Shown: positions 1 to 64,000 of the stretch, piece by piece
Layout: each line of letters begins with the position of its first letter
How positions within the stretch are numbered: position 1 is the first letter of the stretch
Assembly: GCF_018977255.1 (NCBI RefSeq)
Contig: NW_024704742.1
Location: 7,008,001 to 7,072,000, forward strand
Length of the DNA stretch: 64,000 bases
Reading direction: 5' to 3'
Origin: Callorhinchus milii
Taxonomy: Eukaryota
Program-made: the position numbers and the translations under genes
The notes under the pieces: model-generated
Database searches by the model: none
What the model was told of the DNA's origin: nothing
Seen by the model: only the letters and a program-made list of their open reading frames with translations

Positions 1-229
1 ATGCCCACGTCACTCCCAGTTGGAAGACCTTTCCAATAAGGTGTCTCTACGTCAATCTGTTATTGAGATCCTTCTTGAAGCGCAGACAGACATTGTCGTT
101 TCATTGGTATAGAAGAAGATAACAATACACAAACTCAAATGTGTACCAAACATAAAAAACAACAGCTGGACCAGCCACCACTATAACATTATGCACATTA
201 TAACAATAGGTGACTTAACGTTATTGCAA

Positions 230-451
230 TTTTGACCAATTTTATCTGGAGGATTATTGGCCAAGACAACGAGAGAAAATTCCTCCTTCTCTTTTCAATT
301 AGTGCTATAGGATCTTTTCCATCCAGCTCAATAAGCAGACCTTGGATTAACGCATCATCCTACGGGTAGCATCTCCGAATTATGAGCTCAAAGTCCTGGC
401 TTGAGCCCACAACCTTCTGACTTTAGCGAGTGTACTAGCAACTGAGCCAGG
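230..451 (-). mobile_element. LF-SINE-like relic
   Basis: TGGCTCAGTTGCTAG...AGAAGGTTGTGGGCTCAAG and GATCCTATAGCACTA motifs shared with the other copies; resemblance to the LF-SINE consensus is from memory. Confidence 0.6.
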
Positions 452-1629
452 TTGCTTTGAACAGTTAATCAGAGGCACTAAGGCTTTTAAAACGAACATA
501 AGATTAATGTGCTTCATTTTCTTTGTGAGAGTGTGTGGCGAAATATTCATCTTGCCTCTTAAATTTGATAGCGTGCACTTTACAATGGGTTTTCTGCACT
601 ATAAGAACAAGTCGATCCACTCAAGAAGAATTTTATCACCTCCTCCAGCTCTGCGATATCCAACATGATATCACTAGTCGTTCCGCTGAAAGAAATCAGC
701 ATTACTAGCAGTGGCGTAGGCAAGAGTCTGTCAAGAGATTCCACAGCAGGAAAGTCAGGAGAAAGGGGGAAAAAAAATGACAAGTGTCAGAATAACGAGG
801 AATGTTAAATGGATCAGCAACCTGGCAAGTCACCAACTGCAGCTGGCTTTGGCTGGGGCACCTGTTCCCATTACTAAAGCCTTTTCGAGTTACTAGGAAA
901 TTGTTTGTAAGTAGGTCAATCCCACAAGGGGCACCCGCTGTCCTGGAAGCTTTGCACACAAGTGCACAGCTTACGTGTCACTTGTGGGTTGGATTCCCGT
1001 CCAACAATATTTTACCCCTACATATAGTTTGCTGTGAAAGAGAAGTAAAGCAGAACACGTCTCCCAATTGCTCTGGAAAGAGGCCAACTGGGCACCAATT
1101 CTGGACAGCAGATGCACTAAGGTTGACAACATTCATAACACTAGCTTCTATTTTTCAAATGTATGACTCATTTAAAATAGATCACTAATTTCTACTTTTA
1201 TAGAGGTGAATAAGTTTCCCCAATGATCAGTAAAGTCTCTGTGAAATACAGCTAAAACAGATTGATAAGTTCTAAAGTAAAACCTCTTTCCACGCTGTGC
1301 TAATCTCATTCAGGGCAGTAAAATGGGAGCAACAATTGGAACCAGCTTCGGCAAAGGGTCTTTCTTTTCAGTGTTCAACGAGGCCTACTGGAAAGTGTGC
1401 AACCGAGCTCCTCAGTGTTGCCTCCACGGGTGAATAACCTGCCAAAATTCACTCTGAGCTTATGTGTTAAGAATGAACATTTAAGTGGCGAACACACTTG
1501 GAATCATAACCCCCGCACAAGGTAACATCTATTCTATCGGATAGACAAAGTGAGAGAGAGAGAAAGAAAACACATACAAATACACCCACCGAAGTACGCA
1601 ACAAACACAACATACAGAGGCACATAAGT

Positions 1630-1941
1630 GGAGTCCTGTAGCTCAGTGGTTAGAGCACTCACTTTGCATGCGAGAGACCTGGGTTCGATTCCCGGCAGGG
1701 TGAAACCTTGGGCAAGTTTCCTTTCTCCACGCGCCTGATAATAATCCGTCAAGAAAAAAACCAATAATAAATTGGTCATTTTCAATCCACGACTGTTTGT
1801 GTGACGCTGCTGTGCGCAATTGGCTGCTGCATTTTGCCCACAATTATACAGTCAATTCACTTTGCGGTCTATTCTGTGAAGTGCTTTGAGACGTCTAAAA
1901 GACATGAAAAGCGCTATATCAAATGCAAGGATTATTATTAT
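1630..1941 (+). mobile_element. tRNA-Ala-derived SINE, full length (short-body type)
   Basis: Head GGAGTCCTGTAGCTCAGTGGTTAGAGC...CTTTGCATG...GGTTCGATTCCC (A/B boxes, TGC anticodon remnant). L2-like 3' tail ending AAATGCAAGG(ATT)n. Confidence 0.9.
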
Positions 1942-2627
1942 AAGACCATAGCAGACAGAAGGAGGCACAGAGACACCATGCACTACAGTTGAAAATCCAA
2001 GTGAAACAGCTTTCAGGCGATTTNCCCCCCAAGTGTGTATCCACACATACCAACAGTTGATAGACAGGCTATATGGAGAGGAAAATGTGCACAGAGCAGC
2101 AAAGTACAGCATTCACATGTGTATCGTGGGTTGTTAATGAAGCTCAGCAGCCAGGAACACATTAGAAAGCAAGGTTACCCTGATTTAAAAATAAACCTCC
2201 CAAGAAGGAATTTAGCGTGCAGCTTTCTTGCTTGGCCAATATAAGTTGTTTTAATCTTGGTAACAAAATGTAAAAGTGTGTTTTGTTTCGCAGAAAATGG
2301 GAAAAATGACTTTTTCTTGTAAATTTATTGCAAGCGCGATGATTGATCTGAAAAATAAATATTTTGGTAACTTGCTGGTTAAACCACTAACAGCTGGAGG
2401 TTTCATTTGCACCTTGTCAGAACCCAGAATGAATGAAAGAAAAAAATTAACTGGCAGCAATTGGCATTTGATTGCATGACCATAAAGTGGCAAGTGCAGT
2501 CACTTCGAAAAAAGATTCCAATCCAGACATTATTCCATTGTGCTTTGTTCCCTCCACTCTCATAAATTGCGCTTGGTTGGACAGTAAAAAAGTAAAGCCA
2601 AAACAATATTTTCAAATGTACCAAGAT

Positions 2628-2966
2628 AATAATAATAAACCTTGCATTTGATATAGCACCTTATCACATCTTCGAGACATCTCAAAGCGTTTCATAGGAT
2701 ATACTGCAAAGTGAATTGACTGTATATTTTGTGGGTGAAACGCAGCAGCCAATTGCGCACAGCAGCGTCCCACAGACAGTCATGGATTGAGTGACCAAAT
2801 TATTATCATTTATTTATATTTTTATTGGAAGGATTGATTATCTCCGGAAAAGCAATCCGCTGTTCGACTAACAACCGGGTTCCTAGTTACTGCAAGGTGA
2901 ACAGAGGCGTGTGGAGTAAGGAAACTTGCCCAACTTTTCGCCCTGCCGGGAATCAAACCCAGGGCC
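2628..2966 (-). mobile_element. tRNA-SINE subfamily A, 5'-truncated
   Basis: Matches family body (GTAACTAGGAACCCGGTTGTTAGTCG) and tail on the minus strand. Confidence 0.88.
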
Positions 2967-3364
2967 TTTTTGATTAGAACCAATCTTGTGATCCTCTAAA
3001 AAACCAAAATGCAAGCCCAACAAAACAATGAAAGCAGCATGAACAATACCAGCAATTAACCAGCAGGTGCTCCATAATGACGCAGAAATAAAATAATGGG
3101 ATAAAGTTTGCAACTTTCCATAATATGTTGCTCGAGTTAACATAGGCTCTCTGGGATTGAACTGGCTCCACAGTGACACTTCTATGGACACTGGGCAAGC
3201 AGAGCTGAATGGGTTTTATCGTAAGCTCTGTGACTTAATACCGGAGTCAGGAAAGTACTGCTGATATTACTCAGGCAGCTGTACAGAAACTCTCCAATGG
3301 AAAAATACATCATGTGTCGCTACTTCCTTTCGGAAAGCTACTATCTTCATGTGCCATTTGATTG

Positions 3365-3942
3365 TAAATAATAATCCTTACNAAAAAAATTGTTCATTTT
3401 CAGTCCACGACTGTTTGTGGGACACTGCCGCGTTTCGCCCACAAATTCACTTTGCAGTCTATTCTGTGAAGCGCTTTGAGACGTCTAGAAGATGTGAAAA
3501 GCGCTATATCAAATGCAAGGATTATTATTATTATTATTGTTGTTAGGTATCTCTGAACTTATAAGATCACAGAAGGGTCGACATGAAGACATAAACCATA
3601 CTTTTTAATGTTGCTGATACCCGGGATCTGCTAAAAACTAAGATCGGTTCAGTTTCTGCTGATCAAATTCAAAAAAATTTAATTGAATAAAGCTGCACTT
3701 ACAGAACTTTAGAATCGAGTTTGACTTCAAGCCTCAGTTAGCCTTTTCAATGCACGGGTTCTTGACCAGCTACTTTAGAAATGAGTCACTTCAATCCTGA
3801 GCTGTTTGTGGGGACGCTGCAGTATGCAATTGGCTGCCGTGTTTCGGCCACAAAATATACAGTCAATTCACTTTACAGTGTATTCTGTGAAGCGCTTTGA
3901 GACGTCTCGAAGACGTGATATATCAAATGCAAGGATTATTAT
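3365..3942 (+). mobile_element. Two 3' fragments of the tRNA-SINE (3365-3540 and 3785-3942)
   Basis: Family tail GAAGCGCTTTGAGACGTC...ATCAAATGCAAGGATTATT in both. Confidence 0.85.
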
Positions 3943-4584
3943 CACTTTTTGAAGTTCCCCACTAATCTGCTCAATGGAGTATTTCATACAATACAATACA
4001 AAAATATGTTTGTAAAGATCCTTTCATTGTCAGGAGAGGACAAGGCACTGATTTAAGGATTAGAACCCGAGCCGGGGTGGGGGGGCGGTGGTGGAGGGTG
4101 TCAGGGAGGGTGGAGGGCAGAGAGGGTGGCTGAAGGGGAGGCTTTATCAGGTGGGGAAAGAAAAGCAAGGCAGGCAGGGAAGCAGGCTGGGGGTATAACA
4201 CTGCTGATGGCCACCGTGAAGCACGTGGCACAGATAAAGGAAGTGTGGCGGCAGGAGGCAGCAGTGCAAGAACCAAGGGACGCAAAAACACGTAACAAAT
4301 GTAGAAGTCAACCAGAAAGATTAATGCCCTGTGAATTTGTGTAGAACAAAAATAAACATTGGGAACACCAGTATGTTTTGTGTTATTAACCATCCCAAAG
4401 GATTTCAACTGAGTTGGAAAATAAACCGAAAGTCATTTGCAAGCGTTTGTTAGAATAAACAATGGATTATATGGACCACGACTTCTCTTTTGTGAATAGT
4501 GACTATTTTTCCTCTTGTTTCTTCATTTGTGTTAATAGTCTCTCATCTATTGTAAAGGAATAAAATGAAATTCCTTGGAGAAAA

Positions 4585-4953
4585 TAAATAATAATATAAC
4601 AATCCTTGCATTTGATACAGCGCCTTATCACGTCTTTGAGACGTCTCAAAGTGCTTCACACAATACACTGTAAAGCGAATTGACGGTATATGCTGTGGGA
4701 GAAATGCGGCAGCCAATTGCGCACAGCAGCGTCCCCACAAATAGTCCCACAAATAGTCAGATTTTTTTTTAATAGGAATTATTACTCCCAGAAAAGAGAT
4801 CCGCCAATCGACTAACAACCTGGTTCCTACTTGCTGCGAGATAGACAGAGGCGTGGAGAAAGGAAGCTTGCCCAACGTTTCGCCCTGCCGGGAATCGAAC
4901 CCAGGTCTCTCGGTTGTGAAGCGAGCGCTCTAACCACTGAGCTACAGGACTCC
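4585..4953 (-). mobile_element. tRNA-SINE subfamily A, full length
   Basis: Complete head, long body and tail on the minus strand. Confidence 0.9.
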
Positions 4954-5181
4954 AAATTAATTGGAGAAGAGAAATTAAAAGATCTGTGTCTGAGCTAAAC
5001 CTGAGAGTGGTTGATCACTTGCGTACGTTGCCCCGTAGTCAACCGAACAATTTGGAAAAAGAACAACCGGAAGCAACATTGGCACCCATACTTCCCTTTG
5101 GCCAGATGGAAATATGGGCAACAATGGACATGTTGTCTCCTGGTCAAATACTTCCGTCTAGCCACAGTGTGAGATGGCGTT

Positions 5182-5461
5182 AGCCTGGCTCATTTGGTAG
5201 CACTCTTACCTCAAAGTCAGAAAAGTGTTGGTTCAAGATCCATGTCAGGACTTTGAACTCACAAATGTCTAAGCTGAGGCTCCAATGGAGTGCTGGAGGT
5301 ACGCAACATTGTTGAGAATGCTGTCCTTTGGGTGAAATGCTGAACTTCTTCTACCAGTTCATGTGGACGATACAGCTCCCTTGGCATTATTCGAAAAGAG
5401 AAAGGCATTTTCTCCCAGTGTCCTGGCCAACAATCCCCCAGGTATAATTGGTCACTCACTT
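5182..5461 (+). mobile_element. LF-SINE-like relic
   Basis: GGTAGCACTCTTACCTC..AGTCAGAA..GGTTCAAG head; TTCTCCCAGTGTCCTGGCCAAC. Confidence 0.65.
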
Positions 5462-5627
5462 CAATTCTTAAATTCAGCCTAATTTAGAAGCCGTTTTTCC
5501 CCAATTCTTAAAAGAAACTAGCTTCTGTATTAAGGTGGAATTGAAGAATTGTTCACAATCCTGCATTGGATTGAAAAACTGCAACCCCCAATTTTGGGGG
5601 CACGGAATCATCCCACTCATTTACTGT

Positions 5628-5845
5628 TAATAATAATAATAATAATCCTTGCATTTGATATAGCGCTTTTCACGTCGGGAGGACGTCCCAAAGCGCTTCA
5701 CAGAACACACTGTAAAGTGAATCGACTGTATATTTGTGGGCGAACGCGGCAGCCAATTGCGCACAGCAATGTCCCACAAACAGTCGTAGATTGAAAATGA
5801 CCAATTTATTATTGTTTTTGGTTTTGGAGGGATTATTATTATTAG
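5628..5845 (-). mobile_element. tRNA-SINE subfamily B, 5'-truncated
   Basis: Near-identical to the copies at 24960, 40838 and 59147; tail GGGACGTCCTCCCGACGTGAAAAGCGC. Confidence 0.9.
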
Positions 5846-6192
5846 GCGTTAACCCTGCAAGCCAAAGCCCTAATGGGTAGGGTGGTCCAAGCTGGACAAG
5901 CAGCGGGACAAAGCAAGTGAGGTTGAACATTTGTGTATTTCACAAGTGCTTAAGCAGCTGAAGCAGTACTTCAACGCATACTTTGGGATACCCCGAGCCT
6001 GACTCTTGCCAACCTGCTCCTAATACTCTCTAGAATTGAGTAAGCAGGGTACGTCCCTCCAGGGAGAGAGTACACACAGACACTGGGAAATTCCCACGTG
6101 TAGGTGACATACACATGTGGAACTCTGTCTGGTTTGGATGCTCAAGTATGGTGATGGGTTGTAATACGAGTCAGTGATGTTAACTAGGCAAC

Positions 6193-6771
6193 GTGGAGTC
6201 TAGTAGCCCTGGTGGGAATCAAACCCAAGTCTCTCGCTTGTGAGGTGAGCGCGAGAGACCTGGGTTTGATTCCCAGCAGGGAGAAACGTTGTGCAAGTTT
6301 CCCTACTCCACACGCCTCTGCTTACCTAGCAGTGAGTAGGAACCCGGTTGTTAGTCGATTAGTGGATCACATTTCCGGGGGTAATAATTCCTTCAAAAGA
6401 AATAATAATAATTTGATCACTCAATCCACGATTGTTTGTGGGACGCTGCTGTGTGCAATTGGCTGCCGCGTTTGGCCCACAAAATATACAGTCAATTCAC
6501 TTTACAATATATTCTGTGAAGTGCTTTGAGACGTCTCCTCCCTTGCCTCCCTCAAGACCAATCTCAAGACCCTCCTCTTCAACCGTGCTTTCGCTCACCC
6601 TGCTTCCCCCCTGCCCTCCACCCTCCCCAATCCAGACCCCCAGCTCGGATTCGAAACACTGACTGTCCAGCGCCTTCGGACGTCCTCCTGACGTGAAAGG
6701 GGCTTTACAAATGTAATGTTGCTGTTTGGAAGACGTGATAAAGGACTATATCAAATGCAAGGATTATTATA
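6193..6771 (+). mobile_element. tRNA-SINE subfamily A with an inverted duplication in the head and an L2 3' fragment (~6538-6727) inserted in its tail
   Basis: SINE tail breaks at GAGACGTCTC and resumes at GAAGACGTGATAA; the intervening sequence matches the L2 3' end at ~30030-30222. Confidence 0.85.
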
Positions 6772-8162
6772 ACATAGTATGGCTGCTGCCCTGCACTCAA
6801 GTGGCACTGACATCCACATCTCGCACCACAGTGCTGATTATTTCTGCTGCGTTGCTTCAAAAGTTAAAACAAACTAAGCATGGAAATATGCAAGAAAAGA
6901 GCATCGTCTGTAAGCGATGGTTTACATGTACACAGCCATCAAAGAGCATTTCAAAACATTTTTAATTTGTTTTTTCAGCCAAGGGGCAGCTGCAAATAAT
7001 GATGTTAAGTGATTTTGCTGGCGCTCCTGTCAAACTCCTCAACATTACAGGGTGTACATTCGATCGTTGGAAGTTGACAGAGTCCAGCCTGCGTAATCCA
7101 ACAAAATAGATCCTTACATTTTTTTTAAAAAAATTGTACAATGCAGCCTATAATATTGCTTTATCAGGTCAGCCCTTTTTTTCACGGGGAAAACAAGAAG
7201 CCTTTCGAAACAGACTTGGTTCTGGGAACCAAAGAACCCTTTGTTTCCACAAAGTAAAGATTTATGACCAGGTCTATTTCCATCCCGGTGATTTGTTGCC
7301 CTTTCTTCCCCCAACCCCCAAAAAACCATCACAACTATCAAAACTCTGGTGCTTTATTGTTCAGCGAATCCGTGCTTCAAGTTTCGGAGGTGGCAAGGGG
7401 GGAAAATCAGCTTCAGCACAGAGTCCCTGAAGAAAACAATAGGGATTTGGGCTTATTTTATCAACATTGGCCATCTGTGACGTTCAGTCTGATCTGAGCA
7501 GTCCTTTATTATCTGGCATGTGCAGCTCTCGCGACCTGAATCGCAGGCCAACCTTCCAGTGTCAAACCTACTCCCTACTTCCTTGCTTTCTGCCCTGAAA
7601 AGGTCACCTATTGCTTTAAATCAGTCACAAACTGAGACTGTTGTTAAACCTAAATCCTGTCTTTGAATGATTACTCTGTCACAGCCTTGGGTGCAACCAA
7701 AATAATAAGAGCCTAGAAATGGCACTTCACAAAACAGGGTGAAAGTTTTCAGGCATTAATCTGTTCCCCGCGCTTCAGTTGGCAATTGGGTATGTACTAT
7801 TCTGCGCAGTTTCTGGTACTTTTTGGAAATTTTACAAGCTTGGAAACAACTGCTCCATTTAAATAAGAATGGCACAAGTTCAATTCTGCAATCTAGTTAT
7901 GGAATGTCAATGCATTGTCCAACACAGGAACACGTTATGAATTGACAGAACAGAATCAATAATAATAATAATCCTTGCATTTGATATAGCGCTTTTCACG
8001 TCTTCTCGATGTCTCAAGGTGGTTAGCACATGCAGGAGTGAAATGGATGGCATTTTATAGCAGATTCAATGCGCACATGAAAGTTGTTCTGAAATAGAAC
8101 AACAACCCCACCCCACTCATCCCACTGAAATATTTGCTGTATGGGATGCACAAAATTGCATC

Positions 8163-8420
8163 ATAATAATAATATACTTGCATTTGATATAGTGCCTTAT
8201 CACATCGTGGAGACGTCTCAAAGCGCTTCACAGAATAAACTGTAAAGTGAATTGACTGTATATTTTGTGGGCGAAACCCGGCAGCCAATTGCGCACAGCA
8301 GCGTCCCCACAAACAGTCATGGATTGAGTGACCAAATTAAGTGATCCACCAATCGACTAACAACCGGGTTCCTACTTACTGCTGGTAAACAGAGGCGTGC
8401 GGAGTAAGGAAACTTGACTA
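8163..8420 (-). mobile_element. tRNA-SINE subfamily A, 5'-truncated
   Basis: Body and tail match the family. Confidence 0.88.
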
Positions 8421-10189
8421 AGTTTTTATATATCTTCTGTCCTAGTATGCAGTCAGTAAAACTTTGGTTTAAGATAGTTTGGGAGCCGACGCCTTGTACT
8501 GTTTGGCAACCAAAGCAATTCTTCACATAATCCACAGATAAAAGCACTAATAGATCACACGGAGGAAGTACCTTCCCAACTTCTAACAGCCCAAAATAAA
8601 ATCTTGTCATTTCATAAGTATCCGTTCCCCACGTGTACATCTTTGTCCGTTCCTTGAACAGTGGTTACCCTCCTTAAACCTCGTCTTTCAATATTCAAAT
8701 TCCGACATTTAATAAAACAGTCTCTGTTTTAGCAAAATGGCAGACGGCTGAGGGCAAAGTTGAAACATAAATCCTAATCAATTACTCTGCTCGTATATCT
8801 GTGAGCCAGGATGCAAATGTTACTTTTAGGAAATGTCATAAACCATAATACTGTAAATGTTTTGTTTTCACGCACACAAGCTGTTGGGTTAAAAAAAAGT
8901 GATTGCTCGAAAAACGCCATACATTCTCTCTCGACTTATAAATGCTTACAACAGATTGTTGTGCTTGGTCTTGAACAAACTGCAGCACTGCAGTCGACAT
9001 CAAGAAACAATCATTGCGTGTTCCAAGTACAACACTGCAAAAAACACCAGAATGTCCAATATAATTTAACTGCCAGCTGCAATACAATTTATTTTGTCCC
9101 AATCACCCCAACTCCCTCTAAAGCTCTTGGATACATTGCACGTATTATACAAAGTACAATACAAAATTACATTTGTATAGCACCTTTCACGTCGGGAGAA
9201 CGTCCCAAGGCCCTGGACAGTCAGAGATTTGGACCTCAATATTTTTTTGACAAAGCACACCATTATATTCAGATAATGATTTTATTTCACATCTCCCGGG
9301 AACTTCACTGTTACTGGATCGCAGTCATGGACATGCTTTCGCCAAGTGTTATCGCGTAAATGAGCTATTTGTTCTACGTCTGACTCTTTTCAAACAATAT
9401 AATGGAATGATGGTGTGACCCGTATTTAACTTGGGCCGAGTTTTAGGCAGCTTTGTGTTCTGGACCTTTGTCTACTGGGAAATACATCATGATTTTACTC
9501 AAATAAATTTCACCCAGAATGCTTGCAACTAGTCTCAGCTGGATTCAAATCCGTATCCCACAGGTGAAAGGGCAGTGAGCAAATCCCAACAGTCCTGCTG
9601 CTAGCTCTCGTTTATTTCAACGGATGGCAATGGTTGTTACCAAAAGTTTACTGTCTTGCTCTGCCTTTCTTTCGTTCGTTCGCCTACAAAATATAGTCAC
9701 TAACTTTACAGTAAATTCGGCGAAGCACTTTGAGCCATCTTCCCAAGGTGAAAGGTGCTATATCAAATGCAGGGATTATGTTACTACTTTAAATGACGTG
9801 AGAACCCGTGACCAGTTCAAGAGTGATTCGCTGACCCTGTGAACTCGCTTTTGCCAGAGAACTGGATTACTTGGCATTGTAGACCAACTGCGTGTTGAGG
9901 GAATAGAAACCCTTATGATTGATATATATCACTGATCGACCATTTCGAGGTACTATTATGTACATTCCATTATACCAGCAAATGCCAAAAAAATCATCCC
10001 TGGTGTTAAGCAAACTGTTAGGAAGGAAATGAATTCTTGCTGTCAATTTGACAAACACAGAGAAGGCTGTTACAAGTCACCGAGGACACAACCACACTGT
10101 AGCGTGCAATTAATAAACTAGAACTTTGTCGTCTGCTCACTGCGATGCCTGAGGTATCTGAAACAGTGCTCCGCCAATATGTGCCATAA

Positions 10190-10400
10190 TTAACAGCACT
10201 CGTGCTCTGGGTCAGGGAAGGTTGTGGCTTCAAGCCGCACTGGGACTTTGAGCCTATAGTCTTGGCTAACACTCCAGTGCAGCACAGGAGTTTTGCTGAG
10301 TTGTCAGAAGTACTGTGCTTTGGATGAGACATTCAACCAAGGTCCTGGCTGCCTGTTCAGATGGATGTCAATTACCCTATTGTAGTTAGAAAAGAGGAGG
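10190..10400 (+). mobile_element. LF-SINE-like relic
   Basis: GGCTAACACTCCAGTGCAG...GGATGAGACATT-AACC..CTGTTCAGATGGATG motifs. Confidence 0.65.
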
Positions 10401-11479
10401 GATCTTTAATGACCTTGGTTTAAAATCTCACCAGAAAGACGGCACCTCCAACAATGCAGGTCTTCCCCAGCAACCAACACAGACGGATCCTTCAATGAAT
10501 TCAACTTCACATTGACAATGCACAAACAGGATGCAAACTTAAGTGACATCAGCCTTTCTGAGACCGATCAATCCACTCAAGTCTCCCTACATTTCGTGCC
10601 AAAATATCACAGTATTGACTAATTTTTGGAGCTTCCTGTAGTCTGCTCCATTCATCAAACCGGAGGCAAAAAGCTAACAGTCGTGACTGATAAACCAAAT
10701 CCTCCGGCCAATGTAAAGGTTGTTTTTTTCAATTTGTTAGGACTGTCTAAACATTTTTTGTTGGCATGTTGGGAAATTTCTGGTTTCGTGACTAGTTCTC
10801 CAAATTTGTCAACCAACGACCCAGTTTTGCTGCCTTAAGATTATGCATTACCTCAATCTCTGTTAGAGAATATCACCTGTCAAACTAGGCGTTAAAATAT
10901 GGAACTACTACAACAACAACTTGCATTTATATAGTGCCCCTCACGCAGGGTAGCGTCCCAGAGCGCTTGACAGTGGCGGAGCACGACAAAACAACTATTT
11001 GCATTAATGTGGCACATTTCATGTAGGATAACATCTTGGGGCACTTGGCAAAGATGGAGTTTTCACTCCAAGCAAGGGGAGAAGGGGGAGTGGATCATAA
11101 GTGGGTTGAAGAGAGAGGTTTTTAGGTGGAAGATCAAGAGGAGCCAAAATAGTAGTAGATACTTATTCAATAGGGTTGGTACTGCCTTCGCTAATTGTGA
11201 AAAGGCCAGAATAACATCAGTAAAACTAAAAGTTTCTCAACTTTTTTTTCCAGCCCATTTTCTTCGAACAGCAACAAAAAAGGGAGGCTAATGGAGTTTC
11301 TTGTCAATAGAGACCTGAAAGAGTTGAAAACGACTGACCCATTCCTAAAGAGTCTCACCCGACCTTTCTAGGATTCAAATAAATCTTTTCTCAGGCACTG
11401 TCATTGTTGACAGAAACAACACAGATATTGTGTGAACAGAATTTTATGTAGTTCTGCATGAAGCATATCTATTCAGAAA

Positions 11480-11682
11480 GGGGATAATAATTCCTTCAAA
11501 AAAAATAATAAAATGGTCACTCAATCCATGACTGTTTGTGGGATACTGCTGTATGCAATTGGCTGCCGTGTTTCGCCCACAAAATACATAGTCAATCCAC
11601 TTAACAGTATATTCTGTGAAGCGCTTTGAGATGTCTCAAAGACATGATAAGGCGCTATATCAAATGCAAGGATTATTATTAT
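11480..11682 (+). mobile_element. tRNA-SINE 3' fragment
   Basis: Family tail and (ATT)n end. Confidence 0.85.
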
Positions 11683-12259
11683 TGAAGGGACTATAGAGCA
11701 AAACTGCCCCAGGTAAAACACAAGCCCCTAAACTTTTGAAGAAAATGTGTTTTAAATATACATACAAGTTGACGAGACCCAAACATTATCGAAAACTGGA
11801 TTCGGTGGTTCTGTCTGAAACTACAATATATTTAAGGCCATTGGAAGTGTAATATAGTTATGGCCATTGGAAGTGTAATGATAGTTACACTACTGATTGG
11901 GGATGGTGGTTCTACTCTCAATTTTTTAAGATGTCTTCACCTTTTTAGTGGCCCCTAACCCTGAGAATGACTGACAACCTCTCCCAGGCCTCTGACAGCA
12001 CAGCTGGTGAATTGGGAAGGTTTGTCCCATTCCCCCCCCCCACCCCTCTCTCTGAGCCTCCACTGAGCTGCCTAAATCTTTTCCTGTTTGGGGAATCTCA
12101 GACTCCAAACAGACATCTTTACTGCTCCTTGGGACCCTGCAAAGATTCGACAGTGCAATGCGCCACCAAGAGCAAACAGATTTCAAGCAGATATCAAGGC
12201 AGTGACATGTTTAATCTTTGGCTGGTTAACTACAGTAGTTAATTTCTTCAATTGTTAAA

Positions 12260-12490
12260 AGAAATTGGTCACTCAATCCACAACTGTTTATGGGGACACT
12301 GTTGTGCGCAATTGGCTGCCGGGTTTCACCCACAAAATATAGAGTCGATTCATTTTACAGTATATTCTGTGAAGCGCTTTGAGATGTCCCGAAGACGTGG
12401 TAAGGCGATATATCAAATGCAAAGATTATTATCCCAGCGCCTTGGGACGTCCTCTCGACTTGAAAGGTGTCATACAAATTTTGTATTGTG
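12260..12490 (+). mobile_element. tRNA-SINE 3' fragment followed by a short L2 tail
   Basis: SINE tail to ~12431, then CCAGCGCCTTGGGACGTCCTCTCGACTTGAAAGG (L2-type tail). Confidence 0.8.
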
Positions 12491-15400
12491 GTTAATATTT
12501 AAACCTTTCTTCAAAGATTATGCTCTAAATGGGTGGGGGGGCTAGGACTCTGGTATTTGAGTTTCGAGTTTTTGCACTTTACTTAAGGCCATCTGGTCCT
12601 AATGATCCTCAGCAAATAGATTAAGTTTAATCACGACTGCGGAAAAAATTCTATTCACAAACTATCTGTGTTGTGTCTGTCAACAATGTCCATTCCTGAA
12701 AGCGTTTTATTCAACTTCTGGAAAGCTCGGGTGAGACTCCTGGGAATTTGGTGGCAATCGGTTCAAACTCTTGTGTGCTCATGTGAAAAGTGAAACAACT
12801 GCAGAAGAGCATGTGGAAATACTTTGAATAATAATTTTACACCTGGTTCTACAGTCGATTCCTAAATAGAGAATGCTGCCTCTGAGTTAACCTTCAGTGA
12901 GCGGCTTTGCCAGCACTGGCTTATTGGTGACAATTACCTGGTGAAATCCGAAGCCCAGAGACCATCACGTTATCAGTTTCAATTTGAGTGGGCTACCAAG
13001 CAACAGAACCTCCGTCAACGTAATAACCGAGACAGAGAGAATCCGTCTGAAATGCTGGTGGACTTCTCAAGGGACCAGCATTACGCACGTCATCAAACAC
13101 TGCAAGTGGGGAGTTTAAGAGAGCGAGTGCTTCACTGCATCTACTCTATGGTGTACTCAGCCTGTGATTCACGGGGCATTAAGTAGAAACCTTTTCCATT
13201 CCTCGGCACTGTCGTCCATCTCTTTCATGAAAATAAATGCCCACTGAAAAAGACGACAATAAAACACTGTTCTTTCAGTGACGGCTGGCTTGTGTTGCTG
13301 CCACCTGGCAGGGGCTGTCTATCAAAGTGGAGCCTGTCAATCTGTGCATTACTGTCAACGTATTCTCTCTCACTCTCTCTCTCTCTCTCTCTCTCTCTTT
13401 GTGTTACGCACCCGATGTTGAGGAGCTCATCACTGACACACTGCAGATGGATTTCCCTGATCCTACACTAGCTCAATGTTAGTTGAAACCACATTTGGAA
13501 TTAGTGCAATATACGAGTAACATGTTAAAACAACCAAAAGGGCATCGCAGTAGACTACAATCAGCCGAGAACCTCAGGCAATGTAACCCACACAACCCAG
13601 ACATAAGAGGTTCTTTCACCGTCCAGCCTCAAAATCTTTCAATACCAATTTCCTTTTACAGCACACTCCAGGGATTTTAAATGGCAAGGATTTCTGGAGC
13701 GCAGAGGCTATAAATATTGAATAGCAGATTGCTCGTAATAAAACCCTTATTATTCTCCATTCTCCTTGGGCCACACGACTGGTAATGAGAATGGTTTACA
13801 AACAATGTGCGTCCTCGGAAAGAAAAAATATCAATCGGTTTTCGAAGCAAAAAAAAAATCTCTTGCAAACAAAATCCCTTCTAAAAGCTCTGATTTATGT
13901 TGAGGTTTTGTTCCTTGGTCACCCTCTTGTACCTAACCCAAGGGGGTCTCATTCACACACTGGTCCGAGTCCAAGCAGTGAGTTTAGCTGTCTAGGCAAC
14001 ACAACTGCGCCGATCTTTCCCTCCACCGCTCCCCCACCCCACACCCGCCCGCAGCCCCTAAAATTACAGCTCGTCTTAGGTTCAAGACAATTGTCAGAAA
14101 AATGAAGATGATGCAAAATGTTGAAAAAGTCTTAACTTTATATGTATATATATATATATATAATATGAATAATATATTCACACAGGTCTTTTTAAGAACT
14201 GTGAAAACCAGCTTCCAAACTGAGACTATGTTAAAGAATTTTGAATTCTGAACTATATTACATTTGAAGGAAAATGGTATTAAGGCTAAGAGGAATTCTG
14301 AGCTGATATCTACACACATGCACAGGACAGAGGCAGAAATCTTGGCTGATTTTCCCTTCCCCATCTGAGTGCCACTGAGCACAATTGCTGTGCCCCCAAC
14401 TGCTCCCTTGGCTGAGATCGGCTAACTATGTACAGATCTGGCATCAAATCCGTGGCTCCAGGCAGTGGCCTTACTGATAGAGCTATCAGGAAAGCTCTAC
14501 AAAACTGTGCTTTATTTTGACAACTGCACAACCCTGATAGCAAGCTCCCACTGTTGCATTTTGTTAACAATCAAGCAGGATAAGCATAGCATTAAAGAAA
14601 TCCTTGTACTTTCCTTCCATTGTAGGCAACTATCTCTTTATAAACTTCAAATCGCACACGTCATTCACATGACGTGTGGCACAGCTGTTGTTTCTTCACA
14701 AAGACAAGTGCTGTCCATTGGTTTGGGCAACAGTGCAAGAACAGATTTCGTCTTGAGAAGATGCGCACACCACACTATCTGGAAGTGGCAGGCACCCAAG
14801 AAAGCTCCGTGACCAAGTTACTGAAGATGTAAGATCACAGCAGGCACCCAGCAAGCTTATACATCATCCAAACTCAAGAATTCTTAATAAAGCTTTGAAT
14901 AAGTAAACCCATTGCACATTTTCCCCAGATAAAATGCAAAATGTTTTCATTTGCACACGAGTGGAGGATCAGAGGAGTTGCCTGAAATCAATGAGAACTT
15001 TATCTTTTTATAACTCAGTTTTGCCGACCACCTTTTACTTGTTAAAGATGGTGCAGGGTACTGCTAATTTAATCTGAATGTTGCCCTGACATTTTTGAAT
15101 TAAAACAGGAGAAAAGTCAAAAGGTCAGACCAAAGTTCTAATTTCATTAGAGGAAACCTGCATAGTATCCTTCATGATACAGCATTAAAATGAAGATAAT
15201 AATCCTTAAAAGTCCTTGCATTTGGTATAGTGTATAGCTGCCTTTCACATCTGGAGGATGGCCCAAAGAGTTTGTAGGATTGTTACTGTGAAGTGAAGTG
15301 ACTGTGTATTTGTAGGCGATACATGGCAACCGAATTGCACACAGCAATATCCACAAACATCCATGAAAAGGAATGATTAATTTCAGTGTCTTAACAAATG

Positions 15401-15739
15401 GACAGAGAAATACTAACTTACAGGTCGCATTAGTATTCATTCGACTTCGACCCTACCTTGATATAGGAATAAAAAGCTTGGGAAGTTTACTTATAAAAAT
15501 GAATGCTTATTAATTCAACTCTTCTTTAACATCTGTTAAAACACTGACTGCACAATAAGTGATTATAGTTTAGGTTTTCCTCTGAGGAGGCAGTAACTCC
15601 ACCTGCCCAACCCTTGCATATTCCAGTAATGACAGGAACCGGCAGATTAAAATATTCAAATGTCTGGACTCCTATTATGGATCAGTGGGAAAACACACAT
15701 TTTGGTGTGTCAGTCAGACCATATCTGGAAAGAGTTAAC

Positions 15740-15960
15740 TGGAGTAGTCTTAAGGGGGCAAATTATTGGCTTTAGGGTTCCCTTGAGCTAAGGAGATGAA
15801 AAAAAATCACCCAAAAGGTTCTCAATCGCTAGGCAGTGAAACGTGTGTGGAGACATGATTCAGTCTCATGTTGATACTCCATCCATAGTCAAACAGCCTG
15901 GTGCCTCACTGTCGAGGTTAACTCACGACAAACAGCCCATGTAGGACCATGTTTAATACT
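15740..15960 (+). mobile_element. Old Deu-domain-type (SacSINE1-like) SINE relic; similar relics near 14330-14460 (-), 26040-26140 and 46770-46830
   Basis: Shared ATTGGCTT(C/T)AG...CTA(A/G)GGAGA..AAAA motif among copies; family assignment from memory of shark SINE consensus sequences. Confidence 0.4.
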
Positions 15961-16377
15961 AGTAACTGAGGAACATTTACTTAGGGAAAAAATTAGTGGC
16001 GTATCACTCAGGGCTGTTATTGTGGACCTCAAAAAACTGAGCGTGGAAACCTCGTAACTGCTGGGTTGCCCCAGTGACAGCCGTGTGTGAATCTGGACAC
16101 CAGGCCATTTGACCGTGTCTGCATCCTGACATCCATTCGCCGACACTTCACTGAGGGAGGTCACTGATAGAGACCAGGATTAGGAACGCCTTTCGATGAC
16201 TTTTCTCTCTTCTAACTCAAGGGACCCCAAGGCCAATTCTATTCCGTCCTCCCACCCACCCATCCACCAAGTGCTGCTCCCACGAATGCAGCCCAGAGCA
16301 CAGATTCAACGGGGGAGCCTCCTTGGTTTGTGCAATGGTACAGGAGGGTTAAATGAAAGAAACTGGTGTGAAACCCA

Positions 16378-16615
16378 TGATCAGTTGGTAGCACTCCCGC
16401 TCTGAAGCAGAAGGTTGCGGGGTTCAAGCCCCACATTGGGATTCGGAACTCAGTCTTGTCAGATTTTCCAATACAATGCTGGAGGTCCCCTGCGCTGTTC
16501 GATGTGCCATCCTTCAGATGAGATTTTAAACCTGTTCTGTTCCGCCTGTTCAGGTGGACAATCCCGTGCCATTATTCGGAAAAATCAAATGCAAGGATTA
16601 TTATTATTATTATTA
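16378..16615 (+). mobile_element. LF-SINE-like relic
   Basis: CAGTTGGTAGCACTCCCGC..AGAAGGTTGCGGGTTCAAG; CAGATGAGA..CCTGTTCAGGTGGA. Confidence 0.65.
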
Positions 16616-17002
16616 CGAAATAACAATGAATTAAATTAAATAGAAACATTTGCTTAAACCAGCCCACATGTAGAACACTGGATAACCCAAAGGGTTACTA
16701 GGCCATCTGTTATCTGTTCATGGTTACCAGGATTCACCACAGTCAGTACATGTTACAGAGGGAACAGACAACTACACCACATTTGAAGGGTTGGGATAGA
16801 TTAGAAACCACAAGAGTCACAAAAGCAGCTGACGAAGGTCATTCAAAACCCATGATTGAATCCTGCCCTCAGCACAGCTCCCAGACAATTTAAATTGTTT
16901 AGAATGCACACAGCCTTCTGTTCATTTTGGCTTCAGGAAACTTCACTACTTTTGAGGTTTGCCTTTGGAGTTCGTACTTTGGATTGCCATAACTATCTTC
17001 TT

Positions 17003-17135
17003 ACAATTGGCTGCCGCGTTTGCCCACAAATATACAGTCAATTCACTTTACAGTGTGTTCTGTGAAGCGCTTTGGGACGTCCCCCCGACGTGAAAAGCGC
17101 TATATCAAATGCAAGGATTATTATTATTATTACTA
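17003..17135 (+). mobile_element. tRNA-SINE subfamily B 3' fragment
   Basis: Tail GGGACGTCCCCCCGACGTGAAAAGCGC plus (ATT)n. Confidence 0.88.
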
Positions 17136-19148
17136 CTGTCAGCTACTGCTGTTACAGCCACTCAGCATTGCTATACAGCTTTGTATCACACCACAGAATG
17201 TGTGTGTGTGTGTGTGCATTTTACGAGAAAATAAATCACTGTGTGGTTTTCTTACAAGTGTTGCAATTACAAAAAACTTGCACTTTTTTTGCTCGGTGAC
17301 AATACACTCTCTATTTTTCTCGTCACCACTACTTGTAATGCTTTTGACAATGGAATTGTCAAACTATAATTGGAAAATCCCAGTCTAAGCACTCGTCATT
17401 AAAGAAGCTGCACTTAGCGGTCAAAGAAATTTCACTCCCTTTCATATGGTTAAATATATTTCACAAACCCAGAGAGTGTGAATAATGTGACACTTTCATA
17501 GTATTGGCTTTTGATTGCCTGATAATCAATACTCTAAAAGCCTCAGAAGGCAATGAACAGAGCACTGAGGAACGTAAAGAATTCTGGAAAGATAATTTCC
17601 TGGCAAGAAGTAGAAACACTGTGCAGCCCTGCTATAAAATACAATTTTTGTTATAGTGTTGGAATTTTATGGATCCTAACCTCCGTGATATCCTGGGGCT
17701 GCACTGAAATTCAAATATCCCCTGCAACATGTTCCACAAGACCTCAGTTTAATGAATTTTGGATGAGACATTAAACCTGAGTGTTAGCTATCTGCTTCAG
17801 GTGGGTGCTACAGTTCCCATCAGAATAGTCTGCTAGAGAAGGGTGTTTCTTCTGGTGTTCTGGCCATCAAAGCATCCAGATAAATTACTCATTCACTTCA
17901 TAGTTGTTTGTGGGACTTCACTGGTGCAAATAACTGCCACATTGATTTTTTTTTAAAAAAAAGCAGTCATTTCTTGACCGCAATGAATTGCGAAACATCT
18001 TGAGACACTTCAAAAAGATAAAAGATTCTAAATTGTTACCTCGAACTCCTTATTGTGTAGCACTTCCAACACACAACACCGCCTCAATGCCACAAGCTTC
18101 TGAGCTTCCCTCAGTCAGTGCTGAACAGACTTAAAAATAACCTTTGTACAACATGTAAATTTGCGTTGGGAAGTTCTTCCCATCCTTTAAACCGTACTAT
18201 GTGGGAATAAGATTTTCGTTAGTCATGAAAGTGAACGTTGCAGTTCACTTCATTTCCAGAACAACAACAACAACAACAACAACTTGCATTTATTTAGTAG
18301 CGAATCCGAGACCTTAACAGCGGTGTGGCTTCATGACAGGCGGGAAAGGGAGGGGAGGTGACCAAAGGCAACAGCAAAGAAGAAAGTCTTCAGCTGCGAT
18401 TTGAAGACAGGCAATGGGGGGACAAGACGGAGGATTGAGCCTGGGAGTTCGAGAGATTCAGTACCACATCGCAGGTTGTGCGTTCATTCACTATTGTGTT
18501 GTCATTTACACATTACAGATCCAAGATGTTTACATACTGAAATACGTCAATATTCTTGCAGTGTACTTAAATTTTACGAAGGCTACTTGAAAGGAACTGT
18601 TGACCCGATATACTCAGTGGGTTTCTCGTGAACAAAAACCTCTGGACTGCACATTAGTGAATTAACCAAACTACAAAGCTCAGATGTAAAATACTGGAGT
18701 AAGGTTTTTGGTGTTTCATAGTGCTTTTTTCCTCTTGTTAATTAACATAAGAAATGCATTATAAAATGCCACAAGCTCTATCTCACTCTCATAAAATTTG
18801 TAACAGGAAACCCAGTGCAGAATATTGCTTCATTAATGGTGAGAAACTGGAATTCTGTTAGCCAATTTTGCAGAAATAAATGAGGATCATGGAAATAATC
18901 ATACAACAGACTCACTCACAGCCACATTAGAATTCCCCTTAACTTCAAACTACAGCGGTTTTTATGAATGTGCTCTTGAAATCTCTAAAAGGAAAGTCGT
19001 AACGATGTGGAAAGTTATATGTTTAATAAAAAACCCATCTCCTCAAGGCTGACAAAGTACTAAATGTATTTTTTTTCCCCCCAAGCCTTATAATCTGCAC
19101 TCAGCCAATTCAAAAAATAACATCAGAATTGTATTCATATTCACCTAC

Positions 19149-22037
19149 CTCTGCTTTTTGTGTTCTGGGCAAACTGGCGGATTTCTCAATTGCATAAACA
19201 TCCACAAGGTACAGGTTTGGACCTCGTTCTCGATCCAGCACAGCCGCTGTTTGGATGATACCACTCTGACGTCCTATGGTGAAGAGGCGTTCAGCAGATT
19301 TTCCGCTGCAACGAACTGAAACTATGTAATACTCCACGACTGCCGAAGACCCTCTTGGACTCGCTGCATCTAAGGAGATCACACTGGTACCCACAGGCTC
19401 CCCTTCGCGTACAATGGTGATATATTTTGCCTTGGAAAAGACTGGACCATCTGTACCCTGTAGGATGACAGTCAGCTCAGTGCTGGTTGTCTTTCTCTCT
19501 GGTCCAAGGTCCACGGCCGACACGACTAGGTGGTATGTGAGCTTGGAAGGAACCAAAGGTGCAATCACTCTAATATCACCGTTATAGCGATCGATCATAA
19601 AGGTCTCACTGTCTCCGCTGACCAATTCGTACTCGACTTCTCCGTTAGCTCCTTCATCTGGGTCTACAGTCACGATGGTCGTAAGAATGGAGCCCATTGC
19701 AACGGAGCTGTCTGTAACCAAAGCATTCTGCGATACAAAAATCGGAGCATTGTCGTTTTCGTCAGTGACTAAGATGGTGACGTTCTTCAAGGCAAAGCGT
19801 CTGAAATCTGCCGGAACTGCTTGATCGATAGCCTTTATAGTGAGCTCAAACAGATTGGAAAATTCACGATCAATCTCCGCGTTGGTGCGCAGGGTCCCAT
19901 CCAGGGGATTGATCTGAAAATGGTTTCCTCTTGGCACCTGTTGAGCTATGCAATATTGCAACTTTCCATTGATGTCAGCGTCAGGATCCCGAGCGGTGAT
20001 TGTCAACACAGAGGTGCCGATGGGGACATTTTCCACAATGGGCTTAAAAATATCTTCGGGGGGAAAACTTGGTGGATTATCATTAAAGTCTCTAACGTGA
20101 ATCACCATCGACATGGTGGAGGATCTGGGTGGCCTTCCGTTATCTTTTGCTGTTACATTCAAGTAGTAGACGGACTGAGTTTCAAAGTCCAGCTTTTTAA
20201 CAAGGAAGATGCTACCTGTATTGTGGCTAATGCTGAAGGTGCCATGATTCTTACTCCCTGTGATACCGTAATGGATCTCAGCATTGTCCCCTGAGTCGGA
20301 ATCGGTGGCAGTCACAGACACGACCAGCTCTCCAATTCTCATGTTTTCTAATGCGTCAACGTGCAGCACGGACTTAGGGAATGAAGGAGTGTTGTCATTT
20401 TCGTCCAGGACACTGATGATTAAACTACACGTGGAGCTCAGTGGTGCGCTCCCCAAGTCTTTCGCTAAGAGCTTCAGAGAATAAGAAGCCGTCGCTTCAT
20501 GGTCCAGCTTTCCTACCAATGTCACGTGTCCACTGGTCCTCTGAATGTTAAACTGATCTTCTTCGTTGCCTTCAATGATATAATAATGGACCAAGCCATT
20601 GTTTCCCTCGTCGACATCTGAAGCGCTGACACGCAACACTTGTGTCATGTTTACAGCTGATTCGGAGATAGTGGCCTGGTAAAGATCTTTAGTAAATCTG
20701 GGTGGGTTGTCATTCTTATCCTGGATATAGATTTGGACAGTGGCATGGTCCTGGAGAGATTTTGGCAATCCTTGGTCTGATGCGATTGCTGTGAAGCTGA
20801 AAACTGCAGCCCCTTTCTGCCTCATTAGAGCCTCTCTGTCGAACGGAAGTACACTGGTGATTTCCCCAGTGACAGTGTTCAACTCGAAGTCAGGCTGAGG
20901 CGTCTCAAGCGCATACTTCACGTCACCGTTCGGTCCGAAATCTTTGTCCACCGCGACGACGTGACCCACTGATGAACCGGCTTCCTTTCCCTCTTCAAAA
21001 TAAAATACATAATTAGTGCTGTTGAACAGGGGCCTGTTGTCGTTTACATCTTCCAATATTATTGTAACATTCACAGTGGCGTTCAGAGCCTCCACGGCTC
21101 TGTCTGCAGCAACAACCAACAGGACGTAGCAATCTTGGGTCTCTCGGTCTAATTCCATCTTTATGTACAGCTGTCCGTCTGGGAAGATACCAAACTTGTT
21201 GTCCCCGTTTCCTTTTGCGATATCGTAGGTCACCTCTCCGTTCACTCCCGAGTCTTTGTCGGAGGCCTTGACTTTGAAGAACCTGGAGTTCACAGGTTCG
21301 GCCTCTGAAAGTGTGATTTCATATGAAAGTTGGTCAAATACGGGTGGATTATCATTCACATCGTGCACGTACACAGTCAGGATTAAGCTCGATGTCCGCC
21401 TGGGTACACCCATGTCAGATGCGAGTACCTCGACCTGGTACGAACCTGTATTTACATCGAGAGGTCCGGTTAACGTTACCTTTCCAGTGTTCTCATTGAT
21501 GTGGAAAAGACCTTTGGGATTCTGTCGTAAGGAGAATGAAACTATGCCATTGACGCCTTCATCAGGATCCTCGACCCCAGCCTGGAAAATCGTGTGCCCC
21601 GCTCTCCAGTTTTCGACAGCATTAATATTTTCCACTGCGTGGGAGAAACGTGGGGAATTGTCATTCAGGTCTTTGACAGTGATGTTGACCAAAGTCTCCC
21701 CGGTCACAGCACCACCACTTGCTACGACTTTTAACTGATAAAATGCTAGCTCTTCTCTGTCTATGGTGCTGGCAGTATTAATTTGACCCGTTGTTCCATC
21801 AATTGTAAACATGCCTTTTTGATCACCTGAAGTGATAAGGTAAGTGATGTTGGTGTTAAGATCGAGTGTGGACGCAGACACTGTGCCAACAAGGGAACCA
21901 ATGCCAATGTTTTCAAAGATAACAAAACTGTAGCTGCTTTGACTGAATGAAGGAGGACTATCCTGGGTGTCAATGACAGTGATGGTAACAATCGCCGGTC
22001 TCTGGGAGCGAAGATTCCCTCCGTCCGTCGCCACGAC
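19149..22037 (-). CDS. FAT4: FAT4 second coding exon: end of cadherin repeat 7 to most of repeat 16 (2889 nt, 963 codons)
   Basis: Acceptor ttttggttgcag|GTC (AG at 22039-22038). Translation VVATDGGNL... continues ...KTAYQLQ in frame, matching mammalian FAT4 KTAYQLQIVATDGGNL as I recall it. Repeated DxNDN motifs. Ends ...PRTQKAE at donor GAG|GTAGGT (GT at 19148-19147), the position where I recall the mammalian giant exon ending. Confidence 0.96.
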
Positions 22038-22688
22038 CTGCAACCAAAAGACAACCAGAAACATTGGGGAGATGGGGAAAAAAGCACAACCACTCGACAA
22101 GCGAAAGCATTTAGCAGAACTGACTGAAAGAGATATTCAGTAACAAGAAAATGCTATAATTGGTATGAGTAGAACAATTAATTCATCTGTGATAATGTTC
22201 GAGTGATTAGATTTCATTAGAAGGAGCAATCAATGTGTGCAAACGGGGCTGACTATTTCGCTTGAAGCGTCTGTTTTGTAAATTATTGTGTAAGGTCTCT
22301 ACTTTGGCATAATTGTGTTTGTACTCTTAATTGTACTGAGGAACATTTTCTTTGCTGCACTGAATAACCAGAATGTTAATGAGTGTCTAATGAGATGGAC
22401 AGCACTCTATGTGAACGTGCTAATGTGATAGCTCATCATGTTTTCACTCTGTATTTCAAGTGGTATGTCATGACTGCTGGAAATGAAATAAAGGGTATTC
22501 AAATGCAAATTGCACTTTTTTTGTTGAGGACGAGATTGTTGTATTTTAATGATCTTTTCTCCACATTGCTCTGCTTGAGTTGCTTTACGCCAGGTATCAT
22601 CACAGGCAAAAGAGAAAGCTGTCAGCTTCAAAATGCCACTTTGAAACCAGACACAATAATAACCAGGCTGACTTCTTTCTGGGGTAAG

Positions 22689-22880
22689 TGATAATAATAA
22701 TAATCCTTGCATTTGATATAGCGCCAGATTACGTCTTTGAGACGTCTCAAAGCACTTCACATAATATAATGTAAAGTGAATTGACTGTATATTTTCTGGG
22801 CGAAACGTGCCAGCCAACTGCACACACCAGTGTCTCACAGACAGTTATGGAATGAAGTGACCAATTTATTATTATTATTA
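22689..22880 (-). mobile_element. tRNA-SINE subfamily A 3' fragment
   Basis: Family tail on the minus strand. Confidence 0.85.
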
Positions 22881-24351
22881 TTTGAAAAGCACCAGGCCTT
22901 TACTCAGTACATCCTCACAACAGCAACGTAGAGAGATCGGAAGATAGGAGGGGAGGGGGACAATTTCACTTGGGTCTCGATTCACTCAATTTCAGACTTT
23001 TCTAATTTCGGCAAATTATTCAATTCAGCCTTAATTTTGAACTTGGCTGTCTGCAAGTTCTTTTAAGAAATTGCAGACAAAACTGGCTTCAAAACTAAGC
23101 CTGGATTCAATGATTTACAAAATTCTGCATATTCTAAAAATGATACATAACTAGAGTACGTCTAGGTATTCCTTTACCAAGGTATTTGAGTGGGAATATC
23201 TTGCAGGAAGGGAAATTCTATTACTCACATCAACCGTACCCACAAGAACTCCACTCCAGTACTAGACTGCAATTGAAAGTGATTTGGTATGAGGAGCTTT
23301 GTTTCCCTATTATGTAAGCTCCTTAGAAATCACCACATATTGAACCACACTGTGGTGAGGAGTAGCAGTATTACAACAGAGACTGCAAAATACTGTCCAA
23401 TTTTTAATTGTTGTACTATTCCAAAATTAGTTCCAACAGTAATCTGCAAGGCCATTCAACTTGTACCCAGACGCCCTCAAAGTGCAAGGATTACTACTAG
23501 CTATTTTCACAAAATAATGTTGTACTTTGTGACTTTGACACCACCTTGAAGTTAAATTAAGAAGCCAAATTAAAAAGCAAAAAAAAAGCACCATATTGTC
23601 ACCCTCCGTGACAATGCTAACAAAATAATCAAATAGAGAGATTCGAATGAAACAACGTCTCCATTAAAAATGTTGCGAGACGTAACCCCATTTGAAGGGA
23701 ACTAGATAAATGCAAGTTGTTGTTGTTATTCCCCGTCTTGTGTTGCATTTATTAATTACTCAGCAAAACCTGCTGAGCCCCTAGTTTGACATCATCTGCA
23801 AATGCACCTAATCCAGATTGTACACGTGTACCAGGAAGAGGAATATCTCCTCTGATTGCAACTAATCCCAAATAAGACCTGGGATTGTGGGCATTGTAGG
23901 CATTTTATCTTCAAAATAACATTGGAGACTTCAGAAAAGGGAGGGAGGGTTGTGTAGACTATGGAAGGAGTGTGTTTGATGCCCAATAAGTTTTTTTTTT
24001 AAATGTCATGTTGTTTTATAGTCTTATGATCCAAGTGGTAATAATTTCCAGACCCACCTGCTGAAACGTGAATGACTGCATCAATTTTAAACAAAATCAT
24101 TAATCTGCTTGAATATTACAAAAAAGATTGAAAAGGACAAACTTGGAAACTGAAATGCCGTAATCAATTAATCTTTACTTACCCCAATATTTAAAACACA
24201 AAAATCAAATCTGTGATTTACACATTGGGTTTTACAAGATTTGAAATTATTTCCGTTTGAAATGAATGTTTATGTGGATTATAAACACATCATCGTAGTG
24301 CTGTGACAGGTCTATATATCTTTTTTTTCTTTTAAGTCTCTTTAAAGTTTA

Positions 24352-24770
24352 ATAATAACCCTTGCATTTGATATAGCGCCTTATCAAGTCTTCGAGACGT
24401 CTCAAAGCGCTTCACAGAATATACTGTAAAGTGAATTTACTGTTTATTTTGTGGGTGAAACACAGCATCCAATTGCGCGCAGACAGCAGTGTCCCACAAA
24501 CATCCACCTGGCTGCCTCCTCCTCCAACCCATGTCGCCTACCACCCCTACCCCATGCTTCCTTCCTCAACCTCTCCCCCTTACGACTCCTACCACACCCC
24601 CCACCCTCCCCACCTTCAAACACGCCTAAAGACCTTCCATTTTGATCGTGCTTACGGACACCTCACCCCTCCCTGTCCCCTTGGCTCGGGGTCAGACTTC
24701 GCCACTGTCAAGCGCTCCAAGACACCACTCCGCGTGAAGGGCGCTATATAAATGCGAGTTGTTGTTGCTG
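24352..24770. mobile_element. SINE 3' fragment (minus, 24352-24503) abutting an L2 3' fragment (plus, ~24504-24770)
   Basis: SINE tail, then C-rich L2 3' region ending GGGCGCTATATAAATGCGAGTTGTTGTT. Confidence 0.8.
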
Positions 24771-24959
24771 TTCACGTCAGAAGGGCATCGCAAAGCATTT
24801 AACACCCCGCTGGGGTTGGAAAGCAATTGAAGTGGGGAGGAGAAAGATGAACGAAAGCATGTTCGAACGAGGTGAGGCAGGGAGCAAATCAGAGGGACGC
24901 CAGTATGGAGCTCTCTCTCTCTCTCTCTGGTCTCGCTACCACCAGACCCCACGCATCGT

Positions 24960-25288
24960 GGAGTCCTGTAGCTCAGTGGTTAGAGCACTCGCTTTGCAAA
25001 AGAGAGACCTGAGCTCAATTCCAGGCACAGGGCGAAACCTTGGGCAAGTTTCCTTACTCCACACAGAGCCTAATAATAATCCCTCCAAAACCCCAAACAA
25101 TAATAAATTGGTCATTTTCAATCTACGACTGTTTGTGGGGCATTGCTGTGCGCAATTGGCTGCCGCGTTCGCCCACAAATATACAGTCAATTCACTTTAC
25201 AGTGTGTTCTGTGAAGCGCTTTGGGACGTCCTCCCGACGTGAAAAGCTCTATATCAAATGCAAGGATTATTATTATTATTATTATTAT
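24960..25288 (+). mobile_element. tRNA-SINE subfamily B, full length
   Basis: Head, short body and B-type tail with long (ATT)n. Confidence 0.92.
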
Positions 25289-26834
25289 ATTGCTCGCTAG
25301 CTGAATTCTGAGAGGTTCAGCAGATGCCACACGAGCCAGCAGGTGATCACTCTCACTCCCCCTTGTGGGGAAGCATCTGATTTCGAGTCCACACCCCCTT
25401 GAAAACAACGCGGCCGAAATCAGAAACGCGGCTGAAATCAGAGACTCGGCTGAAAGTGGACGAATAATAATATGGGTAACCCTTGCATTTGATGGAGCGC
25501 CTTATCGCGTCTTCGAGGCGTCTCAAAGCACTTCACAGGATGTGCTACACAGTGAATTGACTGTATATTTCATGGGTAAGATTCACACCGATGTCCTTCC
25601 ATTCAGCAGGGCGGTGCATTGATACTCCATTCACCCAGCCACTGCTTTGGATATATATTATGTATATATATATAATATATATAGTGTAGCAAGACTGGAT
25701 GAAAATCTAACCTTTACACTTACGAAAATGAAGGGACTGATTTATTTCAGGGAGGTGCGATTCCACACCACAAAATCTGCTCGTCATTGCTACCGATATT
25801 CAGCAACGTGCAGAAGGATTTTTGATCAGAAATTTTTTTTTTTTTTTAAACTTAGGCTCCTACAAGACAAATCACAAAGTGCAGAATTATTTTACAATGA
25901 ATAATAATCCGTGCATTTGCAAAACCTTGCGTTTTCCATCAGACTCGCAGTGGGTTGAGTGCAGTACAGTGAAGAAAACCAACCTTCCTAGTAGCTCGTT
26001 GAGTAAGTGCATCAAATAGAATAACAGAGTCATGCGGACCAGGTAGCTATCAGAGCTCTGTGCTGAGTTTACCAAACTCAACGAGGGTAACAGCTGAGGT
26101 GCTAAAATTGGCTTCAGCATCCCTGAACTAAGCAGGTGTAAAACTCGGAAAACAAGCAGCTGTGATAGCGTGTTTGAGCACGATCACTATTTTCAGTAAA
26201 AGAGGGGTACGAAGGGAAATGTAGAGAGGCAAATAATTCAAGGCCACTGGCCAACATGAGTGGTGCCAGTAACGTACCAGTTTTCTGAGTTCAAATGGAG
26301 CTTTAATATAAAAACATCATTGGAGATTTGCCAGATGAACACTTAAGGTGAAGACCTGTGCTCTAACGCTATGATTATGATAATAATTATCCTTGCATTT
26401 GATATAGCGTCTTCGAGACGTCTCAAAGCGCTTCACAGAATGTCCTGCAAAGTGAATAGACTCTAAGGTAAGAGTGGGGTTACATTCCCTGGAGCTGAGA
26501 AGGTTGAGGAGTGATGTGATTGGTATTTAAGGCAATGAGAAGAATCGACAAGGGAGAAGAGGATGATGTTTCATTCTTTTAGAGGCAACCAAAAAAAGGA
26601 GACCCATCGAGAAATTCCACCAGGGTTTGGATTTTCAATGCTATCCTATATGATGTATTTTGCCAGTTAGCTACTTAGAGGTTTGATTTTCTTCACCTGG
26701 ATTAAAGCAAAATGCAAGGGTATACGAATGCAAAGATTATTGCTGTCTATTATTGTAAAACACGACTGCACTTCATGATTTTGTCAACCATCCTGAAGTT
26801 AAATTAAGAACCAAATTGAGACATAATCCATCTA

Positions 26835-27045
26835 TTTCCTTAGCATTTCAGAGCAAGCAGAATTTAAGAAATTGTTGAATGCAGGCCCAACTTTAAAGCC
26901 CATTTTCTGTACAACAGTTCAATTTATATAGCACAGCTGGTTTGGGTTTTTTTATAGCATCTTAAATTTACAAAAAAAAGACTAGCTTCAGATTAACACT
27001 GTTTAAAAATCTGCCAAATTCTGGATCCATTGAAATGCTAGGAAA
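26835..27045. mobile_element. Palindromic MITE-like element with ~15 bp terminal inverted repeats
   Basis: TTTCCTTAGCATTTCA (26835-26850) and TGAAATGCTAGGAAA (27031-27045); related copies at ~5462-5551, ~23004-23127 and ~44331-44520. Confidence 0.65.
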
Positions 27046-27084
27046 GTAAAGTAAATCTAGACTCAAACGGAAGATTATTACCTA

Positions 27085-27560
27085 ACCTCACACCTCAACT
27101 ATTCCAATGCCCTCCCCACCGGACTCTCCACCTCCACTACCCACGAAATCCAGTTAATCCAGAACTCTAGTGTCCTCATACTCACCTGGAATAAACTCTG
27201 TATCCCTCATCACACCAGTTCTTGACAGGCTCCACTGGATCCCCTATCACTGAATGGATCGACTTCATACTCGTCTTCAAATCCCTACATTCCCTGGCAC
27301 CCCTCAACCTCTCCGACCTACTTACACCCAATCCACTACCCGTCACCTCTGCTCGACCGGCTGCAGCCTCCTGCTTGTCCCTCCTGCCCTCAATTCCACC
27401 ATTGGCTGCCGCGTTTTAAGTCACGACGCCACAAAAACTCTGCAAAGCTCTCCCTCAATCCCTTCACCTTGCCCCCTCCTTCCCCATCTGCAGGTCGTGC
27501 CAGAAGATCTTCCTCTTCGATTGTGCCTGTGGTGCCCTCCCCCCACTCCCTGGCTCGATT
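27085..27560 (+). mobile_element. Degenerate L2 LINE 3' fragment
   Basis: Similar to 29640-30120 (RLHW..I..ILVFKSLH-like remnant). Confidence 0.7.
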
Positions 27561-28680
27561 GGGATCAGGAGGGGTGGAGGGCGGGGGTAGGAGGGTGACC
27601 GAAGGCACAGTCGAAGAGTAGGGTCTTGAGATGCGGTGCTTCGAATTAAAGAGACTTTCTTCAAATCCCCCCCTCCCCTCCCCTCCCCACACACTCACAC
27701 TGATTTCCAATCCCTGCCACTTGGTGGGAAATGCTGCGTAGTGCAGACCAAGCATTTTTTTGCTCAGCGGGAAGGAAGGGGCAGGGGAAACTAACTGGAA
27801 AGACTCTGCTAGGTCACCTTTGCAGGCCTCCTGGCAGCTGGCCAGCTGCTGTAGTGGTGGCCTGAAGTACAATGCCTAGATACCTTATCAGATGCAGGAG
27901 ATTTACTACACAGGGTGGTCCATCAAGGCGAGGGAATCAGTTTGTCCTGAAAACGAGAGCTCTGTGACTTTTTGGATGAACCTGTTTTTTTTTCAGTGGT
28001 GTAGTGTATGGCATTGCCTTGAGATGGAGTGCATCCCGCTATGGAGAACAAGGTCCACCCCCCCCCCACCCCCCAACCACCCCACCCCATCGCCCCATGG
28101 TCGGGTCAGAGTGCCAGGACATACGTTGTATGAATGATGCTCTTTGTAAGAAAAGATATTCGCATCCGAATGAAGAACAAATTGTTTGTTTCGGGTGTCT
28201 GATCGGTTTGAAACATCTCAAAGTGGCTTTGGGGTCGGTTTGGTCAAGTGCAGTGACTTTTTTTTAAAAACAACAAAAGGGAGAGAGTTAACCAAGTTCA
28301 TTGTTAAGCACTTTCAAGAACCCAAGCCAGAAATTGTGGAGGAATCGTAATTGTTCTTCATCTTTTTATGCCATAAAAAGAAAATAACAAAAGAGCATCG
28401 CTGATTTTTTTAAACACACACACACACACAGACATTTCTTTTCCCTGGTCAATCCAAACCAACTCTCTCTTATCTGACTGAAGCTAACCAGGGCATTAAC
28501 ACCTGTGCGACAGGAGCAAAGCAGTTTAATTTCTGACTCGGGCCAGCTTCTACAGAAACCTATTGGGAGGAATGGAAGAGGAGAGGAACAGTGTCAGTGT
28601 CAGGTCTGGGAGGCAGAGTTTTGACAGAACAGCTCCGCAAGTGGAATTTTGTTGAAAGTTTTGTAGGGTTGTGCAGTAAT

Positions 28681-28715
<35 letters not shown>

Positions 28716-29112
28716 GCACGACACAGCTGTGTGCAATTGGGTGCCAATTCGCCCAGAAAACACACAGTCAATACACTTCACAGTTACATATCCTGTGAAG
28801 CGCTTGGAGACGTCTTGAAGATGGGATAAGGCACTATATCAAAGGCAAGGATTATTATCATTATTATTATTATTAATATTATTATCCTCAGTAAGTCTCA
28901 GCTGCAAGTTCGAACTCCCTCCTCACGGAAAACCCCAGGAACATTTTGACTCTCACTCTCACACCGGCAGCCAGGAACAACCTGATGGATGGGTGGAACC
29001 ATAATAACCAGGGAATTTGTTTGTTTGCTGCCATGAACAGCAGTAGTTGTAACCTGAACACCAGGTACTTACTGAGCAAGTGACAGTGTGTGTGCGCGTG
29101 TGTGTTAATCTC

Positions 29113-30222
29113 AGCAAAAGGCTTCTCCTCGAGCCCCCGCACCGTCTCGTGCGGTGTCCCTCAGGGCTCTGTCCTCGGTCCCCTCCTCTTCACCCTCTAC
29201 GTGCTCCCCCTGTGGTGACATCATCCGCAGACATGGGGTAAATTTCCACATGGGATAAATTTCCACATGTTCGTGGATGACATCCAACTCTATCTCTCGC
29301 CCTCCACCCTCAACTCCTGGCGTCCTGACCGATATCAAGTCCTGGATGAGGGACAACTTTCTCCAGCTGAACGTCAGCAAGACCGAAGCCCTCCTGAATG
29401 GCTCGCGCCAGCGCCTCCGCACCTCGGGCGCTGGCAGCATCAGCCTCCACGGCTGCACGCTCAACCTCACTAAGCCAGTCAGGAACCTGGGGGTCTTGTT
29501 TGACCCTGAACTGTCTTTTCTCCCCCACATCCGCGCCATGACCGGCACTGCCTACCACCACCTCCGCAACGTTGTCAGACTCTGCCACTGCCTCACCCCT
29601 CAGGCTGCCCAAACCCTCACCCACGCATTCGTCACCTCAAGGCTCGATTACGGGAACTCCCTCCTCATCGACCTTCCCAACTCCTCCCTTCACAAGCTGC
29701 AGATCATCCAAAACTCTGCAGCTCATGTACTCTCACCACCAGGCTCCGTGACCCCATCACTCCCACCCTCGCCCGACCCCACTGGCTCCCCATCCCCCAG
29801 AGGATCGAGTTCAAGATCCTCGTCCTCACCTTTAAGACCATCCATGGCCTTGTCCCCTCCTACCTCTCTGACCTGCTGACTCCCTACCAACCTGCCCGCT
29901 CCCTCCATTCAGTGGGCTCCGGTCTGCTCCATGTCTCCCGCCCGACCCGCCCTACCATCGGTGGCCGGGCTTTCAGCCTCTCTGCCCCCACACTCTGGAA
30001 CTCCATCCCACGGTCCCCTCACCTCGCTTCCTCCCTCGCCTCCCTCAAGGTTGGTCTCAAGACCCTTCTCTTCAACTGTGCCTTTGGTCTCCCTCCCACC
30101 TCTCTGCCTTCCCTCACCCCTACCCCACCCCTCCCCTATGCTCGGGCCCCGACACCTGACTGTTCAGCGCTTTGGGATGTCCTCCCGACGTGAAAGGCGC
30201 TCTATAAATGTAATGTTGTTGC
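29113..30222 (+). mobile_element. L2 LINE, 5'-truncated (RT C-terminal half plus 3' UTR)
   Basis: Remnant reading [60 protein letters not shown] with frameshifts; 3' tail ending ATAAATGTAATGTTGTTG. Confidence 0.92.
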
Positions 30223-30245
30223 TGTACACCATGTACTGTAAAAGT

Positions 30246-31397
30246 GGCAGTGTGTGTAGTGTTAGTGTCTGTGAGTGTTGGTGTGTGTGCAGTTAGTGTA
30301 GTGTTAGTGTGCGGTGTTAGTGTGTGTGGTGTCAGTGTGTGTGTAGCTAGTGTAGTGGAGGCTTGTGTTTAGTGTGTGTGTAGCTGGTGTCTTGTAGGCT
30401 TGTGTGTAATGTGTGTGTAGCTAGTGTAATGTAGGCGGGTGTGTAGTGTGTGTAGCTAGTATAGTGGAGGCTTGTGTGTAGTGTTAGTCTGTGTGTAGCC
30501 AGTGCAGTGTTAGTGTGTAGTGTCAGTGCGTGTGTAGTGTAGGCTTGTGTGTAGTGTAGAATGTGTGTAGTGTCAGTGTGTGTATGTTTAGTGCAATGTG
30601 TGTAGGGTCAGCGTGTGTGTGTGTAGTGGAGGCTTGTGTAGTGTGTATGTATGTAGTGTGTGCAGTGGAGGTGTGTGTAGTGTGTGTGTGTGTGTGCAGT
30701 GGAGGCGTGTGTAGTGTGTATGTATGTAGTGTGTGCAGTGGAGGTGTGTGTAGTGTGTGTGTGTGTGTGCAGTGGAGGCGTGTGTAGTGTGTATGGTGTG
30801 TGTAGTGTGTGCAGTGGAGGTGTGTGTGTAGTGTGTGTGTACAGTGTCAGTGTGTGTGCAGTGTGTGTATTGTCAGTGTGTGTGCAGTGGAGGTGTGTGT
30901 GTAGTGTGTGTGTACAGTGTCAGTGTGTGTGTAGTGTGTATAGTTTCAGTGTGTGTAGTATCAGTGTGTGTGCAGTGTGTGTAGTGTCAGTGTGTGTGCA
31001 GTGGAGGTGTGTGTGTAGTGTCAGTGTGTGTGTAGTGTGTACAGTTTCAGTGTGTGTAGTATCAGTGTGTGTGCAGTGCGTGTAGTATCAGTGTGTGTGC
31101 AGTGGAGGTGTGTGTAGTGTGTGTGTCCACCGTCAGTGTGTGTAGTGGAGGTGTGTGTGTGTGCAGTGTCAGTGTGTGCAGTGGAGGTGTGTGTGTGGGC
31201 AGTGTCAGTAGTGGAGGTGTGTGTGTAGTGGAGGTGTGTGTGTGTGTGCAGTGTCAGTGTGTGCAGTGGAGGTGTGTGTACAGCGTCAGTGTGTGTGCGC
31301 AGTGTACAGTGTGTGCGCAGTGTCAGTAGTGTCAGTGTGTGTGTGTGTGCAGTGTCAGTGTGTGTGTGTGTGTGCGCGCAGTGTACAGTGTGCGTGT
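30246..31397. repeat. ~1.15 kb degenerate (GT)n/(CA)n-based satellite with GTAGTGT, CAGTGTCAGT and GCAGTGGAGG variant units
   Basis: Directly visible; begins at the first bases of the intron (GTACACGCACAC... on the minus strand). Confidence 0.95.
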
Positions 31398-31399
31398 AC

Positions 31400-33808
31400 C
31401 TGGAGCTGATACGCCGTCTTCTCCTCGCGGTCCAGCGACACTCTGGTGGTGACGGCCCCGGTGCTCGGGTCCACGCGGAAGGCGTGGCCGTCGCCGGCGG
31501 TGATGGAGTAGCTGACGGTGCCGTTCGGGCCCAGGTCCGGGTCGGCGGCCGACACGCGGGTGAGGTGAGCTCCCGGGGGCTCGTTCTCCTTCACGTGGGC
31601 GAAGTACTGCACCGGGTAGAAGACGGGGCTGTTGTCGTTGACGTCGAGCAGAGTGACGGTGACCGGGGCGCTGGCGGAGAGCGGCGGCCGACCCTGGTCG
31701 ACGGCCTGGACCAGCAGCCGGTACGCCGCCTGCGCCTCCCGGTCCAGCCCGGCCGCCAGGCTCAGGCGACCGGTGTCCGGGTCCAGGCGGAAGAGCTGCC
31801 GGTGCCGGTCCGGCGTGTCCGGGTGCAGCCGGTAGCGGACGGTGCCGTTCGGGCCCAGGTCCGGGTCCCGGGCCGTGAGCAGCGCCAGCTCGGTGCCGGC
31901 CGGGCAGCTCTCCGGCACCGACAGCCGGTAGGCCGGGCGGCCGAAGGCGGGGCGCCGGTCGTTCACGTCGGCCAGGCTGACCCGCAGGGCGGCGTGGGCG
32001 GTGCGGGGGCGCGGGCCCCGGTCGGAGGCGCTGATGTTGAGGGTGACGGTGGCCGCCGTCTCCCGGTCCAGCCGGGCCCGGCTGGTCAGCAGGCCGCTGG
32101 CCGGGCTGAGCGAGAACCAGCCGAGCTCGTTACCGGACACGATGGTGTAGGTCAGCTCGGCGTTCAGGCCGGAGTCGCCGTCCGTGGCTCTCACGCCGCC
32201 CACGTAGCTGCCGGACGGTAAGTCCTCGGGGACCCGGACCCGGTACATGGCGTCGGTGGCGTCGGTGTCGCCGGTGTCGTCGGGCCGCCGCTGGAAGACC
32301 GGCGGGTGGTCGTTCACGTCGTTCAGCACGATCAGCAGCGAGGCCAGCGACGACCGGGCCCGGGGCGAGCCGTGGTCGCGCACCGACACGGTCAGGTTGT
32401 AGGCCGGGATGCGCTCCCGGTCCAGCGGCGCCGCCACCTTGACCAGCGACAGGCCCGGCACGGCCGAGGCCTGGACCTGGAAGTGGCGCTGCTCGTTGCC
32501 GGCCAACAGCGACACCGACACGTTGCCGCCGTTGGCCTCGGCCGAGTCGGCGTCGCTGACCGTCAGCAGCGCCACCACCGTCCCGGCCGCCGCGCTCTCG
32601 TCCACGGCGGCGAAGCGGGAGGCCGCCGGGAAGTAGCGGAAGCGCACCACCGGGTCGTTGTCGTTCACGTCGGTCAGGCGGACGGTGGCCTCGGCCCGGC
32701 CGGCCAGCGCCGGGCTGCCCCGGTCGGTGGCGCGGATGACCAGCGAGTACTGCCGCCGGCTCTCGTAGTCCAGCTTGTCCCGGACGGTCAGCAGCCCGGT
32801 GCGGGGCTCGATGGCGAACGGGAGCGGGAGCGGGTGGCCGCCCGCTCCGACTCGCCCGGTCCCCCCGGTCCCCCCGGTCCCGGTCCCGCCGGTCGCCTCC
32901 TCCAGCGAGTACACCACTTCCCCGTTGGCGCCCAGGTCCGGGTCGGCGGCGGCCGCCCGCAGCACCGACGTCCCGGGCGCCGAGTCCTCGGCCACGGTGG
33001 CCCGGTACCGGGGGCTCAGGAAGCGCGGCGCGTTGTCGTTCACGTCCTGCACCGTCACGTTGACCCGCAGCCGCCCGGACCGGGCCACCGGCCGCCCCCG
33101 GTCGCGGACCTCCAGCAGCAGCCGGTAGGCGGCCGCCGACTCGCGGTCCAGGCCGCCCACCGACACCAGGTGCAGGAAGGCGCCCTCGCCGCTCGGGTTG
33201 ACCGTCACGTCCAGGCGGAACCGGCCCTCCTCGTTGCCGCCCACGATCCGGTACGAGCCGTGGTCCACGCCGTTGGCCGGCGTGTCGGCGTCGGTGGCCG
33301 TGTCCAGCAGCACCCGCCGGCCGCCCCCGGCGTCCTCCTTGAAGGCCACGGCGAGCCCGGGCTCCGGGAAGACCGGCGCGTTGTCGTTCAGGTCCAGCAC
33401 CAGGACCCTGACCTCGGTGGGGTAGGTGGGTTGGCTGGACAGCACCACCAGGTCGATGGCGTCGCCGCTCAGCGCCTCCCGGTCGATGGCGGCCGCCGTG
33501 CGCAGGGCGCCCGTCTCGGCGTCCAGGGCGAACAGGGCGTGCGCCTCGCTCAGCCGGTAGGTGAAGCCGGGCTTGGCCGGGACGGCCCCCACCCAGGTAC
33601 CCGGCGGCTGCTCCTCCTGGACCCGGAACACTTGGCGGAGATGGCCGGTGGTGGTGGTGGTGGAGGAGGAGGACGAGGAGGTGGAGGAGGAGGAAGAAGG
33701 AGAAGAAGAAGAGATGGCGGAGGAGGAGACACCGACGCAGACGCTCAGGAGCAACCGCAACCCCGAGAGGCTGAGCCGGACCCGGACCGACCCTGACCGG
33801 CGGCCCAT
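31400..33808 (-). CDS. FAT4: FAT4 first coding exon: signal peptide, cadherin repeats 1-6 and N-terminal part of repeat 7 (803 codons)
   Basis: ATG at 33808 in strong Kozak context (ACCATGG) followed by a hydrophobic signal peptide. The protein has DRE and DxNDN cadherin motifs and FAT4-typical segments (QVFRVQEEQPPGT, SSQPTYPTEVRVLVLDLNDNAPVF, NPSGEGAFLHLVS, FYPVQYFAH, LDREEKTAYQLQ). Ends at donor CAG|GTACAC (GT at 31399-31398), phase 0. Confidence 0.96.
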
Positions 33809-33824
33809 GGTCACACCGGGAGAG

Positions 33825-34011
33825 GGTCTCTCTCTCTCTCTCTCTCACGCCGACTCGCCGCCGACCCCTTCGTCGCTTCCCAAAGGCATCCAAAAAAATA
33901 CCATCCGGAGTGTCTCTCTCCCCCACACACACACACACACACAAAAATCAAATCCGTCCCCGAAAGGAAAGGAAATACATATATATATATATATATGTTA
34001 TATATATATTC

Positions 34012-34045
<34 letters not shown>

Positions 34046-34637
34046 GTATTCCCGACACCGCCGACCACTTACTTTAGCCCTTTCTGTCTCTTTCTTCCAT
34101 CCATCGTTCCCCCCCGAAGAACGAACCAAACGGTGTGTATATATATATATTATGTTAATATATATTATATATGTGTATGTGTGTGTGTGTGTTTGCTTTT
34201 GGGTACCGTCGGCGGTTGACGTGCGACCGATCGGTTACCACCGACTGCGCCGAGACCTCGAAACGGGAATCCAATCTCCTCCTCTGGCGATGGGTTCGTC
34301 TGTTGCACCGTTGTTCTTCATCGGCGGTTACAAACGTGTGTGTGTGTGTGTTATGTATTATATATATATTATGTTATATATATATATATGTGTATAAGGA
34401 TCACACGCACTGCACTGTGTGGTTGAGAGGCTCCTCGTTGTTGTCGCTGTTGTTGTCGGTGGCGGCGGTTCTCTCTCAGGAGGAAAGAAAAGGCAATGCT
34501 GTTCCCCTCTGAAACTTTTCTGTCAACTTGTCTGAGAGGCGAACTGTTCGAGCGTTGTCTCTCTCTCTCTCTCTCTCACTCACTCGCTGTGTCTTTCTCT
34601 CTCTTTCTCTCTCTCTCTCACTCACTCGCTGTGTCTT

Positions 34638-34669
<32 letters not shown>

Positions 34670-34850
34670 TCTTTCTCTCTGGTTTCGGCGGAGAGGAGGA
34701 GGAGGAGGATAGGAGGAGAGGAGGACTTGGCTCCCGGTCTCAGTTCTCTGCCGTTGCCGACACCGGGAAAGACATGACTGCGCCTTCGAGGGTCATTCCC
34801 TGGGATTTCTCTCTCTCTCTCTCTCTCACTCACTCTCTCTCTCTCTCTCG
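33825..34850. repeat. Cluster of (CT)n, (CA)n, (AT)n and (GT)n microsatellites upstream of the FAT4 ATG
   Basis: Multiple dinucleotide runs, plus a tandemly duplicated CTCACTCACTCGCTGTGTCTTTCTCTCT block at ~34570-34660. Confidence 0.9.
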
Positions 34851-35019
34851 TCCCAAAACGCAACCAAACTCCCCCCCAAAGCACAGCCCACAGTCTCTCG
34901 CACTTGCACCACAGCATCGCCCCCCCCTCACCCCCCACCCCCTCCTCACACAGCTCAGCCCTTGTGGCTGAGACTCCCGTCCATCACACGGAGTGACGGC
35001 TTCCCTCCACCATCCTTTC

Positions 35020-35250
35020 TACCACCCCCCCCCCCTACATCATCAACCCCCCCCCACACACACATCACCCCCCCCACATCATCAACCCCCCCCCCCCACA
35101 CACACCCACACATCATCACCCCCCCCCCCACACACACACACACATCACCCCCCCCCCACACACACATCACCCCCCCCCACACACACAACCCCCACACACA
35201 CATCACCCCCCCTCCTCCTCTCCCCCCCCCCCAACCCCCTCTCTCTCTCT
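35020..35250. repeat. C-rich minisatellite (CACACACATCAC(C)n), G-rich on the FAT4 sense strand
   Basis: Roughly ten units of cacacatcac-cccccc visible. Confidence 0.9.
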
Positions 35251-35540
35251 CTAACCGCAAAGGTAAGTTGCTTTAACCCGACGAGGTGAGCCAAGGGCTC
35301 GAACCAGTTGAGGAGAAGTTTGGGGAGTCAGACAGACACGTGGGGGGGGGGGGGGAGAGGAATGGGGTGGGGGGTGAGTAATGGGGTGTAGAGGTGGGGG
35401 GGGGGGGTTGCAACCGTTAGCTGGACAGCAGTGATAGCTCCAGGGGTTTGCGGATGGTCTGCTCACAGACTGCGATAGGATGGGTTTGCATTTCAGGCAA
35501 TGCGAACTGATTCTGCTTTTTTTTTGCTGGAGAAAGTTTT

Positions 35541-36558
35541 CTGTGTGTGTGTGTCTGTGTGGGGGGGGGGGTGTCTGTGTGTGTGTGGGGGGGGGGGTGT
35601 GTGTGGGGGGGGGTGAGTGTCTGTGTGTGGGGGGGGGGGGGGTGTCTGTGTGGGGGGGGGTGAGTGTCTGTGTGGGGGTGAGTGTGGGTGAGTGTCTGTG
35701 TGTGTGTGGGGGGGTGAGTGTCTGTGTGGGGGGGGTGAGTGTCTGTGTGGGGGGGGTGAGTGTCTGTGTGGGGGTGAGTGTCTGTGGGGGGGTGAGTGTC
35801 TGTGTGGGGGGGGTGACTGTCTGTGCGGGGGGGTGAGTGTCTGTGTGTGGGGGGGGTGAGTGTCTGTGTGTGTGTGGGGGGGGGTGAGTGTCTGTGTGGG
35901 GGTGAGTGTCTGTGTGGGGGGGAGTGTCTGTGTGTCTGTGTGGGGGGGAGTGTCTGTGTGTGTGGGGGGGGGGGTGAGTGTCTGTGTGTGTGTGTGGGGG
36001 GAGGGTGAGTGTCTGTGTGTGTGTGTGGGGGGGGTGAGTGTCTGTGTGTGGTGGGGGGGGGGGGTGAGTGTCTGTGTGTGTGGGGGGGGGGTGTCTGTGT
36101 GGGGGGGGGTGAGTGTCTGTGGGGGGGGGGGGGGTTGGGGGGGGGGTGAGTGTCTGTGTGGGGGGTGAGTGTCTGTGTGTGTGTGGGGGGGGTGGGGGGG
36201 GGGTGAGTGTCTGTGTGGGTGGGGGGGTGAGTGTCTGTGTGGTGTGGGGGGGGTGAGTGTCTGTGTTGGGGGGGGGGGTGAGTGTCTGTGTGGGTGTGGT
36301 GTGGTGAGTGTCTGTGTGTGTGGGGGGGGGGGGTGAGTGTCTGTGTGTGTGTGGGGGTGAGTGTCTGTGTGTGTGTGGGGGGGTGAGTGTCTGTGTGTGT
36401 GGGGGTGAGTGTCTGTGTGTGTGGGGGTGAGTGTCTGTGTGTGTGTGTGGGGGGGTGAGTGTCTGTGTGTGTGTGGGGGTGAGTGTCTGTGTGTGTGTGG
36501 GGGTGAGTGTCTGTGTGGGTGAGTGTCTGTGTGGGTGTGTGTGTGTGGGTGTGTGTGT
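35541..36558. repeat. G-rich minisatellite, unit G(n)TGAGTGTCTGT(GT)n, G-quadruplex-prone
   Basis: About 40 tandem units of variable G-run length; ~34 contain GGTGAGT (hand count). Confidence 0.95.
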
Positions 36559-37846
36559 ATATAATAAAGTACAGTCTGGTTGAATCCCACATGGTGCAGC
36601 GTTTTATAGTCGGGAGGTCTGGACTGCGATCTCTAATCGTTACGAGGACGTGTTAGTCAAAGTGACAGTGAGAGATCTCGCATTGCAATGACTTTAGGAT
36701 GGACAGAGAGAGAGAGAGAAAGAAAGAGAGAGAGAGATGCATGTGTATCAGTGTGTGCACGTCTGCTCCCACATCTCTTTTTCTCTTCTTTTTTCTTTCA
36801 ATACAACTTAAGTGTCAGTCCTCTCAGACGAAGGTGGTAGGTCGGGGGGGCTGATGGTGTAAGTTTCTAGGGGTCTTTATTAACTTCTTCCAAGTCTTTT
36901 AAACTTCTTCCTCTGCTTGTTTGGGAGGTTAGTCTGCTGGAATTCTACAAGAAACGGTGTGACCCAAAGTTTTCTTTTCTTTTTTCTTTTTATTACCCCA
37001 AGAAAATGCACCTTTCCTAAAACAAGTGTGTGTGTGTGTGTGCGTGTGCGCGTGTCTGGGAGTTGGGGGTGGAATGGGATGTATTTTACGCGGCTGAGTT
37101 TAAAAGCTGCCGGTGGTTGGAGCGAAAGCGATTCGGTCGTTATAACGGCGACGGGAGGGAGCGGCTGCAGGTTTTGCAGAGAATAAAGACGACGACGTGT
37201 GAAATCGTGGTCACTAAAAGCCTGTTTTAATAAGCGCGAAAACAAAAGACGAGAGAGAGAGAGAGAGAGAGAGAGTGAGAAATCCCCTCAAAAGTAGCTG
37301 CATTTCTTCTCCAGTAAAGGAACGCTCGGTAAAGAGACCCAAACAAAACCACAGAGCGAGAGTGAGAGAGAGTTAACTGCGTCTTGCACGGGTTAAGAGA
37401 GCCCTCTAGTGCTGCGTTCAATGTACAACCGGTGCAGGTCCTGCAGCAGCAATAAACCCTCTTAAGTTTGACAAAAGACGCCTTCTCTTTTTGAGTCCCG
37501 TCACAGGATTGTACCCGTGAAGTCTTGAGCGACTGCGCATTTCGCAGTGTTCCCCTTGCAAACAACTAAAGAAGAAAGAGGGAAACCAGGATGAAAGTTT
37601 GCCGAGAGATACCAGCAGAAGAACCCCATCCCCACCCCCCCCCCCCCACCCCCGAAAAAGAAAATCAACCCCCACCCACCCCCCAATTGTCAGCTCAAAC
37701 GATGATTATCCTTCTCGGTTTTTGGCCAGCGGAGTGTCGGACACTCGCGTGAACCCGTCACCGCGCTTAAGGGTATCCAAACCAGGCTGAGGTTTCCAGG
37801 CATCCCACCTCACACGTGGAAATCCCAGGGATAGGTTGTTGGAATG

Positions 37847-37891
<45 letters not shown>

Positions 37892-40439
37892 CCCTGGATC
37901 GCAGGGCACTGCACGTGTTAACCGGTGTCCGTTCCAGCCGCACCTTTCCAATACCACGGGAGGGAGGCACGTCTGTGCCTCATTTCTCAGCGCTACCTTG
38001 GTGGTGGAGCTCCTGAGTTTCGGTGTCAGGAGCTGACATGTCATTGTCTCCTTTCTGGATCAAGTACACTTTAAGTGTCCAGGAAGATTGGAAGCGGACA
38101 GCTAAATAAGCAGAATACCTAATATTTTTGTTCAGTTCCATGGTTGTCCAAACGTTACATGGTAAACTGTTGACATAACTGATTGATTGCTTTGAAAGTA
38201 ACCACCAATGAATGTTCCAGCATATTTTTTTGCTAGGTAGAGGACACAGACCACACATTGATCTCTGCCCCTTTCCTTCATTCTAGCTGTCTGTGTCAGG
38301 CGCACAGCTGTCATAATATACATAAGTCAAGCTATCATTACAGACAAATTGCGTAAAATTAAGAGTTAAGTCTATTGTCAAAATCCAGGCTATGGTTCCA
38401 GATTCAGTTACTGTTTAATAATACTTGCGTTTGATAAAGCATCTTATCACATTGCTCAAACGTCTCAACGTGCTTCACAGGATTTACTATAGATTGTAAT
38501 AACTGTATTTGCCAGTTTGAGGACAGCGATGTCTCACAAACATCCATCAAGTGAACGGTCGATTCTGTCTGGAGGATTGGTGGTCAGGACATTAGGAGAA
38601 TCTCCCTTCTTTGCCTTCTTTATGCGACTTACACTGCATACTTTAATATTTTTCCGAAAGAACAAATTACTGGACAATTACCACCAGCAAATTTTCGAAT
38701 TCCAATGTGGTCCTTCGTGGTTGACGTTGAACTTGCGTGAAGTTAGTGTACCCATTTATTTCGCTGTTTGTTGGAGGAAATAACGCTGTACATACTATAA
38801 TAATTGCTTAATTGCAGTGTCTGTCAAACTGACTATTATTAAATAATATAATATGTGATCTCCCTTATCTGCAAATAATTCAACTCCTAAGATTCCGAAT
38901 TATTTATCTTACTTGGAGTAATTGCTGTTCAGATGCATTGCGCTGTCAGAGACCTAACCTGCACATGAGATTTTAACCCTTGGCTCTGACTCCTGTGAAA
39001 GATTATGGCACTATTAGAAAAACAGGAGGGTATTTCTCCCAATGTCCTGATCAACAATTGCCCAGATAAAATTGGTAATTCACGTCATAGCTGTTTGTCA
39101 GACCTTGTGTGTATATGTTTGCCAATAAATACAGTCATTACACTTTACAGTAAAACTCCTGTGAAGTGTTGAGATGTTTTCTGTCTATATCAAATGCTAC
39201 AGTTACTGTTGTTACTGCTGATATTAAGTTGGTTGCAATGTTTTAAAAGGACATTTTAAATATTCAGTGCATAATGTAAGAAAATATCAACATAGGATTG
39301 AGAATAGCTCATTCAACTTATTCAATTGCCCGGTTCCTGTTTCATGACTGTGTTTCATTGTTTGCAAAATAATGTAGTTGTTTGGACTCACTATTGGTCA
39401 GCAATTGATTGATCCAATTCGTTTATGAATGGCTTAATGGTGTTAATATTTACTCCTCAGGTGACTGTCAATGACTGGAAGTGTGAAGACAGTAGTTATT
39501 GTTAAATATCTCAGTTTATTGTATTTCTAGGAGGGGAAGTTGCTGCCTGTCAACTGTTGTGCACTTAATGGAGGAACTGTTTGTGAAAGGCTTCTGAACA
39601 CACAGCAATGTTGTGCTTTCCAAATAACAACAATGCTATTTATACATCACTTTTGGTTATTCAAGTAATCTAATCAGAATTCCACCACAATGCAACTTTA
39701 ACAATGTGTGTGAGTATATATAATATATATATATATATATAAACATCAGGAGGACATCTCAAAAGAGATTCACGCAAATGAATGGGCTGGAAACTCAAAC
39801 CGTTGGCCGGGGTTGGGGGGGAGGCTAGGAGGGGAAAGGTTTAGCTCCTTTAATTAGATTGTTTAAATACTAGTTCATCACCTTTTGGCTCTCGGTTCCT
39901 GCAGTTTACCATTTGTTCTGTACTCCAGACGCTTTAATGGGAAACTTGAATGTGAACCAATTTTGTGATCCTGCGAACTGCAGTACCTGCTATTCAAGGA
40001 GCCCTCCAGTGAGAATTCTGGAGAAAGAACATAGCCAACTGTGAGCAAAGGATTCTCTGCACTTAACAAAGTGTATTGCCATGTCCTCAATCACACCACC
40101 AGCAGTTACCAATCACCAGAAGCCACAGATTCAGGAAGTTGAAACTCAGTTCAGGAATCTGTCCCTGAGGTCTGAGACCATTTTCCTGATCTCTAACCCT
40201 CAAACATACATTACCTGGTGCCCTACTTACAGCGGTGAATCTGTCATGCTGATTAAAGCCTTGCTCCCCCTTACCTCGGTGACCTCCTACCAACCTGACC
40301 GCCAGGTCCGCTCAGCGGGCTCCGGCCTGCTGCAGAACTCAAGGATGTCGCAGAGGAATGTTGCGACACTATTTCGTATCACGACCAGCGTGGTTGCAAA
40401 ACAGCTGTGCAGATTCAAGGTAAATAAATCTCGGGCAGG

Positions 40440-42240
40440 ATAAATTGCATTCGAGGATCCTTAAGGAACTAAGGGAGGAAGTTGCAGAAATGCGGGCATA
40501 AATCTTTCAAAAATCACTGAATACTGGAGAGGTGCCGGGAGACTGGAAAGGCAGATGTTACTCCTATTTTTAAGAAAGGTAACAAAAGTAACCCAGGAAA
40601 CTACAGACCAGTAAGTTGGACGTCTATTGTGGGTAAAATTATGGAGACTTAATAAGGATAAAATCATGGAGCATCTGGACAGAAATAAAATTATAAATGA
40701 TAGCCAATATGGGTTCATGAAGGGAAGGTCTTGCCAATCTAATTTACTGGGCTTTTTTGATGGTTTGATAAGGGAGCCTGATAAGTGTAAGTCTGAATGT
40801 TATATACCTGCATTTCAGTAAGGCCTTTGATAGAGTTAATAATCCTTGCATTTGATATAGCGCTTTTCATGTCAGGAGGACATCCCAAAGCGCTTCACAG
40901 AACACACTGTAAAATGAATTGACTGTATATTTGTGGGCGAACGCGGCAGCCAATTGCGCACAGCAATGTCCCACAAACAGTCGTAGAATGAAAATGACCA
41001 ATTTATTATTGTTTTTGGTTTTGGAGGGATTATTATTAGGCTCTGTGTGGAGTAAGGAAACTTGCCCAAGGTTTCGCCCTGACCTGCCTGGAATTGAACT
41101 CAGGTCTCACTGCCCTCTCAAGAGTTCCTCTTGAGAGGGCAGTACTGAAAGTAAAGAAAGCGGGAATCAGTGGAGGTATATTACAATGGATACGCAACTG
41201 ATTGACCGGAAGAACCCAAGAGGGTGGTGGTACAGGGAAGGTGATCAGACTGGGAAAATCTTACCAGTAGAGTTCCACAAGAGTTTGATTTGGGAGATCT
41301 TCTGATTAATATTTTTATAAATGATCTGGAACTAGAAGTCACAAGCACAGTGGCTAAGTTTGCAGATGAAACCAAGCTAATGAAGGTGGTAGACTGTGAA
41401 GCTGAACAAGATAGGTTACAGGAAGATTTGAGCATACTTGGGAATTGGGCAGGTGAAATTCAATGTGGAGAAATGTAAACTATTTCACATGGGGACAAAA
41501 AATCCTGGAAGGGACTATTTGAACCGAAGGAAAATAATATGTATGGAAAATGAAAATGATTGACAATAAATTGAAGCTCTCCCAACTATGCTCTGTGGCA
41601 ATGAGTAAAACAAACCAGATGTTGGAATGTATCAAAAGATCAATAGCAAGCCGAAACAGTGGGATAATCCTGTCACTGTATAAATCATTGGTGAGACCAT
41701 ACTTAGTGTACTTGATACAGTTCTGGTCGCTGCATTACAAAAAGGATATTGGAGAAATTGAGAAGGTACAGAGGAGGGCTACCAAAATGATTGAGGGAAT
41801 GGGAGGACTGGATGATGAGGAGCGACCAAGTAAATTGTGGCATGTTCACACTGGAAAAGGAGACGATTGAGAGGCGACATGATTGCTGTCTTTAAGATTC
41901 TAAAGTGGTTAGACAATAAAGATCATGACGGGCTGTTTCAACTTGTCCAGAATAGTAAAACCAGAGGACACGGCCTGCGATTGAAGGGGGGTACAGTCAA
42001 AACGAATCTACGCAAACTATTTCACTGAGTGAATAGTGAACCTGTGAAACAGCCTCCCTTTGGAGACAGTTGAAGCAGAAAGTGTTGATCCTTTCAAACA
42101 CAGATTAGATAGTTTCCTTTTAGGAAATAATATCATGGGGTATACTACATAGGTAGTTCGGGACATATATTCATGCGACCGCCAGGAAGATGGAAGGCGA
42201 ACTCGATGGACCTTGGTCTTCCAGTGTCCAGCATTTCTTA
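40440..42240 (+). mobile_element. CR1 LINE, 5'-truncated and degenerate, interrupted by a SINE
   Basis: Remnant motifs GNYRPVS, SQYGFMKGRSC, IFINDL, KFADETKL, LYKSLVRP, EKVQRRATKMI, RRLRGDMI, TRGH. Confidence 0.92.
40838..41108 (-). mobile_element. tRNA-SINE subfamily B inserted in CR1, 5'-truncated, TSD AGAGTT
   Basis: AGAGTT at 40832-40837 and 41121-41126; CR1 reading (AFDRVP..) resumes across the insertion. Confidence 0.9.
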
Positions 42241-43621
42241 TGAACTTCTATAGATACACAAACTGAGAAGAGGTACATGCATATTACAAGGGAAATCTAA
42301 CAAAACATTGGGGCACATTGAGCAGCACTGCTTCATGGAAGTCAATAAAAGTAATAAATCACCACTTTAGCCCTTTTTCCCTGTGCAAACCATACATAAC
42401 TAGGCAGAGATGCAGTTACAGCAAATAAAAATCATTAAATGCTAGCAAAACAACAAGAGAACATTAAATAATTTTGTTACTTTATTTTTATGCTAGTATT
42501 AGTAAAATGTGTAGCATTTCATAAAGTTGCAGGATTGGTATGACAGCTGAATATATCCAAGTTGGTGTCAAATAAGTTAATACTGTTATCCATTTCTCAC
42601 CCGGATAACTACAACTAGTGCCATTCAGATCTTGCACATCATTTATATATTCATATCAAGTGTGACATGAATAAAATATTGAACTAATTCTATTTAATAC
42701 AACCATCTTACAAAATTGTAGCTGTTTGTTGCCCTGTTTAGAAACCATAACTGATGACAAGGTTGTTTGCTGCTCATAGAATTATATATTTAAAGTCAAT
42801 AAACCATTTGAAAAATTACTGTTTCCTGAAAATTAACCTATTCTCTTCCCCCCCTCCCCCCCAAACACACACACTCACACACAATTTTTTTCAGAATTGA
42901 ATGGTAATTCAAAAATAGGAACACATTTAGAAAGGATAACATTTAGTATTTTTTGCATAAATTATTACCCACTTTTTTTCTGTGTTTATCATGATTTTTT
43001 TCTCAGACGTTCTTGGAAGGGCACTCAGTACAGAAAACATGGCAGAGCTCGGTCTTTTGGCCAAGGGGGAATTAGATACTGAACAGAGAGGTTTTGCAAT
43101 GGGAATACACAATGTTCCAACTTAGCCTCAGTTTGCTTGAAATAATTCAAATAACATTCTCAGTTAAACTGTGACTCTTGAATTTCCTAATATACTTTAC
43201 GGTTGGTCCCTTGCAATATATTTAGCTGTTCTCTACAGCAACTTACAGTGTGTGTTGCAACAACAGCTGAGCTAATAAAGGTTGAAGCTGGAATTAGTAG
43301 GTAGTAGCGTTTGGGAAATTGTTGTCATATACCATTGAAGTTAGACTGGAACAAATGTTATGGCCAGTGAAGAAAGTTTTAAACAAATGAGTGCAATATG
43401 ACAGTGTTTCATAGCATTGCAGTACATACATTTAATATACATAGATCATATGGTGATGGTACCATAATAAGTATGTTAATAAGTATCAACATACTCCGTT
43501 GATCCACATTTATGTTAACAGTCCAGTACAGCTGTTGTATCCTATTTCAACAGATTGAGTTCTACTCATTCTATTCTCGTCAGGATTTTGAACTCATGGT
43601 GTCAGCTGAAACTCCAATACA

Positions 43622-44135
43622 GTAATAATAATAATAATAATAATCCTTGCATTTGATTTGGTGCCTTATCACTTCTTCGAGACATCTCAAAGCGCATCAC
43701 AGAATATACTGGAAAGTGAATTGACTGAATATTTTGAGGACAAAAGTACTGCGTTACAAAAGTAAGCACTGCATTTAATACTGTACTCAAGTGGAGTCCT
43801 GTAGCTTAGTGGTTAGAGTACTCACCTCCCAAGTGAGTGACTTGGGTTCGATTCCCGGCAGGACAAAATGTTGGGAAAGTTTCCTTGCTCCACATGCCTC
43901 TGTTTACCTAGTAGTAAGTAGGAACCTGGTTATTAGTAGATTGGCAAGATCGCTTTTCCGGGGGTAATAATCCCTTCAAAAAAAAATTTTTGGTCATTCA
44001 ACCTGTTTGTGGGTCACTGCTGTGCGCAATTGACTGCCACGTTCACCCACAAGATATGCATTCAGCAAATCCTATGTAACTTATGTGGACGTGCCCTGCC
44101 AACATGAAAGGCACTGTATCAAAAGCAAAGATCAT
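43622..44135. mobile_element. SINE tail (minus, 43622-43750) and subfamily A SINE (plus, 43793-44135)
   Basis: Family motifs on opposite strands. Confidence 0.85.
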
Positions 44136-44684
44136 CATTTAAAAAAAATTAACCACCAAAAAACATTTTAATCACCGACAGACATCCTTTGTAAGCTTCT
44201 CATCAATTTCGCAAAATTCAAACACTTTTGTGACGCAGGTGAAAAACATTGATCCAAAATGTATTTTTGATTTTAATGCGAGAAGGGAGATATGGGAATG
44301 AATTCCACCCAGATCTAGATTTATTCTTATTTACCTAGCATTTCAGATAATTTGGCAACTTGTTGAATTCAGTCTTAACTTTGAAGTTTGTTTCCTGTAG
44401 TTTTTAAAAGATTACAGATCACCAGCTTCAAAATTAAGGCTGGTTTATACAAATGTAATTTTGTTGTGGTTGTATATAAGATTTTATCGAATTCTGGATT
44501 CTCAAAAAAAGCTAAATAAATAGTCAATCCAGATCGAGATGGATCAGATGGGCTGAAGGGCATTCTTCATCCAATCAAATCCTATGACAAGTACAGAAAT
44601 AATAAGCTCCTGGGCCATTTTCAAGTCAGAAGATGAAAATAAAATAGTAAACGTACTGATTCATGATTAAAATCCTACCCAAGC

Positions 44685-45050
44685 AGAGTTCCATGTATTC
44701 CACCTCCGCATAGAAATTCCCGAGATATTTACTGGAATGGAAAGCGCGCACTCTCCCTGGGCGGACTCATCCGGCCTACTTAATTCCAAAGAGTACTTAT
44801 GCGCAGGCTGGCAAGAGCCAAGCCTCGAGGATCCCAAAGCGTGTGTTAGGGGCTGGAGTCTTCCTAGTTAAAACAGCGTAACTTGCCATTTAGAGCAAGC
44901 TTTCCCTGCGTGTCCTGCTAGGACACCATATACCCATTAGGGATTTGGCTTTCAGTGTTATCAGGAGCTGAGTAGGAAGAAACTGGTGACTGGTCTGCCC
45001 TTCCAAGTCCGACTGCTGAGCCAGGCTGGCTGTGCTGTCATCAGCAGTGC
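44685..45050 (+). mobile_element. Unclassified interspersed repeat (other copies ~5846-6135 minus, ~59970-60330, ~61030-61175)
   Basis: Shared core CTCTCCCTGG...TACTTAATTC...GCAGG(C/T)TGGCAAGAG.CAAG...GGATCCCAAAG. Confidence 0.7.
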
Positions 45051-47179
45051 CCTGCACTATTACCAAAATCGCCACAGAGAGTTAGCTCAATTCTGATATT
45101 CTGTTTCGCTCTGTCGGGAATCGATTCCAGGTCTCTCGCTTACGAGGCGAGTGCTCTAACCCCTGAGCTACAGGACTCCAATTGGTAATTGTTAAAAGCA
45201 TCAAATAGATTCTCCCATGACCTGTAATGCTGGTCAAGCTCAAGAAGGACATGCAGTAAGGAGTTAGGCATTGGCTTAAATACTATAAAGAGGAGAAATC
45301 TGTGGAGAGGTTAAAGTCTTCATGTGTAACATTAGCTCAATCTCATTCAGACATGGTTTTGCCTTTATTTTACTTCTTTAAAAGCCCTCATGGGTCCTCT
45401 TGTCACCTTCCCACCTCAGTCACAGTGTAATTGCTGCAATGTCTCTCTCAGCTCCACTCTCTGGACTGGATCCAGGATTTTTGCAGCATAGAAAAGTCAT
45501 GGCGCATTAACGTGGTCAGATCTGATTTACCTTATAACCTCACGTTGTGGCTCTGCCGTGCTCTCAAGTGAGTCTCAGATGGTACTTAAAGAAATAAAGT
45601 GCTGAGGATCTTGTAATTACTTAGGTCTGGTACCTAATGCAGAAGTAGCACTGTTTATATTGGCTTTGGTCAACACATTTAATACGTCAGTGATCTGGAG
45701 CTTGGTATCAAGAGGAAGCATAACACATTCCTAATGTCATCTTCAGTTATTCAGAGCCTAAGACAACAGAAAAAGTATGTCTTATTTATATATTCACTTT
45801 TCCTGTGCCATTTGACAGTTCCGAAACATTTATGTCATAAAAGAGGAAATGATTTAAATGTGTAAAAAATAAATTTTTAACCATTACTCTCAATTTTCTT
45901 GATTTCTAAGTGTATTTCACCTTGGAAAGTGTTGCACGTTTCTAAATGATTCTCCGATGCAGCATTGCTGCATGCTGGTTTGAAACACGAGGGGATATTG
46001 GATGCATGCGAGAGGACGAGAGCTCAGAAGGAATCGCAGCAGGGAACGTTTTGCTTCTCATTGTTTTCACATTTCACGCCCCAGAAAGGCCCTCACCAAA
46101 AGGATAGTGTGGAGTGAGAAACAAGCGTAGCTGCAACCACTCTCAAAAATCCCACTTCACTTGCGACAATAGGATTATTTCTCATCATAGCCTGTGGGAG
46201 ATCGGTGAATGCCGTTTTGCTTCAATGAGATGTTTCTCCCAAATAACCCACTAAGAATTCATCACACGAGAATATTAATGGAACATATGTTTGAGGGAAT
46301 AGCGCTCTAATTGTCAATTAGAATGCAAGGTTGTTCCACGATCAAGTGGCACTGTATGTTCCCTCCACTTGAGTCACCTTGCCTGGTCCCAATTTCCCAC
46401 TTGCTCGCTCACTATCAGGATGTAGGGTTTTATTTATGACTTATTTATGTACTTATTTATTTATTTTAAAAATTTAAGAATCTGGGTCTGTTTTCCGTAG
46501 AAAAGACACGCTGAGAGGAGATCGGGTAGAAGACGTTAAAATTAGGAGGGATGTTGGTTGCGTAACTGGAGAGAAGTTATTTCCATGGTCAGTGAGTCAG
46601 TGACATGAGGCGAGAGTTAATGTGTTTACCAAATGAGCAAAAGGAGAGGTTAAGAGAGATTTGTTTTACACACACACACAAACACACTAGGTAGGGTATG
46701 AATGTCCCACTGACAACCGTGTTTTTTTTCCCTATAATAAAAAAGGAATTAATTCTATCATTGTGCATTAATTGGCTTCAGCCGCACTAGGCTAGGGAGA
46801 GGAAAAGTTATCCAAGGGTTTCAACTAACCTATTGATTTATATTATTAAAAAAATAATTTACATTATTTCAAGAGCCCTAACATGTCTAATCATTGCTCA
46901 AAGCTCATTCTTCTAACATCGGGGATCATCCATGTTGCATTTCTCTGCGCTGCCTCTAAGGCCGGGATGCCCCCCTTATGTTGCAGTGATCAGAACTGTA
47001 TGCAGTATTCATACAAAATTCATCTTTTATGCATTATTTTAGGATCTTTGTCTGATTTCACAACAATACTGATTCCCAGGGCACCAAAGCAGTGCTCAGC
47101 ACCACTCACCTCTGAATCAGGTTGTGGGTTCAGAACTCCATGTTGAAACTTAGACCAACATCCTATAGATGCATTCAAG

Positions 47180-48455
47180 AGGAACAACAACAACAATATA
47201 ATTACATTTGTATAGAGCCTTTCACATTGGAAGGATGTCCCAATGTGCTGGACAGTCAAAATTTCAGACACAAGCTGAGGGTCGGGATTGGGGAGGGTGA
47301 AGGGCAGGAGGGAAGCACGGTGATCAAAAGCAGTCGAAGAGGAGGGTCTTGGCATGTGTCTTGAAGGAAGCAAGGGAGGGGACAAGGCAGAGGGACTGCG
47401 CAATGGAGTTCCAGAAGATGGGGGCAGAGTGGCAGAAGGCCTGCTCACCAATGGTGGGGCGGGCGAGGTGGGGGACATGAAGCAGGCCAGAGCTCGCTGA
47501 GCGGAGGGAGCGAGCAGGATGATAGGGGGTTAGGAGGTCACATACTTACGGGGGAGCAAGACCATGGAGGGCTTTGAAGGTGAGGACCAGGATCTTGAAA
47601 TGTTTGCTCCGTGTGATGGGAAGCCAGTGGAGTCGGCGAGGATGGGGATGATAGGATCATGGAACCTGGTACAGGAGAGGACACGGGCTGCAGAGTTGTG
47701 GATGATCTGCAGCTTATGGAGGGAGCAGTTGAGGAGGACGACAACCAAGGAGTTTGCATAGTCAAGCCTTGATGTAATGAATGCATGAATGAGGGTTTCG
47801 GTGGCCTGCGTTATGAGACAGTGGCGGAGCCGAGCGATGTTGCGGAAGTGGGGGAAGGCAGAGCGGGTCATGCTCAGATGTGGCAAAGAAAGGATAGTTG
47901 AGGGTCAAACAAGACCCCAAGGTTCTGGACTGGCTTAGTATGGTGGAGTGTGCAACCATGGATGGTGATGCTGTCAGCGCCTGAGGTGTGTAAGCACTGA
48001 CCGGAGCCAATCAGGAGAGCCTCGGTCTTGTTGACGTTCAACTGAAGAAAGTTAGCTCTCATCCGGGACTTGATGTCTGACAGACATTCTGTCAACACAG
48101 CAGTGGTCCTGGAGTCAAGAGTGGAGGCAGAGAGGTACAGTTGGGTGTCATCCACATACATGTGGAAGTTGACCCCATGTCTGCGGATGATGTCACCAAG
48201 AAGGAGCATATAGATATTGAAGAGGAGGGGACCAAGGACAGGGGGCTAGAGGGGAAACCGTTTGTGGAGATGAAGTGGAGGCAGTGTGAGAGGTATTAAC
48301 CTTACCAGTCAAGGACAGAGCCGTGAAGGTTGAGGTGAGAGGAGAGGCGTTGGATGAGGATAGAGTGGTCAACGGTGTTGAAGGCAACAGAGAGATCAAG
48401 GAGGACGAGGAGGCAGAGGGAGATCTGGTCACAGATGGACAGAATGTCATTTGTC
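47180..48455 (-). mobile_element. L2 LINE, 5'-truncated
   Basis: Remnant motifs LLDLSVAFNTVDHSILIQRL, GVNFHMYVDDTQLYLS, NFLQLNVNKTE, AFITSRLDYANSL; L2 tail at ~47180-47255. Confidence 0.92.
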
Positions 48456-48629
48456 ACTTTGTATTGTTTCTGTGCTGTGGGAATGCATCTTATTGATACA
48501 TTCAAGAGCAAGTTAGACCTTCACATGAGCGAGAGGGGAATAGAAGGAGTTGGGAGGGAGTAAGGAATGGGTATGGATTGGTTGGACTGAATGGTATGAT
48601 TCCATTTCCAATTCTTTGACATTTCAATG

Positions 48630-48950
48630 CAGTTCTGGGGGTGCATTGTATTGTCAGAGGTGTTGTCCTTAGGATGAGATGTTAAACTGAAGTTCTCTTT
48701 CCTTTTCAGGTGGATGTTAAAGATCCCTAAGACACTATTGCAAAAGAAGGAAGTTTCTCACTGTGCCCTGGCTGACAATTCCACCCCCACACAAAAAAAA
48801 TGTGATCATTCACCTCTTGGCTGTTTTGGGACATTGATGTGTGCAAATGCTGTGTTCATCCACAAGTACAATGTTACAAAACTAACATTAAATACAGATC
48901 ACTTTGAGATGTTTCAGTGCATTGAGGCTCTATATTAAATGTAAAGATTA
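48630..48950 (+). mobile_element. LF-SINE-like relic
   Basis: GGATGAGATGTTAAAC..CAGGTGGATGTTAAAGATCCC..CACTATT motifs. Confidence 0.65.
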
Positions 48951-49639
48951 TTATTTTTTTACCATCAACATTTCATATTTCTACCCACTCCACGTCAGGA
49001 CTGTATTCCCCCTATGTACCTACTTCTTGTCCGAGATTTCTTCCTTCCACATTGTAATATAACTCAATCCAAGTCACAGGTAGCTTCTTTATTTGGTCTT
49101 TCTAAACTCTCATTAACTCCCAGTGTCATTTTATTCTTCCTCTCATTGGCTTCTCATCAATTCAATACACATAACAGACTCCTACCCACTCATAGAGTCC
49201 CTGAAATCCCTTTCCCACCCAACTACCTACCCTCCACAATTAATCCTCCACACGCTGTTTAGTATCTGTCTCTGATATCCTCTCTTTCATCCATTGCTCT
49301 AAGTACCCCTCCCGCAAGTTAGTCAACATAAGACACAGAGATATATTGGCCTGAGTGATAATGATAGGTACCCTATTATTAGAGCTTCTGATTTTGAAAC
49401 ACCCAAATAAAAGACCCCTGATACAAACAAAATAGTGTTCATCCAATAAATGTCCAATAGTGTGACCTGTCCTGACAAGAGGGCACCTCTCTCTCTCTCT
49501 ATCTCCTCTCACACACTCCTGACCACGATCATCTATGCACATGGAGGGGAAAGAGTACACCTCACATGTGCATTCCCTGACACAACATTGTTTTTGAGTG
49601 ATATAGGATCAGCTTATTGCTGCTGTTCAATATAAATCA

Positions 49640-50260
49640 TAGATTAGGCTAGAGCTGGAGTACTGTGTCCAGGTTAGGGTGTCTCACTTCAAGAAAGATG
49701 TTATGGCCTTAAAGGAGATTTACGCACAAAATATACAGTCAATTCACTTCGCAGTATATGCTGTGAAGTGCTTTGAGATGTCTCAAAGACGTGATAAGGC
49801 GCTATATCTAATGAAGGATTATTATTTTATGATTATGATGATGAAAGGTTACAGTTATGAGGAGAGATTGGAGAAGATCAATCTGTTTTCGAGCTGCAGG
49901 GCAGAGAAGGTTGAGAGTGGACAAAATTATGAAAGGGTTTGACCGGCTAAATCAACAGAGGTTATTTCCATTGAAAGGGAAATCAACGAGTAGGAGAGAG
50001 ATTTAAAAAATAGCCACAAGAATAGCGAAAGAAGAACTTAGGAGGAATTTTTTCAACCAAGAGAGTTGGGATGTCCAAAGCCCTGCTGAATTGGGCAGTG
50101 GAGGTGGAGTTCGTTGCAGTTTTGAAGAGAGAAATAGACAGGCATACAAAAGAGAGAAGATTAAATGAATATGGAGATAAGGTGGGATTGAATTGCTCTG
50201 TGAATTGGTGCGGACTCAATGGGCCAATTGGGCCCGTTCTGCGCTGTACCTTTCTATGTT
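49640..50260 (+). mobile_element. CR1 LINE 3' fragment with an embedded SINE tail (~49720-49830)
   Basis: LEYCVQ...FKKD and YEERLEK remnants, plus a CR1-type 3' UTR (GGGCCAATTGGGCCCGTTCTGCGCTGTA). Confidence 0.75.
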
Positions 50261-51154
50261 CTTGTTTTGCTACTAAATTTACAGACAGAAGCAATGGGAT
50301 TGAGTAAGGGAGCATTGTTTGAACAGCCTCAGATCAACAAAGGGTGAAATTTCACTTGTTGGTTAAGGCAATAACCTTACCAAGCATGCAACTTAACGAT
50401 GGGGAAAATCACTTTATATGCACATGCTGCCAGGGTCTGAACTTCCATCAGCCACATTTTGGGAAGAGAAACTGCAGTAGACACTTTGGGAAAGAAGCCA
50501 TCCATGCCCTTGGCAGCTTTGTGGAGGGAAAGAGCATTCTAAGTGATCTTGGAGCAGAAAAGAATGAGCCAGTTTAAATGGTCTTAAACGTGGCACCAGA
50601 TGTGGGGAAATTGTGCACATTTTCCATCCAGTGACATGGCAGCTAGGGCCATTACCATCTCTGTTTACCATGAGCGGTACAATAATTTATTGGTAACATT
50701 TGTGTAAAGGAACAAAACCCGAGTCGAGGATGCATTCGTCAACGTTCCTGGCAATGATATGAATCTATAATAAACCACTGAAGTAGATTTTGTATAATGA
50801 AAATCACTGCACAGTGACAGTTCACAGTTCACTTTGCTCACTGAACATACAGTTTTATAATAAACATTTCATTATGACAATAGGGAATATATCTTAATCA
50901 TATTTCAGAATAATTACAGAAATAGAATGGGCACTTACTTACACTGAAGAACTGTCTGGTCGGAATGATTTGAAGACATGAATGAACCAATTTATCTGAA
51001 ATGCAATTTGTTGTAACATGATTATGTTTTCTGCTTTGTTCGGATAAACATTGGCTGGTGGAAAGAAATAGAGAGTAACAGTGTATTTGTAAACTTTTTA
51101 TAACTAGTGTTTATTGCAAATTAATAATCGAGGCTGCAACATATAGTCAAATAT

Positions 51155-51460
51155 GTGAAGTCCTGTAGCTCAGTGGTTAGAGCAATCACCTCTGGGGTCG
51201 ATACCTGGCAGGGCGAAACCTTGGGCAAGTTTCCTTACTCCACACGCCTGATAATAATCCCTCAAAAAATACAAAGAAAAATAATAATGTGGTCACTCAA
51301 TCCACGACTGTTTGTGGAACGCTGCTGTGTGCAATTGGCTGCCGCGTTTTGCCCACAAATATACAGTCAATTCACTTTACAGTATATTCTTTAAAGCGTT
51401 TTGAGTCATCTCGAAAACGTGAAAAGCGCTATATCAAATGCAAGGTTTATTATATTATTA
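51155..51460 (+). mobile_element. tRNA-SINE (short-body type)
   Basis: Head with internal deletion, body and tail. Confidence 0.85.
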
Positions 51461-52909
51461 TAAATATTCATAAAATGTATGGTTGGTATTTTGCATAGAC
51501 GTCCCAAGCCAGCGCCTTTGGACATCTTCTGGAAAGACGCTATGCAAATGTAATTTTGTATTGTATTTACAGCTTGAACACTTTTCCCTGTTTAAACTTG
51601 GTAAATGATCACTAATGGTATCACTAAGGGTGTGTTTTTAGCAGGATTCTTTAATAAGGAATCTGAGGTACGACAATTGAACACCTTCTAGTTACCCCTA
51701 ATCATATCGGCCCTCAACCTTCTCTTCTCCAGTGTGAACATGCCCAGTTTATCTAATCACTTCTCATAGTCCAGTCCCTCCGTCCCCTCAATCAATTACT
51801 ACCCTTTACTTCTGCATCTCGTTCCCCCCCCCATTCTGCACCAATCTCTCCAAATACCATCTAAAAACCTACCTTTTCAACAGTCACAAAGCGCTCTGAG
51901 ATGTTATTTTACATGAGATAAATGCAAATTATATTTTAAAAAAAGCAGCAAAAATTTGCCAAAGCTTAATTTTTGCTTACAATTAATCTGAAACCAGACA
52001 ACGGGTGTCTATCTTATGATCTACATTAAAAATAGTCATCTATTTGTTATGCTTTTCTAATGAAATTAGAATTGCAGTCTACCTGGATTCTGTTTACTAG
52101 AGTCACTTTAGCACATCTGCCACAACTCATTTTTCATCAAACCACTCTGGTTATGTTGCGTAATGCTAAAAGCTTGATTGCAATATGCTTGTAATGAATG
52201 TGTGGCATAATGTAAAGGGAGATTCTCCCAGCGTCATGGCCGACAAACCCTCAAATAAAATTGGTCACTGTTTGTGAGACATTGCTGTGTGCAAATTGGC
52301 TGCCGAGTTCGCCCACTTCACAGTAAATCCTGTGATGCGCTTTTGGACGTCCTCCTGACAACGGAAGGTGTTATAGCAAATGCATAGATTAATATTATTA
52401 TAAATGGGGATGGGAGAAGTTGCCTTGGGGTCCTGTTCTTAGCTCTCCTGGAGGAGGTTTATATTTCAGGAGTAGTGTGAGGTAGAATTGTGGCAGGTAT
52501 GACTTGTGCTCCTTTGAGGTCGATTGAAGCAGGCCAGTGTTCGCTGAGCAAAACGAAGATCTCTGTGAATAGTATTAATTTCCCTTGGATTTATAGCCTG
52601 CCTGCATAGATTGATGTCATCAGCAAATTATAAAATGCAGCTGGAACGATTTGTCATGTACTGTTTGAAGTGTGCGTGAACAGAGAGCGGTATCTGCAAA
52701 TCTCCACTCAGCACCGGGTGGGACTGGGACTCATAGAAACAAAAGCAACCACTGTTCTACACGTGGATTTTCATTACGAGTAATTGACTATCTCTTATAT
52801 TTGTGATGGATGCATTGTATGGCAAGAAGTCTCAACACTTAAACAAGCAATGAGGTAGAGTTTGTGGTCGTGCTTAAACATTTGAGATTTATTAAGCAAA
52901 GATCATTTG

Positions 52910-53600
52910 GGAGCAACTAATCTTTCCTCTTGAATCTGAAGGTTGTGGGTCCCAGCTCCACATCACGACTTTGAGCTCACAGTCCAGGCTGATACTCCAG
53001 GGCAATGCTGGAGGGCGCTGTGTTGTCAGAGGTCCATCAGATGAAACATCAAACCAAGATCTCGTGGATTCCTGTAGCGTATTGGTTAGAGCTCCACCTC
53101 CCGGCAGGGCGAAACGTTAGGCAAGTTTCCTTACTTCACACGCCTCTGTTCACCCAGCGGTAAGTAGGAACCCGGTTGTTAGTCGATTGGTGGATCGGTT
53201 TTCCGGGGGTAATAACCCTTTCAAAAAAACAATTAAAATTATAATTTGGTCACTCAATCCACGGCTGTTTGCTGCTGTGCGCAATCGGCTGCCGTGTTTT
53301 GCCCACAAAATATACAGTGAATTCATTTTACTGTGAAGAGCTTTGAGATGTCTCGAAGACATGATAAGGCGCTATATCAAATGCAAGGATTATTATTATT
53401 ATTATTATTATTATATACGGTCGCATCTGGCTCCTTATGTGGACATGTGGATACCATCCACTATTCAACAAATGGAGTTTCTCCCCATATCCTGGACGAT
53501 AAAACACCCAGATATAAAATTGGTCACTCACTTCATTGCTCTTTGTGGAACATTGCTCTGTGCAAATTGGATGCTATATCAAGTGCAAGGATTGTTTTGA
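52910..53600 (+). mobile_element. LF-SINE-like element interrupted by a subfamily A tRNA-SINE (53066-53413)
   Basis: LF-SINE-like motifs on both sides of a near-complete young SINE. Confidence 0.75.
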
Positions 53601-54394
53601 TTACTTTGTTTCTTATTTTAATTAAAAAGTGTTTGATAGCAATAAATAGTGGAGCACACCTCTCCCAGTAAAGTGGAATCACCTTCTTCTAACTCGCTTG
53701 ACCGCCTTTTTTTTAAATGAATGATGTTTTGAAATGCAATTTTTATTCATCGAGGCAGCTTCGAACTTTTGTTTCAATTTGACATTTGCTTTCTGTGCTA
53801 AATCAATCAAAAACAGGAGAATTGCTGGTTTTTCCTTGCCCAGGAATAATTTTGAACCGATCTTTAGACCCGAGGCTAAATGGTTCTTAATTAACACTAA
53901 GAATTCTTTAAAAAATACCTTAAATTCAACCTTATAATTTCTCACTTAAACTGTTAGAAACGAAATAATCTGAGGTTGGTAGGGGATTGTGTTTTAGTAT
54001 CTAAATTGTTAATATCTTTGGCTTTGAGAGTATAGTTATATTCAACCTCCCACTGGGATATTTTGGATCTGTGCCAAATATTTTACCTCAGGGGAAGGGG
54101 GTAATAAAGATGGATTTTTGGTCCAATTGTAAATAAAATAAAACTTCCCCAAAATAATGTCAGAATTGATAAACTTAAATACCCATGATTTTATGAAGGA
54201 TTGTCAGATATGATAGATTCAGAAAGTTCCAACTACCAAAGAAAAATACCAGAAAGCACTTGGGTTGCTCAAGAGCATTGGATAGGTCTTTGGACATCAA
54301 TTTCTCTTCTGCTTGCTATAGATTGAAACAAGCATGCAAGTTGAGAATGGATTTTACTTTAGTTCTGGTGTTCAATCGGGTGTTCGTCTGCCTT

Positions 54395-55060
54395 AGTAGC
54401 ACTGGGCTCTGTGGCAGAAGGTTGTGGGTTCAAGCCCCATGTCGGGACTCTGAATTTACAATCTAGGCAGAGACTGGGGGAGCACTGCATTGGACGTACT
54501 GTCGTAGGAACGTAGGAACAGGAGTAGGACATTCAGCCCCTTGAGCCCGTTCCGCCATTCCATAAGATCACGGCTGATCTGTATCTCAACGCCAATTATT
54601 CGCCTTTGCTCCGTATCCCTTGATACCCCGACCTAACCAATATCTATCCACCTCAGTCTTGAACATTTGAATGGATCCAGCGTCCACAACCTTTTGGGGG
54701 AGAGAGAGTTCCAGATTTCTACTACCCTTTGGGTGGAAAAATGTCTCCTGATTTCACTCCTAAATGGCCTGACTCTAATTTTAAGATTATGCCCCCTTGT
54801 TCGGGATTCGGGATTTTGAGAGCACCATTTCCATACGAGATCCAAGATTCCCCAGGATTGCAACCCCTCCTCCCAATATTGCAACCCATACTCCTGAGGC
54901 CCTGACTAACAATCCACCAGTAAAATTGCTCATTCACTTCATGGATGTTTGTGGGACTTTGTCTTGCGCAAAACTGGCTGCCACGTTCACAAAATAAAAC
55001 GCTGTGAGTGCTTCGAGACATCCCCCAACATGAAAGACGCAATATCAAGCGCAAAGATTA
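54395..55060. mobile_element. LF-SINE-like element (plus) interrupted by a CR1 3' fragment (minus, ~54505-54810)
   Basis: CR1 remnant SRTRGHNLKIR..FSTQRVVEIWNSL and (TCCTACGT)-like tail, flanked by LF-SINE-like halves. Confidence 0.75.
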
Positions 55061-56259
55061 TTGTGCATGAACTGGCCTTTAGAAAAGTGTGGCTGGAATC
55101 CTGTGGAGGAGAAACAGATGTGTCATTACACAATGCTGGACACTAGAGGACACTGCGGGACTGGGCAACACAAGGCATTCTGCTGCAACACCAAATACAA
55201 TGCAAAAAACCCTTGTGACACGAAGGGACAGTGGTTTCGAAAGACAACGCATTTCTATTGGAAATCCTCAAATATTAATCTGTTAATGCTTTTCATGCAA
55301 AAGCATTAATGGGTTTGCCTATAAACACAGGAAACTCCTGTAAAATGCTTTGAGACATCTTAACGACATGATAAGGTGCTATATCAAATTCAAGGATTAT
55401 TATTATTAATAACAGTGTTGCTATAACTCATTTTAAGAGCAAAATGATTTGTTCCATATGGTTTCTCCATTTCTGCTTTCTGGCTGTTTGTGGAACATTG
55501 CTGTGTGCAAATTCGCTGCTGGGTTTCATCTACAAAAACACAAGTCACTGCACATTACTGCAGATTCCGATGGAGCTCTTGCAGATGTTTTGACGAGGGG
55601 TTAATGCGCTAAATGAAATGCAAAGTTTATTTGCTTTTATTATTTCTCTGCAGCAATACACTTTCGAGCTGCTAGTTTGGGTCTGGGCTAAACGTGGATG
55701 TGTTTTTTATGCTAAAATGCACCGTGCAAGCTTTTAAACTTCACACTTAATGTGAAAGGAGACGTGAGAAATAAAACCCACCGCTCACGCTGCTGGATTT
55801 GAGGCAGCTGCAAATCACAGTGTTTTGGATCTGACCTGAATAAACAACCTGGTTCGAATCCCGCCACTGGCTTTCTGCCCTAATGTCCAACCCAGTGCAC
55901 CAGACTGTAATTTGATGCAGTCTGACAAATGCCTCAACTCCAGGGACGTGAAATGCTGTGTAAATGAAGGATGAGATCAGATTCAGCACCTCAGGCCAAA
56001 GGATTCCAACTGAATTCAGTCTGCCACGAAGGAGAAGGGAGGGGTGGGGGAAGGGATAATCTGCTGAGCTTGTGTAGTGACCCGTTCATTGTCGTAGGGG
56101 CAACAGAAGAGGCAGCGTGGGTCACCGTGACTGAATACAAAGAGTAAGACTATATTCGTTCTTTATCAAAGGAGGTTTGCGACTGTCACTTTCAGTTTAC
56201 CAATTGACGAGCGTAGGATTTCCCCTCTCCTAACTCCGTACCCCGCCACAATTTACACA

Positions 56260-56810
56260 TATAAAATATCCTTGCATTCTGTATGGCGCCTTTCACATTG
56301 GGAGGACGTCCCACAGACACGGGATAATAATAATAATCCTTGCAATTTGATATAGCACCTTATCACGTCTTCGAGACGTCTCAAAGCGCTTCGCAGAATA
56401 TACTGTAAAGTGAATTGACTATATTTTATGGACGAAACATAGCAGCCAATTGCGCACAGCAGCGTCCTACAAACAGTTGTGGTTTGAGTGACCAAATAAT
56501 TGTTATTTTTAAAATTTGGAAGGGTTATTATCACGGAAAAGTGATCCGCCAATCGACTAACAACTGGGTTCCTATTTACAGCTCGGTAAACAGAGGTGTG
56601 TGTATTAAAAAAAGTTGCCCGATGTTTCACCCTCTCGGGAATCAAACCCAGGTCCTCTCGTTTGCGAGGCAAGTGTTCTAACTACTAAGCCACAGGACTC
56701 TTGTGAAGTGAAGTGACTGTATATTTGTGGGTGAATGTGGCAGCGCAATTGCACAAAGCACATCTCACAAGCAGCCATGAAGTAAGTGAATGATCAATTT
56801 TATTGGGGTA
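56260..56810 (-). mobile_element. Subfamily A tRNA-SINE (56324-56700) nested in an older SINE tail
   Basis: Older tail fragments at ~56260-56320 and ~56701-56810 flank a full-length copy. Confidence 0.8.
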
Positions 56811-57204
56811 TCGTTGGGTATTGTGACACCGAAAGAAATTCCCTTCTCTTTTCGCAGAGTGCTGTGGAAATCTATAGTGAAAGACGATTGTGTCGGGGAC
56901 CAGCACATGGGGATCGCTAATACAGTGCCTTTTCCTACTTTACCTGCTCCTAAAATAGAGCCTTGATTTTGAAAAGGGCCGTAGGCTCCTCCGTGCTCTT
57001 TCAGAGGAAGGTGTTTTTAAATTTGATTGCCTCCGAGCACAAGATAAAGATTGTCTCAAATTTCACGTCTTGTAAGTCCTCCCAGACGCACAACAAGTTG
57101 TCCTTCTGTAGCGCGAAAAGCACCTTCTTAATGAATAGGGAACAGGTTAAGTTGTATGTCTCCCTGTCCCTCACTGTGAAGCACACAATTAGACTTAGGA
57201 TTCC

Positions 57205-57550
57205 ATCGCAACAACAACAACTTGCATTTATATAGCGCCCTTCAGGCAGGGTAGTGTCCCCGAGTGCTTCACAGTGCGTCACAGACTCTGACAACAAGCC
57301 AAGGAGAGGGGAGCTGACCGTAAGCATGATCAAAAAGTAAGGTCTTTAGACAGGCTTTGAAGGTGGGGCGGAAGGGGGCAAGGTCGAGGGATTGAGGGAG
57401 AGTGTTACAGAGTTTCGGAGCGTAGTGGCTGAAGGCATGGCCAACGATGGTGGGACAAATAAGAGGCCTGAGCCGGCCGATCGGAGGCAGCGGTTGGTGG
57501 AGTGCGGGGGTAGGCAGGTCAGAGAGGTAGGGAGGTGCGAGGGCATCAAG
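57205..57550 (-). mobile_element. L2 LINE 3' fragment
   Basis: (CAA)n-CTTGCATTTATATAGCGCC tail and LRSAGSGLL remnant. Confidence 0.75.
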
Positions 57551-59087
57551 TGAGGATCATCTCTAACTCCATCAAGTGAAAACCATCGAGAGGATCTTGA
57601 AGCCGATCTTGAAGTTTTGATCTCTTAAAAATACGAAGCCTGAAGTTGTACTTTAGGGTCAAAGGATTTCCACAAATTATACATTATCAAAATACAATTG
57701 TATTGTATTGGGGAGTTCCCAAGATATTTTCAGTTTCTTTGTAAAAGAAGTCTGTTAGGAGTCATTTTTTTTCTCCAATGAGTGAACGAGGTTAGGCCTG
57801 CTCTTCCCCCATTAACTGAATCAGACTGAATCGCGTTCCACTTAGGGAATGAGGGTTGTCCCCACAGACGAGCCCTAATCCCCCCAAAATCCCCCCAAAA
57901 CTCTTCTCGGCTCAAAATTATCAAAGGACAGTGCGGTGCCTGAATCACGACCACCCGAGCAAGTCAGGTGATGGGATGATCTCTCCAGCAGGGCAAGCCC
58001 GGCCTGAGCCTAGTGCCTTATCTGTTCGGAGTATCATTATATATTAGACTCCATTTTGGATACAAATGCTTTTAGAATGTGAATATCACCTCATTGGACT
58101 TAATATATATCTATTCCCCCCCCCACCCCACACACACTTCCTCCTTCTCACCTCCTCTCTCACCCCCACTCTTTCCCCCACTAAGATGATGGCAGAGATA
58201 GGCATAGATTCTGACTTAAGATGTTTTGGCAGTGATGTGACATCGATGTAATGTCTTATTGTATCCCACATGCATCCATACCTTTGAATGGGATTGCTGT
58301 TTCTCATGAACTAGTTACCAACCAACCAACCATCCATCCATATATCTATCAGAAGAGTTGGTTCAATTGGGAAATCTATAATATTGTTCAATGGGTCTAT
58401 TGTTGTTTGGTGAAATTGCTTTTCTGTTTGGAGAAGACAACAGCATGGACGCATATTACTGAGACCGATCAATCTAACCTACTGTTTATCTCAACAAAAA
58501 GATGCGATAATTGAACCCGTTTCCTTTGAGACAGTATTTCTGGTGAGATAAATGGCATCATAGAATGGCTGGGATTTTTTTCCCTTTGAATTAATTATTT
58601 ACTTTGGGAGACGTACTGATCTGAATAAAGGTAAAATCATAGCCTGCTGTGCAATCGTATCACAGATTTCAGAGGACATTGGTTGGAAATGTCAGGTCAC
58701 AAGTCAGACAGAACCCAATAAAATCGATGAGAGGTTTGGATTCTTTCCATATACTATGGATTGCTTGCTGCCCTCAGCAAAGCTGAATGAGGCATGAGAA
58801 ATCAATATCTTAACCTGGAAGCTGCCAAACATTTTTCAACAGTACAGAAATAGCAATGTTATGTCAACTTCAATCTTATTTATTCCTGGCTTGATGTCCA
58901 ATACACGCAGTCACTGGATCCTTCTTCACACATTACACATACTTTGGCGAGAGCATTCCAGGAGCTTGTCTGTACTGTGAGGCCAGATTCTGTTCACTCA
59001 AGTTATACCTAAAAGTTCAATGAGGTTATACGAATATATTTTATTGAAAATAAGTCTTGGTGACAATAACATTGCAGCTACATTGAA

Positions 59088-59530
59088 AGTTTCGCCCACA
59101 AAATATACAGTCAATTCACTTTGCAGCATATTCTGCGAAGCGCTTTAATAATAATAATAATAATCCTTGCATTTGATATAGCGCTTTTCACGTCGGGAGG
59201 ACGTCCCAAAGCGCTTCACAGAATATACTGTAAAGTGAATTGACTGTATATTTGTGGGCGAACGCGGCAGCCAATTGCGCACAGCAATGTCCCACAAACA
59301 GTCATAGATTGAAAATGACCAATTTAATTATTGTTTTTGGTTTTGGAGGGATTATTATTAGGCTCTGTGTGGAGTAAGGAAACTTGCCCAAGGTTTCGCC
59401 CTCTGCCTGGAATTGAACTCAGGTCTCTCGCTTGCAAAGCGAGTGCTCTAACCACTGAGCTACAGGACTCCGCTTTGAGACGTCTCGAAGACGTGATAAG
59501 GCTCTGTATCAAATGCAAGGATTATTATAA
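59088..59530. mobile_element. Full-length subfamily B SINE (minus, 59147-59471) inserted in a subfamily A tail (plus)
   Basis: Host tail breaks at GAAGCGCTTT and resumes CGCTTTGAGACGTCTCG; (C)GCTTT duplicated. Confidence 0.9.
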
Positions 59531-59584
59531 GAGATGTTGGGAGGTGGGGAAGGGTGACTGAAGTTCCAATCCCTTATATGTGTG

Positions 59585-59900
59585 TCAGGCTGGTGGCGTA
59601 GTAGCACTCTCACCTTGGAGTCAGAGGACTGTGGGTTCCAGTCCCACATTGGGACTTGGAATCATATAGTTTACGATGACGTTCCAATGCAGTGGGCTGC
59701 GATGGTGGAGGTACCATCTTTCAGATGAGACATTAAACCCAGTTCCCGTCCACCTGTTCAGGTGGATGTTAAGGATCCCATGACACTATTTGAAAAGAGA
59801 AGGGATTTTCTCCCGTTGATCCGGGAACAATCCCCCCAAATGAAAACTGCTCATTTATTTCATGGCCGTTTGTAAACTGACTGGCGTGTTTCGCCCCCAA
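59585..59900 (+). mobile_element. LF-SINE-like relic
   Basis: GTAGCACTCTCACC..GAGTCAGA; CAGATGAGACATTAAACC..CAGGTGGATGTTAAGGATCCCATGACACTATT. Confidence 0.7.
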
Positions 59901-62059
59901 AACACATAGTCAAAAAACACTTTTACACCCATTTTTATATCACATTTATACCCAAGAACAAGAGGCATGAAGGTTCTCCCTGTGTTTGGAATGGAATGTG
60001 CACTCTCTCACCTAGAGGGATGCATCCTGGCTACCTAAATCTGGAGAGCATTAAGTGCAGGTTGGCAAGAGCTAAGGCTTGGGGATCACAAAGTGTGCGT
60101 TGGGGGTACTGCTGAAGTTCAACTGCTTAAACTGCAAAGCTTGCCAATGAAAGCACTGTCTAGCAAGTTTCCTGTTGCTTTTCCAGCTAGTACACCTTAT
60201 CTATTAGGGCTTTCGCTTGTAGGAATAACAGGAGTTGAGTAGGAAGAATTCCTGCCCCCAGTGACTGGTCTGCCCTTCCAAGTCCAGCCAACAAACCAGG
60301 CTGGCTGTGCTGCCATCTGCAGGGTTCTGGACTGCAGACCCATCCAACCCAGGAACCGCCTCCCAAAACTGGCACAGAGGATTGACTTGATTCCAACATT
60401 TTGTTGCAAAGCACATCACCTTGGCTCAGCCCCAAGGAGACCTTCTTCCTTTCCCTAAGAAAAGACTTTCCTACAACATATGACGCTATGGAGAACTATC
60501 TATAGCTTTTGAGGTTGCACCCTTCGTGGAATGTAACGCCACGATGCAGCTCAACTTTCAATTTATTTGTAAAACTTTTTTTTAAAAATAAACTTCACTG
60601 TTGTCATAGAGTCTGTGTATTTTGTTAATTGTAAATTGATTTATAACCAGCAAAGTTTGCACAGACTGAATATGTTGACATGCTTTAAATCCATTTGCAG
60701 GATTAGCTGGAAGACTTTTGGAGGAGAAACAGTGCTTAAAACATTCAAAAGGAACGAGAAACCTAAACATGGGGCTTTACCAGATTTCAATCCACATTTG
60801 AAAATGTGTTAATAGAGGAGAACTGGGATAAACAAGGTCAGTATTTCCACCCAGTGGAGACTGAGCAGATAAACGTCAGCACTCAAATGGTTTCTCAAGA
60901 CTTAACTTGAGCAGTATTTGGTATGTGAGTGTATGTGACTGCACATATTATTATTATTTTGGGGGGGTCAGCCAGGTGTCTGACACATGCAGAAACCCAT
61001 CACCGTGCTTAAGAGTCTCCAAACCGAACTGAGATTTCCATGATTCCCACCTACACATGGAGAGAGATTGTTGGACTGGAATCCGCACGCTCTCCCTGGT
61101 TTGATGCATCCTGTTTACCTAATTCCAGAATGTATTAGTGCAAGTTGGCCAGAGCCAAGGCTTGGGGACCTCAGAGACCAGCACAGAGGGCTTGCTTGAT
61201 TCTGACATTCCTTTGCCAGTTCAGCTCCAAGGAGACCCCTCTAACTTCCCACCCAAGGAGGATAGTGCACATAGATTCCTGCCTTCACTACAAAAGAAAT
61301 GATACACAAGCACTATCCTGCCCAATAATCCCCCCAAATAAAATTGGTTATTTGTTTCATGGGTGTCTGGGAGACATTGCTGTGCGCAATTGTGGTGCAG
61401 AGTTCCTTATAAATACACAGTCACTCCATTTCATAGTAATACCTGTGCTATTATCAAATACAGCGATTATTGTTATGAACAGTTTTGTGAACTATACCAT
61501 ACAATATAAATTTACAATTATACAGTAACTTTCACGTCGAGAGGACACTTAACAATATTGGCTTGGAACCCGAGATGGTGGTGGGAGCCAAAGGGGAGTG
61601 GGGGGGGGGGATTGTTGAGCGAAATGTGGTCAAATAGGTAGGTTTTGAGATGGACCTTGAAGAAGTGAGGGAGACAGCGAGTCGGAGGGACTCAGTACAT
61701 TTCTTAGAGCAAAAAAAAACCGAGACTTATCATATTAAAAATTCTCAAAGCGATCCACAGGCAATTAGTGTCAAATCTAGTGACTGTAAGGGAGCCATTT
61801 GTACTAGCAAAGTCCCACACCCAGCCCTTGAGATGAAGGTCCAATTTATTTGAAGGATTGTTGGCCGAGACATTGGGAGAAACTCCCTTCTCTTTGCAAA
61901 TGGTATCATGGTATCTAACTTTAATTCAAAGTTTTTAAGGAGTTGTAAATAAGTTACCACCAATGAAAATAGAGAATGTTCATTTTACAGGCAATTATAA
62001 GAAAGATTTATTTCATTAAAAAAAACTCAAAACCTATCCTTCCTTCCTTTGTATATTTA

Positions 62060-62310
62060 TAGATCATCTTGCCAAGGTTAGAAATATTACCAAGGAAATA
62101 GTAAAAAGATAACTTAGCAGTAATATTTTCACCCAAAGAGTAGTTTGAATGTGGAACACTCTGTCAAATAAGATGGTGGGGGCAGAGTCCATTGCGTGAA
62201 AGAGAGGGGTTTGAAAGGCTATGGGGACATAAAGTGGGGCACTGGGATTGAAGCGATATCCTTGTTCTGCAAGCTTGTTGGACCAAATGACCTCTTTCTG
62301 CGCTGTAGAT
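62060..62310 (+). mobile_element. CR1 3' fragment
   Basis: FTQRVV-MWNTL remnant and CR1-type 3' UTR. Confidence 0.65.
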
Positions 62311-62508
62311 ATCTGTTTCTTTTTGAAAAGTAAAGGAGTTTCTCCCGGTATCCTGGTCAATCAGCCCCCAGTATAATTGGCCTTTTGTTTCATGGCTGTT
62401 TGTGGGACATTACTATGTGCAAATTGGCTGTAATGTTTACCCCAAAATACAGCCCACTTTACAATAAATCCTGTGAAACATTTCGAGGCATCCTCGTGAA
62501 ATGTAAGG

Positions 62509-62540
<32 letters not shown>

Positions 62541-63194
62541 GAGCAGAGCAGCAGTCAGCTCAGTCAGTTGAACTATTGCCTCCTACCACTGTATAGGTCC
62601 CAAGTTCAAGTCGCAAGGCTTCCTGCCATTCAGATCTGCTTGGCTCATTCGGAGAGTTTTCTCAGCTGCCAGCCAGGCGCCTGGCTGGAGGGAGTGGGGG
62701 AGTGATTTAAAAAAATATAGAAAAAGACATTTCAGTCCAAAGGTATGCTATACTGCATGGAAGCTGGGTTACGAAGCTAATAGCAGACTCAGTTACACAG
62801 GTCTCAAATCACTTGACTGTCCTACATACTGAACGTATATTTACAGCATCAACAAATCTCAGTGAAATAAATTCAGACAAGCACTGAGATAAATTAATGA
62901 TTCATTAAACGCTAACAGAAGCAATTCTGGAAACGAAATGTAGCAGGAAATTGTCCCAGTTCACATTGTTCAATAAATGATGGCACTGAGATACTTTTGA
63001 AGAATAAAAAGTGAAGCCAAGCTCAGTAGCAAAGCATGAACATAGATAGAATAGTCACCTCTGAGTGAGTTAGAAGGAGTTAGAGTGAGTTAGAAGGAAT
63101 GTTTCTATTGAAGGGGTCAGATGACGCCCAAAATTACAAGAGTAAAATAAACTGAGTTGCAATTGCTGACTTCAACCTTTTTGTATAATGTGTC

Positions 63195-63555
63195 AGCCTG
63201 GCTCAGTTGGTAGCACTCTCGCCTCAGAAGTCAGAAGGTCCCGTGCCGGGACTTTGAACTCACATAGTCCAGGCTGATACGTGCTGGCGCGCTGCATTGT
63301 GAGAGACGCAGACCTTTGGATGAAACGTCAAACCAAGGTTCCATCAGTATGTTCAAGTGCATGTTAAAGATCCCATGGCACTACTTGAAAAAAGAAATTA
63401 TTTTTTTCAGCTGTCCTGTTCAACAAGCCCCCAAATAAAATTGCTCATTCACTTCATGGCTGTTTGTGGTCTTTACTATGAGTATATGCTGTGAAGCACT
63501 TTGAGATGTCCACATGACATAAGAGGTACTATACCATTGCAAGGATTATTACTAA
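63195..63555 (+). mobile_element. LF-SINE-like element, near full length
   Basis: GGCTCAGTTGGTAGCACTCTCGCCTC head, GATCCCATGGCACTA core and shared L2-like tail. Confidence 0.7.
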
Positions 63556-64000
63556 TATTATTATTAATAATAATATAATAAAGCTGGGCAAGAATAAGCT
63601 CAGTCAATTCAGCCTTTCCCTCCTAAAGTTCCAAACTACTTCCTACCTCCTACACGTTGGCTAACTGTGTCTCACCTTTTTTCAATTGTCAAATTGATAC
63701 CTAATTAAAAGCTGAAACAAAAGTTGAGGAATGCTCAACATGGAAACACCCACACAGCACAAGAGGCAGTAAGTAATAAGGCACAAACTCAATTCATATA
63801 GTTAGTTAATAGAAGGTACATAGATTTATCATTATATAAACACATTTATATTCAAGCTGTTATTAGGTATCAAATCCTGGTTTGCTCTTTAGTTGTAATG
63901 AAAACTATTAGACTATTAGTTGTAATGAAATCATTATTGACCTAATATAGCTGTGTAGGAACAGGAGAAGGCCATTCAGTCTTTCAAGCCTTTATATGGA

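What the first reader, a model, noticed from the sequence alone, without database searches (positions are those of the whole stretch)
19149..33808. The giant first coding exon of FAT4 is split by a 9.36 kb intron at a duplicated CAGGT proto-splice site (candidate lineage-specific intron gain)
Seen: two ORFs join in frame at YQLQ|VVATDGG inside cadherin repeat 7. The donor reads CTCCAG|GTACAC and the acceptor TTGCAG|GTCGTG, so CAGGT occurs at both junctions. Established (from memory): human FAT4 encodes this whole stretch, up to ...RAE, in one ~5.2 kb exon, and the downstream donor here is at that conserved position. Inference: an intron arose by duplication of an AGGT-containing site (insertion TSD or tandem duplication) and later filled with repeats. 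Alternatively it is ancestral and was lost in bony vertebrates. Intron gain is considered rare in vertebrates. Caveat: CAG|GT at both ends partly just reflects splice consensus.
Basis: partly seen in the sequence, partly recalled or inferred. Interest (0 to 1): 0.75.

Follow-up and report, generated by a model that had tools for sequence, protein, structure and literature searches.

The report
Cartilaginous-fish intron inside FAT4's giant exon
The elephant-shark FAT4 gene carries a 9.4 kb intron inside a coding exon that is unbroken from insects to mammals, but it looks like an old gain shared with a distant cartilaginous-fish relative, not a recent chimaera novelty.

Summary
Two minus-strand cadherin reading frames (33808-31400 and 22037-19149) join in phase 0 at YQLQ|VVATDGG across a 9,362-base GT..AG gap. 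The join matches FAT4 orthologues residue for residue.

The gene is the only FAT4 locus in a 991 Mb genome. An old Callorhinchus milii RefSeq protein matches the second part at 100%.

In public contig reading frames, 25 of 28 vertebrate FAT4-like frames run straight across this codon and stop just after the conserved downstream donor. They sit nearest teleost, frog, gecko, bird and mammal proteins. So do 33 invertebrate frames, mostly arthropod-like. The unbroken exon is therefore the older state and the intron is a gain.

The other 3 of 28 frames form one cluster. They begin exactly at the VVATDGG codon, are 81% identical to the window, and form a clade with it. Their branch lengths fit an elasmobranch-holocephalan split. 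The gain is probably chondrichthyan-wide and ancient.

The CAGGT "duplication" is only 3+2 bases, with no terminal repeats. The intron is now filled with satellite, LINE and SINE-like copies, so how it arose cannot be recovered.

Also seen: GC3 falls from 0.97 to 0.51 exactly at the intron.

The parts
31400..33808 (-). FAT4 first coding exon, part 1a: ATG to ...TAYQLQ (803 codons). Signal region, FAT4_N domain, six cadherin stretches. GC 74%, GC3 0.969.
   Evidence: It is 57-61% identical to FAT4 orthologues.
31394..31402 (-). 5' splice site CAG|GTACAC. The exon side is strong; the intron side is weak and looks like the satellite.
   Evidence: The homology boundary falls at residue 803.
22038..31399 (-). 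Phase-0 intron of 9362 nt, absent from bony-vertebrate and arthropod-like orthologues.
   Evidence: GC 46%, CpG o/e 0.47.
30249..31384 (.). TG/CA-rich satellite that fills the first 1.1 kb of the intron up to 15 nt from the donor.
   Evidence: Tandem Repeats Finder arrays; 162 matches to window 30900-31420 across many contigs of the genome.
29109..30200 (+). 3' piece of a LINE-like repeat (reverse-transcriptase-like open frames, no Pfam hit), antisense to the gene.
   Evidence: 39 other copies listed at 85-94% identity, with 51,290 first-look candidates..
25018..25286 (.). SINE-like repeat. Further copies lie inside the intron near 22691-22876, 24350-24502 and 28720-28864.
   Evidence: 98% identity to C4:64865467-64865735, and 80-82% identity among the copies inside the intron.
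28489..28559 (-). Predicted small exon inside the intron, used by the old RefSeq model XP_007897232.1 (ag|GTTTCT...CCCTG|gttagc).
   Evidence: No RNA evidence was seen here.
27699..27861 (-). Second predicted small exon inside the intron (cag|GCCACC...ATCAGT|gtgagt). The old model joins it to 22037.
22038..22085 (-). 3' splice site: pyrimidine-rich tract then ttgcag. A ctaaat branch-point candidate lies about 70 nt upstream.
19149..22037 (-). FAT4 first coding exon, part 1b: VVATDGG... to ...PRTQKAE (963 codons, nine cadherin stretches). GC 48%, GC3 0.507.
   Evidence: It is 63-76% identical to bony-vertebrate orthologues (63-75%; Latimeria 76%) and 81% to P0264.
19143..19151 (-). Conserved downstream donor GAG|GTAGGT, shared with vertebrate and arthropod-like orthologues.
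   Evidence: Contig frames elsewhere end 1-68 aa after this point, and their tails begin V[S/R/K].

Best explanation
This is a genuine U2-type, phase-0 spliceosomal intron inside the giant first coding exon of the single FAT4 gene of Callorhinchus milii (or a 100%-identical relative). The exon is unbroken in bony vertebrates and in arthropod-like outgroups. The intron was therefore inserted into a Gln-Val (CAG|GT) proto-splice site in the cartilaginous-fish lineage. It arose no later than the common ancestor of this fish and a second, deeply diverged chondrichthyan, most likely an elasmobranch, which would make it several hundred million years old.

The spliceosome removes it and restores cadherin repeat 7. 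Its present 9.4 kb are later filling (satellite, LINE, SINE-like copies) and keep no trace of how it arose.

What is shown:
- the sequence anatomy;
- exact collinearity with orthologues;
- absence of the intron in outgroup contig frames;
- a frame starting at the same codon in a second organism.

What is inferred:
- removal of the intron in RNA;
- that the second organism is an elasmobranch;
- that there was a single gain.
For: Anatomy: GT..AG, pyrimidine tract, phase 0, both frames intact.

Identity: Cadherin_FAT4_N hit at E 1e-46. Best named hits are FAT4. There is one locus in the 991 Mb genome. XP_007897232.1 [Callorhinchus milii] is 100% identical over all 963 residues of part 1b.

Absence elsewhere: I hand-listed 96 Logan contig frames. 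Of these, 28 are vertebrate FAT4-like (at least 60% identity to 1b). Of those 28, 25 pass from 1a residue 803 to 1b residue 1 without a gap and stop within 70 aa of the conserved donor. Their tails begin V[S/R/K], which is read-through of a GT donor, so they are genomic. Their nearest named proteins are teleost, frog, gecko, bird and mammal. A further 33 frames below 60% identity (24 Logan, 6 ENA, 3 JGI) do the same. Of these, 31 are nearest arthropod or priapulid proteins. Nine more are collinear but have trimmed alignments.

Presence in a second organism: P0264, P0325 and P0326 are each 981 aa, on contigs of 3281, 4239 and 4219 nt. They begin MVATDGG exactly at 1b residue 1 and end RTQRAE plus 18 aa.

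Placement of that organism: the cluster forms a clade with the window sequence (NJ bootstrap 100 of 100; SH-aLRT 98 in a quick IQ-TREE tree). Terminal branches are 0.12 and 0.15, against 0.11 for Latimeria. C. milii is reported as the slowest-evolving vertebrate genome (PMC3964593, passages), so the split is deep.
Against: The donor GTACAC is weak on its intron side.

For the second organism only proteins were seen, not DNA, and only the acceptor side. No frame ending at YQLQ was found in any other organism. The window's own frames are not in that collection either.

Calling it an elasmobranch rests on branch lengths and on recalled divergence dates.

The outgroups sampled as contig frames are bony vertebrates and ecdysozoans only. 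Lamprey, hagfish, amphioxus, echinoderms and molluscs appear only as spliced gene models, which say nothing about introns.

The careful tree search did not finish.
Confidence: 0.68

Rival explanations
1. Holocephalan-only gain. The intron arose within chimaeras, perhaps by duplication of an AGGT site at a transposon insertion or a repaired break. On this view the P0264 organism is simply another chimaera.
For: CAG|GT stands at both junctions. The read-through tail after the downstream donor is faintly similar between the two (VGEYEYN against VSRYDHN), which would be easier to explain between closer relatives.
Against: The amino-acid distance is 0.19. That equals bird-mammal (0.189) and is more than double turtle-bird (0.081). 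The window's terminal branch (0.12) is as long as that of Latimeria (0.11), although C. milii evolves more slowly. DNA runs of organisms B-D share 7-13% of 31-mers with part 1b. That fits roughly 93% nucleotide identity, which is closer than 81% amino-acid identity would allow, so closer relatives than P0264 seem to exist. The shared junction sequence is only 3+2 nt and there are no terminal repeats.
Confidence: 0.15
2. Ancestral intron. It was present in early vertebrates, or earlier, and was lost precisely in the bony-vertebrate stem and independently in arthropods.
For: Arthropods have lost many old introns (general knowledge). No jawless-vertebrate or invertebrate-deuterostome gene structure could be examined here.
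Against: It needs at least two exact losses against one gain. The arthropod-like frames keep the neighbouring old intron at the conserved donor and still lack this one. All 25 bony-vertebrate contig frames that carry both parts lack it.
Confidence: 0.1
3. Not an intron. The gap is an assembly error, or repeats have landed in a dying gene.
For: The gap is full of satellite and interspersed repeats. The old RefSeq model lacks part 1a.
Against: Both frames are intact over 803 and 963 codons. Canonical splice signals sit exactly at the homology boundary. The gene is single-copy. A second organism has the same break. Sharply different GC3 on the two sides argues for long physical separation.
Confidence: 0.03

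Closest known systems
First coding exon of bony-vertebrate FAT4 (human and mouse FAT4; teleost, bird and coelacanth orthologues)
   Same: It has the same coding content from the ATG to ...PRTQ[R/K]AE. It has the same downstream donor. Residues are collinear throughout.
   Different: There it is one open frame of about 1680-1890 aa (for example P0071 at 1752 aa in the mammal clade, and Latimeria H3AIL3 at 1683 aa). Here it is cut after codon 803 by 9362 nt.
Clade-shared intron gains in vertebrate coding exons: slc26a1 in Eurypterygii (PMC12357937, passages read), melanocortin receptors in ray-finned fishes (PMC3151243, abstract only)
   Same: A new spliceosomal intron appears inside a formerly unbroken, conserved coding exon and is inherited by a clade.
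   Different: Those gains are in teleosts, which have high intron turnover. [quoted passage not shown] This gain also seems much older.
Transposon-borne introns (introners) and duplication models of intron gain with AGGT target duplication (recalled, no paper read)
   Same: MAG|GT stands at both borders, as those models predict.
   Different: Nothing beyond the 5-nt consensus is shared. There are no terminal inverted repeats, and no single element spans the intron. The same pattern arises from any insertion into a CAG|GT proto-splice site.

Membership tests
FAT4 / Drosophila fat (ft) orthologue | FAT4-type N-terminal cadherin domain followed by tandem cadherin repeats | tested here: met
   PF25374 at E 1.1e-46 on residues 58-139. 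PF00028 has 6 stretches in part 1a and 9 in part 1b.
FAT4 / Drosophila fat (ft) orthologue | Best named relatives are FAT4 and are collinear over the whole 1766 residues | tested here: met
   FAT4 of birds, teleosts, Latimeria and others at 57-61% (1a) and 63-76% (1b). DCHS and CDH23 reach only about 28-36%.
FAT4 / Drosophila fat (ft) orthologue | Single orthologous locus in the genome | tested here: met
   the Latimeria protein matches only C1:7027149-7041646 at 61-76% identity. All other matches are 40% or below.
FAT4 / Drosophila fat (ft) orthologue | C-terminal EGF, laminin-G, transmembrane and cytoplasmic parts | not tested
   The later exons were not found between window positions 1 and 19149 and were not looked for elsewhere.
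U2-type GT-AG spliceosomal intron | GT and AG borders, pyrimidine tract, branch-point candidate | tested here: met
U2-type GT-AG spliceosomal intron | Removal restores the frame and residue-for-residue homology | tested here: met
   1a residue 803 aligns to N and 1b residue 1 to N+1 in the orthologues that span both parts.
U2-type GT-AG spliceosomal intron | The spliced junction is seen in RNA | not testable with these tools
Derived (gained) intron of one clade | Absent at the homologous codon in outgroups | tested here: met
   absent in 25 of 25 bony-vertebrate contig frames that carry both parts, and in 33 invertebrate-like frames (plus 9). Jawless vertebrates and invertebrate deuterostomes were not testable.
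Derived (gained) intron of one clade | Same position in a second member of the clade | tested here: met
   three 981-aa frames start at 1b residue 1 and form a clade with the window sequence. Only the acceptor side was seen, and only as protein, not DNA.
Duplication- or transposon-made intron (AGGT target duplication, introner) | Direct repeat at the borders longer than the splice consensus | tested here: not met
   3 identical bases upstream and 2 downstream. The longest direct match between the two 330-nt ends is 8 nt, against a shuffle mean of 7.9.
Duplication- or transposon-made intron (AGGT target duplication, introner) | Terminal inverted repeats, or one element spanning the intron | tested here: not met
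   the longest inverted match is 6 nt; the intron is a mosaic of unrelated repeats.

The most novel reading that the evidence does not exclude
A single intron was gained in the stem of cartilaginous fishes, some 400 million years ago, inside a 5.3 kb exon that has otherwise stayed unbroken since before arthropods and vertebrates split. Since then it has acted as a physical boundary. It lets the promoter-side 2.4 kb drift to 97% GC at third codon positions, most likely through GC-biased gene conversion. That drift reshapes cadherin repeats 1-7 (37% Gly/Ala/Arg/Pro against 21-28% in orthologues), while the rest of the exon stays at 51% GC3.
Probability: 0.3. Interest if true: 0.55.

Novelty: new member of a known kind. 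Interest (0 to 1): 0.35.

Why it matters
Intron gains are rare in vertebrates, and rarest in this lineage (PMC3964593). A clean, datable gain inside a deeply conserved giant exon is therefore a useful marker for chondrichthyan phylogeny and a clear case for studies of intron turnover.

Its likely age has a cost. The sequence no longer records how the intron arose, so it will not settle the mechanism of intron gain.

The very sharp GC3 step at the intron offers a natural test of how far promoter-linked GC-biased evolution spreads along a gene.

None of my three searches of the held library (FAT4 with 'intron gain', 'Callorhinchus' or 'intron positions') found a paper.

Tried and rejected

The look-up of sequencing runs: no RNA holder listed. 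Runs X1, X3, X4 and X7 are only guessed to be RNA. This is not used as evidence on expression.

Exact look-up of the window's own two frames: not in the collection.

Search with part 1a at near lengths: no frame from any organism ends at YQLQ. P0131 (826 aa) crosses the junction. So there is no donor-side evidence outside the window.

The search of protein representatives with the first 200 residues of 1b: the best 150 were giant multi-cadherin proteins ranked by summed score. It gave nothing on short frames. Its only use was to show that the lamprey model P0101 continues from residue 627 to 628 across the site, and as a spliced model that says nothing about introns.

Old RefSeq model XP_007897232.1: it uses the acceptor at 22037 but starts from small exons inside the intron and lacks part 1a. 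It may be ab initio filling of a partial gene, so I do not count it as RNA support.

Literature on the extent of human FAT4 exon 1: I found only '17 exons' (PMC12540217, passage). The 5.2 kb figure remains recalled.

The search of earlier findings: nothing relevant.

Named gene models (NCBI, UniProt) that cross the junction were not counted as evidence of intron absence, because they are spliced predictions.

treekit failed to load twice. Its careful search did not finish, so the quick tree is cited.
Full report
**1. The observation**

On the minus strand, a stop-to-stop frame at 31355-33844 contains an ATG at 33808 and reads a cadherin protein up to ...LDREEKTAYQLQ. It then runs into gtacacgcacac.

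A second frame at 19110-22136 passes from a pyrimidine-rich tract ...ttttggttgcag into GTCGTGGCGACGGAC, which encodes VVATDGG. It ends its homology at ...PRTQKAE|gtaggtgaat.

Part 1a (33808-31400) is 2409 nt and part 1b (22037-19149) is 2889 nt. The gap at 22038-31399 (9362 nt) is therefore a phase-0 GT..AG interval.

Pfam finds the FAT4-type N-terminal domain (E 1e-46) plus six cadherin stretches in 1a, and nine cadherin stretches in 1b.

**2. Which gene and which genome**

The window lies at C1:7008001-7072000 of a 991.5 Mb assembly.

The best named relatives of both parts are FAT4 proteins of birds, reptiles, frogs, teleosts, sturgeon and coelacanth.

A Latimeria FAT4 fragment finds only this locus at 61-76% identity. 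Everything else in the genome is at 40% or below.

An old RefSeq protein, XP_007897232.1 'protocadherin Fat 4-like [Callorhinchus milii]', is 100% identical to all 963 residues of part 1b.

**3. Is the exon unbroken elsewhere?**

Spliced gene models cannot answer this, so I used reading frames called directly on contigs (Logan, ENA and JGI sources). Such frames are uninterrupted by construction.

I hand-listed 96 Logan, 29 ENA and 8 JGI frames.
- 28 Logan frames are vertebrate FAT4-like, meaning at least 60% identity to part 1b.
- 25 of those 28 align 1a residue 803 to residue N and 1b residue 1 to N+1, and stop within 70 residues of the end of 1b.
- After ...PRTQ[R/K/H]AE their tails begin V followed by S, R or K. 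That is the translation of a GT donor. They are therefore genomic first exons that end at the same donor as here.
- In the trees and by nearest named protein they sit with teleosts, frogs, a gecko, birds and mammals.

A further 33 frames below 60% identity (24 Logan, 6 ENA, 3 JGI) behave the same way.
- 31 of the 33 are nearest to arthropod or priapulid proteins.
- Nine more are collinear but have trimmed local alignments.

The unbroken exon and its downstream donor are thus shared by bony vertebrates and ecdysozoans. On present sampling, the break seen here is the derived state.

**4. A second organism with the same break**

The remaining 3 of the 28 vertebrate-like frames are P0264, P0325 and P0326.
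- They are at least 99.6% identical to each other.
- Each is 981 aa, on contigs of 3281, 4239 and 4219 nt.
- Each starts MVATDGGNLRSQ, exactly at residue 1 of part 1b.
- Each ends RTQRAE plus an 18-residue read-through tail.

The M in place of V marks a called start codon rather than a contig edge. Contigs more than 1.2 kb longer than the frame still give the same start. An open frame does not continue upstream, as it does in all 25 bony-vertebrate frames.

These proteins are 81% identical to the window's 1b, against at most 76% for any bony vertebrate. They form a clade with it (NJ bootstrap 100 of 100; SH-aLRT 98 in a quick IQ-TREE LG+C20 tree), and that clade is sister to the bony vertebrates.

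**5. How deep is that relationship?**

- The p-distance is 0.19. That is like bird-mammal (0.189) or coelacanth-bird (0.201), and far above turtle-bird (0.081).
- In the ML tree the window's terminal branch is 0.12 and that of Latimeria is 0.11. C. milii is reported as the slowest-evolving vertebrate genome (PMC3964593, passages read).
- DNA runs of three other organisms share 7-13% of 31-mers with part 1b. This implies relatives much closer than 81% amino-acid identity would allow.

Together with recalled divergence dates (about 420 My for holocephalans against elasmobranchs, under 200 My within living chimaeras), this makes an elasmobranch the likely source. I put that at about 0.8.

The intron is then at least as old as crown cartilaginous fishes.

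**6. The proposed mechanism**

- When the two junctions are aligned at the splice point, identity extends 3 bases upstream and 2 downstream (CAG|GT) and no further.
- The longest exact direct match between the two 330-nt ends is 8 nt (shuffle mean 7.9, maximum 13).
- The longest inverted match is 6 nt.
- Orthologues read Gln-Val here, so the ancestral exon already offered a CAG|GT proto-splice site.
- The pattern fits a duplication model, but it fits any insertion at such a site equally well.

The intron's present content is secondary.
- A TG/CA-rich satellite fills 30249-31384 up to 15 nt from the donor. Part of it (30900-31420) gave 162 matches elsewhere in the genome.
- A LINE-like 3' piece at 29109-30200 has 39 other copies listed at 85-94% identity.
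- There are several SINE-like copies.

**7. What is not shown**

Splicing in RNA was not tested.

The donor GTACAC is weak on its intron side, though CAG|GTA gives six consecutive matches to the consensus.

The old RefSeq model joins two small exons inside the intron (28559-28489 and 27861-27699, both with canonical signals) to the same acceptor. It lacks part 1a and may be ab initio filling.

No donor-side frame from another chondrichthyan was found. No jawless-vertebrate or invertebrate-deuterostome gene structure could be examined.

**8. Seen on the way**

GC3 is 0.969 in part 1a, and 0.94-1.00 in the last bins before the junction. It is 0.507 in part 1b, and 0.44 in the first bin after the junction.

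Part 1a is 37% Gly/Ala/Arg/Pro, against 21-28% in the same part of orthologues. Part 1b is ordinary at 22%.

Part 1a is also more diverged from orthologues than 1b (57-61% against 63-76% identity). The step sits exactly at the intron.

**9. Verdict**

This is a real intron and most likely a gain, but an old one shared within cartilaginous fishes rather than a chimaera novelty. Its origin is unrecoverable. It is a new example of a known, rare kind of event.

None of my three searches of the held library (FAT4 with 'intron gain', 'Callorhinchus' or 'intron positions') found a paper.

Noticed in passing
window 31400-33808 versus 19149-22037: There is an extreme composition step exactly at the intron. 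GC3 is 0.969 in part 1a (CpG o/e 1.04) and 0.507 in part 1b. Part 1a is 37% Gly/Ala/Arg/Pro, against 21-28% in orthologues, and is more diverged (57-61% against 63-76% identity). It looks like promoter-side GC-biased evolution that stops at the intron.
   Followed up: partly
window 28489-28559 and 27699-27861 (minus strand): Two small open exons with canonical ag/gt signals lie inside the intron. The old RefSeq model XP_007897232.1 joins them to the acceptor at 22037. Their phases would also allow an in-frame 78-residue insert between 1a and 1b. They could be an alternative 5' end, a cassette, or an annotation artefact.
   Followed up: partly
window 30249-31399: The satellite reaches to within 15 nt of the donor. 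The donor hexamer GTACAC itself recurs inside the satellite (TGTACACTG at two further places in the first 100 nt). The present 5' splice site may therefore have been rebuilt from satellite sequence.
   Followed up: no
window 19143-19151 and orthologues: The donor after ...PRTQ[R/K]AE is at the same aligned position in arthropod-like contig frames of about 1700-1764 aa as in vertebrates. The giant first exon and its 3' boundary therefore seem to predate the protostome-deuterostome split.
   Followed up: partly
window 35542-36558 and 34558-35212: There are long TG-rich (24-nt unit, about 1 kb), TC and C-rich/CA tandem arrays just upstream of the FAT4 start. They give long spurious Thr/His/Pro-rich open frames.
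   Followed up: no
window about 1852-2112 and 3265-3546: Translations show X, so the window holds at least two ambiguous bases. Many copies of the same SINE-like unit (motif ...[15 protein letters not shown] in translation) are scattered through 1-19000 and through the intron.
   Followed up: no
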